Positions 1 to 64,000 of a stretch of 64,000 nt of DNA are shown here, piece after piece. The first letter of the stretch is position 1; every line of letters begins with the position of its first letter. The notes below the pieces were generated by a model, which worked only from the letters and a program-made list of their open reading frames with translations, did not search any database and was not told the origin of the DNA. The stretch is taken from contig JAWXBR010000017.1 of assembly GCA_034440235.1 (NCBI GenBank), positions 12,566 to 76,565 on the forward strand. The letters run 5' to 3'. This stretch comes from a bacterium (GTDB lineage: Bacteria > Bacteroidota > Ignavibacteria > Kapaibacteriales > Kapaibacteriaceae). The position numbers and the translations under genes were made by a program.

Positions 1-784
1 CGGCCTCGTGGACGACCACAGCCCTACCAGTCTTCCGGACAGATTCGAGCACGGTCTCCTCGTCAAACGGCACAAGGGTGCGTATATCAACAACCTCGAC
101 GTCGATGCCCTCTTCGGCAAGAACTGTAGCTGCCTGCAAGGCCATGTGTACGGCGCTGCCGTAGGTGATGACGCTAACAGAGGCGCCCTGGCGGACGACG
201 CGGGCGAGGCCGAGCGGGACAACATATTCGCCTTCAGGGACATCTTCCTTGATCTTGCGATAAAGCCCCTTATGCTCATAAAAGACAACGGGGTTGTTAT
301 CGCGCATCGACGCGGTGAGCAGCCCCTTAGCATCGGACGGGAAGGCCGGACATACCACTTTTAGTCCGGTCGCATGCACAAACCACGCCTCTGAATTCCT
401 CGAGTGAAACGGGTTGGCGCCAACACCACCACCAGACGGTCCACGTACGACCATGGGAAGACCGATCCCCCACCGATAAGCTGTTGTGCCTGCTACAGTA
501 ACGAGTTGGTTAAAGCCGTTGGTCACGAAATCCATGAACTGCATTTCGACGATCGGACGCATACCGTTGAGTGCTGCGCCGATACCTGCACCAATAATTG
601 CTGACTCTGAGATTGGCGCATCTATAACACGCTTAGCACCAAACTCTTCAATGAAGCCCTTGGTGAGTTTAAATGCGCCGCCATACGTACCGATGTCTTC
701 GCCAATCATAAACACACGCTCGTCCTTGCGCATTTCAATGCGCATGGCGTCGGCAATGGCCTCGAGATAGGTCATCATTGCCAT
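1..784 (-). CDS. 2-oxoacid dehydrogenase E1 component beta subunit (runs off the window edge)
   Basis: Manual translation: MAMMTYLEAIADAMRIEMRKDERVFMIGEDIGTYGGAFK...GIDVEVVDIRTLVPFD...VRKTGRAVVVHEA. Lies directly downstream of E1 alpha. Not in the ORF track because it is truncated. Confidence 0.92.
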   Translation of the reverse strand, partial: MAMMTYLEAIADAMRIEMRKDERVFMIGEDIGTYGGAFKLTKGFIEEFGAKRVIDAPISESAIIGAGIGAALNGMRPIVEMQFMDFVTNGFNQLVTVAGTTAYRWGIGLPMVVRGPSGGGVGANPFHSRNSEAWFVHATGLKVVCPAFPSDAKGLLTASMRDNNPVVFYEHKGLYRKIKEDVPEGEYVVPLGLARVVRQGASVSVITYGSAVHMALQAATVLAEEGIDVEVVDIRTLVPFDEETVLESVRKTGRAVVVHEA

Positions 785-823
785 GCAATGGACTCAGAAA
801 TTTCTAGGGTGTTCATGTTGGAA

Positions 824-1804
824 TCAGGACTCGATAAAAACATTGCGGAATCCTTCTTCTGCTGCAGGCCATGGCCTTTCGAGTGCTCTATCGATTGCGC
901 CGATCATTTCTGCAAGGGTCGACTTCTTCATGTTCTCAACATCGGCTGCTGTTAACACACGGCGTTCAACAAGGGTCTTCGCATACGTTTCGACTGGATC
1001 TTTTTTTGTCCATTCGGCCAGCATTTCCTTCGGCACATACGCATAATCGTCGTGTTCTGCGTGACCTCGCATACGCATCGTAAGTGTTTCGATAATAGAG
1101 GGTCCGTCGCCCGCACGCGCACGCTTTACCGCCCGCGCACACGCTTCGTATACAGTCTCGACGTTTGTACCATCGATAGTCTCGCCGTGTATGCCATAGC
1201 CAATGGCACGATCGGAAAGTTTTGCGCAAGCAAATTCGAGTTCGTTCGGTGTCGAGTATGCGTACCGATTGTTTTCTATGATAAGGACAAGGGGCAACTT
1301 GTGCACCGATGCAAAGTTCAGCGCTTCGTGTACTTCGCCAACCTGTGCGCCACCGTCGCCGATATACGTCATGGCAACACAATCTTCGCCGCGCATGCGT
1401 GCAGCTAGTACAAAGCCTGCTGCCACGGGAATCATCGCACCAAGGTGACTCACATTGCCGTAGATGCGCAGTTTTTCATCTGCATAGTGTCCCGTTCCAT
1501 CCGTCCCGCGCATCTGACTGCCCTCTCGCGCAAGATGATTGACCATCAGTTGGTCGAGGTCGGCGCCAAACACAAAATGTCCGCCAATGTTTCGGTGCAT
1601 CGGAAACAGCACATCGCGTTTCCGATCGAGTGCATAGGCCGAACCAACACTTGTAGCCTCGTTGCCGAGCTGCGAATACACACCACCAAATGCTTTGCCC
1701 TGACGGTACAGACGCAACATGGCAGCGTCGAATTCACGGGCCATGATCATGTACCGTAGAAGCAGAAGTGACTGTTCGGAAGTGGGTCTCAACGTTTTGG
1801 ACAC
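824..1804 (-). CDS. TPP-dependent 2-oxoacid dehydrogenase E1 alpha subunit
   Basis: GDGG-x(n)-ENN TPP motif and RMRGHAEHD loop. Probable GTG start at 1804 after AAGGAAAG. Confidence 0.92.
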   Translation of the reverse strand: MSKTLRPTSEQSLLLLRYMIMAREFDAAMLRLYRQGKAFGGVYSQLGNEATSVGSAYALDRKRDVLFPMHRNIGGHFVFGADLDQLMVNHLAREGSQMRGTDGTGHYADEKLRIYGNVSHLGAMIPVAAGFVLAARMRGEDCVAMTYIGDGGAQVGEVHEALNFASVHKLPLVLIIENNRYAYSTPNELEFACAKLSDRAIGYGIHGETIDGTNVETVYEACARAVKRARAGDGPSIIETLTMRMRGHAEHDDYAYVPKEMLAEWTKKDPVETYAKTLVERRVLTAADVENMKKSTLAEMIGAIDRALERPWPAAEEGFRNVFIES

Positions 1805-2217
1805 GCTTTCCTTACCTCTGCAACAGAGACGGCACCCTTGCTGTTGCCAAACGATGTAAACACGTAGGTAAGCACACATGCAATGTCGTCGCAATTGTAC
1901 TTCTTCGGCATAGGTGCCATTACACCATTGTACACCTTGCCATTCACCGTAATCTTACCGTGTTTGCCGTTCACGACTTCTTTAATAAGCGTGACCTTTG
2001 GTGTCGCTTTGATATAGTCGCTATTGGCAACTGGTGGATAGACCCCAGGCATGCCCTGTCCATTCGGCATGTGACAGGTCTTGCAGTACTCAAGGTACAC
2101 CTTTTTACCCTTGGCCAACGCTGCGGGGTCCGCACCAAAAGCAACAGCGTATGTGCACAAACAGCTGGCGACGATGAGCGAATAAAATCTGATCGAAAGC
2201 ATTTGCAAATTTACCAT
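1789..2217 (-). CDS. monoheme cytochrome c, exported
   Basis: Signal peptide, CKTCH heme motif, GQGMPGVYPP, distal Met in YNGVM. Confidence 0.9.
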   Translation of the reverse strand: MVNLQMLSIRFYSLIVASCLCTYAVAFGADPAALAKGKKVYLEYCKTCHMPNGQGMPGVYPPVANSDYIKATPKVTLIKEVVNGKHGKITVNGKVYNGVMAPMPKKYNCDDIACVLTYVFTSFGNSKGAVSVAEVRKACPKR

Positions 2218-2277
2218 AGGATTGAGAATTAGCCTTGCCTATGTTCGCTCATCGACCTCACAATTCGCGGAAATGCT

Positions 2278-5262
2278 ATGCGGAAACACCTCTATCGTCA
2301 CGCTCTCCAAACAGCCCTGCTGTTGTTTATTGCGGTTCAGTCGCAAGCAACCGACCTAACACCAACAGCTCTAGTATCACCTCGTCAGACACCAGTCAAA
2401 AAGGTCTCAGTGCCAGTTCAGTTCGTCGTTGCAAATCAGAATATTCAGGTAGCTGACGACTATACAATTGATGTTACCATTCGAAACGCTTCGAATCAGT
2501 TGCTGTTGTCGGAGGTTGTAACTGGCAAACGCATTCTTCCGCTTACGAATGTTATGCATACCGCAATCAACACATGGACGCCGTCAGATACAGGTAGATA
2601 TACAATCCGCGTTGCTATCGCATTTGCCCAGGACATCGACACAACTAATAATGTAAAAATTTTTACTGTCAGAGTTGTGCCGGCATCGTACACCCTTTCT
2701 ATGTTCGATGAACAGACGAACGATGCTGATACTGTGAATGCGCAAGATTGTCGCGTGGAGTATATATCGAATGCATCTTCGGTTTGGCAATTTCTAAATC
2801 TGGGTTATGTAACCGGCTCAACAATTCAATGGGTTTTGCAGAATATGCCCCTGCCTCCAAGAGATTTTTTCTACGTGTATCATACCCTTATTAACCTGCC
2901 AATTGTTGGTTTGCATCCACCACAAATTGTCATCGTCCCCTACCTCACCACCCAGCCCCTTGATTCCTTTCCCATCGACTTATCCGATACTGTTCGAATC
3001 GATTATGGAAAGGTTCGTGTGAACATCGGCGACAAAGGCCTGCAGGACACATCTAAGATAACGGTCATCGATTTTGTACCGCCTCCAACAGTGCCAACAA
3101 CTGCACCCATTACCGAAGCGGCAATCCGAAGTTGCGATGTGCCGAACATCGACCTCGACTCGGCGACCTACAATGCGACAACGGTGCCCGGGTACGCGGG
3201 CGACATGAATGCATGTGCACCAACAGCGTGCGCCAACAGTATGCAGTGGCTCGAAAAACATTTTCCTATCAACACGGGGCTTTCGCACCGTCAGAAACTG
3301 GTCGAACTAAGCAAACTCATGGGTCGAGAAAACAATACCGGTGTGTGGTCAGAAGATTTTATTCGTGCTAAGCTCGATTACATCAACAAATACAACCTGC
3401 CGATAAAAGTAAAATTTCAGTTAAGGGGCTTGACGAATGACATCGCAACATCTCCCGAGAGCGATTACGAAAGCAGTGCATCGAATCAAATTGAAGGCGC
3501 ATACCCCAAGTGGGAATGGCTGAAGAAAGAAATGCACGACAGCGAAGACGTCGAGATGTTTGTTGAGTATCACGATCGAAGTGGCGATACGTCGATCGTA
3601 TCCGGACGTCATGTCATCACCGCCAGTGGCGTAGCAGAGGCAGCCGGACAACATCGGTTCTGGTATAAGGACGATGCCGATCAGGCAAAAGCAGGCGGCA
3701 CTCGCGAGGTCGCGAACGAATGGAGATTGCGTGGTGGTACAATTCCTATCATCGACCATGTCGATTGGTCGCCAACGACATCGAGAACAACGGTTGTGTA
3801 CGGCGTGATTTCTGAGTCGTACGATTCGACTGTAAGGCGCAAAGAAAAAGGCTTCTTTGAAAAACTTCGCGATCGCACCGTTGGATGGGCACCCAGATAT
3901 GAACACGACGAAGCAGTCGATTGGGTGAAATCGCATCCGATACGGTTCGGCAACATGTACACACGCCTGCGCGATGGTGTGTATCAGCCTAACGAATGGC
4001 GGTGGGTGCTGCGCAATCATCCCATTGGTGGAGTATTTGACGGTGGCACATCGACAATCCTCAGCCATTATACCCTTGGCATCGACACAACACGATTCCC
4101 CGACCCGATAGAAGTTCGCATTCTCTATACAGACGAGCCAGTAAAAGAACAACCTCCGAATATTGGTCCTGGTATCCTCTATCCTGTTCCACCGACAATC
4201 GGCAACTACGCACAAGGTTCGCCGAACCTCACAACCATCGAGCCACCTCCAACAACGCACAAATTTCTCGAGTATCCACCGGTAGATGGGTTGCCCTTCA
4301 AGGTCGATACTGCCATTATTCACAAAGACGTACCTGGTGCCGATGTCTCTGCAAATGACACAGCCATGGTGGGCGAGTCGTTCATACTTCATGCGGCGGC
4401 TGCAATGTCATGGCTAGGCGCTCATGCTCCAGAAGTAAATCTTAACCGTAGCAACTCGACGTTGCGTAAAGAGATTGCTGAACGTCTTCAGTTTCTTGCG
4501 CCAAATTCTCAGTCGCCACAGATCGAAGCCCTTTTGCGAGAAACACAGAGTGGCTATATGCAAATGAGACCATCGTTTCAGAGCTTCAGACTTCCAGATG
4601 AGGATATCGTAATTTCTTCAATCCCAGAAGGTCCGGTCTACCACGCTAAGAACGTTAGCGTCGACCGCAAAATCGAATGGACATGGCTTCGTGATCGGTT
4701 AAAACGATTTGGTCCGATGCCCGTAGAAATCGGTTACTACAACGCCGACAAACGCACGCACGGAACGTGGGCATTAATCATCGGCGTGGTTGAACACAAC
4801 GGCCTCAAGCGCCTGATTATGAATGTCGACATGGAAGAAGATGCTCCAGGCGGACAGGAAAAACTTGTGCATACCGTACAGACATATAACGGCTACCACT
4901 ACCTTGTCGAGCAATCGTCAAACGTCAGCAGGGCCTACATCGAAACGGTCCTCTCTCTTGAGTACGATCCTTCGATGGTCGATGTGAAGGCCCAGCCCCT
5001 TACCGAAGTGTACAACCTTCGTGTTGTACCACAACCATCGGATGACGTTGTCTCGGTCTCGTGGCAACAAGCCTACACAGCGGGTGCAACAATTAGTGTT
5101 ATCGACTTGCTAGGTGTCGAGCGCTTGCGTGCAGATGTTCCGAATGACGGCTCTGCCACGTGGACAACATCGACGTCGATGTTATCGAACGGACGTTACA
5201 CCATCGTGATTTCCACAACGCTGGGAAGAACATCAATACCACTCATTGTAATTCATGAGTAA
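2278..5262 (+). CDS. secreted T9SS-substrate protein: CARDB/Ig-like domain plus two papain/C39-like modules
   Basis: Signal peptide; DIDTTNN Ig motif; NACAPTACANSMQW and GRHVITASG candidate Cys/His pair; C-terminal VVPQPS...IDLLG...LSNGRYTIVI T9SS-like domain. Confidence 0.7.
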   Translation: MRKHLYRHALQTALLLFIAVQSQATDLTPTALVSPRQTPVKKVSVPVQFVVANQNIQVADDYTIDVTIRNASNQLLLSEVVTGKRILPLTNVMHTAINTWTPSDTGRYTIRVAIAFAQDIDTTNNVKIFTVRVVPASYTLSMFDEQTNDADTVNAQDCRVEYISNASSVWQFLNLGYVTGSTIQWVLQNMPLPPRDFFYVYHTLINLPIVGLHPPQIVIVPYLTTQPLDSFPIDLSDTVRIDYGKVRVNIGDKGLQDTSKITVIDFVPPPTVPTTAPITEAAIRSCDVPNIDLDSATYNATTVPGYAGDMNACAPTACANSMQWLEKHFPINTGLSHRQKLVELSKLMGRENNTGVWSEDFIRAKLDYINKYNLPIKVKFQLRGLTNDIATSPESDYESSASNQIEGAYPKWEWLKKEMHDSEDVEMFVEYHDRSGDTSIVSGRHVITASGVAEAAGQHRFWYKDDADQAKAGGTREVANEWRLRGGTIPIIDHVDWSPTTSRTTVVYGVISESYDSTVRRKEKGFFEKLRDRTVGWAPRYEHDEAVDWVKSHPIRFGNMYTRLRDGVYQPNEWRWVLRNHPIGGVFDGGTSTILSHYTLGIDTTRFPDPIEVRILYTDEPVKEQPPNIGPGILYPVPPTIGNYAQGSPNLTTIEPPPTTHKFLEYPPVDGLPFKVDTAIIHKDVPGADVSANDTAMVGESFILHAAAAMSWLGAHAPEVNLNRSNSTLRKEIAERLQFLAPNSQSPQIEALLRETQSGYMQMRPSFQSFRLPDEDIVISSIPEGPVYHAKNVSVDRKIEWTWLRDRLKRFGPMPVEIGYYNADKRTHGTWALIIGVVEHNGLKRLIMNVDMEEDAPGGQEKLVHTVQTYNGYHYLVEQSSNVSRAYIETVLSLEYDPSMVDVKAQPLTEVYNLRVVPQPSDDVVSVSWQQAYTAGATISVIDLLGVERLRADVPNDGSATWTTSTSMLSNGRYTIVISTTLGRTSIPLIVIHE

Positions 5263-5325
5263 ACTAATGTTGCAATTGACGATCAATCGTTAGGTTCGCG
5301 TACCATTCTAATAAACTAGGACCAC

Positions 5326-5934
5326 ATGAAACCACTTGCAACTATAGTTGCGTTGCTTTTAGTAACTTATGTTAGCGTCTATGCGCAACAGAAAACCATA
5401 GAGACTACGACAACGGTAGATTCTTCTGCAGCAGGCAAAACAACATCAACGCAGACCAGTACGAAGGTTATTCAGGAAGTAGACGTGCCGCGTAACAACA
5501 TGATTACGATTAACCCGTTAAAGTTTTTCATCTTTTACAACTTATCGTTCTATCATGCCTTGTCTGATGTTGTCGTTATTGGCGGTGGTGCACAAGTACC
5601 AACGCTTAGCGCCATAGGTGGCTTTGGCCTAAATGCTGAAGCTCGATTTCATCCGTCTGCACGACGAATGCGAGGTTTCTACGTTGCGCCTAACATATCC
5701 TTCAACACGCTCAATAGTTCGAGTTCTTCGCAAGACGAAACCGCCACTGCTTTCTCTATTGGTGTGCTACTTGGATGGCAGTGGTTTCCTGGAGATGACT
5801 TCGCAATGGGGCTTGGCCTCGGCGTGGACAAGTACTTCCTTTCCGCATCCAATTCTAGTGGTACTGTAGACATCTTCAACGCATTCAATGGCGTAACTCC
5901 GGCATTCCGTTTCGACATCGGTTATGCCTGGTAA
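5326..5934 (+). CDS. outer-membrane beta-barrel protein (DUF3575-like)
   Basis: Signal peptide, alternating beta strands, ends FDIGYAW. Confidence 0.7.
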   Translation: MKPLATIVALLLVTYVSVYAQQKTIETTTTVDSSAAGKTTSTQTSTKVIQEVDVPRNNMITINPLKFFIFYNLSFYHALSDVVVIGGGAQVPTLSAIGGFGLNAEARFHPSARRMRGFYVAPNISFNTLNSSSSSQDETATAFSIGVLLGWQWFPGDDFAMGLGLGVDKYFLSASNSSGTVDIFNAFNGVTPAFRFDIGYAW

Positions 5935-5962
5935 GTCGTCGAGTATTAGAGCTTGGCCAGAC

Positions 5963-8416
5963 TTAGTATAATAGTTTGTATTTGGCCGGATTTGCCTCAT
6001 GCATCATAACATGCGCTGCATCGAACACATGTTCGGCTTCTGGTTTTGACCAGTAGTTGCCGTCGGTGCCATACGCAGGTCTGTGCTCTGCAGCAGTAAG
6101 AGTACGCGGCGCAGAATCGAGATGGCGATAGCCGTTTTGTTCTTCGAGGATATGACGCAACATGAACGACGAAGTACCCCCTGGGATATCTTCGTCGAAC
6201 ACCATAAGGCGATTCGTTTTCTTGAGCGATTCAACGATAACGTGGTGTTTGTCGAACGGCAAGAGCGTTTGTACATCAACGATTTCTAGATCAATTCCTA
6301 CTGCTTCTAACATTGCAGCTGCATCGAGCGCAACGCGAACACATGCACCATACGTAACGAGTGTAATGTCGTTACCGCTGCGCACAATTTCGGGGACACC
6401 AAGTTCAACGGTGTATTCGCCAATGTTCGACGGTAGTTTTTCTTTTAAGCGATAACCATTCAACACTTCGACAACAAGGCCAGGGTCGTCGCCCTTCAAG
6501 AGCGTCGCATACATGCCTGCTGCTTGCGTGAAGTTTCGTGGCACACATACATGCACACCACGCACAAGATTGATGATGCCAGCCATGGGTGAACCGCTAT
6601 GCCAGATGCCTTCGAGACGATGGCCGCGCGTGCGCACAATCACGGGAGCTTTCTGTCCGCCCTTCGTTCTCCAATGCACCGTAGCAAGGTCATCGCTCAT
6701 GAGCTGCAAGGCGTAAAGGACGTAGTCGAGGTACTGTATTTCGGCAATCGGACGTAGACCGCGCATGGCCATGCCAATCGCTTGTCCGAGTATCGTGCAC
6801 TCGCGAATGCCAACGTCCATCACACGCAGCTCGCCAAACTCCGCCTGACATCCTGCCATGCCCTGATTTACGTCGCCGAGTTTGCCCATGTCTTCGCCAA
6901 ATGCGACGATGCGTTTGTCGTTGCGCATTGCATGCTTAAAGAACGCATTAATAACTTCCGAACCGTTTACCGATGTCGAATCGGCACCGTATTGTGCATC
7001 CGACCCAGCAACGTTCAACGCTGAGCGTCCATCGTCCTCGCAAAACAGATGTGATGCATACAACGGCTTTATGCTCTTGTTATAGGACGTGAACCACGCG
7101 GCAAGGGGCTCAGAGCTCACGGGGCTTTGCACCTGTGCACATATACGAAGTGCTGCATGCACAGCAACCATGATGTCTCGACGGAACGGTTCGCGTATCG
7201 CTGCCAGTTCTTTTGAGCTTGCAGCTATGTTCGATGCAATGTCTGCATGTCCTGTTGTTTGCAGTGTGGCAACAAGTGCATCCAGTTGTTCGATTGCTTG
7301 CGCAATCTCGGCACGTATTGGTGCAGTGTAGGCTTCGAATGACTTTCGTTGAGCGAGACGAGCGGACTCGACTGCTTCACGATCGATCGTATCGAGTTCT
7401 TCTGCCGACGCATATCCTTTTTCGAGAATCAGTGCACGGAATCGCGCGATGCAGTCATACTCTTTCTCCCAGTCCATGCGCTCTGCCGATTTATAGCGCT
7501 CATGCGAGCCGGATGTAGAGTGACCTTGTGGTTGCGTGACCTCAATTACGTGTATGATCTGCGGAACATGTTCTGTGCGTGCTGTTTCGGTTGCCTTCGC
7601 ATATGTAGCAACTAGGTTGGGGTAATCCCACCCTTTCACGACGTGTACATCGTATCCCGAGTTACTATCTGGTGTCCGCTGGAAGCCCCTTAATAGTTCA
7701 CCGATGTTCGACTTTGTGACTTGAAGTTCGTTCGGGACAGAAATGCCGTAGCCGTCATCCCAGATCGAGATAACTGCAGGAGCTTTTAGCACACCTATGG
7801 CATTTACAGATTCCCAAAACATACCTTCGGCGCACGAGGCGTTGCCAATCGTGCCAAACGCAACTTCGTTACCCTTGCGAGTGAACATTGTCATGTCATG
7901 CAGGGCTTCGTTTCCTCTGTACAGACGAGAGGCGTATGCCAGGCCAACCAGACGCGGCATTTGCGACCCCGTCGGTGAGACATCTGCCGAGACGTTACGT
8001 GTTTTCGTCTGGTCGAGCCATTTGCCGTTTTCATCGATAAACCGCGTCGCAAAGTGGCCGTTCATCGACCGACCCGCCGAAGCCGGTTCGGCTTGGACGT
8101 CGGTGTGCGCATAGAGTTGGGCAAAGAATTTCTCGACGCTACTCTCGCCAATGGCAAACATGAATGTCTGGTCGCGGTAGTACCCGCTGCGCCAGTCACC
8201 GGGTTGAAATGCTCGCGCCATGGCCAGTTGTGCCAGTTCCTTGCCGTCGCCGAAGATGCCGAACTTGGCTTTTCCGGAAAGCACCTCACGGCGTCCCAAC
8301 AGCGATGCCTGCCTGCTTTCTACCGCAAGACGGTAGTCTTCGAGGTAGGTCGCTGCGGCATTGGCCAAAGCCTTCGACTTCTTCTTTTCTACAGGAGGTG
8401 CGGTTGTTGACTTCAT
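5963..8416 (-). CDS. fused E1 alpha/beta 2-oxoacid (branched-chain-type) dehydrogenase
   Basis: GKAKFGIFGDGKE, GHSTSGSHERYK, FGED, EIQYLDY, GIWHSGSP: Bacteroidota-type fused E1. Confidence 0.92.
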   Translation of the reverse strand: MKSTTAPPVEKKKSKALANAAATYLEDYRLAVESRQASLLGRREVLSGKAKFGIFGDGKELAQLAMARAFQPGDWRSGYYRDQTFMFAIGESSVEKFFAQLYAHTDVQAEPASAGRSMNGHFATRFIDENGKWLDQTKTRNVSADVSPTGSQMPRLVGLAYASRLYRGNEALHDMTMFTRKGNEVAFGTIGNASCAEGMFWESVNAIGVLKAPAVISIWDDGYGISVPNELQVTKSNIGELLRGFQRTPDSNSGYDVHVVKGWDYPNLVATYAKATETARTEHVPQIIHVIEVTQPQGHSTSGSHERYKSAERMDWEKEYDCIARFRALILEKGYASAEELDTIDREAVESARLAQRKSFEAYTAPIRAEIAQAIEQLDALVATLQTTGHADIASNIAASSKELAAIREPFRRDIMVAVHAALRICAQVQSPVSSEPLAAWFTSYNKSIKPLYASHLFCEDDGRSALNVAGSDAQYGADSTSVNGSEVINAFFKHAMRNDKRIVAFGEDMGKLGDVNQGMAGCQAEFGELRVMDVGIRECTILGQAIGMAMRGLRPIAEIQYLDYVLYALQLMSDDLATVHWRTKGGQKAPVIVRTRGHRLEGIWHSGSPMAGIINLVRGVHVCVPRNFTQAAGMYATLLKGDDPGLVVEVLNGYRLKEKLPSNIGEYTVELGVPEIVRSGNDITLVTYGACVRVALDAAAMLEAVGIDLEIVDVQTLLPFDKHHVIVESLKKTNRLMVFDEDIPGGTSSFMLRHILEEQNGYRHLDSAPRTLTAAEHRPAYGTDGNYWSKPEAEHVFDAAHVMMHEANPAKYKLLY

Positions 8417-8437
8417 AGAACCGCGAAAATACGAAGG

Positions 8438-9031
8438 CTAGCTGTCGAACATGCCTTGTTGGATCGGAGACCCTTCTGAGGCGTCGGCTATAAGGGCCTC
8501 GGCGCGAGTCAGAGTGTCAAGTAAGATGTCGTTAACGATGACTTCGGCAAACTCGCCTCTGTGGCCCATTTCCATTTCGGCGCGGGCCATGCGCAAGGAA
8601 ATCTGATCGTCGGTTTCGGTCTTGCGTTCGCGAAGTCTATTTTCCAAAATCTCCAGTGACGGAGGTGCAATAAAGATGAGGAGCGTGTCTTCGGGGAATG
8701 CATGCAAGAGCGAAAGAGCCCCTTTCACGTCGACGTCGAAGACGACGTGAGCCCCTCTATCGAGGGCCGATTGCACCTGCGAACGCAACGTACCGTAATA
8801 ATGACCGAAGATCTCTTCGTATTCGATAAGGTCGCCACGTTCGATTGATGCACGAAATGCTTCGCGCGTAAGGAAATGATAGTCACGACCGTCAACTTCG
8901 TTCGGACGTTGTCCGCGCGTCGTTGCACTCACGCTGAACTCAAGCGCTGGAAAGCGCGTGAGTAAATGACGTGCTACGGTAGTCTTACCCGAGCCGCTGG
9001 GTGCACTAAGAACAATAAGCTGTTTTTTCAT
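8438..9031 (-). CDS. gmk: guanylate kinase
   Basis: SAPSGSGKTT, SVSATTR, DGRDYHF, YYGT. Confidence 0.97.
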   Translation of the reverse strand: MKKQLIVLSAPSGSGKTTVARHLLTRFPALEFSVSATTRGQRPNEVDGRDYHFLTREAFRASIERGDLIEYEEIFGHYYGTLRSQVQSALDRGAHVVFDVDVKGALSLLHAFPEDTLLIFIAPPSLEILENRLRERKTETDDQISLRMARAEMEMGHRGEFAEVIVNDILLDTLTRAEALIADASEGSPIQQGMFDS

Positions 9032-9076
9032 GCCACGTGTTGCACTTGAATGGACATAAGCACTTGAATGTACATG

Positions 9077-9952
9077 TTATTCTACGTTCTGTACTTGTTC
9101 ACGCATGCGTTCGAGCTCTTCCTTCATTCCGACGACAAGGCGGGCTATTTCTGGGTCGTTTGCCTTCGATCCGATGGTGTTTACCTCCCTATTCATTTCC
9201 TGCAGTAGAAAATTCAGCTTACGTCCGACTGCTGTCTCGTCCTGCATGTACTCGCGAAAGAACTTCATGTGACTTCGCAGCCGTACGCACTCTTCCGATA
9301 CGTCAAGTTTTTCTGAAAGCAGAACAATCTCGAGTTGCAGACGATGTTCGTCGACCACGGCATCATCGACAAGCTGGCGCACGCGTTCGCGCAACCGGTT
9401 GCGTTCGAATGGAATACGTTCGGCCGAGCGGACCTCGATGTCAGCCAGGGCAGTGTCTATTGCAAGGATGCGGTTGTCGAAATCTGCGGTAAGCTCAGAG
9501 CCTTCTTTCTCACGCATCTCATTGAGGGAGCGAAGCGCTTCGACGATTGCTGCTTTTAGGTCGGGCCAAGCGTCCGGACGTTCTGCATCTTCTTCTGGTC
9601 GTGCCATGACGGCATCGAACTTCATAAGCGTTTCGATCGTTACGTCGCCTTCGAGGTGTAGCTTGTCTCGCAATACTCGCAGCGACTTTGTGATACGCTC
9701 AGCAGCTTCTGCATTAAACGTCACCTCTTCATTGGCTGCTGCTGCTTCTAAACGAACGTACACAGAAATCGTGCCTCGCGAAACATGCTCGCGCACGGTT
9801 TCACGAACGTTGAGTTCTTTATTCGCAAAGTTTTTCGGAAGTCGTGTTGTGAGTTCCAGATACCGAGCATTTACGCATCGTATCTCTACAGAGCAGGGCA
9901 AACCCTGCAACATCGATTCGCTCTTGCCATACCCCGTCATGCTTCTAATCAT
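9077..9952 (-). CDS. yicC: YicC/YloC family endoribonuclease
   Basis: MIRSMTGYG start, GRKLNFLLQEMNREVNTIGSK, REQVQNVE end; next to gmk. Confidence 0.95.
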   Translation of the reverse strand: MIRSMTGYGKSESMLQGLPCSVEIRCVNARYLELTTRLPKNFANKELNVRETVREHVSRGTISVYVRLEAAAANEEVTFNAEAAERITKSLRVLRDKLHLEGDVTIETLMKFDAVMARPEEDAERPDAWPDLKAAIVEALRSLNEMREKEGSELTADFDNRILAIDTALADIEVRSAERIPFERNRLRERVRQLVDDAVVDEHRLQLEIVLLSEKLDVSEECVRLRSHMKFFREYMQDETAVGRKLNFLLQEMNREVNTIGSKANDPEIARLVVGMKEELERMREQVQNVE

Positions 9953-10030
9953 ATTCTCTGCCTTCTAATCATTTTCTCGACCTTGTAGTCATTTTCTCGG
10001 CCCTGTAGAGATATTCTCGGCCTTGTAGTC
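9942..10030. repeat. imperfect 20-bp tandem repeat (~4.5 copies) over the yicC start
   Basis: cttctaatcatattctctgc / cttctaatcattttctcgac / cttgtagtcattttctcggc / cctgtagagatattctcggc / cttgtagtc. Confidence 0.85.
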
Positions 10031-10032
10031 GG

Positions 10033-10040
10033 CAAAGATA
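10033..10040 (-). promoter_or_regulatory. Bacteroidota-type -7 promoter element for yicC-gmk
   Basis: TATCTTTG on the minus strand matches the TAnnTTTG consensus. Confidence 0.55.
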
Positions 10041-10051
10041 GCGACCGTATC

Positions 10052-10852
10052 TTGCCATCCATGATTGAGGCACTCGCACCATATACTATCAAGGTCTGGA
10101 TTGTCGCTGGTTCGGGCTTTGCCGATGCCATCATTGCGGCTCAGTTGCCTTTACTTACAGAGGTGGCGTACGAAGCGGTTCCGGGCATACCGGCAACAAC
10201 AGTGCACGGACACAAAGCGGTGTTACGCGTTGTAGACTATGGTGGCGCAGCCGTAGGAATATTTCTTGGACGCCATCACCTTTACGAAGGTCACTCTGGC
10301 GATGCTTCGTGCGCACTCGTACGTGTAGCGCAAGAGCATGGAGGCACACACATTATTCTGACGAATGCTTCGGGCGGGCTCGATCCGTCGCTATCCGTAG
10401 GCGACATTGCACTGTTGCACGATGGTATCGATTTTACGTTCGAGAATGCCTCATCATCCCAACGGCAACCATCATCCCATCGACTTCCATCAGCGCATCA
10501 ACCGCCGAAATTCGACAAGGCATGGATAACCAAGACATCGCAACGCTGCTTTGCGCACGGAATCGCAACGAGAGAGTGCTCATACGCGCAGGTGTTGGGT
10601 CCGTCATTCGAAACACGGGCCGAAATCAGAATGCTGCGTCGTATGGGTGCAGACCTTGTTGGCATGTCTACTATTCACGAGGCATCTGCTGCGACAATCT
10701 TGGGCATGCACGTACTAGGCATCTCGTTGGTAACCAACAAGGCAAGTGATACGACGGGCTCTGCTATTTCACACCGAGAGGTGCTCGAGACTGCATTGGA
10801 AGGCTCTGCTAGACTTCGTGTGGTATTGATGGCTGCGTTAGACACAGCATAG
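10052..10852 (+). CDS. punA: purine-nucleoside phosphorylase
   Basis: GSG, TVHGH, GRHHLYEG, TNASGG, GPSFETRAE, VGMST, VTN. The start may be ATG 10061. Confidence 0.9.
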   Translation: MPSMIEALAPYTIKVWIVAGSGFADAIIAAQLPLLTEVAYEAVPGIPATTVHGHKAVLRVVDYGGAAVGIFLGRHHLYEGHSGDASCALVRVAQEHGGTHIILTNASGGLDPSLSVGDIALLHDGIDFTFENASSSQRQPSSHRLPSAHQPPKFDKAWITKTSQRCFAHGIATRECSYAQVLGPSFETRAEIRMLRRMGADLVGMSTIHEASAATILGMHVLGISLVTNKASDTTGSAISHREVLETALEGSARLRVVLMAALDTA

Positions 10853-10886
10853 TGCCCTACAGAACACCGCCTAGGGTCAGGTGCAG

Positions 10887-10894
10887 TATCTTTG
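10887..10894 (+). promoter_or_regulatory. -7 promoter element
   Basis: TATCTTTG 5 nt before ATG 10900. Confidence 0.55.
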
Positions 10895-10899
10895 CTGAT

Positions 10900-11718
10900 A
10901 TGCGAGAACGTTCTGCTGTCTGTTTATTTACTGTGTGTGTGCTGGTGATTACTACGCTCTGCACCACCTCATGTAAGCAAACTTTTTCTAGTCCGTGGAA
11001 ACTGCGCGGACTTCGCGTTGACGGAGAAATTTTTCACGTCAAGGCATTTAAACTCAGCGATTCTACCGTACAGCTTTCATTTGTTGGAACGGCTAACCTC
11101 CGCACGAAGGAGGCTTCTATCCGGTACGTCGATGTAGCAATCGGTACATCGGCAGATGCCCTTCATGATACCGTTGCGTTTTCTGTAGACCACATTGAGT
11201 CGGATGGTGGAGGACCTACACAAGCCATAGGTAATGCTGTATGGGATTCGCCAACGGCTAAATTGTCGACGTCTGCCGTTGGTGATATCAGTGTGCTAAC
11301 TGCGAGCGATCATCTGGTCTTTCGACAGATTATTGAGTACTCCGAAGCAGAAGGTCTATTCTTAACGCCGTTCGCAACGGCTGCCTCTGATACTACCATC
11401 GAAATTGGTGCCCTTGCAAAACGCATTTATTTGCCACCAGGTGAGTATCTGCCTTCTTCCGAAAATTTCCGCGTTATTATTTCAGAACCTAAGGGTGCAG
11501 TTGTTTGGCGCAGCGATGCGGGCATGTCGTTTCTTGCGATGGTAGGCAATGTAGAACCACGCCAGGCCAATCAGGTTCAGCGATATTCACTGCCGTGGAA
11601 CGGACGTGATCTACAACAGAACATCGTAGCTCCGGGCGACTATGTAGTTGAGTTTATTATACCGGCCCGACCAAAGCCATATCAAGCACGTACAACCCTG
11701 CAGTGGCCTCCTCGATAG
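10900..11718 (+). CDS. hypothetical lipoprotein with C-terminal Ig-like (BsuPI/FlgD-like) domain
   Basis: Hydrophobic signal with TTSC lipobox; WNGRD...APGDYVV motif. Confidence 0.65.
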   Translation: MRERSAVCLFTVCVLVITTLCTTSCKQTFSSPWKLRGLRVDGEIFHVKAFKLSDSTVQLSFVGTANLRTKEASIRYVDVAIGTSADALHDTVAFSVDHIESDGGGPTQAIGNAVWDSPTAKLSTSAVGDISVLTASDHLVFRQIIEYSEAEGLFLTPFATAASDTTIEIGALAKRIYLPPGEYLPSSENFRVIISEPKGAVVWRSDAGMSFLAMVGNVEPRQANQVQRYSLPWNGRDLQQNIVAPGDYVVEFIIPARPKPYQARTTLQWPPR

Positions 11719-12821
11719 ACGTACACGAACGATGGATGACCCATGCGCTGGCATTGGCCTTGCGCGGTACTGGGCATGTTAGTCCGAACCCCCGTGTCGG
11801 CTGCGTTATCGTTGCCGATAACATTGTTTTGGCAGAGGGATGGCACGCTGAGTACGGCGGACCTCACGCAGAAGCTCATGCTCTTGCATCGCTGTTTGCA
11901 CGACCAGAATATTCCGATTCGACTTCTATGCACACACTTCCTGAAAACGCAATCGTGTACGTCACACTCGAACCGTGTTCTCATGTCGGCAAAAGAGGAT
12001 CGTGTGCCGATGCTCTTCTTGCAGCGGGTGCCCGTCACGTTGTTATCGGCATGGTAGACCCTTATCCGGAAGTGAATGGTCGCGGCATACAGCGCCTGCA
12101 CGACAACGGTGTTATAGTCGACGTTGGAATTTGTCAGGACGCATGTGCATGGACAAACCGCTCGTTTGTAAAATATGTTACTACTGGCACTCCATACGTC
12201 GTTCTAAAGATGGCGCAAACGCTTGACGGTTTTGTTGCCCCGCCAGATCGCTCACGCATGGCCATCACGGGCGTCGAAAGTCGTACACGTGTACACGCAC
12301 TGCGTGCAGAGTTCGATGCAGTGCTCATTGGTATCGGCACGGCGCTGGCTGATGACCCTGAACTTACCGTGCGCGATGTCGACGGACGCAATCCTGTGCG
12401 AGTTGTCATGGATCGCCGCTGCCTTCTTCCAATAACATCTCGCCTCGTGCAGACTGCGCACTCCATTCGCACACTTGTTGCCTGTAATGCTGAGTACGCT
12501 TTGATCAACGCGCAGTGGATAATCGATGTAGAAGCTCATGGTATAGACGTTATTCAACTCGACAACACAGAAACGTTCGATTCGCTCTTTGCAGCACTTG
12601 CCGAACGTGGCATCGCTTCAGTTTTTTGTGAAGGGGGCGCGCGTCTTGCTGCCGCGCTTATGGGGCAACACTGTGTGGATGAACTACACGTGCATGTTGC
12701 ATCATCCACCATGGGCGTCGGACATCGCTGGACTCCTGACGAGGCTTCTGCATGGCAATTACACACGTGCGAACGCGTCGGCGGCGACGTTCATCTTCTT
12801 CTCTTGCCAACATCTTCATAA
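11703..12821 (+). CDS. ribD: riboflavin biosynthesis deaminase/reductase
   Basis: PNPRVGCV, HAE, TLEPCSH, DDPELT, EGG. Confidence 0.96.
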   Translation: MASSIDVHERWMTHALALALRGTGHVSPNPRVGCVIVADNIVLAEGWHAEYGGPHAEAHALASLFARPEYSDSTSMHTLPENAIVYVTLEPCSHVGKRGSCADALLAAGARHVVIGMVDPYPEVNGRGIQRLHDNGVIVDVGICQDACAWTNRSFVKYVTTGTPYVVLKMAQTLDGFVAPPDRSRMAITGVESRTRVHALRAEFDAVLIGIGTALADDPELTVRDVDGRNPVRVVMDRRCLLPITSRLVQTAHSIRTLVACNAEYALINAQWIIDVEAHGIDVIQLDNTETFDSLFAALAERGIASVFCEGGARLAAALMGQHCVDELHVHVASSTMGVGHRWTPDEASAWQLHTCERVGGDVHLLLLPTSS

Positions 12822-12829
12822 CTTCAGCA

Positions 12830-14161
12830 ATGCTCAAACTATTTCTATCGATTCTTCTGTTCGTGGCCCCATTGGCGAACGCGCAGCGTACGCCAGCCCC
12901 TTCGCCAAAAACGATTCAGGACGCGTCGAAAGCACTAAGTGAAGCCCGCTTTGCTGATGCAGAGGCTGCTGCGACATCGGTGTTGCGTAAAGAACCGGGT
13001 AATGCAAGTGCGTTTCTAATTCGTGCAGTTGCTCGACTCGAAACAACGAAGTACGCCGAAGCAGAAGCAGATGCAACGTCGGCCATTCGCCTCGACGCCG
13101 ATCTCATTCAAGCGTGGCTTGTAAAAGCAGAGGCACAGAAGAGGCGTAATGCCGATGCCGAGGCAATACTCACGCTAAAACAAACACAAGAGAGATTTCC
13201 GAAGTCAGATCAACCATACACCTCCCTTGGCATTTTGTATGCTCAGCGTGATAAGTGTGCCGAGGCCATCATCCCTCTAGAAGAGTCGCTTGTGAGACGT
13301 CCAGACAACTACTCAGCCACACGTCAGCTCGCACAATGTTACCTGCGCATTGGTCGCGCGTCCGATGGTGCTTCGTTGCTCGGTCGTCTTGCCGAAAGTA
13401 AACCAGGCGACGTAGAAGTGCGTGCTGCGCTTGCGGAGGCGCTTGCGGCAATGAACAACATCGATTCGGCGCTGGTGTTGTATGAGTCGATTGTGAAAAA
13501 CGCGCCGACTCGGACGCAAACCTATGGTGCGTATGCTGCTGCACTTTCGGGCGTCGGGAAAGATTCACTTGCATTTGTCATGCTTACGAAGCTCACCGAG
13601 CTGTCGCCCAAGGACGCAAACGCATGGTACGGTCTTGGTGTGATTGCGCAGAGCATGCGTCGACTCGACACTGCAATTCGGTCGTACAAAAAAGCAGTAG
13701 CATTAGACCCGCGCAACGCCAATGCATACTTTAACCTTGGCATTGCAAATCAGAACAGAGGCTTTTCTGACGAGGCGTTGCAAGCCCTGCGTCGCGGTGC
13801 TGTTCTATCGCCGAGTGTTGCACCGGATGCATACAACAACATCGGCATCATCCTTCGCAATGAACGTCGGTACGACGAAGCCATCGTCGCGCATAAACAG
13901 GCAATCGCCCTTAACGACAGCGCAGTGTTGTATTACGCAGCACTAGGCCATACGTATCTCGACGGACAGAAGTATGCAGAAGGCAAGACGATGTTAGAAT
14001 CGGCACTTACTAAACATGTAGACCAACCGGAATTGCTATTTGCACTCGGTCTGATTTACATGCGCCTTGGCGAGCCACAGAAAACAGAACAGATTATTAC
14101 GAAACTCGATACACAACAGTCACCGCTCGCTGCTGAACTACGCACGGTGTTAAAGAACTAA
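12830..14161 (+). CDS. exported tetratricopeptide repeat protein
   Basis: Signal peptide, multiple TPR units (AWYGLG, AYFNLG, AYNNIG). Confidence 0.88.
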   Translation: MLKLFLSILLFVAPLANAQRTPAPSPKTIQDASKALSEARFADAEAAATSVLRKEPGNASAFLIRAVARLETTKYAEAEADATSAIRLDADLIQAWLVKAEAQKRRNADAEAILTLKQTQERFPKSDQPYTSLGILYAQRDKCAEAIIPLEESLVRRPDNYSATRQLAQCYLRIGRASDGASLLGRLAESKPGDVEVRAALAEALAAMNNIDSALVLYESIVKNAPTRTQTYGAYAAALSGVGKDSLAFVMLTKLTELSPKDANAWYGLGVIAQSMRRLDTAIRSYKKAVALDPRNANAYFNLGIANQNRGFSDEALQALRRGAVLSPSVAPDAYNNIGIILRNERRYDEAIVAHKQAIALNDSAVLYYAALGHTYLDGQKYAEGKTMLESALTKHVDQPELLFALGLIYMRLGEPQKTEQIITKLDTQQSPLAAELRTVLKN

Positions 14162-16974
14162 TGCCAAGGCTAACAAGTATCGCTTCTTGGAGGACCATTG
14201 CGAGTAGACTGGCACTCATTGTGCTGCTCGTTATAGGTGCCGTATCCGCATCGGCACAGAGGTCGATGTCCGTGCAACAACTTCGACTCCTCGACAGCGC
14301 CCTGGCGTTAATCGGTCAGCAGCGCTCCGACTGCGCCATGCCGCCAGATCTGTTCCCAGCCGACAGACATCGTCTTCCGTTTCACGATCGCTTGTTCACC
14401 GACCCGTTCTCGTCGTTCGATGTCGCCGATGACATCCGGCAGCAAACGATGTTTGCAAGCGAGAACGACATGGCTTCGTTGGCCGACACGCTCATGCATA
14501 CGCTCGGACTCGGCAAGTACCGCCGACGTATCTACGACATCCGCATCCCTGGTGAAGAAATCGTACGCAAGCTCGGATCCGATCCGTATCCTAAAGCAGG
14601 ATACATAGGTGCAACACTGCTACTGCGCTATGCATCGGCTGTAATTCAGGCACGCGACGGCATGACCGTGGCACACGACCGCATTATAAATCAGCCAATG
14701 CTCGTTGCAATGTGTGATTCGCTCTGGCGATTGTCGCGCGAAAACGAGACCTCATCGATTTGGGATTTGTATGATGATGAAGTGGCTGGACGCAAAAAAG
14801 CTGCTTCATTTTTTCTAGTGGCAAACCCGGGGTCGTACACCGATCTCTATGTAAATGGCCTCTCGCTTTATGAGCAGCTCCTCGACTTCGTCCGACTTAG
14901 TGCAGACTCGCGACAACTCATGAACGACAGCGTAAAGACCACTATTATCGACACGCCGTACGGACGTATTGCTGTTGGTGGTGCTGGCGATGACATCTAT
15001 GAAGGTACGTTCTTTTTAATCGTTGATGTAGGTGGCAATGACGTGTACAGGTGCTCGGACAGCGGTAAAACAGCAGCACTAAAAACGTATGTGCGATGCA
15101 TCGTAGACCTCGGTGGCAATGACACGTACATCGGTGGCGACTTCACGCTCGGCAGCGGCGTTGCAGGCGTTGGCATAATTATAGACAACGATGGCAACGA
15201 TTTGTATCGTGCTGGAGATTTCTCGGTGGCGTGTGGACTCTTCGGTGTTGGTATTGTGCACGACCTGCTTGGAGACGACACGTATACGTCGGGGTCGAAC
15301 GGACAAGGTGCAGGAATTTTTGGCATTGGACTTCTTATCGACGATGCCGGACACGACACCTATCGCGCACATGCACAAGCGCAAGGGTTCGGCGCAACAC
15401 GCGGCGTTGGCATCCTCTCCGATAAATCCGGCAACGATCAGTACCTCGCAGCAAGTCCGTACGTCGACGTTCTCCGCTACGAATCACATCAAACAACATT
15501 CACGCAAGGGGCTGCCCTCGGCTACCGTCCGTTAGCCTCGGGCGGCATGGGTCTACTTATCGACCACGGTGGCAACGATCAGTACGTGTGCGACATCTAC
15601 GGCCAGGGCACAGGATACTGGTTCGGACTCGGTGCGGTGATAGACGTTGCTGGTGATGACCGTTATCAGGCGTACCAATACGCACAAGGTGCTGGTGTAC
15701 ACTTCGCCAGTGGCATCATGCGCGATATGCGCGGCGACGATGTGTACGTGTCGCATGGCGTGTCGCAAGGGTGTGGACACGACATCGCCTTTGGCATGTT
15801 GCTCGACGATGCGGGTAACGACAATTACGTCGTTGAAAGTTTATCGCTCGGCGGTGGTAATGCAAACGCTGTCTCGATAGCGCTCGATGAAAAAGGAAAC
15901 GACTCATACAGTGCAACAAATACATCGAACACGCTTGGCTTTTCAGACTTCAGACGTTCGTACGGAATGATAGGATTGTTTATCGATGGCGATGGCACCG
16001 ACACCTACGGTTCAACATCGCGCAACGAATCACGAAGTATTAAGTCTACCTACGGTGTTTTCTACGACACAAAACGCGTTGTTCGAGAAGACACTGTCGT
16101 TGAATCTCCACTGGCAACAGCAACCACATCGGTAGATCCGACACCTCTTGCAGATACGCCTGAGATGTTGTTTATTCAGGCCTCTGCTGCACCATTACGT
16201 TTTCAGAACAATGTGCAGCCAGCACGCGACAAACTCGCTGCAATGGGCACTGGTGCAATGCCAGAAATCGAAGAGCACCTCACCACACAAATGCCACGTG
16301 AGCGACTTACGCTCGAGGACATCATACCACGCATACATAAGACGTCGCCAGAAGTTGTCGAACTGCTTATTCGAGAATCGTTGCTTTCGAACGACAATGC
16401 AGAGGTGGCCCTTGCTGCTACGCTGGCCGGAAAAATCAAGGCACGCTCGGCAGTACCATCGCTCGTTTATCTTGCTACAGACACGTTGTGGCGATTGCGT
16501 CGGCTTGCCGCATTTACGCTTGGCGAAATTGGCGACAGCTCGAATGTGCCGCTCCTGCAGACCCTTATACGAGACCCTCACCCATACGTGCGTGCACGTG
16601 CAGCGTATGCGTTGGGTCTTGTTGGTGGCAACGACGGCTTCCGACTCGTGCGCGAAGCGCTTGTCGACGACGAAGCAATCGTGCGCAATTCTGCTGTCGA
16701 GGGTCTTGTACGCGGACCCAAACGTCCGATGACAGAATTAACACGCTGGATATCGAGCGTTACCGATCCGCTCGTTCTGGCGACCGGTGTTCGCGTACTT
16801 GCTGCATCTGACACAACAACGCGCGATGCTCAGGCCTTCGTTTCATTCGTACGCACCTCTCCAGAGTCGGTGCGTCGTACAGTTGATATGATACTCCCCG
16901 TTCTGCCTGCGTTCTGGCAAAAGAGTCTAACGCCAGAACTGCCAATAAAGAAGAAGCGCAAGAAACGTCCGTGA
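14161..16974 (+). CDS. exported protein with D-x-x-G-N/D-D-x-Y repeats and C-terminal HEAT repeats
   Basis: Repeated DLGGNDTY-like units; RRLAAFTLG and VRARAAYALG HEAT units. Confidence 0.8.
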   Translation: MPRLTSIASWRTIASRLALIVLLVIGAVSASAQRSMSVQQLRLLDSALALIGQQRSDCAMPPDLFPADRHRLPFHDRLFTDPFSSFDVADDIRQQTMFASENDMASLADTLMHTLGLGKYRRRIYDIRIPGEEIVRKLGSDPYPKAGYIGATLLLRYASAVIQARDGMTVAHDRIINQPMLVAMCDSLWRLSRENETSSIWDLYDDEVAGRKKAASFFLVANPGSYTDLYVNGLSLYEQLLDFVRLSADSRQLMNDSVKTTIIDTPYGRIAVGGAGDDIYEGTFFLIVDVGGNDVYRCSDSGKTAALKTYVRCIVDLGGNDTYIGGDFTLGSGVAGVGIIIDNDGNDLYRAGDFSVACGLFGVGIVHDLLGDDTYTSGSNGQGAGIFGIGLLIDDAGHDTYRAHAQAQGFGATRGVGILSDKSGNDQYLAASPYVDVLRYESHQTTFTQGAALGYRPLASGGMGLLIDHGGNDQYVCDIYGQGTGYWFGLGAVIDVAGDDRYQAYQYAQGAGVHFASGIMRDMRGDDVYVSHGVSQGCGHDIAFGMLLDDAGNDNYVVESLSLGGGNANAVSIALDEKGNDSYSATNTSNTLGFSDFRRSYGMIGLFIDGDGTDTYGSTSRNESRSIKSTYGVFYDTKRVVREDTVVESPLATATTSVDPTPLADTPEMLFIQASAAPLRFQNNVQPARDKLAAMGTGAMPEIEEHLTTQMPRERLTLEDIIPRIHKTSPEVVELLIRESLLSNDNAEVALAATLAGKIKARSAVPSLVYLATDTLWRLRRLAAFTLGEIGDSSNVPLLQTLIRDPHPYVRARAAYALGLVGGNDGFRLVREALVDDEAIVRNSAVEGLVRGPKRPMTELTRWISSVTDPLVLATGVRVLAASDTTTRDAQAFVSFVRTSPESVRRTVDMILPVLPAFWQKSLTPELPIKKKRKKRP

Positions 16975-18509
16975 TTCGTCATCCCTTCACGCTCGACCAC
17001 CTTGCTGCAGCCCTTTCGACTCGCCTCTCGGGTGCCACGCTTGTAGAAGTGTACACACAAGAAAAGTTTACAATCATAATGCGTTTTGTGAAAGACAACG
17101 AGGCCGTTACCGTTCTTGCCAGCGTCGAACCACAATACGGCAGCATTCTCATTCGCGACAATTCCAATCGTGCACGTAAGAATACCATCGATGTTTTTCC
17201 AACGCTAGTTGGTCAGCGTCTAGCTACAGTAACCAGGCATCCGACGGACCGCATTGTTTCGTTCTGGTTCGAGCATGCTCAACTGCACGTGCTTTTATAC
17301 GGCGGTGCAACGGGCAACATCGTTGCAACATCAGACGGCATGGTCGTAGACGCGCTGCGCGACAAACACACACTGGTGCACAAACCATTTGTTGTCCCCG
17401 AGTTCACTCCAAAATTGGGTCCGCACTACGAAGCCCTCGCCCTTGGTGACAAGCAAGCAGACACCGCTCATGTTGCTAGCACCGCTCATACTGCGAGCAC
17501 TTCGCACCCAGGAGATTCATCTGCAATCATCGCTTTATGCGAAGCATCAGCAACGTACTACGTTCTCGAGCGCGAGGGTGACGTGTTGTTTTCGTTATTG
17601 CCGCTGCCGGGTTGGAATGTTCTCGATGCCAGCGATGACATCTTCGTAGCTCTTCAAAAGACCATAAGTCTACGCCGACGTTCGACGCAATTAACAACTG
17701 CTCGCTCGGCAACCGTCAAACAGCTCGAACGCGACCGCTCTAAGCTCGTAAAGGGCATCGCAGGCATGCAGAGCGATGCAGCGCAGACCGACAGAGCATC
17801 GTTGTACAGAATGTATGGCGACATGTTATTGTCCGTGCCCAACCCAAACATCAAGGGCGAAAAGCAAGCCCTACTTGCAGATTGGAACGGCATCGAACAA
17901 ACCATTCCGCTCGACGATCTCAAAACGTACATCCAGAACGCCGATGTTTATTATACACGTGCTCGAAAATCAGAAAAGGCCGCAGAAGACCGTAAACGTC
18001 GTTTGCCTCAATACGTCGAACGTCTTGCGCGCATCGAAGAGCAACTCAGCAACATCGAGCACGCGCAAACACCCGAAGAACTTGGTTCACTTGTACAAAC
18101 CCGCATGGAAAAACGTCCAGAACAACCAGAACCGCAACAGCGCTACCGCACGTTTGAACTCGACGACACATACACACTATACGTTGGACGTAGCGCGGCA
18201 AACAACGACGAACTCACCATGCGTTTTGCAAAGCAGAACGACTGGTGGTTTCATGCGCGCGGCGTAAGTGGCTCACATGCTGTGCTAAGGGGCGGAGAAG
18301 GGGCCGAGAAGCCCCCTAAAAAAATTCTCGAACAAGCCGCTGCAATTGCCGCCTATTACTCGCAGGCGCGCAACGCCTCATACGTACCAGTCGTGTACAC
18401 ACAACGCAAAAACGTACGCAAACCCAAGGGCGCAAACGTCGGCGCTGTTACGCTCGAACGCGAAACGGTAATTATGGTGAAACCCGAAGCTCCGGCTGGA
18501 GCGGAGTAA
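16971..18509 (+). CDS. rqcH: NFACT/RqcH (FbpA-like) ribosome quality-control protein
   Basis: DR motif, NADVYY, VGRSAANND, WFHARGVSGSH, AAYYS, KPKGA. Confidence 0.88.
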   Translation: MIRHPFTLDHLAAALSTRLSGATLVEVYTQEKFTIIMRFVKDNEAVTVLASVEPQYGSILIRDNSNRARKNTIDVFPTLVGQRLATVTRHPTDRIVSFWFEHAQLHVLLYGGATGNIVATSDGMVVDALRDKHTLVHKPFVVPEFTPKLGPHYEALALGDKQADTAHVASTAHTASTSHPGDSSAIIALCEASATYYVLEREGDVLFSLLPLPGWNVLDASDDIFVALQKTISLRRRSTQLTTARSATVKQLERDRSKLVKGIAGMQSDAAQTDRASLYRMYGDMLLSVPNPNIKGEKQALLADWNGIEQTIPLDDLKTYIQNADVYYTRARKSEKAAEDRKRRLPQYVERLARIEEQLSNIEHAQTPEELGSLVQTRMEKRPEQPEPQQRYRTFELDDTYTLYVGRSAANNDELTMRFAKQNDWWFHARGVSGSHAVLRGGEGAEKPPKKILEQAAAIAAYYSQARNASYVPVVYTQRKNVRKPKGANVGAVTLERETVIMVKPEAPAGAE

Positions 18510-18560
18510 CACAGAAAGACGACAAAAGTGCCTTGTGGCTCGTAGACACCTATTCGGTGT

Positions 18561-20459
18561 CTACTCTTCTAGGTACGTGTACCCGTACAAGCCGCTGCGA
18601 TAGATGGCAAGAAATTCTTTGCCTTCGAGGACGCTAATGCGTTTTTCTTTGACGGAGGCGGAGACCCAGGCTTCCATGGTACGGACAAGTTTTTTTGCGT
18701 CGAACTGTACGTAGTCGAGAACGTCGGCAACGGTTTCACCATCGATGACTTTATCGATTTCGTATCCGCCCTTTTCGGTTACGACAACGTGCACTGCGTT
18801 GGTGTCGCCAAAGAGATTGTGCAAGTCGCCGAGGATTTCCTGGTATGCTCCGACGAGGTACACAGCCAGGTAATAGGGCTCTCCATCTGTGAATGGATGT
18901 AATGGCAGAGAGTGTGATGAATCGCGTACGCCGATGAAGTGATCGATCTTGCCGTCGCTGTCACACGTGATGTCTTGAATGGTAGCGAGGCGAGACGGAC
19001 GTTCATTCAGTCGGTGAATGGGCATGATTGGAAAGAGCTGGTCGATGGCCCACGAATCTGGTAGCGATTGAAAGAGCGAGAAGTTGCAGAAGTATTTATC
19101 GGCAAGGAGTTTTTGAAGCTGACGGAAATCTTCTGGTACTTGCTTTAGGTCTACGGTTAGGTCGCCTGCTTTATGTGCAATTGACCAGTAAAGTTTTTCT
19201 GTTTGAGCACGTGTTTTGAGATCGATAAGGCCCAGTGAAAATCTGTCGAGTGCTTCTTCGCGCATTTGTTGTGCATCGTGCCACGACTCGAGCATGTTGC
19301 GACTGTTCATGTTGCCGAGAATGCTATGCATGTCGCGAACAATCTCGTGGTCTTTTTTTGTAACGCGATCCTTCGATGTCCAGACGGGCATGCTCGTTGT
19401 CTCTAGGACATTAAACACGAGCACAGAGTGATGCGCAGTAAGGGCACGTCCAGATTCTGTGATGACATTTGGATGTGGCAAAGAATTCTTCGTTGCAGCA
19501 TCTACGAGTGTTGAAATTGCATCGTTGGCGTACTCCTGAATGGAATAGTTGATGCTCGAAGCAACGGCCGAACGAGAACCATCGTAATCAACGCCTAGAC
19601 CACCGCCAATGTCGACGAAGTCGATGTCACAGCCCATCTGACTCAACTGCACATAGAATTGCGCGACTTCGCGAAGGCCGGATTTAATCTTGCGGATGTT
19701 CGTTATCTGCGAGCCAAGGTGGAAGTGGATTAATCGGAAACAATCGAGTAGGTCGTTCTCGCGTGCAAACTCTACCGCATCGAGTAACTCAGATGCATTC
19801 AGACCAAACTTCGACTGGTCGCCACCTGACTCTTCCCATTTGCCACTGCCAGCGGCTGCAAGTTTAATGCGAACACCGATGTTCGGACGTACCTTGAGAC
19901 GTTTTGCAACGGCATTAATGAGCTTGAGTTCGTTGAGTTTTTCTGCTACGATGTAGATGCGCTTGCCCATCTTTTGCGCAAGCAGGGCGAGCTCGATAAA
20001 CTCTTCGTCCTTGTACCCATTGCAGATAATCAACGCTTCTTCGTTGTCCATAATGGCCAGCACCGCATGAAGCTCAGGTTTCGAGCCCGCTTCGAGTCCG
20101 ATGTTGAAGCGTTTGCCGTGTCGGACGATTTCTTCGAGAACCGGACGTTGCTGGTTTACCTTGATGGGGTAGACGCTATAGTATTTGCCCGTGTAGTCGT
20201 ATTCGGTTGAGGCTTTCACGAAGCAGCCCGCAATCTTTTCGATGCGATCATCCAGGATGTCCGGAAAACGCAACAGGACCGGAACCGAGACATCACGCAG
20301 GATGAGCTCGTCTACAAGCTCCTTGACGTCGATCGTCGGACCCTTCGATTTTCGAGGCATGACCGTAGCATTGCCCTTTGCATTGATACCGTAGTACCCA
20401 ATGCCCCATCCCGTTACATTGTAGAGTTCCGAGGAGTCTTCTGTCCGCCATTTACGCAT
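18561..20459 (-). CDS. speA: biosynthetic arginine decarboxylase
   Basis: YPIKVNQ, EAGSKPEL, HFHLGSQI, DIGGGLG, TCDSDG. Confidence 0.97.
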   Translation of the reverse strand: MRKWRTEDSSELYNVTGWGIGYYGINAKGNATVMPRKSKGPTIDVKELVDELILRDVSVPVLLRFPDILDDRIEKIAGCFVKASTEYDYTGKYYSVYPIKVNQQRPVLEEIVRHGKRFNIGLEAGSKPELHAVLAIMDNEEALIICNGYKDEEFIELALLAQKMGKRIYIVAEKLNELKLINAVAKRLKVRPNIGVRIKLAAAGSGKWEESGGDQSKFGLNASELLDAVEFARENDLLDCFRLIHFHLGSQITNIRKIKSGLREVAQFYVQLSQMGCDIDFVDIGGGLGVDYDGSRSAVASSINYSIQEYANDAISTLVDAATKNSLPHPNVITESGRALTAHHSVLVFNVLETTSMPVWTSKDRVTKKDHEIVRDMHSILGNMNSRNMLESWHDAQQMREEALDRFSLGLIDLKTRAQTEKLYWSIAHKAGDLTVDLKQVPEDFRQLQKLLADKYFCNFSLFQSLPDSWAIDQLFPIMPIHRLNERPSRLATIQDITCDSDGKIDHFIGVRDSSHSLPLHPFTDGEPYYLAVYLVGAYQEILGDLHNLFGDTNAVHVVVTEKGGYEIDKVIDGETVADVLDYVQFDAKKLVRTMEAWVSASVKEKRISVLEGKEFLAIYRSGLYGYTYLEE

Positions 20460-20497
20460 GTATGTCTTCCACGGGCTTGGGGTGATAAACGAAGGCG

Positions 20498-20520
20498 CAA
20501 AACTACGAAGACTATATTTG
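20498..20520. promoter_or_regulatory. back-to-back divergent -7 elements for speA and fur
   Basis: TAGTTTTG on minus (20498-20505); TATATTTG on plus (20513-20520), 5 nt before the fur ATG. Confidence 0.55.
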
Positions 20521-20525
20521 CGGAC

Positions 20526-20996
20526 ATGGCAACGCCTACATCCGACATTGAGCTACTGAAGCAACAGTTTGCCGAATACCTTCGGCTGAAGAAATACCGC
20601 AACACACAGGAGCGGTATAAGGTGCTCGACCGCATAGCAGAACTCGACAGGCACTTTAGTGCCGACGAGCTCTATATGTACATGAATACAAAGGGAGATC
20701 ACGTTTCGAGGGCTACGGTGTACTCTACACTCGATTTGCTCACGAAATGCACGATTCTCATGAAGCACAGGTTTCAGGGAGACAGCGCCCATTTCGAATT
20801 GGCATCCAGAATGCCTGATCATGATCACTTAATATGTGTGGAATGTGGACATATCGTGGAATTCAGGGAAAAGAGCATCGACGACATCCGCAACAAGGTT
20901 GCCGAAGGCCTGGGCTTCAAGCCCTTGATGCACTCCCTTCAAATTTTTGCAGTTTGTCCGGATCCCGTCACATGTGTGCACAACACAAACGAGTAA
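20526..20996 (+). CDS. fur: Fur family transcriptional regulator
   Basis: HFSADEL, SRATVY, HDHLICVECG. Confidence 0.92.
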   Translation: MATPTSDIELLKQQFAEYLRLKKYRNTQERYKVLDRIAELDRHFSADELYMYMNTKGDHVSRATVYSTLDLLTKCTILMKHRFQGDSAHFELASRMPDHDHLICVECGHIVEFREKSIDDIRNKVAEGLGFKPLMHSLQIFAVCPDPVTCVHNTNE

Positions 20997-21071
20997 CAGC
21001 GTCGGCGAAAAACAACACTAGCGAGTAAAGCGGCGGAACACTTTGTTATATAACTGCCTCACCGGAGCCGA

Positions 21072-23507
21072 ATGAACAATCTTGTCATCGTAGAGTCACC
21101 ATCAAAAGCCAAGACCATCCAAAAGTTTCTTGGGGGTGATTTTATCGTGACGTCGTGCATGGGACATATCCGAGATCTTCCGGGTAACGACAAGGCCATC
21201 GACGTAGAAAACAATTTCACGCCAGTGTATGAAGTGTCCGATGACAAGAAGAAGCTTGTAAACGACCTCAAGAAAATGGCGAAGCAGGCAGACGTCGTCT
21301 GGCTCGCGTCCGACGAGGACCGTGAGGGTGAAGCCATTGCATGGCATCTCTATGAGGCTCTCGCGTTAACCCCAGAAAAAACGCGACGCATTGTCTTTCA
21401 CGAAATCACGAAGGCTGCAATTCTTAAGGCGGTACAGCAGCCGCGTCAGATCGATCTGAACCTCGTTGATGCACAACAGGCACGTCGGGTACTCGATAGG
21501 CTTGTGGGTTACGGACTCTCCCCTGTTCTCTGGCGCAAGGTGCAGAAGAACCTTTCGGCCGGACGTGTTCAGTCTGTTGCCGTCCGCCTCGTCGTCGAAC
21601 GCGAACGCGAGATCCAGGAGTTCAACGCAACGAGTCAGTTTCGCATTAAGGCCTTCTTTGATGTCGACGGACGTACTCTTATCGCAGAACTTCCACGCCG
21701 CTTCGATACAGAAGAAGAGGCGCGTGCATTTCTGCAAGCGTGTGTTGGTGCGTCGTTTCACATCTCGAACCTCGAAACCAAGCCAGGAAAGAAATCGCCG
21801 GCAGCCCCCTTCACAACATCTACTCTGCAGCAGGAAGCAAGTCGTAAGCTTGGGTACTCGCTGTCGCGCACGATGAAGCTTGCGCAGGATTTGTACGAGC
21901 AGGGACATATCTCGTACATGCGTACCGATTCGGTGAACCTGTCAGAAACTGCCATTGAAGGGGCTAAGGCAGAGGTCTTGTCGGCGTACGGAACCGAGTA
22001 CAGCAACCCAAAGAACTACACAACAAAGGTTGCAAGCGCGCAAGAGGCGCACGAAGCAATACGTCCGACCGAATTCGGACTGCGTGTTGCGGGCGAAAGC
22101 GACAATCATAAAAAGCTTTACGATCTAATCTGGAAGCGTACTATTGCATCGCAAATGGCAGATGCTAAACTCGAGCGCACAACAGCAACAATTGCCGTAT
22201 CGACTGTCCCCGACTCGCTCGTGGCAACAGGCGAGGTGCTAATTTTCGACGGCTTCCTGAAGGTGTACATGGAGTCGAGCGACGAGGAATCGACCCAGGA
22301 CGATGACGATACATCGAAGATGTTGCCACCGCTGGAGATGAATCAGACGCTGAATTTTCTGGCGATGAATGCAAACGAACGCTTTTCTCGTCCGCCCGCC
22401 CGATATACCGAAGCGAGTCTCGTTCGCAAGCTCGAGGAGCTCGGCATCGGACGTCCCTCTACCTACGCTCCAACTATCTCGACCATTCAAGCCCGCAAGT
22501 ATGTCGTAAAAGAAGACCGTGATGGCAAGCAACGCGAAATACGTTCGTTGCGGCTCGAAGACTTCAACATTACACGTGCTGTAGAGGTCGAGAACACAGG
22601 CGCAGAGCGCTCGAAGCTGTTCCCTACCGATGTTGGCAGTGTTGTAACAGACTTCCTGAAGATGCACTTCGAAGGCATCATGGATTACGGCTTTACGGCA
22701 AGTGTAGAAAAGCAATTCGACGAAATAGCGCATGGTCAGCTCAAATGGACAGAAATGATCCGCGAGTTCTACGTGCCGTTCGATGCCGAAGTAAAAAAGA
22801 CAACAGAAACAGCAGAACGTCAGAGCGGCGAACGTCAGATTGGCGTCGATCCGGTAAGTGGTAAAAATGTTTATGTACGCCTTGCACGTTACGGACCCGT
22901 AGTGCAAATCGGTGAAGCCGACGATCCGGATAAGCGTTTAAAGGGGCTCTCGGGGCCTATGTCTATTGCCACCGTTACAATGGACGAAGTGATGGAGCTC
23001 TTCAAGTTCCCTCGCATGATTGGAACGTTCGAAGACTTCAACATGGATGTGAAGCTCGGACGATTTGGTCCGTACATCGAGCACAACAAAGCCTTCTACT
23101 CCATCCCCAAGGAAGACGACCCATACACCATCGAGGGTGAGCGTGGAGTCGAAGTCATCATTGCACGACGTCAGAACATTCTCGACCGAACCATCAAGAC
23201 CTTCGACGAAGACCCAACGGTAAAAATCATCAAGGGCAGATGGGGTCCGTTCATCTCTTACGGCAAACAGAACGTCCGCATCCCCAAGGGCACCGAAGCT
23301 GCAACCCTAACGCTCGAAGAATGTTTGCAGCTCGCAGCACAACAGGCACCCGTCAAGAAGTCGCGCAAAAAAGCAACCGAAGACGAAGACCCAGATGCAG
23401 TAAAAGCTCCAGCCTCGAAAAAGGCCGCTGCGAAGAAAAAACCTGCAGCAAAAAAGAAGGCCGCTGCAAAGAAAAAGACTGTAGCAAAGAAGAAACCGGC
23501 ATCATGA
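21072..23507 (+). CDS. topA: DNA topoisomerase I with Lys/Ala-rich tail
   Basis: IVESPSKAKTI, DEDREGE, AGRVQS, SYMRTDS, GRPSTY. Confidence 0.98.
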   Translation: MNNLVIVESPSKAKTIQKFLGGDFIVTSCMGHIRDLPGNDKAIDVENNFTPVYEVSDDKKKLVNDLKKMAKQADVVWLASDEDREGEAIAWHLYEALALTPEKTRRIVFHEITKAAILKAVQQPRQIDLNLVDAQQARRVLDRLVGYGLSPVLWRKVQKNLSAGRVQSVAVRLVVEREREIQEFNATSQFRIKAFFDVDGRTLIAELPRRFDTEEEARAFLQACVGASFHISNLETKPGKKSPAAPFTTSTLQQEASRKLGYSLSRTMKLAQDLYEQGHISYMRTDSVNLSETAIEGAKAEVLSAYGTEYSNPKNYTTKVASAQEAHEAIRPTEFGLRVAGESDNHKKLYDLIWKRTIASQMADAKLERTTATIAVSTVPDSLVATGEVLIFDGFLKVYMESSDEESTQDDDDTSKMLPPLEMNQTLNFLAMNANERFSRPPARYTEASLVRKLEELGIGRPSTYAPTISTIQARKYVVKEDRDGKQREIRSLRLEDFNITRAVEVENTGAERSKLFPTDVGSVVTDFLKMHFEGIMDYGFTASVEKQFDEIAHGQLKWTEMIREFYVPFDAEVKKTTETAERQSGERQIGVDPVSGKNVYVRLARYGPVVQIGEADDPDKRLKGLSGPMSIATVTMDEVMELFKFPRMIGTFEDFNMDVKLGRFGPYIEHNKAFYSIPKEDDPYTIEGERGVEVIIARRQNILDRTIKTFDEDPTVKIIKGRWGPFISYGKQNVRIPKGTEAATLTLEECLQLAAQQAPVKKSRKKATEDEDPDAVKAPASKKAAAKKKPAAKKKAAAKKKTVAKKKPAS

Positions 23508-25570
23508 CAAAACGAATAGCACTTGTGCTTTCGTTTGTTCTCGGATTTGTATCCGCCATTGCTACCGTGCCGATTCAAGGACCTACTGTTGTATGCGTTG
23601 GAAGATGGCCCGTAAGCTTGCAAGCCCCCACCGGCTTCCAATCGTATCAGTGGAATACAGGCGCAACAACAAATGAAATTTTCATCACGCGTTCCGGCAC
23701 CTACACGGTAGTCACACGTCGATCGAATGGTACCGTCGATACTGGAACGATTATCGTTCGCGAAGCGCCGCTGCCAAAACCTTTTATTGGTAACCCTATT
23801 GAATATATATGTCGCGGAGATGCGGTCTCGCTCCAGGCGCAGAGCGGATTCGTGAGCTATTTATGGAATACTGGCGAACGCACACAAAGTATTCGCATCG
23901 ATACTGCCGGATTTTACCGCGTTACAGTAACCGATACAAATGGATGCGTAGGCTCTTCCGATTCGCTTCAAGTTGTCGTTGTTGAAAGACCAAAGCCTAA
24001 CATTTACGGTCCGTACACCGTGTGTAGTGGCTCGACGGTGTTGTACAAAACCGAAAACATCGCAGGTGCGATATATCAATGGACGACGGTTGGCGGACAG
24101 GTTACGGGCACAGCGCGAGGTCCTACTGTAAGAATTATCTGGCCCGGTGGCCAAGGCCGCGTAGACGTGCGTGTTAGCATGCTACGTCCGGATGGGGGCT
24201 CATGCGACACAACGGTCGGTTTGATCGTCCGTATCGGATCAAAACTTCAACCGTTGCTGAGCTTCCAATCGCGCATGATTTGTCAGGGCGACAGCACTGA
24301 ATTCGATGCTGGAGGGGGCTTCTCCAGCTATCGCTGGAGCAATGGGGCTACCACGCAAAAGATCATGGTTAAAACTGCCGGTAGTTACTGGGCAGAATTA
24401 ACCGATTCGAGCGGTTGTTCTGGCACCAGCGATACTGTTACTGCGCTTGTACATCCGTTACCTGTTGTCCGAATTGCGGGTGATTCGTCGTTATGCGATG
24501 GCGAAGAAATTGTTCTGAGTGCGTTTGCAACGTGGAACGATGTCATTAGATGGGAATGGAGCAACGGTCTCGTACAACGTTCGATCTTTGTAAACACACC
24601 CGGCACATACACCGTTGTTGGTACTACGGCGAATGGATGCAGAGATAGTATCTCGAAAACTATTCTACCTGCTGCGCAAGCAGTGATTACGGCACCCGAT
24701 TCGCTCGATTTCGATTCGCTTGAAATTGGCAGCGGACGTTTTCTGCCCTTCTTGCTCGAGAACCGAACAGCGTTGTTAATTCGTGTCCTTAGTGCGCGTC
24801 TCGCCTCGGGTCGCACAAACCCAGCCCTATCAGTTCCTTCGCTGCCAAATCAGATTCCCGGCAATGGCGATCTGACGTTTGTCTTGTCGTGGCAGGCCCT
24901 CATTGAGGGTGCGTTTACCGACACACTGCTTATAGAAATTGATGGTCCCGAATGTCCATCTACCGTTCGTATACCCATCAAGGGTTATGCCTTCTTCCGT
25001 CCGCGTGTTCCCGTCAGCATTAGTATCGGCGATACTGTTGTTCCTGTAGGCACCATCCTCGACATGCCCATCCGAATTCGAGCTACTGCGCCTCGCGACG
25101 AGGACCTCACGTTGTTTGAATTTTCTGTGTCGTGGAACGATTGGGTGTACTTCGTCACGGGACTCGATCCGGCGATTGTCGTATCAGACGCATCAATTGG
25201 AGGAATACGCACCGTACGTTTCCGATTTACATCCTTCCACTTTCCCATCGACACATCCATTGTGTTACGCGGTGCAGTGTTACTTGGATCGCCCCTACAA
25301 ACCGAACTAGTGCCCGATAATGTTTCCATCACCGGTACTGGTAAATCTGTTTACGAAGTCACCACCGACCCAGGAAACATCAGCATGTTCGGCTGCTTCC
25401 TAGCCGGACGTCTGGTGCGATACCCTTACCTTGAGTCGACTACCGTTATCACCAACCTGGTTGGTGAAACAATGGCGTGTGACATAGACGAGCTGCCGAG
25501 TGGCAGTTACATTCTCACAACAGTAAGAGGCCCAACGGTGCAAAGCGCGATGATGACAATCGTCCGCTAG
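23504..25570 (+). CDS. secreted multi-Ig-repeat surface protein
   Basis: Signal peptide from ATG 23504 (ATGA overlap with topA); repeated SYxW(N/S)(T/N)G...GxYxV units; degenerate T9SS-like C-terminus. Confidence 0.75.
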   Translation: MTKRIALVLSFVLGFVSAIATVPIQGPTVVCVGRWPVSLQAPTGFQSYQWNTGATTNEIFITRSGTYTVVTRRSNGTVDTGTIIVREAPLPKPFIGNPIEYICRGDAVSLQAQSGFVSYLWNTGERTQSIRIDTAGFYRVTVTDTNGCVGSSDSLQVVVVERPKPNIYGPYTVCSGSTVLYKTENIAGAIYQWTTVGGQVTGTARGPTVRIIWPGGQGRVDVRVSMLRPDGGSCDTTVGLIVRIGSKLQPLLSFQSRMICQGDSTEFDAGGGFSSYRWSNGATTQKIMVKTAGSYWAELTDSSGCSGTSDTVTALVHPLPVVRIAGDSSLCDGEEIVLSAFATWNDVIRWEWSNGLVQRSIFVNTPGTYTVVGTTANGCRDSISKTILPAAQAVITAPDSLDFDSLEIGSGRFLPFLLENRTALLIRVLSARLASGRTNPALSVPSLPNQIPGNGDLTFVLSWQALIEGAFTDTLLIEIDGPECPSTVRIPIKGYAFFRPRVPVSISIGDTVVPVGTILDMPIRIRATAPRDEDLTLFEFSVSWNDWVYFVTGLDPAIVVSDASIGGIRTVRFRFTSFHFPIDTSIVLRGAVLLGSPLQTELVPDNVSITGTGKSVYEVTTDPGNISMFGCFLAGRLVRYPYLESTTVITNLVGETMACDIDELPSGSYILTTVRGPTVQSAMMTIVR

Positions 25571-25584
25571 GATGGCGATTCATG

Positions 25585-25687
25585 CGTAGCGGTTTGGGCA
25601 GCTCTGCGCTGCCCGGTTTGAGCCGCTGGTCACGACGTAGCGGTTTGGGCAGCTCTGCGCTGCCCGGTTTGATCTGCTTCGCAGATC
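25585..25687. repeat. two identical 37-bp REP-like hairpins plus a third hairpin, between convergent genes
   Basis: cgtagcggtttGGGCAGCtctgcGCTGCCCggtttga at 25585-25621 and 25636-25672; GATCTGCttcGCAGATC at 25671-25687. Confidence 0.8.
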
Positions 25688-27842
25688 ACTTCACAAACAA
25701 CATTTCACGGTAGTTCGGAAGCGGCCAGTGCTCGTACGCCACCACTCGCTCGAGCGAGTCTGATGCTTTGCGCACCTCCATCATCGCGGGCACAACACTG
25801 TCGCGCATGTGATGACACTTGCTGTGAAGATCGTCGCCACCGAGATCCATGTTTGCTACGCGCAGATTTTCGATTGCGTCAGAAAGTGCATCGACGCCTT
25901 CGAGCACACGCGCCGTTGTCCTGTCGAGTGCGGTAGACCCCTTCACACCCGTTGCATGCAACTCGCGCAAATACTTTAGCGAGCTAGGCAGAATCTGGGT
26001 TTGCGCCATCCATTCTGTGGTTTCGCCTTCGATGTTTACGGTCTTGAAGTACATGTCGAGCATGACTTCCTGACGTGCCTCCAGTTCGCGTTTCGAGAGC
26101 ACGTTTGCGGCCGAGAACAAGGCAACGTTTTTGTCATCTATGAGATGTTCGATTGCTTCGACAGCACTCTTGTAGTTCTGAAGTCCGCGCTTCTCCGCCT
26201 CTTTCTGCCATTTTATATTATAACCATCGCCATTAAACACAATTCGGCCATGTTTATCATACACGCTCTTCAACACGTCGCGCAATGCCGTTTCGAGAGG
26301 CTGCTTTTTCTTGATGCGTACTTCGACCATTTTGGCCATATCGACAATCGACTCCGCAACAATTGTGTTTAACACAGTAATTGGGAACGACACCGACTGC
26401 GATGAACCCACGGCGCGGAATTCGAACTTGTTGCCGGTAAATGCAAATGGCGATGTGCGGTTTCTGTCACCAGTGTGACGTGGCAGCGGCGGAAGCACTG
26501 GCGAGCCAAGTCCCATGAGACCCGACTTCTTCTGCGCAGTACCCTTACCACTAACGATGCGTTCGTAAATGCCCGTTAGTTCATCTCCAAGAAAGATCGA
26601 AAGAATTGCAGGTGGTGCTTCGTTGGCACCGAGTCTGTGATCGTTCTGTGCCGACGAAACAGAAATGCGCAACAAATCCTGATGCATATCAACAGCACGT
26701 ATCACTGCAGCACAGAAAAACAGGAATTGCATGTTTTCCTGCGGCGTATCACCAGGTTCGAGCAGGTTCACGCCAGTATCTGTCGCCAATGCCCAATTCA
26801 CATGTTTACCTGAGCCGTTAATACCAGCAAACGGCTTCTCGTGCACGAGACACACAAGACCATACTTGCGTGCAGTGTTTTTTAACACCTGCATTACCAA
26901 CTGCTGATGATCGGCCGCAACGTTCGAGTGCTCGAACACTGGAGCAACTTCGTATTGCCCTGGTGCAACCTCGTTGTGACGTGTCTTTATCGGAATACCC
27001 AATGCATACAGCTGATGTTCTGCATCTGTCATGTACGTAAGAATGCGCTCCGGAATCGAGCCGAAATAATGGTCCTCAAGTTCTTGTCCACGCGGCGGCT
27101 TTGTGCCGAACAACGTACGTCCCGTCATCACGAGATCTGGACGTCGGTAGAAAAACCCTTCATCGATGAGAAAGTATTCCTGCTCTGCACCAACCGTCGA
27201 ACTCACCTTCGACACATCCTTTGTTTCGAGCAACTCAAGTGCGCGCCGCGATGCAATGTTCAATGTTTCCATCGAACGCAGCAACGGTGTTTTGTGGTCG
27301 AGTGCTTCACCTGTCCACGATGCAAATGCCGTCGGTATACACAACGTGGCGCCGTTTGTGTGGCGCATGATGAACGCAGCCGACGTTGGGTCCCAAGCTG
27401 TGTAGCCCCTTGCCTCAAACGTTGCGCGCAGTCCTCCGCTCGGAAACGAAGACGCGTCTGGCTCGCCCTGAATGAGCTCCTTGCCCGAGAACTGCGAAAT
27501 AGCAGAGCCGTCGCTCGTCGGCGTCACAAAGCTCTCGTGTTTCTCAGCAGTCAATCCGGTAAGGGGCTGAAACCAGTGTGTGTAGTGTGTTGCACCTTTT
27601 TCCATCGCCCATGTCTTCATCGCAAGCGCAACGGTATCCGCAATCGACGAGTCGATTACAGCACTACGCTCCATCGTTGCATGCAGCGACCTCCATACGG
27701 GTTTGCTGAGGCGCTGACGTAATTCGTCCATCGTCAGCACATCACTCGCAAACATTTCCGAAATCACATCAGAAGGTGTTGGCGTCTGAATACCATCGAA
27801 GCGCCAGTTGCGCGTTGCTGCCGAGATGTCGTAGTTGATCAT
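25686..27842 (-). CDS. glnA: glutamine synthetase type III
   Basis: [45 protein letters not shown]. Confidence 0.96.
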
Positions 27843-28297
27843 GGGGTTGTTTTGAATAAGTTCATGACGAGAGTTTCTTTATGCGTAGAAAGTGCGACGT
27901 TGGTTTGTGTGCGCGATACGCCTTTCCACTGCTGCACGGCCGATAGTAATTGTTCGAGTGCTGCAGTGTTTTTAACGCGTATTTTTAACATGTGTGATGC
28001 GGTGCCCGTGACGGCGTGACATTCGAGGATTTCTTTGCGCTGACGGCATGAACGACGAAAGGAGTCGTAGTGTGCGCTCGAATCGATGTCGACAAAGATG
28101 AAGGCCGTAACGTCCATCCCACACGCAATCGGGTCGAGTATTGCATGATATCCGCGGATCGTCCCCTCTTCTTCCATGCGCTTCACGTGATCACTCACTG
28201 TCGGCACAGAGGAGCCAATACGTTCTGCGATGTCACTCAGGCTAAAACGGGCGTTTTCCTGAAGAAGCGCACATATTTGTCGGTCGAGGTCCTTCAT
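27839..28297 (-). CDS. Lrp/AsnC family regulator
   Basis: DLDRQI...LQENAR HTH, ECHAVTG; ATGA overlap with glnA. Confidence 0.93.
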
Positions 28298-28298
28298 T

Positions 28299-28314
28299 CT
28301 TTACGATCGTAAAG
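28299..28314. promoter_or_regulatory. perfect 16-bp palindrome next to the Lrp start (candidate operator)
   Basis: CTTTACGATCGTAAAG. Confidence 0.45.
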
Positions 28315-28381
28315 TTTTGAATGACCTAACTTAACGTTCGGAAAGCACTCAGACAACAGTTTTGGGGGAGAAATTATTCAC

Positions 28382-29083
28382 ATGGTTAAGAATGTCTTCG
28401 TGTGGCTTTTCAGAACTGCTCTTGCATTTCTAGTTGGGTCGGTGCTTCTCGTGCTCATCTATCGCATTATACCTCCGGCTATAACACCGCTCATGGCGTG
28501 GCGGTTGGTGCAAGCGCCGTTTACCGGACATCGCATGACCGTTCAACATCGTTGGGTTTCCTACGACGATCTGCCACCCGCAATCTTTAAGGCTGTAATG
28601 TCCGGCGAGGACGCTGGCTTCTTACGTCACGAAGGCATAGATTGGAAGGCCGTCGAGCGCGCGCAGAAAGCAAACCCTGGACGCATCAAGCGAGGCAAGC
28701 CTGCGCTCGGTGCAAGCACGATTTCCATGCAGACGGCAAAAAATGTTTTTCTCGTGCCGTGGCGCAGCATGGTGCGCAAGGCATTCGAATTTTACTTCAC
28801 GTACCTAATCGAAGCGCTATGGGGAAAGAAGCGCATTCTCGAAGTGTACGTAAACATGATTGAATGGGGCGACGGTATCTACGGTGTGCAAGCCGCATCT
28901 CGCTTCTACTTCAACAAAGACGCTTCGCAACTCACTGCCGACGAAGCAGCACGCCTTGCCGCTGTAGTCCCCAACCCGCGACGCTTTAACGCCGGTGCAC
29001 CGTCGAACTACACCAAGAAGCGTCAGTCGTTTATAAAGGGACGTATGGGTGGCATCGGGCTGCCGAAAAAATCCACGCGATAG
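28382..29083 (+). CDS. mtgA: monofunctional peptidoglycan transglycosylase
   Basis: GEDAGFLRHEG, GASTISMQTAKN, RKAFE, KKRILEVYVN. Confidence 0.95.
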   Translation: MVKNVFVWLFRTALAFLVGSVLLVLIYRIIPPAITPLMAWRLVQAPFTGHRMTVQHRWVSYDDLPPAIFKAVMSGEDAGFLRHEGIDWKAVERAQKANPGRIKRGKPALGASTISMQTAKNVFLVPWRSMVRKAFEFYFTYLIEALWGKKRILEVYVNMIEWGDGIYGVQAASRFYFNKDASQLTADEAARLAAVVPNPRRFNAGAPSNYTKKRQSFIKGRMGGIGLPKKSTR

Positions 29084-29087
29084 CCCC

Positions 29088-30194
29088 CTACGAATTCCGA
29101 TCTGTGTCATACTCCGCAAGCAAGAACTCTCTTGCGTGCGCCATGTCTGGTGGAAGTTCGGATTCGAACTCGAGGCGCTTGCCTGTTGTAGGGTGTGTGA
29201 AGCCCAGCGTCTTTGCGTGTAGCGCCTGACGTGGCATCATGTCGAGCAGACGTTGTGCGGTGCGGCGGTAGAGGTGGTGAATGGCAGTTACGCCCTCATC
29301 ACGTCCGTTGTAATCGGGGTCGCCGACGACAGAATGTTTTTGTGCCGCCATGTGTACACGTATCTGATGGGTGCGTCCCGTTCTCAACTTGCATTGAATG
29401 AGCGATGCACATGAGTAACGTTCTAACACCGTGATTTCTGTCGCTGCGTATTTGCCGCCCCTTGGCAGGACAGCGCGGAGCTTGCGATCGCGCGGACTGC
29501 GCCCCACATCACCTTCGAGAAGCATTGTATCATTTTTTACTACTCCCCATACCAGTGCTTCGTACAGACGTGATACCGTGCGTTCGAAGAACTGGTTTGA
29601 GAGATGCAGCGATGCTTCGTAGGTCTTGCCGACGACCATGAGGCCTGAGGTGTCTTTGTCGAGGCGGTGGACGATGCCCGGACGTACAGCGTCGGTGCCG
29701 AGCACTGCGGAGTGGTCGATTGGGAATCCTTCTTCGACGTCGATTTCTTCGCGCTCTTCATCTTCGTTTACAAGGTCGATGGCTTCGCGCACACCCATGT
29801 GCCACAGCACAGCATTCACGAGCGTACCGGTTCGGTTGCCGATGCCTGGGTGCACAGTAAGTCCCGCAGGTTTGTTTACAACAAGCAGCTGATCGTCTTC
29901 ATACACCACATCGAGTGGAATGTCTTGTGGGATAAGCTGGATAGGGGGCTGCTTCATCACGACCAGGCGTATGGTGTCGCCCGGACGAACCTTGTAATTA
30001 GAGCGAGAGGCGATACCGTTCACCGTTACCGTACCGTCGTCGATAGCCCTTTGCACACGCGTTCGCGTGGCATACATAACCGAGTGGGTAAGAAAGGCGT
30101 CGAGGCGTTCCGGCTTTTGTCCGCGAGTAATCACGAACTCATGCGTGTGTTCGATCTTGCCCGGTCCCGATGGGAGGTGTTCCGGGTTGTTCAT
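29088..30194 (-). CDS. rluD: RluA/RluD family pseudouridine synthase
   Basis: S4 domain, NKPAGL, HRLDKDTSG, TGRTHQIR. Confidence 0.93.
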   Translation of the reverse strand: MNNPEHLPSGPGKIEHTHEFVITRGQKPERLDAFLTHSVMYATRTRVQRAIDDGTVTVNGIASRSNYKVRPGDTIRLVVMKQPPIQLIPQDIPLDVVYEDDQLLVVNKPAGLTVHPGIGNRTGTLVNAVLWHMGVREAIDLVNEDEEREEIDVEEGFPIDHSAVLGTDAVRPGIVHRLDKDTSGLMVVGKTYEASLHLSNQFFERTVSRLYEALVWGVVKNDTMLLEGDVGRSPRDRKLRAVLPRGGKYAATEITVLERYSCASLIQCKLRTGRTHQIRVHMAAQKHSVVGDPDYNGRDEGVTAIHHLYRRTAQRLLDMMPRQALHAKTLGFTHPTTGKRLEFESELPPDMAHAREFLLAEYDTDRNS

Positions 30195-30726
30195 TCTGTT
30201 TTGAAGGGAGTTTGTGGCTTACAAAGAGTAAGGTCACAACACCCACACTGACGCAGGAATCTGCAACGTTGAAGACAGGCCAGTGTGTGTATCGATCGCC
30301 GAACCATGAGATGTCAGGAATATCAACTTGTATAAAATCTACCACCTTGCCGAAGAACAACGGGTCCTCGTTAAAGATGACACCGTAAAAAGCTCTGTCA
30401 ATTAGATTGCCAACCGCACCGGCAAGTATTAAGCCGACTGCGAGCTGAACAGACCAGTGTGCCGGACGTAGTCGTAGCAGATACCAAACAAGAAATGCCG
30501 CTACCACAATCGTCACCAGCGTTAGTACAATCTTACCCGCACCGAACTCAATGCCAAATGCCATTCCTGGGTTTTCGACGTACGTGAGTCGTACGAATTC
30601 GCCTACGAGCGGATGACTCTCGCCTAGGAACATGTTGTTCTTAACCCAGAGCTTGGTGATCTGGTCGAGCACAACAAGTACACATGCCATCACGACAAAT
30701 CGATATTGAGCGAATGCGAGGTTCAA
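30139..30726 (-). CDS. lspA: signal peptidase II
   Basis: DQITK, NPGMAFG, GAVGNLIDR, VVDF, FNVAD. Confidence 0.95.
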   Translation of the reverse strand: MNLAFAQYRFVVMACVLVVLDQITKLWVKNNMFLGESHPLVGEFVRLTYVENPGMAFGIEFGAGKIVLTLVTIVVAAFLVWYLLRLRPAHWSVQLAVGLILAGAVGNLIDRAFYGVIFNEDPLFFGKVVDFIQVDIPDISWFGDRYTHWPVFNVADSCVSVGVVTLLFVSHKLPSKQNEQPGTPPIGTGQDRTHA

Positions 30727-30739
30727 AATTTCTGACGCC

Positions 30740-31408
30740 TCACTTCACTGCGTCGGTATTCTTAGCCACGATTCTATCGATACCATCGACTGGACACTTC
30801 TGATGAATCTTGTACGAAGCGGAGAGCGTGGTTACTGGTACAGCGAGCAGACGTTCCTTCGCAATGAGGATACCACACATGCGACAGATGCCGTATGTCT
30901 TCTCAGTAATGCGTTGAAGCGCTTCTTCTAGCTTGCGGATATAATCTTGAATGCGCTGAATCTGAGCGTACGTCTTTTCTTTTTCGATTGCTTCTGAACC
31001 TTGTTCTGCCATGTGCATCGAATAGATCGCCGTTTCTTCTGTCGATTCGCTGCTCGTTAAATCGTCGAGACGTTCCTTAAGCATACGCAGTTCTTCGAAC
31101 GCGTCTTCTTTTGAACGCTCGATATTTGCTTTGAAGGTCGCAAGATCTTTGTCGGAATACTTGAGTCCTGGCTTAGGGGCCACTGGAACCATTGGTGGTT
31201 TCTTAGGCACAAGCGGGGCTGCGTTGGGCGTAAAAACAAAAGCTGCCCCGACAGCTTGGTTAACTGTCGGAGCAGCGGGTAGTGGGCCCGAAGACTTCAG
31301 CGACTTTTTCGTCACATTCCTACTCAATGCTGGCTTTGACTGGGCAATTCGGATATTCTCCGAATCATTTTTGGACGCTGTCGCTGAGGACACAGCCTTA
31401 GTCGACAC
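30740..31408 (-). CDS. TraR/DksA family protein; frame stays open upstream to 31514, probably fused to the H1-like ORF by a -1 shift
   Basis: Coiled coil with HMAEQGS tip; ALQRI..KTYGICRMCG..IAKERLLAVP. Confidence 0.88.
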   Translation of the reverse strand: MSTKAVSSATASKNDSENIRIAQSKPALSRNVTKKSLKSSGPLPAAPTVNQAVGAAFVFTPNAAPLVPKKPPMVPVAPKPGLKYSDKDLATFKANIERSKEDAFEELRMLKERLDDLTSSESTEETAIYSMHMAEQGSEAIEKEKTYAQIQRIQDYIRKLEEALQRITEKTYGICRMCGILIAKERLLAVPVTTLSASYKIHQKCPVDGIDRIVAKNTDAVK

Positions 31409-31470
31409 AGGAGCCGCTATCTTCGAGGAAGTCTTCTTTGGCGCCGGAACTGCCTTAGACGTTGGGGCCG

Positions 31471-31710
31471 TTAGGCTGCTTTTTTTTTTGCAGCTGTCTT
31501 CTTTGCTGCCTTCTTAGCAGGCTTAGCCTTCTTAGCTGCCTTAGCCTTCTTAGCAGGCTTTGCCTTCTTTGCAGCCTTCTTAGCTGGTGCTGCCTTCTTA
31601 GCTGTAGCCTTCTTAGCTGGTGCTGCCTTCTTAGCCGCCTTCTTGGCTGGCTTCTTGGCTGCCTTCTTAGCTGGCTTAGCCTTTTTCGCTGCCTTTTTCG
31701 CTGCTGCCAT
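31471..31710 (-). CDS. histone H1-like Lys/Ala/Pro-rich protein
   Basis: 79 aa of AKKAA/PAKKA repeats starting at ATG 31710. Confidence 0.8.
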   Translation of the reverse strand: MAAAKKAAKKAKPAKKAAKKPAKKAAKKAAPAKKATAKKAAPAKKAAKKAKPAKKAKAAKKAKPAKKAAKKTAAKKKAA

Positions 31711-31767
31711 AAACTAATCTCCGAACAGTTGAACATGAAAACGCGTACGCCACTTTGGCGTAAGCAT

Positions 31768-34700
31768 CTACGATGCGAATTGCGCACCTGCGCGCTCGAT
31801 CCGCACGCTGACATTTCGCCCGTTAATCTCGAGAAGCGTCCCAAAGGGACCTTCCCCCCGCTCGAGCGTATCGGCCAGCGTTTCCATTACAATCGAATTC
31901 CGCATGACATGCATTGCTTCCGTCACTTCCTCATCTGCTGCGAACGCAATATCTATACGGTCTGTCACCTCAAATCCAGAGTCCTTGCGGAACTTCTGAA
32001 CCTTACTAACGAACTCGCGTGCCAAGCCTTCCTGAATCAGCACACTGTCCAACTCCGTGTCAAGCGCAACCGTCACGCCATTATCCGAAGCAACCAACCA
32101 ACCTTCGATGTCCTGATTTACAATTTCCACGTCTTCGCGGTCAATCGAGACCGACTCACCGCCGACATGTACTTCCAGAACTAGAGATTGTTCGAGTTTG
32201 CGGACCTGTTCGTTATCCAACGATTTGATCGCCTGCGAAACCAGCTGTGTTTTGTCTCCATACTTCTTCCCGATGATCTTGAAGTTCGGTTTCGTTGAGC
32301 GTTGAACAATGTTCGTATCGTCCGATACATATTCAATGGCCTTTACGTTAATCTCTTCAAGAATGATGTCCTCGACCGTTTGAATTTGTCTACGCATCTG
32401 TGGACCATCGACCGGGAGAAGAATTCGACGCAGCGGTTGTCGCGTTTTGATCTTCGATTTCTCTCTCAAAGAACGTGCAAGGAAAACAATTGTCTGCGCT
32501 TGCTTCATCCGATACTCTAAGTCACTGTTGATAAGTGACGTATCGACCCCGCGCAATATACTACAATGAATGCTCAAATGTTCGTTGTGCAAACGTGCTC
32601 GTAGGAAAATCTGCTCGGCTAAAAACGGAGCGACGGGAGCGATGAGTTGCGCAGTGGTAACAATCACTTCGTGAAGGGTCTGATACGCTGCACGTTTGTC
32701 TTCGTCCATCTCCCCTTTCCAAAACCGTCGACGATTTCTTCGCACGTACCAATTCGAAACATCTTCGATTACAAACTCTTGAACAATCCTGCATGCCTTC
32801 GTTATGTCGTACGCATCCATGCTTTCGGTGTACGATTGAATGACGGTATTTAGTCGCGATAAAATCCAGTGATCGATTTCCGGACGTTCTGCGATTGGCA
32901 CGATGGGTTCTTCGCCAGTGAATCCATCGATACCAGCATACAGCGAAAAGAAACCATACGTGTTTACATAAGAACGGAATAAGTCTGCTAAGACAGTCCT
33001 GGCAACGTCGTCCTCATTGAAGTTGCGCGGCTTCCACGCTGGCGCGGCGGCCATCAAGTACCAACGGATTGCATCGGCGCCGTATTTGTCGAACAACACA
33101 AACGGGTCGAGGATGTTGCCTCTTGACTTGGACATCTTCTGTCCGTTTTTGTCGAGCAACATGTCATTCACAACTACATGTCTATACGCTGGCTTATCAA
33201 ACAGCGCCGTCGATATGTTGTGCATGGTATAAAACCATCCGCGCGTCTGATCGATTCCCTCTGCAATAAAATCGGCTGGAAATGACTTGTTAAACAATTC
33301 TACATTCTCGAATGGGTAATGGAATTGTGCAAAAGGCATCGTACCCGAATCGAACCATGCGTCGATGACTTCTTTTGTGCGACGATATTCGACGCCGTTT
33401 TTGACGAAGACAACGCGGTCGACGAACGGACGATGCAAATCGATGTCGATGGACAAGTTTTCCACAGGAACCTTCGAGCCGTCGTCCTGAACATAGAGTC
33501 CTTTCTTCAACTCATCAATCGATCCGACTGCGAACATGTCACTTCCATCTTCGCTCACCCAAATTGGTAATGGCGTTCCCCAATATCTATCGCGTGATAG
33601 TGACCATTCTTTTACTTCTTCGAGCCAATTACCAAAACGTCCAACACCAATTTCTTCAGGATGCCACGCAATGGTTTTATTCAACGCAACGAGTTGTTCT
33701 TTGTACTCAGGCGATTTTATAAACCACGAATCACGCGCGTAATAGATGACCGGATTGTCGGTTCGCCAGCAATGCGGATAGCTGTGCATGTAATCGAACG
33801 CAGCCTTGTATGCCTTGCCACCAATTTTTAATTCCTTGACGATGTCACGGTCCGCACCCTCTTCAAAAACGAATTCTTCGCCACCCTCTTTCGAAGGGTT
33901 AGGATACCTAAATGTCTTTACCGCACGACCCGCATAGTTCTTAATAACATCGGTGAACTTTCCTGTCGGCGTTACAGGCTGCACTACGGGCAGATTGAAT
34001 TGCTTTGCAATCTCGAAGTCATCCTGTCCGAAGGCAGGCGCGATGTGCACCACGCCAGTACCATCAGCCGTAGTCACAAACGATCCTGGTAACACATGCA
34101 GCACATTTGGATGTGCAGCAGTGTCGAGCACAACGTCTGTAAAGATCTGCTCGTATGTAGAGTTCACAATCTCGCTTCCGAGGAAACGCTCGAGCTCTTC
34201 CGTTTCGCCGTCGAGGATTTCAAGACGGGACTCAGCGAGCACGACGAGTTCTTCGACCTGTGCTGCACCAACAGTTCGTGTGTTACGCACGAGTACATAT
34301 GGAATGTCCGGACCCACTGCGAGTGCAACGTTTCCGAATAACGTCCAAGGCGTCGTTGTCCATACAAGAATAAAAGCCCCTTTGGCTTCGGCCCCTTGAC
34401 TAGTAGCATCCGCTGCTTGAGCAGTACCAATTGACTTTTTGTCGATGATGTTTTGAAGCGAAGCGATTGGCGATGACGTTAGGCGAAGCTTTAGGTAGAC
34501 ATTCGGGTCACGGACGTCTTTGTAGTTCAGCGAAAGTTCGTGCGACGACAACGGTGTGCCGAGGGTTGGCGATTGCGGAACAACCTTGAAGCCTTTGTAG
34601 ATGAGGTTCTTGTCGAAGAACTGCTTGAGTGCCCACCACACCGACTCGACATAATCGTTCGAACATGTGATGTACGGATTATCGAGATCGAGCCAATAAC

Positions 34701-35124
34701 CCATGCGTCGCGTAAGTGTGCGCCACCCCGTGTCGTGTGCGATGTTGTAATCGACGAGGGCTTTGCATGCAGCGTTGAATACATCAACGCCTAGGACTTC
34801 GATCTGTGCTTTATCGGTAATGCCAAGTTGCTTTTCTACAGCAAGCTCAACGGGGAGTCCGTGTGTATCCCAACCCGCCTTACGCGGCACATAAAACCCA
34901 CGCATGGTTTTATACCGACACATCGTGTCTTTAATGGTACGAGCAAACGCGTGGTGAATGCCAGGACTTCCATTAACCGTCGGAGGTCCTTCATTAAACG
35001 CAAACAGCTCGGCACCCTCGCGCTCCTTTAACGAAGCTGCAAAAACACCGTTGCTCTCCCAGTACTCAAGGATGTCTTGTTCGTGGCGGGGATAAGAGAA
35101 ATCGTCGGGAAGCGGTTCAAACAT
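31768..35124 (-). CDS. ileS: isoleucine--tRNA ligase (type 2)
   Basis: EGPP..NG.PGIHH, GWDTHGLP, WTTTPWT, EGIDQTRGWF, KMSKS. Confidence 0.98.
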   Translation of the reverse strand: MFEPLPDDFSYPRHEQDILEYWESNGVFAASLKEREGAELFAFNEGPPTVNGSPGIHHAFARTIKDTMCRYKTMRGFYVPRKAGWDTHGLPVELAVEKQLGITDKAQIEVLGVDVFNAACKALVDYNIAHDTGWRTLTRRMGYWLDLDNPYITCSNDYVESVWWALKQFFDKNLIYKGFKVVPQSPTLGTPLSSHELSLNYKDVRDPNVYLKLRLTSSPIASLQNIIDKKSIGTAQAADATSQGAEAKGAFILVWTTTPWTLFGNVALAVGPDIPYVLVRNTRTVGAAQVEELVVLAESRLEILDGETEELERFLGSEIVNSTYEQIFTDVVLDTAAHPNVLHVLPGSFVTTADGTGVVHIAPAFGQDDFEIAKQFNLPVVQPVTPTGKFTDVIKNYAGRAVKTFRYPNPSKEGGEEFVFEEGADRDIVKELKIGGKAYKAAFDYMHSYPHCWRTDNPVIYYARDSWFIKSPEYKEQLVALNKTIAWHPEEIGVGRFGNWLEEVKEWSLSRDRYWGTPLPIWVSEDGSDMFAVGSIDELKKGLYVQDDGSKVPVENLSIDIDLHRPFVDRVVFVKNGVEYRRTKEVIDAWFDSGTMPFAQFHYPFENVELFNKSFPADFIAEGIDQTRGWFYTMHNISTALFDKPAYRHVVVNDMLLDKNGQKMSKSRGNILDPFVLFDKYGADAIRWYLMAAAPAWKPRNFNEDDVARTVLADLFRSYVNTYGFFSLYAGIDGFTGEEPIVPIAERPEIDHWILSRLNTVIQSYTESMDAYDITKACRIVQEFVIEDVSNWYVRRNRRRFWKGEMDEDKRAAYQTLHEVIVTTAQLIAPVAPFLAEQIFLRARLHNEHLSIHCSILRGVDTSLINSDLEYRMKQAQTIVFLARSLREKSKIKTRQPLRRILLPVDGPQMRRQIQTVEDIILEEINVKAIEYVSDDTNIVQRSTKPNFKIIGKKYGDKTQLVSQAIKSLDNEQVRKLEQSLVLEVHVGGESVSIDREDVEIVNQDIEGWLVASDNGVTVALDTELDSVLIQEGLAREFVSKVQKFRKDSGFEVTDRIDIAFAADEEVTEAMHVMRNSIVMETLADTLERGEGPFGTLLEINGRNVSVRIERAGAQFAS

Positions 35125-35177
35125 GAAGGTCTAGCGTAGTTACAAAACGTCCCAAATTACGGAGCCTTCACGCATCA

Positions 35178-36719
35178 TCAACGCTGCTGCGCTACCAGCC
35201 TGACAATGAACGTCGTGCCCTTGCCGAGTTCGCTGATGACTTCGATTTCGCCGTCGTGGGCATCGACGATCCACTTGACGATAGCAAGGCCGAGGCCGGT
35301 GCCGTATACTTCTTTCGAGCGTGCTTTGTCGACCTGGTAGAATCGGTCGAAGATGAAGGGCAACTCATTTTCCGGAATGCCAATGCCCGTGTCGCTGACG
35401 GTTAACACTGCCTTGCCGTCGACGTATTCGAGTCCGACATGTACATCGCCACCCTCACGCGTATACTTCACGGCGTTTTCGATAATGTTTAGCAGCGCTT
35501 GTTGAATGTGAATCTTGTCGGCCATGACAAGTATGCCGGGCTGAATGTCGTAGTGAAGTTCGATGCGTTTTTTGTCGGCGAGAATCATGACGTCGTCGCA
35601 TACGTTTTCGACCATGGTGCTGTAGCGCACTTCTTCGCGCAAGAGAGTAACCTGACCCGAATCGGCGCGCGATAGTTCTAGCAGACCTTGCACGACCTGG
35701 TTCAATCGTTCAACTTCTTCGAGACAACTCACGAGCACCTTGTGTGCTTCTTCTGCTGTTAGGGGTCTGCGTAGTGCAAGCTCTAACTCCCCCATCATGA
35801 TGGCAAGGGGCGTACGCAGTTCGTGTGATGCATCGGATGTGAATTGCCGCACTTGCGCGAACGATGTTTCGAGACGCGCAATCATATCGTTGACGGTTTC
35901 TGTAAGGCGTCCGAGTTCGTCGTCCGTGCCCTGCTTCGGTAATCGAAGCGAAAGATTTTGTGCTGTGATCTGTCGGGCGGAGGATGTGATTTCGTCGACT
36001 GGACGCAGTGATCGTTTTGCTAAAAACCATCCCGATAACAACGACACCAGAAGTGCGGCTGGCATAGACCATAACATCACAGAGAAGAGTCCGCGTAACG
36101 TGCTGTCGAGTTCACTAGCTGGATATGCAGCAACCACTTCGACTTCGGTGCCGCGCAGAAGGACGATTCTGTAACGCTGACCTCGCAATGTGTAATACGT
36201 ATAGATGCGATTGTCGATTACCTGCGCACCCTGACGTTCGAAGTATGTAAAGCCCGGCAATGCCGTGTCGGCCTTCATTGCAGAATCGGTGAGCATGTTG
36301 TTCGATTTCCAAGCAATGCGGCTCGAACCATCACGAATCTGAAAAAGGAAGTTCGATGAGTTCAGTAGCATATGTTCGTACACGGCCGACCACACTGGGT
36401 CTTCCTCTACCTCTTCGCCAGCAATAGGCAGAATGGGTCCGACGAAGCGCGTCGACTCGCGGTTCAGGAATTCGAAGGCGTTCTTGGTGGCAACGGGACG
36501 TCGCTCGCGGCGGGCGGGAACGAGTGGACGTTTGGCTTGTTTGCGCTGCTGACGAATGACGGCTTCGAGCGAGGTGGCAGCACGCGACAGCGAGGCATCG
36601 AGGTTCTGGTACAACTCGGCCTGCACTGTTATATAGGTTGCCACAGCAAAGGCAAGGATGATGAGCACGACAAGCGTGCTGTACATAAGAGTGAGTCGCG
36701 CGCGAAGAGACAAGGGCAT
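35178..36719 (-). CDS. HAMP-domain sensor histidine kinase
   Basis: Two TM segments, HAMP, ASHELRTPL, ENAVKY, DTGIGI, GTGLGL. Confidence 0.93.
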   Translation of the reverse strand: MPLSLRARLTLMYSTLVVLIILAFAVATYITVQAELYQNLDASLSRAATSLEAVIRQQRKQAKRPLVPARRERRPVATKNAFEFLNRESTRFVGPILPIAGEEVEEDPVWSAVYEHMLLNSSNFLFQIRDGSSRIAWKSNNMLTDSAMKADTALPGFTYFERQGAQVIDNRIYTYYTLRGQRYRIVLLRGTEVEVVAAYPASELDSTLRGLFSVMLWSMPAALLVSLLSGWFLAKRSLRPVDEITSSARQITAQNLSLRLPKQGTDDELGRLTETVNDMIARLETSFAQVRQFTSDASHELRTPLAIMMGELELALRRPLTAEEAHKVLVSCLEEVERLNQVVQGLLELSRADSGQVTLLREEVRYSTMVENVCDDVMILADKKRIELHYDIQPGILVMADKIHIQQALLNIIENAVKYTREGGDVHVGLEYVDGKAVLTVSDTGIGIPENELPFIFDRFYQVDKARSKEVYGTGLGLAIVKWIVDAHDGEIEVISELGKGTTFIVRLVAQQR

Positions 36720-36747
36720 TCGTGAAAATAGCCCTGTATATTTGATA

Positions 36748-37707
36748 ATGGTAGCGACCGAAATGAAAATTGACAAACGACCCATCGGGGTGTTCGATTC
36801 GGGAATAGGCGGACTTAGCGTCCTGAAGCACGTTGTGCAGAAGCTTCCGGGTGAGCGATTTATCTATCTGGGCGACACCGCACGTGTGCCCTATGGCAAC
36901 CGTTCGGTCGATACAGTCAAGCTCTATTCACGTCAGTGTGCAGCCTTCCTCGAGCAGCACGACGTAAAAATGATTGTTGTTGCGTGCAACACGTCATCGG
37001 CAGTTGCTCTAGACGAATTGCGCGCACATTGTCACGTTCCCGTTCTTGGCGTAATCGAACCTGCGGCAGCAGAGGCTGTGCGCAGAACCCGCAACGGACA
37101 TATCGGCGTGGTGGGCACACGTGCGACGATTGCATCGAACGCATACGCCACATCTATTATGCACGCCGCTACTGCAGCTAGTGTTGCAGTTAACACGGCT
37201 ACGGGTGTTGCCAGCGGCAAAGCCGCAGGCACGAACAACGTGTTCGTGCATAGTCAGCCTTGCCCCCTGTTTGTGCCCCTTGTCGAAGAAGGCTGGCTCG
37301 ACACGCCTGCTACACGACTGATTGCTGAGGAGTATCTTCGTCCGCTCGTAGCAAACAAGATTGACACGTTGGTGCTTGGGTGTACACATTATCCGCTGCT
37401 GTCGCCGATGCTTCGCAGTATGTTGCCGGATGTTGTGCTTATCGATTGCGGTGCAAGTGTTGCCCTAGAGGCGCAGGCACTAAATAATGCTCAAGAGAAA
37501 AATGCTCAAGAAAATTCGGATGAAAACACATTAGCACATGAAAACGCAGCAGCACATGTAGTTTCAGCGACGCCAAAAGCCCCTTCACAAACGTATTTCT
37601 ATCTGACGGATAACACGCCCCAGTTTCAGCTCATAGCGCAACAGTTTTTAGGCACAACGGTGAATGAACCTGTGCGCGTAAGTGTTGACCATTTGATTGG
37701 AGTATAA
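36748..37707 (+). CDS. murI: glutamate racemase
   Basis: FDSGIGG, PYG, ACNT, GCTHYP. Confidence 0.96.
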   Translation: MVATEMKIDKRPIGVFDSGIGGLSVLKHVVQKLPGERFIYLGDTARVPYGNRSVDTVKLYSRQCAAFLEQHDVKMIVVACNTSSAVALDELRAHCHVPVLGVIEPAAAEAVRRTRNGHIGVVGTRATIASNAYATSIMHAATAASVAVNTATGVASGKAAGTNNVFVHSQPCPLFVPLVEEGWLDTPATRLIAEEYLRPLVANKIDTLVLGCTHYPLLSPMLRSMLPDVVLIDCGASVALEAQALNNAQEKNAQENSDENTLAHENAAAHVVSATPKAPSQTYFYLTDNTPQFQLIAQQFLGTTVNEPVRVSVDHLIGV

Positions 37708-37709
37708 CC

Positions 37710-38630
37710 ATGGTTACGTATCTCTTGCGGAAGGTGCTCTATGCGATACTCGTCCTCGTGGGCGTTATTGCAGTCACGTTCTTTATACGTCCGCCCGGCG
37801 ACCCGGCACGCGTACTGCTCGGACAGCGTGCAGATGAGCAGAGCATACGCGCACTGCGCGAGCAACTCGGACTCGATAAACCTCTGCCCGTGCAGATGGG
37901 ATACTACATGGTGAATCTGGTGCAGGGCGACATGGGACGTAGCATTGCCACAGGCCGATCGGTTACCGAAACAATCATGGAACGTTTGCCTGCTACGGCA
38001 TTGCTTGCATGTACATCGATGGCAATTGCAACGCTGTTAGGGATTGTACTCGGACTCGTTGCTGCATATAAACCGAACTCTTGGACAGATTCGCTAACGA
38101 TGTCCGTATCACTTCTCGGAATTTCATTGCCAGCATTTGTTGTTGGTCTGTTGCTCGTGTTGCTCTTCGGCGTGGTGCTCGAGTGGTTTCCCAATAGCGG
38201 TTACGTCGATCGAGGTGCAGAATATTTAGTGCTGCCGATGATCACACTTGCAATACGTCCGATGGCCATCATCGCACGTGTTACGCGCTCGAGTATGCTC
38301 GACGTGTTGGGTCAGGACTACGTCCGTACCGCCCGCGCCAAAGGCCTCAACAACTTCTCTGTCTACACAAAACACGCTCTTCGCAATGCGCTTAACCCTG
38401 TTGTTACAACGGTGAGTGCATGGTTCGCAGGATTGCTTGCTGGTACGTACTTCATCGAATACATTTTTAGTTGGCCCGGCGTCGGACTCACCGCGTTTAA
38501 TGCAATCGAAAAACTCGACTTCCCCGTTATTCAAGGCACTGTTCTCTTAACCGCAATTGTATTTGTTGTTGTGAACGTGTTCGCCGATCTTCTGTATGCC
38601 TACATCGACCCGAAGGTCCGTCTTAACTAA
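37710..38630 (+). CDS. dppB: peptide ABC transporter permease (DppB/OppB)
   Basis: PGDP, GLDKP, DYVRTARAKG, DLLYAYIDP. Confidence 0.9.
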   Translation: MVTYLLRKVLYAILVLVGVIAVTFFIRPPGDPARVLLGQRADEQSIRALREQLGLDKPLPVQMGYYMVNLVQGDMGRSIATGRSVTETIMERLPATALLACTSMAIATLLGIVLGLVAAYKPNSWTDSLTMSVSLLGISLPAFVVGLLLVLLFGVVLEWFPNSGYVDRGAEYLVLPMITLAIRPMAIIARVTRSSMLDVLGQDYVRTARAKGLNNFSVYTKHALRNALNPVVTTVSAWFAGLLAGTYFIEYIFSWPGVGLTAFNAIEKLDFPVIQGTVLLTAIVFVVVNVFADLLYAYIDPKVRLN

Positions 38631-38637
38631 TGAATCC

Positions 38638-38753
38638 CATGACCAACTTTGTTAAGGGGCCGCAAGCATGAGCAACTTTGTTAAGGGGCCGCAAGCATGA
38701 GCAACTCTGGTAAGGGGCAAGAAGCATGAGCAACTCTGGTAAGGGGCAAGAAG
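38638..38753 (+). repeat. four 29-bp tandem repeats over the dppC start
   Basis: catga(c/g)caactttgttaaggggccgcaag x2, then catgagcaactctggtaaggggcaagaag x2. Confidence 0.92.
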
Positions 38754-39787
38754 GGGGCGAAAGCCTTTGGTACGTTGCGTGGCGCAGACTTCGCAAAAAT
38801 CCGGGTGCAATCTTCGGCATGACGGTGCTTGCAATTATGATTGTGATGGCGGTGGCTGCACCAATCATTACTCCGTTCGACCCAACAACGCAGATTCTCG
38901 AATACGCAGTAAAGCCTGCTGGTTTTAGGGGTAACGTGTTATTAAAGAAGAATCCATCGGATGTAGATCAGCCTTCGATTGTTGCGGTGTCTACGTGGGA
39001 GCAACGTGGTGATACGGTGTTCTACACCGACCCAGCAGGTCAGCCGTACAAGGTTGCTGTGTCGGCGTTGCAAGGCACAAGCGCAAGCGACTGGCATGAA
39101 GAGCCGCTGTTTCTGTTGGGCACCGATCGGTTCGGACGCGACATGTTTAGTCGGCTCGTGTACGGTATGCGCGTATCGTTAAGTGTTGGTCTTATCGCAG
39201 AATCGATTGCGTTGTCGATTGGCATTCTGCTCGGCTCGTTGGCGGGCTTCTATAGAGGATGGATAGACGACGTTATCATGTGGCTTGTAAATGTTGTGTG
39301 GTCGTTCCCGACAATTCTTCTCGTCATTGCATTCAGCGTCATCCTCGGCAAAGGTTATTGGCAAACGTTTGTTGCCATTGGATTATCGTCGTGGGTAGAC
39401 ATTGCACGTATCGTGCGAGGTCAGTTCTTCTCTATCCGCGAACAGGAATACGTCGAAGCAACACGAGCGTTGGGTTTCGGTTCGATGCGTACGATTTTTA
39501 GGCACATGCTTCCGAATGCCGCCGGACCAATTATTGTGTTATCGACGGCTGGGTTTGCAACGGCCATTATTGCCGAAGCATCACTTTCGTTCATAGGCCT
39601 TGGCGTTCAGCCCCCTACCCCATCATGGGGTCAGATGATTAAAGACGGTTACGGCTACATCGCTCTAGGTACTAATTGGGGAATGACAGTCTTCCCGAGT
39701 ATCGCCATGGCGCTTGCGGTGTTGTCGCTGAATTTGTTTGGTGACGGACTTCGCGACGCACTCGACCCGAAGACAACACAGCGATGA
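38726..39787 (+). CDS. dppC: peptide ABC transporter permease (DppC/OppC)
   Basis: LGTDRFGRD, EYVEATRALG, PPTPSWG, GDGLRDALDP. Confidence 0.9.
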   Translation: MSNSGKGQEGGESLWYVAWRRLRKNPGAIFGMTVLAIMIVMAVAAPIITPFDPTTQILEYAVKPAGFRGNVLLKKNPSDVDQPSIVAVSTWEQRGDTVFYTDPAGQPYKVAVSALQGTSASDWHEEPLFLLGTDRFGRDMFSRLVYGMRVSLSVGLIAESIALSIGILLGSLAGFYRGWIDDVIMWLVNVVWSFPTILLVIAFSVILGKGYWQTFVAIGLSSWVDIARIVRGQFFSIREQEYVEATRALGFGSMRTIFRHMLPNAAGPIIVLSTAGFATAIIAEASLSFIGLGVQPPTPSWGQMIKDGYGYIALGTNWGMTVFPSIAMALAVLSLNLFGDGLRDALDPKTTQR

Positions 39788-39833
39788 GTACGGCTAATCA
39801 GTCATCATACCAGTCAACACTATCGACGCAACG

Positions 39834-40895
39834 ATGATTGATGCGATGATTAAATCTGGTGTCTATCCGCCAGTGCTTTTGTTGTTTGGTGAAGAGGAAT
39901 TACTCGTCGACGAAGCAGCGCGCAACATCTATGCTGCGGCAACTGCTGATGACTTGAGCGGCATGAATAACGACGCTCTCGAAGGCGAAGGTATGTCGCT
40001 CGACGCCATTCTCATGATCGCACGCTCGTTCCCGATGATGGGCGACCGTCGTGTGGTGTGGGTGCGTCGGTTCGATAAAGTCATAGGAGCAAAAGATAAA
40101 AAAGGCAACGATCTTATGGCGGCGTATATGAAGTCGCCGTCCGAGTCGACGTTTCTATTGCTTACGGCGTCGCTGTCGAGCATTGACGGACTCCAGGCAT
40201 CGATGCAAAAAAGTGCAGCAACAGCACAACGTAAAATCGCTGCACAAAAGCCTCCGATCGGAGCATTGTTAAAGAGTGCGAAGTGGCACGAGTTTCCTCG
40301 CATGCGCGAAGCGCAAGTGCGTACGTGGGTACGGGCGCGGGGGACTGCAATCGGACTCGCCATTGACGATGGCGCAATCGATTTTCTTTTGCTGCGATGT
40401 GGCACGCAACTGCGCGACCTTGCGCTCGAGCTCGACAAGCTCAAGACGTATGTTGGCGATCGCACTGCAGCAACACTCGACGACATTAATGCGATTGTTG
40501 GTGCGGGCAAGACGTACAACATCTTCGAACTGCAACGTGCAATCGGACGTGCCGATGTATCGAATGCGTACACCATCCTCACGCGCATGATGGAAGCCGA
40601 GCGTCAGGAAATGCTCATCATCGCAATGCTCACGCGCTACTTCCTCGCACTCTTCAAGCTCACCGACCTGCGAGGTTCTACCGACCGCGCAGACGTTGCA
40701 AAGCGCGCAGGCATCCCCATGTTTGCCGTCGGAGATCACATGGAAGCACTCGACCGACTTGGCGCGGCGCGTGTCGAACGCGCCCTTATGCTGCTTGTTA
40801 AAGCCGACGCAACTATCAAGTCGTCTTCGTCCGACGCACTCACCGTACTTCAGACGGCCCTATCGCAAATCCTCGAACCCGTCACCGCTCGATAG
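39834..40895 (+). CDS. holA: DNA polymerase III subunit delta
   Basis: LLFGEEELL, FPMMGDRRVV, ELDKL, YNIFEL. Confidence 0.9.
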   Translation: MIDAMIKSGVYPPVLLLFGEEELLVDEAARNIYAAATADDLSGMNNDALEGEGMSLDAILMIARSFPMMGDRRVVWVRRFDKVIGAKDKKGNDLMAAYMKSPSESTFLLLTASLSSIDGLQASMQKSAATAQRKIAAQKPPIGALLKSAKWHEFPRMREAQVRTWVRARGTAIGLAIDDGAIDFLLLRCGTQLRDLALELDKLKTYVGDRTAATLDDINAIVGAGKTYNIFELQRAIGRADVSNAYTILTRMMEAERQEMLIIAMLTRYFLALFKLTDLRGSTDRADVAKRAGIPMFAVGDHMEALDRLGAARVERALMLLVKADATIKSSSSDALTVLQTALSQILEPVTAR

Positions 40896-40968
40896 GCATG
40901 TGCATACTCGAATAGATCGCGGCGCCATAGACATGTGCATACTCGGACCGGTCACCGCGCCATAGGCA
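40872..40968. repeat. ~3 imperfect 35-bp copies of the holA 3' end
   Basis: ctcgaacccgtcaccgctcgataggcatgtgcata / ctcgaatagatcgcggcgccatagacatgtgcata / ctcggaccggtcaccgcgccataggca. Confidence 0.75.
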
Positions 40969-40984
40969 GACGTATATTTGCTGC

Positions 40985-41347
40985 GTGATGCCACTGCAAG
41001 AAGATCGCACGCCGTTATGGTGCGCGCAAGAACAACTCGAAGCGTACAACTCTCGCGACATCGAACGCTTTGCGAACGTTTATGCAGATGACGTAGAACT
41101 CATCGACCTGGCAACACACACCATTTTTTGTAAGGGTCTTGATGCGCTGCGCGATCGTTATGGGGCATTGTTTGCATCACGTCCCGACCTTCATTGTACA
41201 CTCACCCAACGCATGAACTGTCCGCCATTTGTTATCGACGAAGAACTTGTTACCGGACACACCGACAGCACCATTCACGCTATTGCCATCTATGAAGTCG
41301 CCGATGGCTACATCCAACGCGCATGGTTCGTAAAGGAACGTGCATGA
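40985..41347 (+). CDS. SnoaL/NTF2-like family protein
   Basis: QLEAYNSRD..F, VIDEE, AIYEV..G.I...WF. Confidence 0.85.
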   Translation: MMPLQEDRTPLWCAQEQLEAYNSRDIERFANVYADDVELIDLATHTIFCKGLDALRDRYGALFASRPDLHCTLTQRMNCPPFVIDEELVTGHTDSTIHAIAIYEVADGYIQRAWFVKERA

Positions 41348-42260
41348 CGCCTCGACTTCAGATGTGCAAGGAACGTGGATGACCAACGATCACGTTCAGA
41401 TTTATGCTGACATGCATTGTCATACGACATGTTCAGACGGACGTCTTACGCCGTATGAACTTATCGACAAGGCAGAGAAGGCCGGAATCCAGTGCCTAGC
41501 AATTACAGACCACGATTGCATAGACGCCCATCATATTCTGAAAGCCGATGGATACAACGGTCCGGTGCGAGTTATCACCGGCATCGAAATCTCCTGTTAT
41601 GAAAACGGACGCGAAGTGCATCTCCTTGGGTATCACGTCAGTCCAGAAAACAAGCGCCTCGCAGAACTCTCGAAAGAATTTCGTCTCGACCGCGAACGTC
41701 GCGCACGTGAAATGGTCGCCCGTCTGCATCGCATTAATGTAAACATATCGTATGCCGAAATCGAAGACGCTGCTGGCAAGGCACCCATCGGCAGACCACA
41801 CGTTGCAAATGTGTTAGTACGCCGAGGTTTTGTGCCCTCTATTCAAAAAGCCTTCGACACGTACCTCGACACCGGACGTCCGGGTTATGTGGCTCGCTCC
41901 CCCTACGCCGTAAAAGACGCCGTCGATCTCATCCATGGCGCAGGTGGCGTGGCATCGGTTGCACATCCGTCGAAGACATACACCGACCCGCGTCTTTTTC
42001 TTTCGTTGATGTCCACCGGACTCGATGGTATAGAAGTTTATCATCCGTCACACTGGCACGTCACACGCGAATACTATCGCGTGCTCGCCATTCAACACGG
42101 CCTCTTAATTACAGGCGGTTCTGACTACCATGGCACACGCGATTACGATGAACGCAACTTTGGCATTTTTGGCGTTACTGTCGAGCTCTTCGAAACAATC
42201 GAACAACGTTCAAAAAACATGCGCATTCAAAACAGTCAGCCTCAGCCCCTTACAGACTAA
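41340..42260 (+). CDS. PHP-domain phosphoesterase (YciV/RNase AM-like)
   Basis: DMHCHTTCSDG, AITDHD, GRPH, AHP, GGSDYHG. Confidence 0.92.
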   Translation: MHDASTSDVQGTWMTNDHVQIYADMHCHTTCSDGRLTPYELIDKAEKAGIQCLAITDHDCIDAHHILKADGYNGPVRVITGIEISCYENGREVHLLGYHVSPENKRLAELSKEFRLDRERRAREMVARLHRINVNISYAEIEDAAGKAPIGRPHVANVLVRRGFVPSIQKAFDTYLDTGRPGYVARSPYAVKDAVDLIHGAGGVASVAHPSKTYTDPRLFLSLMSTGLDGIEVYHPSHWHVTREYYRVLAIQHGLLITGGSDYHGTRDYDERNFGIFGVTVELFETIEQRSKNMRIQNSQPQPLTD

Positions 42261-42273
42261 AGCCCCTTACGTT

Positions 42274-42765
42274 ATGAGTACTTCTGGCGCACCTGCATAT
42301 ACCGACAAGCCCGATGGCAGCAGCAGGCGCATTGGCATCGTGGCTGCTTCGTGGCATAACGACATCGTTCAAATACTTATCGACGGGTGCCGTGATTGCC
42401 TCCTTAGGCACGGTGTACACGAGAACGACATTGTTATCGTTCGTTGTCCCGGCACGTTCGAGATTCCCCTCACCGCAGCCTACATGGCCGATACCGGAGA
42501 GTATCACGCCATCGTTACGCTCGGTGTTGTTGTGCAAGGTGAGACCCCGCATTTCGGCTTTATTGCTGGCTCGGCGGTGGATGCACTTCAGAAAGTCGGT
42601 CTCGACAGTGGCGTTCCTTGTGTATTTGGCGTGTTAACTGTCAACACCATCGAACAGGCATGGGAGCGGGCAGGGGGCGTGCACGGCCACAAAGGGGCTG
42701 AAGCCGCTGAAGTGGCGTTGAGAATGGCGCAGATTATCGACGATTTGACCGATGCATCTGAATAG
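42274..42765 (+). CDS. ribH: 6,7-dimethyl-8-ribityllumazine synthase
   Basis: PGTFEIP, GETPHF, FGVLT, EQAWERAG. Confidence 0.96.
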   Translation: MSTSGAPAYTDKPDGSSRRIGIVAASWHNDIVQILIDGCRDCLLRHGVHENDIVIVRCPGTFEIPLTAAYMADTGEYHAIVTLGVVVQGETPHFGFIAGSAVDALQKVGLDSGVPCVFGVLTVNTIEQAWERAGGVHGHKGAEAAEVALRMAQIIDDLTDASE

Positions 42766-42799
42766 AAGACGTTATTTGACGCAACAATTAGGATAGTAC

Positions 42800-45067
42800 A
42801 TGCTGCACCAGAATCTCTGGTTCCGAATATCGTTTGCGGCGGCAATTGCTGTGATAACGATGGTTGCATTTGTAGCGGCCGTAGGTGTTGGTGCTGCTAC
42901 CGCAACAGCGCAGAGCGTTCAGGTAAGCAACTGGCGCACATACTCGTCGATGCGTGCCGTTGCTGCGGCCGATGTCGACAGCAAGGGACGCATTTGGGCC
43001 GCCACTTCGGGTGGAGTGTTCGTGTACGACCAGGCCAACGATACCGTTATCGAGTTTCGGAATATTGGTGCGTTGTTGTCCTTAGATGTCACCTCGGTCC
43101 TTTGTGATCGAAGCAATACACGCGTGTTTGTTGGTTGCAGTGACGGCGGATTACATGTAGTTACCGAAGACCTAGTCTGGACGGCAATTACAGACATTAG
43201 ACGTGCAACGCAATACCCACGACGAGCCATTAACGACTTTGCCCTCGATGGGTCGACACTGTACATGGCCACTGGGTTCGGCGTTGTTTCGTACGATGTC
43301 GACAGGAATGTTTTTATCGAGACTGTAGACCGCATTGCTACGATGGGTGCGAAGACATCGGTACACGGCATTACAATGTTTCAGGACTCAATCTGGCTAG
43401 CAACCGATTCTGGTGTTGCCGTTGCTGCGAAAAACGTTCCGACGTTGCGACTGCCTTCGGTTTGGACGTCGCTTTCGACCGCAGCAGGACTGCCACGTGC
43501 GAGTGTGACGGGAGTACGAGCAAACGCAACGAACATCTTTGTGTCTGTCGGCAACGGAGTATTTAAGGCCGACGGTCACACATTTTCGCTGTTGTACGGC
43601 TCGTCCGATCCAATTCTTTCTCTGGCATCGATCAATGGCGAGCTCACGTTCTCCGACAAGAAAGAAGTTCGTACGCTCGACGCAGCATTGCCTGTTACAT
43701 GGCCGGGTCCGCTCGTCGGCCACACAGCTCTAATGCTAAACAATGTTATGTCTCACGTCGCCTTTGTGCAGGATAAATCGATTGCCATTTGGCAGAACAA
43801 TGTATTAACACCAGTCGAAGTCAACTCCCCCATCTCGAATCAGTTCGCAAATCTTGCAATGGATACAGATGGTGGATTATGGGTAGCTACTGATGTCGAT
43901 CCGCCGCGCACCGGCGTTGGTGTTGCGTACTTCAATGGTTCGGTATGGCGAAACTTTACGTCGCAAACGGACGACGCCATAAAGACCAATGCCTGTTATC
44001 GTGTATCGGCCCTAGCCGACGGAACAGTATGGATAGGCACGTGGGGTTCGGGCGCAGTTCGCGCTGTGCGCAACAATGGTGCAGTAGAACTAACGCGTTT
44101 TACAAGCAGCAACTCAAGCCTTGTAGGAATTGCTGTCGACAACAACTACGTACTTGTTGGTGATGTTGCTCTTGATAGAAACGGCAATACGTGCCTTGTA
44201 AACGAGCAGTCGGGCACAAAACTCATGGCGACGATTCGCACAGATGGCAGTGGAACATCATTTGAGAATTGTAGCGATCCGAGAAACAACTTCTACCGAT
44301 CGATTGCAGTAGACGGTGCCGGGAATAAATGGATAGGCAGCCCCTTCGCCAATGGTATTGTCGTTGTGAACGACGACCTCTGCAACATCGTTCGCTCAAG
44401 CAACACGCAGCTTCCGGATAACACCGTAAACGCAGTACGTGTAGATCGGTTGGGCGCAATGTGGATTGGCACCATAAAAGGTGTTGCGGTAATCTCGGGT
44501 CCGTCGGCAATTACCAACACCTCGATTCCATTTCTACGACGCATAACAGCACTAACAACCGTTGTCGTAAACGACATTGCCGTTGATGCACTCAATTACA
44601 AATGGATTGCAACAACGGGTGGTGTGTTTGTGCTGAACGAAGACGGTACCGAAGTACTTGCAACCATCACCGCAGCAAACTCTCCGCTCCTCGATGATAA
44701 TGTCCGTTCGGTTGTCGTGGATGATAAAACTGGCACTGCGTTCTTTGGTACAAGTGTCGGACTCTCTACCGCGCGGACACAAAGTATACGTCCGGTAGAA
44801 ACCTACGCCCTCTCCTTCTCGCCCCAACCATACCGTCCGTCGCAATCTGGTGCTCTCACCATCGACGGCCTTGCAGCCGACTCTGACGTACGCATCATGA
44901 CAATCGACGGCGCTCTTGTCGCAGCTCTTCAAAGCCGAGGCAGGCAAGCCTTATGGGACGGCACAGACGTTCAAGGCCGTTTCGTTACACCAGGCGTGTA
45001 CGTCGTACATGTCGTTAGCGCTTCGTCGAAAGAGTCAGCAGCGGGCAAGATCGTCGTTACGCGATAG
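42800..45067 (+). CDS. porZ: PorZ-like T9SS accessory protein (beta-propellers plus Ig-like C-terminal domain)
   Basis: NWRTYSS start, repeated VD..NYKWIAT blades, NSPLLDDNV, WDG...GVY..GKIVV end. Confidence 0.82.
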   Translation: MLHQNLWFRISFAAAIAVITMVAFVAAVGVGAATATAQSVQVSNWRTYSSMRAVAAADVDSKGRIWAATSGGVFVYDQANDTVIEFRNIGALLSLDVTSVLCDRSNTRVFVGCSDGGLHVVTEDLVWTAITDIRRATQYPRRAINDFALDGSTLYMATGFGVVSYDVDRNVFIETVDRIATMGAKTSVHGITMFQDSIWLATDSGVAVAAKNVPTLRLPSVWTSLSTAAGLPRASVTGVRANATNIFVSVGNGVFKADGHTFSLLYGSSDPILSLASINGELTFSDKKEVRTLDAALPVTWPGPLVGHTALMLNNVMSHVAFVQDKSIAIWQNNVLTPVEVNSPISNQFANLAMDTDGGLWVATDVDPPRTGVGVAYFNGSVWRNFTSQTDDAIKTNACYRVSALADGTVWIGTWGSGAVRAVRNNGAVELTRFTSSNSSLVGIAVDNNYVLVGDVALDRNGNTCLVNEQSGTKLMATIRTDGSGTSFENCSDPRNNFYRSIAVDGAGNKWIGSPFANGIVVVNDDLCNIVRSSNTQLPDNTVNAVRVDRLGAMWIGTIKGVAVISGPSAITNTSIPFLRRITALTTVVVNDIAVDALNYKWIATTGGVFVLNEDGTEVLATITAANSPLLDDNVRSVVVDDKTGTAFFGTSVGLSTARTQSIRPVETYALSFSPQPYRPSQSGALTIDGLAADSDVRIMTIDGALVAALQSRGRQALWDGTDVQGRFVTPGVYVVHVVSASSKESAAGKIVVTR

Positions 45068-45139
45068 CCGTTCCGGCATACTAACACAGCTCGTACATTT
45101 TCCGCGACCTTCTTTTTTGTCCGCCGTTTCCGATCTCCG

Positions 45140-45147
45140 TATCTTTG
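45140..45147 (+). promoter_or_regulatory. -7 promoter element of the tRNA
   Basis: TATCTTTG 7 nt before the tRNA 5' end. Confidence 0.6.
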
Positions 45148-45154
45148 TTGCTCT

Positions 45155-45237
45155 GCGGAGGTGGCGAAATGGCAGACGCACTACCTTGAGGTGGTAGCGC
45201 CCGAAAGGGTGTAGGGGTTCAAGTCCCCTTCTCCGCA
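45155..45237 (+). tRNA. tRNA-Leu (anticodon GAG), CCA not encoded
   Basis: GCGGAGG acceptor stem, TGGCAGAC D loop, CTACC-TTGAGGT-GGTAG anticodon arm, long variable arm, GTTCAAG T loop. Confidence 0.96.
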
Positions 45238-45249
45238 CACAGTAGTTTT
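45217..45249 (+). repeat. att core, left copy
   Basis: gttcaagtccccttctccgcacacagtagtttt, identical to 50899-50931. Confidence 0.95.
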
Positions 45250-45287
45250 CTAAGATTTGCAGGTCTTACGCTAAACTCTAAACAAAC

Positions 45288-45322
45288 AAGGCGCTTACGG
45301 GTTTTCTCTCGTAGGCGCTTTT
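45288..45322 (+). terminator. element-supplied hairpin terminator after the tRNA
   Basis: aaggcgcttacggg-ttttc-tctcgtaggcgctttt. Confidence 0.55.
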
Positions 45323-45343
45323 GCTTTATTGCATAACATTTTA

Positions 45344-45396
45344 TGCCCTTACTACCCGTTTTGCCCTTACTTTGTTGCCCTTACTTGCCCTTACTT
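45344..45396 (+). repeat. integrase arm-type sites (4 x TGCCCTTACT)
   Basis: Four direct copies upstream of the integrase; two more at the right end. Confidence 0.75.
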
Positions 45397-45448
45397 GTAC
45401 CATTAACGGATATTGGGGTCAGTTCAGAGTAACTACGAGGGTGCTTTT

Positions 45449-46807
45449 ATGGGAATAGCGATACGGTATAGTGCCAGTTTTGAACTAGCGAATCCAAAGG
45501 GAAACAACCGCGGTTCTATTCGTGCAATCATCACACACGCAAAGCAGCGGTTACGCTTCCCGATTGGCCATGATAGGATCGAAGTAGACAAATGGGATAG
45601 CAAGGCGCAACGCGTAAAGGGCCACACTCGCAAGGCAAAGGACGCCAACGAGCGTATCGAGGAGATTCGCAGCACGGTAGATATGTGGTTCGAGCAAGAC
45701 ACACCCGGCCAACTGTCCGAACTTCAGTTTACACTTACGGGCAAGTACCCGAAGAGCGCAACACTCGATTCGAGCGGAACACCCGTTGCACCGGGCAAAG
45801 GCATAGAGGCATTATTCAGCGCGTACATATCAGACAAAACGAAACCGGGTAAAAAAGTTATCAGCATTGCGACGGTTAAGGGATTCGAGACAGTACAGAA
45901 AGCGTTAGTGCAATTCGAGCAAGGTACACGTACCACCCTCTCCCCTGCCAGTTTCGCAATGAATACGCGTCAACAAGCACACGACGCAAAAGAACTAGAG
46001 CAGTCCATATCGGAGTGGCTCGCAACGCAACACGTCCGACAGGACAAGAACAAGGGAGCGAAGGGGCTGAACGACAATACACGTTATCGTGCCATGCGGA
46101 GACTTTCAACCGTGCTAAAATGGTCAGAGGAACAGGGCATTGCCGGGGCAAACAAATTGCACACTCGATTTGCGTATGGCAAGGTTGAAGCATACGGACA
46201 AGTTGCGCTAACCGATGCAGACATAACCGCAATCGAGGCACTAGAACTTGAACCGCAAACCCAAATGTGGCACACTCGCAATATGTTCTTGCTAGGTTGT
46301 CGAACCGGCCTTCGCGTCTCCGATTGGCACAAGGTAGACCCTAAGCGATGGAAAGAGGAACACCAAACCATACCCACAACCAAAACAGGCGGAACGGCAA
46401 CCGTTGTGCATACCGACGAAGTGGTTGCAATTCTACGACTGTACGAAACGACGGGACTACCGACGTTCCTACGACCGAACAACAATGGGAATATCAATCA
46501 CAACGCAAAGCTAAACTTGTGGATTAAATCGTTGTGCGCAATGGCAGGACTTACGCGTCCTACCGATAAAATCACCAAACAGAACGAACGCAAGCAAGTA
46601 ACGACAGTACCCTTTTACACCTTGGTTTCGACACACACCGCACGTCGGACGTTTGTCACGCTCGCACGTCTTAGCGGCCTTTCGGACGTGCTTATTGCGA
46701 TGCAATCGGGGCACGAAGACCTAGCGACACTAAAAACGTATACAAAGGCAACAGCGGATGATCTGGCGGCAATGGTAAAGGGCAACACAAAAAGGAATAC
46801 GAAATGA
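45449..46807 (+). CDS. int: tyrosine recombinase/integrase
   Basis: Arm-binding N-terminus (KWDSKAQRVK..N), TGLRVSD, KT, HTARRTF, SGH, Y catalytic residues. Confidence 0.95.
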   Translation: MGIAIRYSASFELANPKGNNRGSIRAIITHAKQRLRFPIGHDRIEVDKWDSKAQRVKGHTRKAKDANERIEEIRSTVDMWFEQDTPGQLSELQFTLTGKYPKSATLDSSGTPVAPGKGIEALFSAYISDKTKPGKKVISIATVKGFETVQKALVQFEQGTRTTLSPASFAMNTRQQAHDAKELEQSISEWLATQHVRQDKNKGAKGLNDNTRYRAMRRLSTVLKWSEEQGIAGANKLHTRFAYGKVEAYGQVALTDADITAIEALELEPQTQMWHTRNMFLLGCRTGLRVSDWHKVDPKRWKEEHQTIPTTKTGGTATVVHTDEVVAILRLYETTGLPTFLRPNNNGNINHNAKLNLWIKSLCAMAGLTRPTDKITKQNERKQVTTVPFYTLVSTHTARRTFVTLARLSGLSDVLIAMQSGHEDLATLKTYTKATADDLAAMVKGNTKRNTK

Positions 46808-47718
46808 GTTTAGCATACACCGACCCGGCTGGATTTGAGGCAATGGTTCTGCTTTTGCCCATGGAGAACCGTGCGTTACGCATTGCAAGGGACGTATCGG
46901 ACCTATGCTTCGAGTTGGCGGAAGCTAAACAGCAGCCCGGCTTGCACGATCCCAGTTTGATAAACTTCGCATACGACCATCCCGAAGGTGTGGCTCCGAA
47001 TCGGTTGTATATGCAGTTCGCTTTGCTTCGAGCATACTGTGATGAAGATGGCGCGTCGCTTACCGGGTTTGATCGTATGAAGGTACGACACACGATTCGG
47101 CACTACGTACGAATGTTCAATGCCTGCCAATACGCGATAACCTTGAATATCGAGCAATGGGCCGCGGTGGGCTTCCCCGACGATTGGACGCCTCCAGATC
47201 AAACAATCACACTTGCTTCCATAGGTCCACATCATCAAGGTGAAAAACCGCTCGTGATAGGCAGCGAGACACAACAGGCGATTTCAGATGAGATGGACGT
47301 TTCAATTGGAACCGTCAACCTGATCGTGAACGCTCCCAATTTCAATCTTCAGCATTCACCAACCCCTAGCCCCTTTGAAAAGTTGAAAATTGAAAGTGAT
47401 GCGATGGACGAAGCAACACCCGGCGCATATGCAAATCCACAGTTGAAAGTGTCGCTAGCAGCGTTGTGTGTTTGGTGGAAGCAGCGGGACCACGTTTACA
47501 TGAATTCGGGAGGATTTGACGGATTGTACTCTTGGGTCGTCGAACAACAGATACTTAACTCCCAAGGCACCACCATTACGAAGGCCTCACTCAACACAAA
47601 GTGGAACGGAAGCAGCGACGTTGGTACTACACCTGAGGGAAAGCGTCGAATTGCACCTTGGTCCGACCACTTTGCCAATCTAGACAGGCGTTGGCCACCT
47701 TCTAACGAAACGACCTGA
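46804..47718 (+). CDS. hypothetical protein containing a 53-aa segment shared with the helicase C-terminus
   Basis: 304-aa ORF, ATGA-coupled to the integrase. Confidence 0.7.
   Translation: MSLAYTDPAGFEAMVLLLPMENRALRIARDVSDLCFELAEAKQQPGLHDPSLINFAYDHPEGVAPNRLYMQFALLRAYCDEDGASLTGFDRMKVRHTIRHYVRMFNACQYAITLNIEQWAAVGFPDDWTPPDQTITLASIGPHHQGEKPLVIGSETQQAISDEMDVSIGTVNLIVNAPNFNLQHSPTPSPFEKLKIESDAMDEATPGAYANPQLKVSLAALCVWWKQRDHVYMNSGGFDGLYSWVVEQQILNSQGTTITKASLNTKWNGSSDVGTTPEGKRRIAPWSDHFANLDRRWPPSNETT
47269..47427 (+). repeat. 159-bp direct repeat, copy 1
   Basis: Matches 49279-49437 with 4 mismatches by eye. Confidence 0.93.
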
Positions 47719-47801
47719 AAAATTCCAACGCGTTGTCAACGCGTTAACCTTACCACATCCTTGCATTCTTGCCTTTGAGTTTCATAACAAAAGGAAAGAT
47801 C

Positions 47802-48092
47802 ATGCAACAGACAGTGGTCATCGCGACCGAAGAAATTCTCGACTCGATAAAGCAAACGATCCAACAAGAGTTTGCGCTCGCTAGAAACCATAGGCCTAAC
47901 GCCCTCACTTCTAGCACTTCGGTAGCCAAGGCTCTGACCTTCGCAGACGTTGCCCGACGGCTTCGCATATCAGCCCCGACCTTACGGGCCATGCTCAAAC
48001 GAGGAGACATAGAGGCCTTTCGCGTTGGCTCGAATTGGCGTATCACAGAAGATGCTCTAACCACGTACCAAAGTGGCAAGGGGGCAGCATGA
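47802..48092 (+). CDS. excisionase-family HTH DNA-binding protein
   Basis: LTFADVARRLRISAPTLRAMLKRGDIEAFRVGSNWRI; AAGGAAAG upstream. Confidence 0.88.
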   Translation: MQQTVVIATEEILDSIKQTIQQEFALARNHRPNALTSSTSVAKALTFADVARRLRISAPTLRAMLKRGDIEAFRVGSNWRITEDALTTYQSGKGAA

Positions 48093-48307
48093 CAACCGAA
48101 GAAATGGCCCAATTGTTTGTTGCTTCTGTGTTAGCCGGAGACATTGAGACGGTACTGCGCTTGATAAACGAGCTTATGGCTCGTATACGAGCGCTCGAAG
48201 GGCGAATACGAATGATGGAAAGTCGGGTTGTCACTGCCACCAATGGAGACCGTGACCGAGGCACGAGAGCCGATCTTTTGAAGCGTTATGGGAAGCCACT
48301 CCGATGA
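48089..48307 (+). CDS. small coiled-coil hypothetical protein
   Basis: ATGA overlaps at both ends; heptad LINELMARIRALEGRI. Confidence 0.65.
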   Translation: MTTEEMAQLFVASVLAGDIETVLRLINELMARIRALEGRIRMMESRVVTATNGDRDRGTRADLLKRYGKPLR

Positions 48308-49557
48308 GTGAGCCGACACCGAACTATGTCGAACAATTCGACGCGTTCCCACAAAGCGCAAAGGATGCGATTGTCAACCGCGCACTCGATATGGGCATTG
48401 GTTCTATGGAGCCTGCGCACGGCATCGAAGTGTTACACAACCTTGGTGACGTTCGGCAGCACTGCAAAGCAATATCGTGGGCGTGGCCGCATTGGATCGG
48501 CAATGGCTTACCGACGCTGATTGTTGCTGCACCGGGCATCGGAAAAAGTACGTTGGCGTTATGCCTCGCACACTGTGTGTATGCGGGCACACCGTGGCCG
48601 GATGGTACACCCAACACCACAACACAAGGGCAGACGCTATGGATCGAAACGGAAGCGGGACATAGGATGCACGTAGACCGTGCCGAACGGTTTTGCATTC
48701 CGGACGAAGCCGTCGTGTTCGCAGCCAGGTTCGATGAGACTGTATCCTTTACAGACAAGGAATTTTGCGAACGCGTCATGACCTATGCGTTGCATGATAC
48801 CATACGCATGATTGTCATTGACTCACTTTCGGGCTGGAGCAGCGGAGACGAGAATAGTACAACTGCGGGTGATCCTATGAAGTTTACAGGGTTGCTAAGT
48901 CAGCGTTCGGGAAAGCCAACACTTGTTGTGCATCACTTGTCGAAGGTTGGTTGGTCGTCCGATGTAGACAACCCGCCGACCCTCGCCAATGTACGTGGTG
49001 CAGGCGCAATCGTACAGCACTCTCGCATTGTAGTGGTGATAGATGCACCATTCAAGGACGAACCCGACTTGCTACGGCTGACCGTCATCAAAAACAACTA
49101 CGGAAGTGAACGACCGAGTATTGGTGTTCGACTCCAAAGCAACCGACTAGAAGCGTTCGACCTTCGATCAGCAATTCGCGAAGCTTCACAGTACAACGCA
49201 GACAACCCGAGCCAATCGGCAAAGGCCAAGCGAGCAACCCGAGATGCTCGTATCCGAGAATTGTATCAGCAAGGCGTCACACAACAGGCGATTTCAGATG
49301 AGATGGACGTTTCAATTGGAACCGTCAACCGGATCGTGAACGCTCCCAATTTCAATCTTCAACATTCACCAACCCCTAGCCCCTTGGAAAAGTTGAAAAT
49401 TGAAAGTGATGCGATGGCCGAAGCAACACCCGGCGCAATCGACTTTTACAGCGAACCTCTCCGTATTCCGGGGCTGAATGACACACCCAATCCGTTCGAC
49501 GTCGTAGACACGTTCGATACGCAGCGCAGACAGTACAGCAATCAAGGGGTGAACTAA
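48304..49557 (+). CDS. AAA_25/RepA-like helicase with C-terminal HTH
   Basis: Walker A AAPGIGKST, Walker B MIVIDS, VVHHLSK, RGAGAI, KNNYG; HTH RDARIRELYQQGVTQQAISDEMDVSIGTVNRIV. Confidence 0.85.
   Translation: MSEPTPNYVEQFDAFPQSAKDAIVNRALDMGIGSMEPAHGIEVLHNLGDVRQHCKAISWAWPHWIGNGLPTLIVAAPGIGKSTLALCLAHCVYAGTPWPDGTPNTTTQGQTLWIETEAGHRMHVDRAERFCIPDEAVVFAARFDETVSFTDKEFCERVMTYALHDTIRMIVIDSLSGWSSGDENSTTAGDPMKFTGLLSQRSGKPTLVVHHLSKVGWSSDVDNPPTLANVRGAGAIVQHSRIVVVIDAPFKDEPDLLRLTVIKNNYGSERPSIGVRLQSNRLEAFDLRSAIREASQYNADNPSQSAKAKRATRDARIRELYQQGVTQQAISDEMDVSIGTVNRIVNAPNFNLQHSPTPSPLEKLKIESDAMAEATPGAIDFYSEPLRIPGLNDTPNPFDVVDTFDTQRRQYSNQGVN
49279..49437 (+). repeat. 159-bp direct repeat, copy 2
   Basis: Matches 47269-47427. 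Confidence 0.93.
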
Positions 49558-50036
49558 TGCCCAGACCCCTTACAACCGTGAACGAACGGCTCGTTGAAAC
49601 GCTCGCAAAACATCACCTTACGACCAAGGAAATTGCCTACGTCATCGGCTGTTCGGTTACGACGTTGAACCATCGTTTCCGTTCAACTATTGACCGTGGA
49701 AGGGCTTTGGCGGTCGTAAACCTACGAGAGATGCAATGGAAATCAGCGATGCGGGGCAACGTCCGTATGCTCATACACTTAGGAAAGCATACGTTAGGGC
49801 AGACAGAACAGGGCTTGCGGACTCGCACCGACTACGCTAGTACCATTGGCGACTCGGAGGGCATCGTGCTGGATCGGAGGCGACAACGAACCGACAAACC
49901 GGACAACGAAGCGGACGAAATGACAGTTGCACCCCTACCGACAGAACCGGAAGCACCGCACAAAACCCCGCAAATACTGCCTTTTGTTACATGGGAAACA
50001 GAGGAATACGAGCCAATGGTTGCCAATTTTAAGTAA
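49557..50036 (+). CDS. HTH protein resembling a phage terminase small subunit
   Basis: TTKEIAYVIGCSVTTL HTH followed by LREMQWKSAMRGNVRMLIHLGKHTLGQ; TAATG-coupled to the helicase. Confidence 0.6.
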   Translation: MPRPLTTVNERLVETLAKHHLTTKEIAYVIGCSVTTLNHRFRSTIDRGRALAVVNLREMQWKSAMRGNVRMLIHLGKHTLGQTEQGLRTRTDYASTIGDSEGIVLDRRRQRTDKPDNEADEMTVAPLPTEPEAPHKTPQILPFVTWETEEYEPMVANFK

Positions 50037-50070
50037 GTGGTTATATTCTATACACTTACGTTTTTTGCAC

Positions 50071-50098
50071 CTGTTAAATAACGTATGTTATGTAAACT
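50071..50098 (+). other. dif-like XerC/D recombination site
   Basis: CTGTTAAATAA-CGTATG-TTATGTAAACT, 11-6-11 layout. Confidence 0.7.
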
Positions 50099-50204
50099 AG
50101 AAACGAGATTCATTGCTTAATGGCGGGTTGCTCACAATTAGGTCAAGTCCTGAACAAGCCCGCCAAAAAAAGTATCGAGTTTTTCATATCATTCTAACTT
50201 GCAT

Positions 50205-50394
50205 TGTGCTAGTCCCCGTTTGTTCGTAGCGGGACTCGTGATTGTCAGTTGATAGAAAAGTTTGTGAGTTGTGCAGTCGATGATAGAACTTGAGGCAACG
50301 ATATGTTGTTCTTCCGTAAGTACTCAGCAGGCGATACGTAGCCGACCCCGCTGTGAATGCGTTTGTGATTGTAGAACTGCACCCATCGTGTGAA
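50205..50394 (-). pseudogene. IS3-family transposase 3' remnant with probable terminal repeat
   Basis: 50394-50245 translates FTRWVQFYNHKRIHSGVGYVSPAEYL...*, followed by ...GGGGACTAGCACA end. Confidence 0.75.
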
Positions 50395-50396
50395 AA

Positions 50397-50693
50397 TTAT
50401 GCTGTTCCAAGAATAATATTCCGTGCCGTCTCAAGATTAGCCTCTTTTGCCCTAGCGTTAGCACGGACAATTTCGATAACCCACCAGATCATTAATCCGC
50501 CGCCAGTCACGATATAGAGTAACCACATACCGATCTTACCGAAATAGAGGAATGGGAGACCAAAGATTGCCAAAACAAGCGCAACGGTTCCGCTCTTTTT
50601 CTTGCTAGACCATTGCTGGTATACCATACCTTGTTTTTCAGGCGTCAACTTGTTGAAGTGTGGCATTACTTCCATTGGTAAATCTGTATACAT
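50397..50693 (-). CDS. TM2/NINE-domain membrane protein
   Basis: KKKSGTVALVLAIFG..FLYFGK.G..LLYIVTGGGLMIWWVIE. Confidence 0.82.
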   Translation of the reverse strand: MYTDLPMEVMPHFNKLTPEKQGMVYQQWSSKKKSGTVALVLAIFGLPFLYFGKIGMWLLYIVTGGGLMIWWVIEIVRANARAKEANLETARNIILGTA

Positions 50694-50836
50694 ATACTCA
50701 CCCTCGTTGTGGTTGGAAGACTGCATTCTGCAAGTCTCGAAAATCCTAACGAGAGCAAACTAGCAATTTGAAGCGCGTTTTGAAATAGCCAGTAGTTGGT
50801 ATTTCCTCCGCTGTCAGAGTGCAACCATCTGAGTAG

Positions 50837-50862
50837 TTGCCCTTACTTTGTTGCCCTTACTT
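50837..50862 (+). repeat. integrase arm-type sites, right end
   Basis: ttgcccttactttgttgcccttactt, identical to 45361-45386. Confidence 0.75.
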
Positions 50863-50898
50863 CCGACGCAACGTGTAAACAGGCGCTTTCGAGCGGTC

Positions 50899-50931
50899 GT
50901 TCAAGTCCCCTTCTCCGCACACAGTAGTTTT
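50899..50931 (+). repeat. att core, right copy (duplicated tRNA 3' end)
   Basis: Identical to 45217-45249. Confidence 0.95.
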
Positions 50932-50970
50932 TACGGGTTTCTAGGTAATGGGTTAAAGTCTTACGAATCA

Positions 50971-51005
50971 AGGCCTTGCGTCAAATAGGATGCAGGGCCT
51001 TTTTT
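50971..51005 (+). terminator. intrinsic terminator after the right att site
   Basis: AGGCCTTGCGTC-aaatag-GATGCAGGGCCT-TTTTT. Confidence 0.65.
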
Positions 51006-51071
51006 CATACATTTTACCCCTATTAGTCTATCTGGCCTATCTTCCCATGATTTGCGCAAACAGGAGCTTCG

Positions 51072-51569
51072 ATGAAAACACTATTGGTGCTGCTAATGTG
51101 CTGTCTGACGATGCAAGCACAGAATGAAGTCGAATTTTTGACTACGAGGCTACCGTTCTACACCAACACCCCGTGTGAGATGATGCTGGCCCCTTGGGGA
51201 GCAACGACACAAGAAGTGATGAAACGGGCGAAGAAGGCTAGGTTGACCTTTGTGAGCAAGGAGCACCACGATAGTACCACCTCACTGACCTATCGCAAAG
51301 GAAGGCTTGTTGTGGGTTTTGAGATTGATGACAAAAAAGGCTACTGGATTGTGGGGGCTTCGTTGAAGGCTCTGGATGCAGAAGACGCACAAATACTGGT
51401 AGACCTAGCGTCACAGTACCTACAGGTTGCGTATGCTGGCCCGGAGCACCAAGGTGAATGGACGCAGGAATGCAAGGATGGTACGGTGTACGCTACGTGT
51501 ACGTTAGGTGAAAGCTGGCCTGAAGTCTACGCGATCTATACCGCAAAATGGAGTAAACGGAGAAGTTGA
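51072..51569 (+). CDS. hypothetical exported protein
   Basis: AGGAG RBS, signal peptide MKTLLVLLMCCLTMQA, PWGAT..EV motif. Confidence 0.7.
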   Translation: MKTLLVLLMCCLTMQAQNEVEFLTTRLPFYTNTPCEMMLAPWGATTQEVMKRAKKARLTFVSKEHHDSTTSLTYRKGRLVVGFEIDDKKGYWIVGASLKALDAEDAQILVDLASQYLQVAYAGPEHQGEWTQECKDGTVYATCTLGESWPEVYAIYTAKWSKRRS

Positions 51570-51762
51570 AACTGTTGCGTTTGAGGGTGACCTTTTTTCG
51601 TTTGCGTTGAGTTGATCGGTATACGTCAAGGGTAGAAGCGCAGTCCGACTGCGGCTTCTACGTCAACACAGACCACAGGACTAAAGCCGATGACGGGTGC
51701 AAGTTCGACGAAGATTTCAAGTGGACTTCTCAACGTCTTCACGTAGTATATTTGTTTAGTAT

Positions 51763-51809
51763 AAAAAAACCGACCGGCCAACATCCCAAAGGCAGACGTC
51801 GACCGATCG
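51763..51809 (-). terminator. intrinsic terminator of the minus-strand envelope operon
   Basis: Minus strand CGATCGGTCGACGTC...GATGTTGGCCGGTCG stem (with G-U pairs), then T7. Confidence 0.7.
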
Positions 51810-51851
51810 TGGCAGGGAGACGGATGCCGTCTTTCCTTAGGCTAGAAAGAT

Positions 51852-52568
51852 CTACTTGCGACGCAGCTTTAGGGCACCCCAAAAGCGATCGCGCAGTTGA
51901 CCTTTTAGATTAACATCTTTTGGATCGAGTAGTTTACCGCCAAAGCGAAACGCAAAAACGGGATCGAAGTTCAGCACGACGTTGGTGGTGCTTGATGCCG
52001 TGACTTCAATGTATGGTTCGAATTTTATCCAGAGGTTTGAAGTCTGATCGTCGGTCCAAGTAAAGTCTTCAGGTACACCGTTTACATACAGGGTACCGTC
52101 GACGATAAGAGTGATGCGCTCAGGTTCGGCAAACGGACCAAATGTTGCGTCGCTTCTGTAAGTCAAAGCTTCGTTGCTATTGAATTTGTGCATCTCAAGC
52201 TTAATCTTTTCATAACGCCCCACTGGGATTGGTGTTGAAAAGATGGTTGAGACCTTGTTACGTGTGAAATCGATAACTGCAGGACCTACCTTTACGTCCT
52301 TACCCTTGTTGTCATCTTCCCCATCTTCTGCTGTGTGCAGTTTGATACGGGAAATAAGGATGCGGGTACGATTAACACGCAAGCTGTCTATGACGCGAAA
52401 GCCATCAACACTAGGATCTGACTGCTCACCTGCTACAGTAACCGTGTTCGATGATACTTCTGTCTCCATTACTAAACGAGGTTCGTCGTTAGGGTCTGTA
52501 CCGTTACAAGATGACAGAAATACAAGTGCGGTGAGTGTTACAACCAATGCTAATAATTTGCTGGACAT
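51852..52568 (-). CDS. lipoprotein (DUF4382-like)
   Basis: FLSSC lipobox; IPVGRYEKIKLE and VVLNFD motifs. Confidence 0.72.
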   Translation of the reverse strand: MSSKLLALVVTLTALVFLSSCNGTDPNDEPRLVMETEVSSNTVTVAGEQSDPSVDGFRVIDSLRVNRTRILISRIKLHTAEDGEDDNKGKDVKVGPAVIDFTRNKVSTIFSTPIPVGRYEKIKLEMHKFNSNEALTYRSDATFGPFAEPERITLIVDGTLYVNGVPEDFTWTDDQTSNLWIKFEPYIEVTASSTTNVVLNFDPVFAFRFGGKLLDPKDVNLKGQLRDRFWGALKLRRK

Positions 52569-52663
52569 AGTTCTTGCTCTTCAATGTGGTTGTAATTGGA
52601 GGGTTCGACACGCATGTATGCGGACGGGTTCCATTGCTGTTGAAGGACGCAGTCTACCCAGCT

Positions 52664-54193
52664 TTAGCCTAATTGCAAGACTTTACGAGCGGCAATTGCG
52701 CCGTTTTCTATTGCATTTTCGATTGCTGGTGACGCGTCACAATCGGTGTTTGCAAATACAATTCTGCCGTCAGCAGCAGCAGCAGTCTGTGCGACTCCGC
52801 TGTGCGAACCTGGTGACGGAATAATAAGTCCGTGACCCCAACCCCAACAGTATACGTCGGTAATCGATGCTTGCTGTTCAACTGTCAGCTGCTGTGAGAA
52901 TTCTGCAACAACTTCATTTGCTCTCGCAGCAAATTTTTCGTCGTCTTGTAACAACGACCTATCGCCCCGTGTAATCGGTACGAACAACGAAGAAACATTT
53001 TTGTCGAGTGTGCTGCCAACTACACTATTTGGGTTGATGACATCGGTGTAACCCTTGGCATTCAAATGCCACGTGTCATACATGTCGGGCTTAACTAACG
53101 GCTTATCAGACACCACGTGTAGCGTTGCAAACGGAGAGTACGAAAGCGAGCGGCATGCTGCTGACCGCTCGGAAGAAGAATCGGACAGCAAATACGGTAC
53201 CTGAAACTTCGGCGCTGCAATTACGACGGCCCCTGCCTGACATCGCACGACGTCGCCATGAACGTCTACACAGTCTACGACTACCCCCGCAGCCAACTGT
53301 GATATGCGTACAGCAAGCATGTCTACATGTACGTCATGTAATACCGATGCAAGCCCCGTGCTTAATGCAGATGTACCGCCTGAGAATGTATAACGCGGCG
53401 TGTCGAACGACGGTCCAAACTCTGATATATAAAAATTTAACAAACAGAATGTATTGACGTCGCCTAGCGAACCTCCCATGGCCGACCTTGCGTATGCGTC
53501 GAGAATACGTACGAGCGTTGGTGAGTTGAAGCCACGCACATATTGTTCTGCGGACACATCGTACTGCTGCAAATCTTTTGGAAGTACAGAAGGCAACGGA
53601 TACGAAGGCACGTTATCACCCATGGCAATAAGGCTGTCACGAAAGCGCATCATGCCTTCGCCGTCTTCTTTCGATTTCGCGACCGATCGAATGCCACTGT
53701 CGGACCATAGGTCGGTAACTACATCGGTGCCGGCGAAGACGTAGCCATCTTCTGGACAAAGTTGCGCCTTGACCCCTGCCATCTCAAGCGCCGATTGCAC
53801 AGCTTCGGTTTTCTCCACGAAGTACACAGAGCCGACGGGTACTTGTCCGTGCGCAAGCTTCGCACTCACCGCTGCTCCGCCAGTTCTGTACTCCGCTTCA
53901 ACGAGCATGACATGTTTGCCCTGCTTCTCGAGCAACGCTGCTGCCGTAAGCCCAGACAATCCTGCGCCAACTACAATAACATCTGCGGTAAGGGTCCGAG
54001 AAGGGGCTCCGAGCGCCTTGCGCTCGCGTACATATGCATGTGCACGCAAGAACTGTGGTGTTGCAGTTCGAATGCGAGTGCCTGGTTCGATGAGCTTAAT
54101 CGATGATGGTCGTTCACAGCCTCCGAACGATGTTAAGTACACCGCTCCAGAGCCCATCATGATGGTTCGGATGAAATCCCGACGTGACGCCAC
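52664..54193 (-). CDS. Tat-exported FAD-dependent oxidoreductase (amine oxidase family)
   Basis: SRRDFI Tat motif, VVGAGLSGL, E...RTGG, WGHG. Confidence 0.85.
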   Translation of the reverse strand: MASRRDFIRTIMMGSGAVYLTSFGGCERPSSIKLIEPGTRIRTATPQFLRAHAYVRERKALGAPSRTLTADVIVVGAGLSGLTAAALLEKQGKHVMLVEAEYRTGGAAVSAKLAHGQVPVGSVYFVEKTEAVQSALEMAGVKAQLCPEDGYVFAGTDVVTDLWSDSGIRSVAKSKEDGEGMMRFRDSLIAMGDNVPSYPLPSVLPKDLQQYDVSAEQYVRGFNSPTLVRILDAYARSAMGGSLGDVNTFCLLNFYISEFGPSFDTPRYTFSGGTSALSTGLASVLHDVHVDMLAVRISQLAAGVVVDCVDVHGDVVRCQAGAVVIAAPKFQVPYLLSDSSSERSAACRSLSYSPFATLHVVSDKPLVKPDMYDTWHLNAKGYTDVINPNSVVGSTLDKNVSSLFVPITRGDRSLLQDDEKFAARANEVVAEFSQQLTVEQQASITDVYCWGWGHGLIIPSPGSHSGVAQTAAAADGRIVFANTDCDASPAIENAIENGAIAARKVLQLG

Positions 54194-54196
54194 TAT

Positions 54197-54254
54197 GCCT
54201 ACCTGTCGTTAACGAAGCCAACCTGACGTTAGCGAAGCCTACCTGTTATTAGCG
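54197..54254. repeat. three imperfect 20-bp tandem repeats in an operon gap
   Basis: gcctacctgtcgttaacgaa / gccaacctgacgttagcgaa / gcctacctgttattagcg. Confidence 0.75.
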
Positions 54255-55811
54255 GACGACGGAAACGGGAACGACTGATCGGACACCATTTACCGTTACT
54301 GCGCAAAGGTACGTCCCCGAGGACGAAGGCGACACGCCAATACTTTGTTTACCAGAAAGGACACGTCCGTTCCACAACGTTTCTACGCGACGGCCATCGG
54401 TACTAAACAATTCTATCATCACACGTGCAGCGGTTGGCTGATACCATTCGACGTTTAAGGTCGACGACGTTGGATTCGGGAATGCTTTGATGCTCAGCGA
54501 CTGCGACATCCTGTAATCATCTACACCCGTGGCTTGTGCTTTGATGACACCAAGGGGAAGAATTTTTTCTTCAAAAACTTTTGTTGTATCAGCTTCCGTA
54601 CCACCGAACCAGGTTTCAAGGATGTCGGTGTATACTCGGCGGTAGTCCCATTGATAGATTACATCCTTGTTGGTATTGAGATTGACGAGATTGGGATTGT
54701 TGCCGTAAACACCTGAACGCACCTGGTTGCCCCAGACAAACTGAACGCTGGATGCGCCGTGGTCGGTGCCGCGACTACCGTTTTCGGATGGACGTCGTCC
54801 GAACTCAGAAACGGTCATACCAACAACCTTGTCGGCAAAACCCTGCGCCAATGCATCCTGCATAAACAGACCAACGCCTGTACTCAATGTCTCGAGTAAG
54901 TATGGATGCAGTCCCGAAAGGTCTGCGTTTTGTTGCTGAACGTGTGTGTCGAAACCGCCCATGGATACCAAAAACACTTTCGATTTCAAGCCGCCACTAA
55001 TTAGTCTGGCAACCAATTGCATTTGCTGCACAAAACCATTCTTGGGATACGTAACCGTATTGCGTCCAGCATCGTACGCTTGCTTCACAACGGTCGAATA
55101 CCGATCGCTCTGTTCTGCAACAAGCCGAACAAAGTTGAACTCTTTGCCATACGCCGTGTCTTCAGGCATCGGATCGAGATCGGGTGATAAGCCCTGACCG
55201 AGTTCGAAGAACTTCTGAGGATCGGTGAGTGCAATACCGGTGTCACCCTTCGGGCTTTGGAATAACATCGACAGCGCGCCACCAATTTGCACTGCAGTTG
55301 GGTGCGCTGGCAGTGTTTCTGGAAAACCTTGTATGCGATCTGAGAAAAACCGACCAAGCCAACCATCAACCAAGCGCTTATTCGGATCCGAAGAATTGAA
55401 TCCACTAAGGAAAATGTCCGTCGAGCGAAAGTGCGACAGGCTTGGATTATCGTATCCAATTCCTTGGACAATGGCAAGACGGCCATCCTCGAACATGCGA
55501 CGCATGTTGTACACGCCTGCCGGATCGAATGCAGGGTGCATGTACACACGTGACAGCACTTGTACAGCATTCGCCTTTGGCACTGCAATGCTTGGACGCA
55601 ATCTGTAATACTCATCATCATCCGCAGGGATGATCGTGTTAAGTCCGTCGTTGCCACCAAACAATTGAATAACGATAAGCGTTCGATCGTTATCCTCTTG
55701 CAGCATTGGCTCAAGGTCGACCGGAGAAAATGCCCGTAACGGCACTCCGCCGAGAACTTGTGATCCTACCGCGGCTGCGGCAGTTGTCGAGAGGAAGGTT
55801 CTGCGTTTCAT
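54249..55811 (-). CDS. DUF1501 family protein with Tat signal and T9SS C-terminal domain
   Basis: KRRTFL, GGNDGLNT, SHFRSTD, GGFDTH, SEFGRR, GTDHG; FPNP...GTYL tail. Confidence 0.88.
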   Translation of the reverse strand: MKRRTFLSTTAAAAVGSQVLGGVPLRAFSPVDLEPMLQEDNDRTLIVIQLFGGNDGLNTIIPADDDEYYRLRPSIAVPKANAVQVLSRVYMHPAFDPAGVYNMRRMFEDGRLAIVQGIGYDNPSLSHFRSTDIFLSGFNSSDPNKRLVDGWLGRFFSDRIQGFPETLPAHPTAVQIGGALSMLFQSPKGDTGIALTDPQKFFELGQGLSPDLDPMPEDTAYGKEFNFVRLVAEQSDRYSTVVKQAYDAGRNTVTYPKNGFVQQMQLVARLISGGLKSKVFLVSMGGFDTHVQQQNADLSGLHPYLLETLSTGVGLFMQDALAQGFADKVVGMTVSEFGRRPSENGSRGTDHGASSVQFVWGNQVRSGVYGNNPNLVNLNTNKDVIYQWDYRRVYTDILETWFGGTEADTTKVFEEKILPLGVIKAQATGVDDYRMSQSLSIKAFPNPTSSTLNVEWYQPTAARVMIELFSTDGRRVETLWNGRVLSGKQSIGVSPSSSGTYLCAVTVNGVRSVVPVSVVR

Positions 55812-55827
55812 CTGTGTTCCTATCGAT

Positions 55828-57393
55828 TCAGCACAATTGGAAGTCGGGCGCTTTAGAAATAGTCGTGATCAGCGTCCGTAAGCGCTGACCTGCAGCACTT
55901 GCACTTTCGATGATATTTACCCATTCATATTCTGGCGCACTCTGCATAAGAGCACTAACATAGAAGTCTTCACGCGCTTGTGAAACGCTCACTGGAAGCA
56001 AGTATGCTATAACGCCACGGACAAATTTTCTTACGTCGGTGTGGTCGTCGAACTGCTTAATAAAGGTCACCGCTTGGGCATCGGTCATTTGCCGAATCAT
56101 TAGATCTGTGAGTTGTCTGCGCACTGGATAGGTATTTGTGCTAATCCACGAGCGATAGCCGGGCCACCCCGCAACGTTTGGCGGATCCATCACGTTCTGG
56201 TCCATCTTCGCCATCCAGCTCATCGGATCTGCGGCATCGAGTCCGAGCTGCCGTTGCACACCAACCACAAACTCAAACGGCGTTTTGATTTGAACGCCAC
56301 GCATGGCCTGATCGAAAAAGCGTTCACTTGTAAACAAGGCGCGAGCTAATGCTCGGAGCTGGAAACCAGAGGCCGCAAATACTGTTGCGAGCTCTGCTAC
56401 AAAGGCAACATCGACATCGCCTTTAGAGCTATAAACAAAATACCGGTAGAACTTTTCGGCAATAAATCTTGAAAGCTCGATAGGACGTTCTTCAAAGATG
56501 ATCTTGATTAGCTCAAAGACCTCTTCATTCTTGACCTGGTATTCTGTGTTGTTGTCGGCTGTACGTGCAGGAATTGGCTGACCCATAAACTGTTTGGCGC
56601 CCGTGTCGTGTTTTGCGGCAGCAAACCATGTGTTGTAGATGCCATTCGGACTTGGCTCATCGCTATATCGCGACGCTTTCCAGCCTGTTAACACTCGCGA
56701 CGCTTCTTTAACATCACCTTCTGTATACCAACCGATTCCAGTAGTAAACAATTCCAATAATTCGCGTCCGTAATTCTCGTTCGGCTTCCCAGACTCGTTG
56801 AAGTGTCCGCCGAGGTACCATACCATGGCATTATCAACTGTTACATCAAGTGCCATTTGCTTCATGTCGCCGAGGCGCCCCTTACGGAGCACCTTATACT
56901 GACGGTATAAAGCTTGTGGAAGCGTAACGGTTTCGGCATCGAATGAAAATTCGGACACCCAATGGCTCATCCAGAACAATGAAAGTTTTTCGACTGCCTT
57001 GGTATCGGCCTTCATGTGACCAAGCCACCAGTTGGAGAGCAAGGCATGATAGGTGTACCAGCTTGCTTCGATAGCATTGCGTGTCTGAAGATCGGCACCC
57101 GCTGGGTTTTCGGTAGCAACATCGACCCATGCACCCGGTGAGGGATGATCGGGTTCTGTATCGCTTCCAAGCAGAGCATCGACAACTTCAACGGCCGTTT
57201 TGCCAACCAACGATTTGGCTTGCGCCATCGTTGCGCTGAAGCCCACGCGTCGGTACAAATGGAGTACATCCTCCAGCGTAAGCGGAAGTGTACGTTCCGT
57301 TAGCCCCGCTAGAACCACAGGCATGGTCTCTACGGGTGAAAGGTCGCGCGATGACATGCGGACCAGGTTCGAAAAGAGGTCGCGGCGGTTCAT
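55828..57393 (-). CDS. DUF1800 family protein
   Basis: HLYRRVGF, EKLSLFW..H, PNENYGRELLELFT, PPNVAGWP. Confidence 0.88.
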   Translation of the reverse strand: MNRRDLFSNLVRMSSRDLSPVETMPVVLAGLTERTLPLTLEDVLHLYRRVGFSATMAQAKSLVGKTAVEVVDALLGSDTEPDHPSPGAWVDVATENPAGADLQTRNAIEASWYTYHALLSNWWLGHMKADTKAVEKLSLFWMSHWVSEFSFDAETVTLPQALYRQYKVLRKGRLGDMKQMALDVTVDNAMVWYLGGHFNESGKPNENYGRELLELFTTGIGWYTEGDVKEASRVLTGWKASRYSDEPSPNGIYNTWFAAAKHDTGAKQFMGQPIPARTADNNTEYQVKNEEVFELIKIIFEERPIELSRFIAEKFYRYFVYSSKGDVDVAFVAELATVFAASGFQLRALARALFTSERFFDQAMRGVQIKTPFEFVVGVQRQLGLDAADPMSWMAKMDQNVMDPPNVAGWPGYRSWISTNTYPVRRQLTDLMIRQMTDAQAVTFIKQFDDHTDVRKFVRGVIAYLLPVSVSQAREDFYVSALMQSAPEYEWVNIIESASAAGQRLRTLITTISKAPDFQLC

Positions 57394-59378
57394 TGCTCCC
57401 TCAGCGGTGTTGTGATCGTCAGTGATACTGTTCGACAGTAAAATCGACCTTCTGGCAACGAGTTGTCGTATGGCAGTTCCGATGGGCCGAGGCCCTCTAC
57501 AGACTCAATGCGCACCCCAGGTGCTACAGTCCGAATATACTGCTCAACTGAATGCGCCCGTGCGGTCGATAACTCCATGTTATGCGCCAGTTCTCCCAGT
57601 CTATCCGTCGACCCCTTAATCGTGGCCGTACTACCATTATTTGCGGATGCCGCTATCACACGTTTCATCATTGCCTTGTTAGCGTCGGTTATTCCAGATT
57701 GATCGAAATCGAAAACGATGAGGCTAAGTCTGCTTACTTCGAAGTTGCTTACGGTTTTGCGCAGCGGGAATCGAGTACCACCCGTTACATCGTCACCCGA
57801 GGTCTGGCTAATGCGTACACTGGCATCGAGCGAATCGACGTTGCCGACAACCGGACCCAGCCGGTTTGTCATGTCCTGCGTTAAATCGAACTCGACCTGT
57901 GCAGGAGGAATACCCGGGGCCGTCTTCTGACCAATGTTCTGTCCGTTACGCGTGACGTTCATATTCCATGTCGCACTGCGTTCAGGATTTCGCGTTTGGA
58001 CGCTAAAAACATGCTTCGACTGCACTGGCACAAATTCTTTGAAGCGTGTATGAATGATTGGTCCGAGTATCGAAGCATCACTCGATGAAATCTCGACGCG
58101 CCGGTTTTCTTCAAGCCCTTCGATATACCTATCGTTCGTAGGATACGATGGCGTCTCGACAACACGCTTGGCAAATCGCGACGCAGGCAGAGACCAGCGG
58201 TTACTCAGGTACTCGATAATGACATCTGCTCGTCGACCCGCAAGCTCACGCCTCTCGGAAGCCGACGTTAGTTCACGTCCGTCGGTCGTGCCAGTAACAA
58301 CAAGTGTTGCATCTGGCTTGTCTATTAGACGACGTCCAACAACATCAAGAAGGTTATAATAAATCTGTAGAGTTTGTTTGGGCAAACTGTTTTCACTGAA
58401 CATGTTCCGGTCGGACGTCTGCACATAACGCGAACGCATCGTTGCCTGTGTCGAGTCAAAAAAGATATACGGCAGCAGAGGAAACGTCTGCGTAACAACG
58501 GTCTCGCGTATCTCCAGCGGCGTTGTCGTAATAGACGTTATCACCACAGGCGGTGGCACAGGCACAGGAACAACCACAACGGCGGGAGGAGGGGGCTCCA
58601 CCTGCGGTGGAGGAGGGGGCGGAGTAGGAGGAGGAACATCGTCCCGCATACGATACCGTAGCTGCACACCAGCAAGGATATACGACTGTTTCCAGGTAGC
58701 TGCTTTTGAGACGGAGTTAATGCCGTAGCGAAAGCCGACTTCTGGACATAATTCGATGTTCGCTGAGAGCGGCACCACAGCACCCAGAAAGCCCGAAGCA
58801 CCGTACGATGTGGAGAGCTGCGGGAACTCGCCCGCTGCCGTTACGTGACGTCGTGTGTTGTCCGGAAACAACACCGTTCCAGGGCTCGAGATTTCCTCTG
58901 TTTGTTCATAGTTGCCATTGACGAGGGGATTGCCTGCATCAAATGCTGCGCGGATGTACAGTGGAAGAAAATCGATTGGACGTGATCGAAAGCCAACTTC
59001 AATCGAGACATATCCGAGTGAACTCGAGAATCTGTGAAGTCTGTCGAATGGCAGGTATGTGTTTGTAAGTGGATCGAGGACCTCAAAATCATCATCACTC
59101 GTCATTGTGAGGTCAGCCGGCCGTTGCGAATAGACAATAGCAGCCGTGCCTTCGAGTGCATCACCAAACAACGAGTACTCCCCAGTCAGTCCTGCAAACA
59201 AACCATGCGCAACACCATTGCTGAATGTGCCGCAATCGGTGCTACCTGGGATGATGGGGATGGTTGAAGTATTCATTACGTACAGATAACCACCCTTAAT
59301 ACCTATCGAAGGCACCTGGGCAATCACCGATGTCGAGATGTAGAGCAAGGCCGCCAGGCCTATAAGCAGGTACTTCAC
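57390..59378 (-). CDS. OmpA-family outer-membrane protein (beta-barrel plus two OmpA-like domains)
   Basis: Signal peptide, barrel, Pro-rich linker, FPLLPYIFF, ENRRVE, FDFDQS, GSTD..G...N..LS..RA. Confidence 0.85.
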   Translation of the reverse strand: MKYLLIGLAALLYISTSVIAQVPSIGIKGGYLYVMNTSTIPIIPGSTDCGTFSNGVAHGLFAGLTGEYSLFGDALEGTAAIVYSQRPADLTMTSDDDFEVLDPLTNTYLPFDRLHRFSSSLGYVSIEVGFRSRPIDFLPLYIRAAFDAGNPLVNGNYEQTEEISSPGTVLFPDNTRRHVTAAGEFPQLSTSYGASGFLGAVVPLSANIELCPEVGFRYGINSVSKAATWKQSYILAGVQLRYRMRDDVPPPTPPPPPPQVEPPPPAVVVVPVPVPPPVVITSITTTPLEIRETVVTQTFPLLPYIFFDSTQATMRSRYVQTSDRNMFSENSLPKQTLQIYYNLLDVVGRRLIDKPDATLVVTGTTDGRELTSASERRELAGRRADVIIEYLSNRWSLPASRFAKRVVETPSYPTNDRYIEGLEENRRVEISSSDASILGPIIHTRFKEFVPVQSKHVFSVQTRNPERSATWNMNVTRNGQNIGQKTAPGIPPAQVEFDLTQDMTNRLGPVVGNVDSLDASVRISQTSGDDVTGGTRFPLRKTVSNFEVSRLSLIVFDFDQSGITDANKAMMKRVIAASANNGSTATIKGSTDRLGELAHNMELSTARAHSVEQYIRTVAPGVRIESVEGLGPSELPYDNSLPEGRFYCRTVSLTITTPLREQ

Positions 59379-59389
59379 GTTCTTGCTGG

Positions 59390-60103
59390 TCAGGCGGTGA
59401 ACAGAGCGCGGGAAATGTCATCCCATCGTGTCACAATAATGCGAATGCCGTAGAATGCCCCAAATCCAATAAGGGTTACTCCTGAACCCTGCTGAATGCG
59501 TTTTAGCAGTGTTGGCGTCATACGATCTCTAAATTTTAGCACAAGTTTTACCAGTGTCGCCAACCACAACATGTTGCCGGCACCAAAACCAATTGCGAAG
59601 AAAATATCGCTTGCAACGTTCGCGGTATAGATTTCCTGGGCGCGAACAAAGGTTGTGATCGCCGCCAATGTGGGTATAAAAGTTGGATTAGCAAGATTGG
59701 CAACTGCGAAGCCAATGCCGATGAAGAACGGACCATGTCCTTCTGCCAACGAAACAACCTTCTCGCCACGCATGTGTTTAGGCTTGTCTGCTTCTGCTGG
59801 CGGTGGTTCGCGAAACATGATAACGCCAAAAATCACCATCGCTATGGCGATAAGTATTTGGAGTCCGATTGCAATTAACGGGTACGAAGTTTCAATGCCC
59901 TCGAAGTACGTCTTGATTGCCGCCGAGGCTAACATGGCTAACGCGCAATAGATAACGTCGAACAGTCCAGCGCCCAATGCGAGCTTAAGAGTCGCACTCC
60001 ATCCGTCGCGAATTCCCATGCGAATGCTCGCCATGCCGATCGGACCGGGAGGTATAGCGAGAATAAATCCAACAAGACAGCCGAAGAGTATGGCAATGAT
60101 CAT
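59390..60103 (-). CDS. LysE family translocator
   Basis: AIPPGPI, ANP motif, multiple TM segments. Confidence 0.85.
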   Translation of the reverse strand: MIIAILFGCLVGFILAIPPGPIGMASIRMGIRDGWSATLKLALGAGLFDVIYCALAMLASAAIKTYFEGIETSYPLIAIGLQILIAIAMVIFGVIMFREPPPAEADKPKHMRGEKVVSLAEGHGPFFIGIGFAVANLANPTFIPTLAAITTFVRAQEIYTANVASDIFFAIGFGAGNMLWLATLVKLVLKFRDRMTPTLLKRIQQGSGVTLIGFGAFYGIRIIVTRWDDISRALFTA

Positions 60104-60189
60104 TCAGAGACGCACGGTTGGAGCACACAGAGCTGGTTTAGGTCGGCCGAGGAGGTTGGAGATACCAACAAAAATACGAACTTCGTCCC

Positions 60190-61635
60190 ATGAGCATAAA
60201 TGGAAGTAAGGGAGCCTCGTTGCTTCCAACGCTGGGACTCTTCACAACAACGACCTTGGTTGTGGGTGGCGTAATCGGATCGGGCATCTTTCGCAACCCG
60301 TCGACAATGGCCGGAATTCTGCACTCTCCGGAATTGCTGTTAGGGGTCTGGGTGGTTGCGGGCATCGTAACGCTGTTTGGGGCGTTGACGAATGCAGAGG
60401 TGTCTGGACTCATTCCGGCAACAGGTGGACAGTACCAATACTTCAGAGCGATGTACGGAGAGTTCACGGCGTTTCTTTATGGCTGGGCACTCTTTGTCGT
60501 TATTCAAACCGGATCGATTGCATCGATCACGTTTGTCTTTGCCGAGTACTTCAATCAGATGTTTCCGCTTTGGCAACTAGAACCCTCTGTGTGGAAGTCA
60601 TTTGCGATTTCAATGCCATTTGCAACCATATATCCTCTCGAAAACATTGGCATCAAACTCCTCACATTTGGAGCAGTTGCGTTACTAACCTTTATTAATT
60701 GTCTTGGCGTAAAGGAAGGCGGACGAGTACAGCTTCTGTTTACCGTTGCGAAGGTCGGAGCAATTCTCTTCCTCGGTATCGCTGCATTTACTGTAGGCAA
60801 TGGTTCGTTTGCCAACATTGTGCAGAGTTCATCTGTTGCAGTTCCAACAGGTACAGCACTTGTGTTAGCGATTGTGATGGCCATGAATAAGGCTCTCTGG
60901 TCGTACGATGGCTGGAATAACGTCACTTACGTCGCAGGTGAAATCAAACAACCACAGCGCAATATTCCGCGTGCGTTAATGATGGGCACCGGAGCAGTAA
61001 TAATTGTCTACGTAATAATAAATCTTGCCTACCTCTACGTGATGCCGATTGACAGCCTTAGTGCCTCATCAAGTGTCGCGGCCGATGCAGCGCGCATTAT
61101 CATGGGTCCGATCGGCTTCACATTCGTAGTTCTTGCAGTAATGATTAGCACCATCGGTACATCGAACGGTACGATTCTAGTCAGCTCGCGCGTGTATTAC
61201 GCCATGGCGAACGAGAACATGTTCTTCCGTCGTGTCGGAAAAATTCATCCGAAGAGCCACACGCCCGTAACGTCGCTCCTCTTCCAACTTGCATGGACAA
61301 CTGTCCTGATTTTTTCGGGCACGTTCGACATGCTTACCGACATGCTCATCTTCGTGAGCTGGATTTTCTATGCGCTCGGAGCATACGGTGTGTTCATACT
61401 GCGCAAAAAAATGCCGGATGCGCCACGTCCATATAAAACATGGGGCTATCCGGCCGTACCAATCATCTTTATCACATTCGCTGCAGCGTTTCTCGTGTTC
61501 TCTGTGCAGTCCGACATTACGAACTACATGAACGGGAGCGCACCTGTCATCAACTGCCTATACGGAGCCATCCTGCTCGCAACCGGAATTCCGTTCTATT
61601 TCTGGTTTAGAAGAGCAGGAAGACTACCTACATAA
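60190..61635 (+). CDS. APC family amino-acid permease
   Basis: IGSGIF, GGQYQY, WSYDGW, GEIKQPQRNIP, RPYK. Confidence 0.92.
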   Translation: MSINGSKGASLLPTLGLFTTTTLVVGGVIGSGIFRNPSTMAGILHSPELLLGVWVVAGIVTLFGALTNAEVSGLIPATGGQYQYFRAMYGEFTAFLYGWALFVVIQTGSIASITFVFAEYFNQMFPLWQLEPSVWKSFAISMPFATIYPLENIGIKLLTFGAVALLTFINCLGVKEGGRVQLLFTVAKVGAILFLGIAAFTVGNGSFANIVQSSSVAVPTGTALVLAIVMAMNKALWSYDGWNNVTYVAGEIKQPQRNIPRALMMGTGAVIIVYVIINLAYLYVMPIDSLSASSSVAADAARIIMGPIGFTFVVLAVMISTIGTSNGTILVSSRVYYAMANENMFFRRVGKIHPKSHTPVTSLLFQLAWTTVLIFSGTFDMLTDMLIFVSWIFYALGAYGVFILRKKMPDAPRPYKTWGYPAVPIIFITFAAAFLVFSVQSDITNYMNGSAPVINCLYGAILLATGIPFYFWFRRAGRLPT

Positions 61636-61663
61636 ATCAGCTCGACATCTTGAAAGTGGTCGA

Positions 61664-62335
61664 CTAAAACAGGAGGCCAACACTAATGCTAAGGAATGAC
61701 TTCGTTGGTTCGTTGTCTTCTTTTCCTATAAGGTTCGCCCACGTCGAACGCAACTCTATAAATGGAAAGAACCCGATAAGGCTTATTCCAATACCAACGG
61801 TGGCATCTGCACCAACGCGATTGGTAGTGGGTTCGAGCTCCTGACCGTTGCTGAACACCTGCGAGAACACGCCCTGACCCTCTGAAATGGTAGTGTTCTG
61901 ATTTACAAACACCGCACCAACACCTACATAAGGCTCCAGCAGCGACAGTGGCATGCGAAAAATGACACCTGCATTTATAGGAATCATGTTTGAGACATTC
62001 TTGATGTTAAGGGTCTGTCCAGATTCGCTTGTAAACGTCATGTCCTGATTCGGAAACCTGTGATAGGCAATTCCGCCAGAGAGACTAAAGTTTTCTGTCA
62101 AACCGAACCGGACACGTCCACCGACGTGGAAGCCCATGCCCGAGGCGAAGTCGAACGCGGTGGTCGGATCCGATTCTGTTGTGACGTTGTAGACGTTTGC
62201 AAAGGCATCGTTCGGGAAGGATGGACCGAAATACGGTCCGAACCGTAAACCCTCCGAATCTCCTCGCGCACTTACAGATAAGGCGCTCGAGATTATTAAT
62301 ACAAAAGCAAGAATGCCAATAGTGAGTCTCCGCAT
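61664..62335 (-). CDS. outer-membrane beta-barrel protein
   Basis: Signal peptide, PYVGVG, terminal Phe. Confidence 0.75.
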   Translation of the reverse strand: MRRLTIGILAFVLIISSALSVSARGDSEGLRFGPYFGPSFPNDAFANVYNVTTESDPTTAFDFASGMGFHVGGRVRFGLTENFSLSGGIAYHRFPNQDMTFTSESGQTLNIKNVSNMIPINAGVIFRMPLSLLEPYVGVGAVFVNQNTTISEGQGVFSQVFSNGQELEPTTNRVGADATVGIGISLIGFFPFIELRSTWANLIGKEDNEPTKSFLSISVGLLF

Positions 62336-62359
62336 GACATACCTCTATATAGATGAAGT

Positions 62360-62403
62360 GCCGCCTACTTCCGAACCTGCAGCCGCCTACTTCCGAACCT
62401 GCA
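62360..62403. repeat. exact 22-bp tandem duplication in a divergent intergenic region
   Basis: gccgcctacttccgaacctgca x2. Confidence 0.88.
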
Positions 62404-62490
62404 ACTTAATGCCATGTCGCGGCACGCACCTAATTACGATGTCCCAACCAACAATCTAGCCTCATGTGTTATTAGTGCGATATTTGTACC

Positions 62491-64000
62491 ATGAAGACCA
62501 TCACCCTCTTAATCTGCCTCAGCTGCTTAGCAGTAATTCACACACCAGTCGCTTATTCTCAAGCCATCATACCACCACCTCGCATCGGCGTATACGGTGG
62601 CTTGAACCTGAACTTCAATAGTCCGTCTATCAAGATGTGGCGCTCGGGTACTACGTTCGAGCCGCAGTTCACTCCGTTCGTGCAGGACTCGCTACGCATC
62701 ACAAACGGCGAGACGGTTATGGCTGCGGCGTTTGGCTTTATTGGTGCGTTCCATTTAACAGACAAGATTCACCTCTCGCTTCGCGCCGGCTATAATTCGT
62801 TAAGTACGAGCGCCTCTGCGGAGCAGACCCTTGCCCCAACAACGGTAACACATGACTTTACATCGTCGATGAGCGCGCTTGAACTCTCGCCTGTCGTAGA
62901 GTTTTACGGACTCTTGCCGAACGTGAGTCTGCATCCGCTGGTGGGATTGGAATTTGGAATCCCACTATCGGGCACGTACCGACACGAAGCCACAGCCGTC
63001 TCACAAAACACAACCACGTCGCAAGTGTTCGATGACAACGTAACAGTGCCGAACACGAGCATGCGTGCTGCCCTCTTACTTGGAGTTGGCTACACATTCC
63101 GCCTTGGTGATTCATGGTATTTGCAGCCTGAAGTCAGCTATCGCATACCATTAACGAGTGTATCGTCGGCATCTGACTTTACGCCATGGAAGATCTCGCA
63201 ACTGCGCGTTGGTATGAACATCATGTTCGGCTTCAGTAAGAAGGATGACGTCGTTAGCAGCGACAAATCGAGGCTCGACGTCGGGTTCGATCGGGTGACG
63301 ACGTACGATGCAAACGGACGCGAAGTGAACGTGTCGCAACTAAGTCTCGAAGATGTGCGCTACAACGAAATGTTTCCGCTTGTGCCTTATGTGTTCACGG
63401 GCGAGAACAAAACACAGCCCGATAGTGCACTGCAACAAGGTGGATTCGAAAGCTTTAGCGGTGGTGGCGGCTTCAATCCAGAGCAACTGCCTCTCGATGC
63501 TATCGAAGTAAATCGCAACCTGCTGAACGTCGTTGGTGCACGCATGAAGAAATACAGCAATGCAACGCTTACGGTTACTGGCACAACCGATGGCAAGACC
63601 GAATCGCCGTCGCGCGAGCTCGCTGCAGCACGTGCAGCATGGGCAAAAAATTACCTAGTAAATACCAGCGGCATCGATGCAAGTCGGATTGCAACCACAA
63701 CAACAACCACGCCAGTGAAGCCTTCGTCTGCGAACGACCCCGACGGCATTGCAGAAAACAGACGCATCGAACTTGCCAGCAACGTGCCTGATGTACTTGC
63801 TCCGCTCATCATTACGACTGATAACCAGCGCGTGGCACGTCCGGACGTTGTTGTGTTCCATGCAAAGGTTAATAGCGACGACTCGATTCGCTCATGGACG
63901 CTAACCGTAACACAAGCAGGCAAGGTGTTGCGCGAAATGTCGAGCCGTGGACGTCCGACCGCAATTACATGGGCCATCAAGCCGAACGAACTAAGCGACC
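62491..64000 (+). CDS. OmpA-family outer-membrane protein, paralogue of 57390-59378 (runs off the window edge)
   Basis: Manual translation MKTITLLICLSCLAV...RIGVYGGLNLN...LQPEVSYR...FPLVPYVF...TVTGTTDG...ENRRIE. Confidence 0.85.
   Translation, partial: MKTITLLICLSCLAVIHTPVAYSQAIIPPPRIGVYGGLNLNFNSPSIKMWRSGTTFEPQFTPFVQDSLRITNGETVMAAAFGFIGAFHLTDKIHLSLRAGYNSLSTSASAEQTLAPTTVTHDFTSSMSALELSPVVEFYGLLPNVSLHPLVGLEFGIPLSGTYRHEATAVSQNTTTSQVFDDNVTVPNTSMRAALLLGVGYTFRLGDSWYLQPEVSYRIPLTSVSSASDFTPWKISQLRVGMNIMFGFSKKDDVVSSDKSRLDVGFDRVTTYDANGREVNVSQLSLEDVRYNEMFPLVPYVFTGENKTQPDSALQQGGFESFSGGGGFNPEQLPLDAIEVNRNLLNVVGARMKKYSNATLTVTGTTDGKTESPSRELAAARAAWAKNYLVNTSGIDASRIATTTTTTPVKPSSANDPDGIAENRRIELASNVPDVLAPLIITTDNQRVARPDVVVFHAKVNSDDSIRSWTLTVTQAGKVLREMSSRGRPTAITWAIKPNELSD

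Follow-up and report, generated by a model that had tools for sequence, protein, structure and literature searches.

A 164-bp segment shared by a helicase gene and a mosaic gene in a 5.7-kb integrative element at tRNA-Leu

Mosaic genes arise in phages and other mobile elements by illegitimate recombination. The origin of phage lambda lies inside the O gene, where four 19-bp iterons are accompanied by an AT-rich flank, and in the satellite phage P4 the sites for the alpha primase-helicase fall into two clusters lying apart from each other, ori and crr. The excerpted text of PMC9942202 names crr and ori of P4 without further description. For SaPIs, the excerpt of PMC9371898 describes an origin of 6-12 iterons directly after rep, with at least two per side in opposite directions, and self-loading Rep helicases that recognise such penta- or hexanucleotide iterons through their C-terminal domain. 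The PICMIs of Vibrionaceae, as they appear in the excerpt of PMC10803314, are very small tRNA- or site-specific islands that carry an integrase, an excisionase-type HTH protein and a replication gene.

Within the window (the whole 64,000-nucleotide stretch of DNA analysed here), a 5.7-kb element at a tRNA-Leu gene, comprising int, ORF2, xis, a small ORF, a RepA/DnaB-like helicase gene and ORF6, holds both copies of a direct repeat, one within ORF2 and the other within the helicase gene. Its features are as follows.

45155..45238, forward strand: tRNA-Leu (anticodon GAG), the integration target (ARAGORN)
45217..45249: attL core, 33 nt identical to 50899-50931, overlapping the tRNA 3' end (direct repeat)
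45339..45397: GCCCTTAC(T) repeat array beside attL, of which 26 nt recur perfectly at 50837-50862 (repeat and TRF analysis)
45413..46807, forward strand: tyrosine integrase, 464 aa (Pfam Phage_integrase 2.9e-7; phrog_1 4e-21)
46804..47265, forward strand: ORF2 part 1, aa 1-154, N-domain of a rare family (P0002 72-73%, P0008, P0011)
47264..47427, forward strand: repeat copy A in ORF2, aa 155-208, the derived copy, with five TTGAAA hexamers (two reverse, three forward)
47434..47718, forward strand: ORF2 part 3, aa 211-304, the 'C2' domain (common to P0009 and P0010, 48%)
47802..48092, forward strand: xis, excisionase-type HTH protein (Pfam HTH_17 1.6e-11; TIGR01764 3.4e-10, above cut-off)
48089..48307, forward strand: small ORF, 72 aa, matching no family
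48304..49557, forward strand: helicase, RecA-fold hexameric-helicase-like (RepA of RSF1010 / DnaB-like), with a predicted C-terminal HTH at aa 306-346 (Pfam AAA_25 9.5e-21)
49274..49437, forward strand: repeat copy B in the helicase gene, aa 325-378, the native copy, with four TTGAAA and one TGGAAA
49557..50036, forward strand: ORF6, 159 aa, its start overlapping the helicase stop (phrog_12540 3e-6, phrog_309 3.8e-5)
50245..50382, reverse strand: remnant of an IS transposase C-terminus (family judged by eye from the translation)
50397..50726, reverse strand: TM2-domain membrane protein, cargo (Pfam TM2 6.8e-7)
50899..50931: attR core, 33 nt, identical to the attL core

With an integrase at tRNA-Leu, identical 33-nt cores at 45217 and 50899 and an excisionase, this is an element of the tRNA-integrating tyrosine-recombinase type. 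The integrase also matches Arm-DNA-bind_5 in Pfam at 4.4e-4, under the cut-off, and the GCCCTTAC(T) array beside attL probably represents arm-type integrase sites. ORF6 bears a weak likeness to HTH or small-terminase-like phage proteins (PHROG), the small-terminase-like match (phrog_309) being the sole sign of a phage satellite. DNA of the IS remnant recurs elsewhere in the genome, as matches of 92% and 85% on contigs C11 and C59. A Logan contig that spans int to ORF2 likewise begins at about 45220. In an empty-site survey, 51 of 61 genomes (the element's own included) matched some part of the element, nearly all of them in the tRNA alone; in G401, a genome of the same genus, an integrase start that is 71% identical lies at the same tRNA, where the contig stops, and ORF2 and the helicase found no match.

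Compared with the islands described above, the element resembles PICMIs in being a very small island with an integrase, an excisionase-type HTH protein and a replication gene, a likeness at the level of gene types; unlike the PICMIs of the excerpt, it resides in an uncultured microbial-mat bacterium and has no known helper phage, packaging signal or induction. It likewise shares with SaPIs and PICIs, as far as the excerpt describes them, the combination of integrase and excisionase with a helicase of its own that has a C-terminal DNA-binding domain, which here is a predicted HTH. In contrast to the SaPI Reps of that text, which have an SF3 or MCM-like fold and a winged helix, the helicase has the RecA fold of AAA_25 and a three-helix HTH, and a primase gene was not found.

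The repeat measures 164 nt (copy A, 47264-47427; copy B, 49274-49437), the copies agreeing at 158 of these 164 positions (96.3%), and its edges are sharp, since the 60 nt on each side of the two copies are a mere 25% identical. The copies start 2010 nt apart (3 x 670) and lie in the same frame, each 159-nt core (47269-47427 and 49279-49437) beginning at codon position 1 of its own ORF. A first-pass annotation of this DNA had counted four differences between the cores, and a recount gives exactly these four (47321 T / 49331 G, 47352 G / 49362 A, 47376 T / 49386 G and 47408 A / 49418 C), to which the 164-nt unit adds 47267-8 AG / 49277-8 TC. That annotation had also read the same 53 residues in both genes; the cores are indeed in frame and near-identical, but 50 of the 53 residues agree (the exceptions are Leu/Arg, Phe/Leu and Asp/Ala, and one change is synonymous). 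Its view that the two carrier genes are otherwise unrelated held. Over 164 nt, the six base differences amount to four residue changes and one synonymous change; purifying selection is not evident, and six differences are too few for a selection test. When the whole genome was searched (3,044,209 bases in a 71-contig draft), the two copies were the only ones found (E 2e-81 and 5e-73), a match far above chance expectation, and a dispersed repeat or MITE was thereby ruled out. An internal promoter was also rejected, with no sigma-70-like site in either copy (five in the element, where 5.7 are expected), as was a structured RNA or DNA, the folding of the single strands being unexceptional (RNA z -2.23, DNA z -1.35).

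Contigs from independent runs were then compared with this arrangement (Logan, k=31; runs X1-X4, with X5 and X6, which had small shares, left out), the evidence being contigs and not raw reads, and contig-free stretches of X2-X4 not being counted as absence. The breaks between contigs of X1 fall precisely at the two stretches of at least 31 identical nt (47269-47320 and 47377-47407); X1 has separate A-type (depth 10) and B-type (depth 15.9) contigs, while the shared repeat pieces have depths of 29 and 29.5, as against 10-17.4 for copy-specific and flanking pieces. In X3, which is another sample, contigs 47082-47293 and 47264-47555 re-assemble copy A within ORF2 with no differences, and the left junction of copy B is re-assembled in contigs of X2 and X4. 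A diverged helicase allele (X3/X4) runs on through both repeat edges, carries AG at 49277-8, the state seen in copy A, and includes, before 49441, a 30-letter loose end that is homologous to the 3' end of the repeat, though diverged, and that continues into the helicase tail. The repeat was first found in a single assembly, and that assembly is a draft of 71 contigs, so that a second copy made by the assembler, a case that the first-pass annotation had raised against itself, deserves consideration; as far as contigs allow, its probability is negligible, given that the copies differ at six positions, that both variants appear separately in X1 with their shared stretches at about double depth, that X3 re-assembles copy A in its ORF2 context, and that the diverged helicase allele has its own version of the segment.

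On the helicase side, a Foldseek search with the AlphaFold 2 (AF2) model matched DnaB (4esv, 3e-11) and RepA (1nlf, 3e-10), and the protein is probably the replication initiator-helicase of the element. The model places the helices of an HTH at 306-322, 327-334 and 338-346 (pLDDT 77-87), followed by a disordered tail at 348-417; in Pfam the best HTH match is HTH_23 at 319-347, with 18.8 bits against a cut-off of 24.6 (E 0.0014), and PHROG HTH families match the helicase at 1e-4 to 3e-3. A paralogue in the same genome, 36% identical over aa 46-344, has its HTH at the same place and shares with the helicase G324, A329, D335, S337, V341 and R343, the last of which, in the recognition helix, is invariant in seven of seven aligned helicases. 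Together, the model and these comparisons indicate a three-helix HTH in the helicase, with a recognition helix conserved in relatives; the segment is native to this gene, as the diverged allele that runs on through both repeat edges also shows. Copy B encodes helices 2-3 of the HTH and a 32-aa disordered linker, so that the AF2 model and the sub-cut-off HTH_23 match bear out the initial assignment of the segment to the second and recognition helices plus linker.

ORF2 has a different history. An exhaustive phmmer search of 1.84 billion representative proteins returned seven matches for it, in which aa 1-145 align with P0002, P0008 and P0011, aa 155-209 with the element's own helicase only, and aa 210-274 with P0009 and P0010; homology to P0002 extends to Gly-Ser 153-154, which is the left edge of the repeat. 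As had been anticipated, homologues of ORF2 are without the insert: the segment is absent in all five, and because these include three of three N-domain homologues and two of two C-domain homologues, the transfer ran from the helicase to ORF2. By these matches ORF2 is a three-part chimera, composed of the N-domain of a rare family, the helicase segment and the C2 domain of another family. Neither ORF2 nor its five homologues matched a family in Pfam, PHROG, NCBIfam or PADLOC; a Foldseek search of ORF2 against the PDB gave no match at E <= 0.001 among the 421 listed, and Atlas gave nothing usable for the N-domain. For the C2 domain, which has no Pfam match, Atlas offers a language-model lead, and a lead only, to DUF6043-like small Bacteroidota proteins.

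The transferred piece could in principle be a functional domain graft, with ORF2 using the copied recognition helix on the helicase's DNA sites and so competing with or regulating replication, in the manner of truncated transposases or Rep proteins that have the DNA-binding domain of the full-length enzyme. The copy is indeed open and in frame at both junctions and retains 50 of 53 residues, helix 2 and most of helix 3 among them; against this, helix 1 (helicase 306-322) lies outside the repeat, and in ORF2 the AF2 model has a strand at 134-142 and coil before 156. Moreover, ORF2 has Leu where the recognition helix of the helicase has its invariant Arg343 (47321 T versus 49331 G; the helicase-copy contigs of X2 and X4 retain the G of the Arg codon), pLDDT is 33-47 over aa 110-210 as against 70-81 in both flanking domains, and 32 of the 53 residues are disordered linker even in the helicase. 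With helix 1 missing, the invariant Arg replaced and confidence so low, a working HTH in ORF2 is unlikely; the low confidence is in itself weak evidence, because the AF2 models rest on alignments of seven sequences (mean pLDDT 56.8 and 65.1). From the original idea of domain grafting, then, the transfer of a helicase segment into ORF2 survives and the transfer of an intact HTH does not, and a regulatory role by way of the copied helix is improbable.

The repeat is real, it was copied from the helicase to ORF2, ORF2 is a mosaic, and its copy of the HTH is incomplete. The explanation that we prefer, with about even confidence, is that the segment entered ORF2 as a recombination patch and would serve there as a flexible linker at most and not as a DNA-binding domain. 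One copy would have been inserted into the gene 3' of the integrase by non-homologous recombination, and since the junctions are without flanking homology, either template switching while the element replicated or the use of filler DNA in mending a break could account for it. The patch would have taken the place of the usual C-terminal half of a family-A protein, leaving its N-domain to read in frame into the C2 domain downstream, a domain that other proteins carry elsewhere. The by-product is a 164-bp direct repeat enclosing the C2 part, xis, the small ORF and the first 324 residues of the helicase; homologous recombination across it would be a decay route and not a programmed switch. An ancestral helicase with a C2 tail as single-step donor was rejected, as the diverged allele in X3 enters the same helicase tail. 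The patch resembles phage mosaic genes in its sharp junctions, in the joining of unrelated modules at domain boundaries and in having its donor within the same element; unlike in phage mosaic genes, donor and copy persist 2 kb apart in 5.7 kb, the copy being 164 bp long and in frame on both sides. It counts against this explanation that both junctions would be in frame by chance about once in nine times (an estimate), unless selection kept C2 translated, and that copy A has the more perfect hexamer run, with three forward TTGAAA versus two in copy B.

The TTGAAA-type repeats facing an imperfect inverse, which the first reading had remarked on, are present in both copies: TRF reports a period of 8 x 2.8 at 47375-47395 and of 7 x 2.5 at 49387-49405 (scores 31-35), and 20-nt arms 22 nt apart are 80% complementary in copy A and 85% in copy B. 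TTGAAA stands at 47300 and 47340 (reverse) and at 47375, 47383 and 47390 (forward) in copy A, and at 49310 and 49350 (reverse) and 49393 and 49400 (forward) in copy B, so that the two copies hold nine of the 13 in 45000-51000 (background density 0.6 per kb), and copy A is the only 70-nt window with at least four TTGAAA in the 3.04-Mb genome. Clusters of that strength for any hexamer occur at 177 loci genome-wide, 50 of them in both orientations, and the element's other such cluster is the putative arm-site array. Among relatives of the helicase, L016 carries 3.8 copies of an 18-bp unit 48 nt past the helicase stop, followed some 80 nt later by 3.3 copies of the inverse 9-mer. The paralogue on contig C71 carries 4.7 copies of an 18-bp unit within the 3' end of its coding sequence and, downstream, 4.4 copies of a 17-bp unit.

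Given the hexamer cluster and the iteron arrays of relatives, the segment DNA may be a functional site and the copy perhaps not neutral. It would then be an origin or a helicase-binding array, read by the HTH that it encodes, with the ORF2 copy as a second site at a distance of 2 kb, either needed for initiation, as ori and crr are in P4, or dampening it by pairing or titration; we consider such a duplicated Rep-binding site unlikely, while still a serious contender. It would accord with the opposite orientations of the hexamers around a 28-nt centre in the genome's densest TTGAAA cluster, with the iteron arrays that two helicase relatives carry at the same gene end, and with the start of ORF6 at the helicase stop, which leaves no room for an intergenic origin after the helicase. 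As in lambda ori, the candidate initiator-binding repeats lie within the initiator coding sequence, in an inter-domain linker, but here they are 6 nt long and an AT-rich flank is absent; with P4 ori/crr the element has in common the idea of two initiator-repeat clusters kilobases apart, its small size and a helicase with a C-terminal DNA-binding domain, the difference being that the two candidate clusters are one recent 96% duplicate inside two genes. The recognition of iterons by SaPI Rep helicases through the C-terminal domain (PMC9371898, in excerpt) would also fit the 3' end of the helicase gene here, where hexanucleotide repeats point both ways, although the counts of five hexamers in copy A (two reverse, three forward) and four in copy B (two and two) are to be set against the 6-12 of that text, and the array here lies in the coding 3' part, is present twice and has a centre that is not AT-rich. 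The 28-nt centre between the opposed hexamers is in fact C-rich and GC is 0.45-0.50 over both copies (200-nt windows), the element's only AT-rich stretch being 50000-50199 (GC 0.36). Also on the opposing side, the repeats are only 6 nt long with a period of 7-8, and slippage in the low-complexity linker EKLKIES could have produced them; the motif was picked after being seen, and single-strand folding is, as noted, not exceptional. If the segment were nevertheless a helicase-binding origin inside its own HTH coding sequence, and present twice, this would be an unusual origin architecture. As for recombination between the copies, the initial calculation that it would delete 2010 bp and leave an in-frame fusion is correct, the predicted product being an open frame of 247 codons, and in the predicted circle or tandem duplication the helicase frame closes onto C2 as an open frame of 474 codons. 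Were the repeat an active module, the copies would recombine often, giving a 'locked' element without xis and helicase together with a 2010-bp circle or tandem duplication, and the open frames of both predicted products would agree with this. In X1, which may be the source sample, depths fall into the two groups that a deletion with its crossover in the 52-nt stretch predicts (16.9 on the left flank, 17.4 on the right flank and 15.9 for the B-type path; 12.2 in the interval between the copies and 10 for the A-type path), but contig depths yield neither copy number nor share of cells, and these are five figures from one run. A 326-nt contig of X2 (depth 4.06) joins 49386 to 47377, as the reciprocal junction would, but the joint sits on a single shared 31-mer, as in a low-coverage graph artefact, and X2 has no contigs over 47157-47376 and 49387-49450. 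Contigs of X1-X4 report no deletion joint, which k=31 cannot display because the recombinant has no k-mers of its own; the longest identical stretch, of 52 nt, is a poor substrate, and since the deletion is irreversible it is not a switch. Beyond the depth hints and one reciprocal-joint contig, then, the proposed switch to a locked form finds no counterpart in the four runs, and we give frequent recombination a slim chance. Slimmer still is the chance that both ideas hold at once, the segment being the origin and the xis-helicase part looping out as a 2010-bp circle that is a minimal replicon with the 474-codon helicase-C2 frame, while a locked 247-codon remnant stays on the chromosome; were this so, its traces would be the lower depth that X1 shows between the copies and the X2 contig with the circle-type junction.

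On the preferred reading of a patch, the helicase-segment copy in ORF2 is a real but fairly ordinary recombination scar. It is at the same time a clean, well-bounded example of how mobile elements build genes, in which a 164-bp piece has been patched between halves of two other families, and the event is directly readable because donor and copy still lie side by side. The 5.7-kb element itself is very rare, with six relatives of ORF2 among 1.84 billion representative proteins and helicase relatives that are all <=36% identical, and an orthologous element that would date the duplication was not found in searches of metagenome, genome or viral contigs. Among viral contigs, the 41-nt exact repeat pattern had no matches and the C2 alignment confirmed none of 43 candidates; the ORF2 alignment gave one of 102, a 38-residue match in a 316-aa ORF of a phage-like contig, which we took as spurious. 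None of 18 candidate short protein fragments with helicase aa 290-417 scored, nor were any of 74 genome-contig candidates confirmed with the ORF2 N-domain alignment, or any of 80 candidate stretches of metagenome contigs with the helicase alone. The helicase alignment recovered two of 56 candidates among genome contigs, both distant (33% and 28%), and the alignment of helicase and paralogue confirmed one of 219 among metagenome contigs, L014, which we take as the locus of the C71 paralogue because it matches the query likewise and its ORFs are of equal size.

Both copies of the repeat lie within a 5.7-kb integrative element bounded by 33-nt repeats, in which a stretch beginning with the last 22 nt of tRNA-Leu(GAG) recurs exactly at 50899-50931.

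Features of the element and its insertion site
45155-45238: tRNA-Leu(GAG)
45413-46807: tyrosine integrase
46804-47718: ORF2, no family
47802-48092: excisionase-type HTH protein (xis)
Between xis and the helicase gene: 72-aa ORF
48304-49557 (+): AAA_25 protein (helicase), 417 aa
49557-50036: ORF6, weak HTH or small-terminase-like PHROG matches
Strand opposite to the other element genes: IS remnant and TM2-domain gene

Just inside the two att sites we found GCCCTTAC(T) repeats (45339-45397 and 50836-50862), with a 26-nt stretch identical at both ends. The integrase, which has a weak N-terminal match to Arm-DNA-bind_5, probably uses them as arm-type sites. The integrase stop overlaps the ORF2 start (ATGA, 46804-46807) and the helicase stop the ORF6 start (TAATG), with further overlaps between xis and the small ORF and between the small ORF and the helicase gene, an arrangement that suggests two tightly coupled transcription units. 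The remnant of an IS transposase C-terminus (50205-50393) recurs at 92% and 85% identity on two other contigs of the genome (C11 and C59). Four related genomes of this family, one belonging to the same genus, carry it at 77-84%. The element is very rare in the databases searched. In the one same-genus genome searched (G401), no relative of ORF2 or of the helicase was found; there, at locus L019 (contig C11, 67164-68470), a tRNA-Leu region of 71-72% identity precedes the beginning of a related integrase, where the contig ends, which suggests that this tRNA-Leu is a recurrent landing site.

The direct repeat measures 164 nt (47264-47427, copy A, in ORF2; 49274-49437, copy B, in the helicase gene), with a start-to-start distance of 2010, and a script count gave 158 of 164 bases identical, the copies differing at 47267-8 (AG in A, TC in B), 47321 (T/G), 47352 (G/A), 47376 (T/G) and 47408 (A/C). 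As the 60 nt beyond each side are only 25% identical, the edges of the repeat are sharp. Both copies are in the same reading frame, each within a long ORF, as the first-pass annotation had reported for a 53-aa core; its statement that the two encode the same 53 residues did not quite hold, since 50 of the 53 agree. Across the entire 3.04-Mb draft genome (71 contigs), a sequence search returned copies A and B and no third.

Six public runs labelled microbial mat metagenome cover part of this stretch, and the Logan k=31 contigs of four of them (X1-X4) were compared. X1 may be the source sample of the genome; there, contig ends fall at just the points where a genuine repeat in two copies has to interrupt a k=31 graph: the identical stretches of at least 31 nt (47269-47320 and 47377-47407) form separate pieces with depths of 29 and 29.5, the variant paths are separate (A-type depth 10, B-type 15.9), and depth is 12.2-17.4 in the flanks and between the copies. 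In X3, another sample from another study, contigs 47082-47293 and 47264-47555 place copy A inside ORF2 with 0 differences, and the left junction of copy B is present in contigs of X2 and X4. Together, these observations exclude, as far as contigs allow, the assembly chimera that the first-pass annotation had named as its refutation, and we regard it as highly improbable that an assembly artefact produced the repeat.

To what does ORF2 owe this segment? An exhaustive phmmer search with ORF2 against 1.84 billion representative proteins gave seven matches, the query itself included. Residues 1-145 matched three proteins (P0002, at 72%, P0008 and P0011), residues 210-274 matched P0009 and P0010 (48%), and the sole match to residues 155-209 was the element's own helicase. 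Beyond the N-domain, the first three carry a different C-terminal half, common to all three, and P0009 and P0010 have N-terminal parts other than that of ORF2. The segment is thus absent from all five homologues (three for the N-domain, two for the C-terminal C2 domain), bearing out a comparison proposed earlier. Furthermore, homology to P0002 reaches Gly153-Ser154, at the left edge of the repeat, and homology to P0009 and P0010 begins at Asn211, three residues past its right edge. These homology edges, together with the segment-free homologues, show ORF2 to be a three-part chimera in which a piece of helicase forms the middle patch.

Three lines of evidence indicate that the segment is native to the helicase: it is foreign to ORF2, as described above, a paralogue has the HTH at the same place, and a diverged allele of the helicase has the segment too. 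The predicted structure of the AAA_25 protein has a RecA-fold helicase core, with Foldseek matches to DnaB (4esv, 3e-11) and to RepA of RSF1010 (1nlf, 3e-10), followed by three helices (306-322, 327-334 and 338-346; pLDDT 77-87) with everything from 348 onwards disordered. Within this protein the repeat spans residues 325-378, that is, helices 2 and 3 of this HTH and 32 linker residues, and helix 1 lies outside it. The paralogue, encoded elsewhere in the genome on contig C71 (36% identity over aa 46-344), has an HTH aligned at the same place, with G324, A329, D335, S337, V341 and R343 conserved, and R343 is invariant in all seven aligned helicases. A diverged helicase allele in X3 and X4 has AG at 49277-8, the copy A state, and in X3 the loose end of 30 letters before 49441 is homologous, in diverged form, to the last 30 nt of the repeat and continues into the same helicase tail. 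The diverged allele thus has the segment, so the helicase already contained it when the alleles separated. The copies themselves are 96% identical, fast-changing linker included, and are younger than the allele split. In X3, ORF2-side contigs are identical to the window, and helicase-side contigs over 48389-49700 differ by 2-9%; this sample holds either two coexisting element variants or a recombinant element.

We give roughly an even chance to the reading that the repeat is a recombination scar, a patch from the helicase gene that is now a linker in ORF2. On this account, 164 bp of the helicase gene would have been copied non-homologously and inserted as a patch into the gene that follows the integrase, displacing the usual C-terminal half of ORF2 and joining its N-domain in frame to the C2 domain, with the patch now serving as a linker. 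Because flanking homology is absent, we infer the route: a switch of template, or filler DNA taken up in repairing a break, could have produced such a patch. As an event it belongs to a known class, the formation of mosaic genes in mobile elements, and the repeat that it created would be a liability for the xis-helicase module.

Were the graft instead a functional HTH in ORF2, which we consider improbable, the copy should work as a DNA-binding fold, and it probably does not. Helix 1 is absent from the segment copied into ORF2, where the model has strand and coil ahead of residue 156 and a pLDDT of 33-47 over residues 110-210, against 70-81 reached in both flanking domains; the ORF2 and helicase models were built on 7-sequence alignments (mean pLDDT 56.8 and 65.1), which makes them weak evidence by themselves. 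The T at 47321 gives ORF2 a Leu in place of the recognition helix's invariant Arg, and the helicase copy in X2 and X4 contigs keeps the G of the Arg codon. The six base differences alter four residues and include one silent change; purifying selection is not apparent, although six differences are too few for a test.

The segment might alternatively matter as DNA, as a candidate helicase-binding site present twice, a reading that we hold possible yet rather unlikely. Copy A contains five TTGAAA hexamers (47300 and 47340 reverse; 47375, 47383 and 47390 forward), copy B four and one TGGAAA, and copy A is the sole 70-nt window in the genome with at least four, against 1,818 occurrences on both strands (0.6 per kb). 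To control for post hoc choice of motif, we counted loci where any non-trivial hexamer reaches the density of copy A: there are 177, with both orientations in 50, and two lie in this element, the second being the putative arm-site array; from these counts, the chance of such a cluster in a given 164-nt stretch is estimated at about 1%. The imperfect inverted repeat (20-nt arms, 80-85% complementary, 22 nt apart) has these same hexamers as its arms. Relatives of the helicase offer suggestive analogies. At the Anaerolineae-labelled locus L016, the 9-mer TTGGCCATG occurs x 7.7 (a perfect 18-bp x 3.8 array) 48 nt past the helicase stop (region 2013-2191), with the inverse 9-mer x 3.3 about 80 nt beyond, by sequence a textbook opposed-iteron layout; the ORF there, of 602-654 aa, is primase-helicase-like in the scanned part beyond its N-terminal region. 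In the paralogue's gene, an 18-bp x 4.7 array (PMQGDT repeats) sits within the 3' end of the coding sequence, a 21-bp x 2.1 repeat lies in the 5' end, and about 480 bp downstream there is a perfect 17-bp x 4.4 array, a likely iteron origin (repeats at 7279-7353, 7843-7927 and 8948-8991 of locus L013, on contig C71). In SaPIs, according to PMC9371898, it is the C-terminal domain of the Rep helicases that recognises penta- or hexanucleotide iterons; these follow rep directly and flank an AT-rich centre in opposite orientations. Here, with ORF6 beginning right at the helicase stop, any origin at the customary location would have to be within coding DNA. Several features speak against this reading: the segment centre is C-rich, GC is 0.45-0.50 over both copies, the element's only AT-rich stretch is at 50000-50199 (GC 0.36), TRF scores of the TTGAAA-type repeats are low (31-35) and folding is unexceptional.

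Frequent recombination between the copies as a module, compatible with the other readings, seems doubtful to us. The deletion calculated in the first-pass annotation is arithmetically right: a crossover would remove 2010 bp, comprising the C2 part of ORF2, xis, the small ORF and the first 324 residues of the helicase, and the resulting fusion of 247 codons would be open; at the reciprocal circle or tandem junction the helicase frame would close onto C2 (474 codons). Such a recombinant has no k-mers of its own at k=31, so its deletion joint is invisible in contigs, and none was reported in the four runs. X1 depths fall into a higher group (left flank 16.9, right flank 17.4, B-type path 15.9) and a lower one (interval 12.2, A-type path 10), as expected for a deletion with its crossover in the 52-nt stretch; this would imply about 29% deleted copies, though Logan contig depths measure neither the number of copies nor the proportion of cells. 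The reciprocal junction, 49386 to 47377, appears in X2 on one contig of 326 nt at depth 4.06. It falls on the single shared 31-mer, however, and the contigs of that run leave 47157-47376 and 49387-49450 uncovered, so that it resembles a low-coverage graph artefact. We treat both hints of recombination as leads rather than findings.

The Rep-ori module layout of SaPI/PICI-type islands resembles the setting of this element, which differs in that its helicase has another fold, a primase is missing and the repeats lie within coding sequence. Satellite phage P4 (ori/crr) and phage lambda (O/ori) provide further analogies. No tRNA was found by ARAGORN in 18 kb of the paralogue's locus (L013, on contig C71), which holds a second island (800-9700). 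There, an excisionase-type HTH gene and the paralogous AAA_25-HTH helicase adjoin genes for an MmeI-type type IIG restriction-methylase (947 aa), a TIR-APAZ protein (462 aa) and a short pAgo (521 aa; PADLOC pAgo_I, E 7e-195), the last two forming, by sequence, a SPARTA-like pair.
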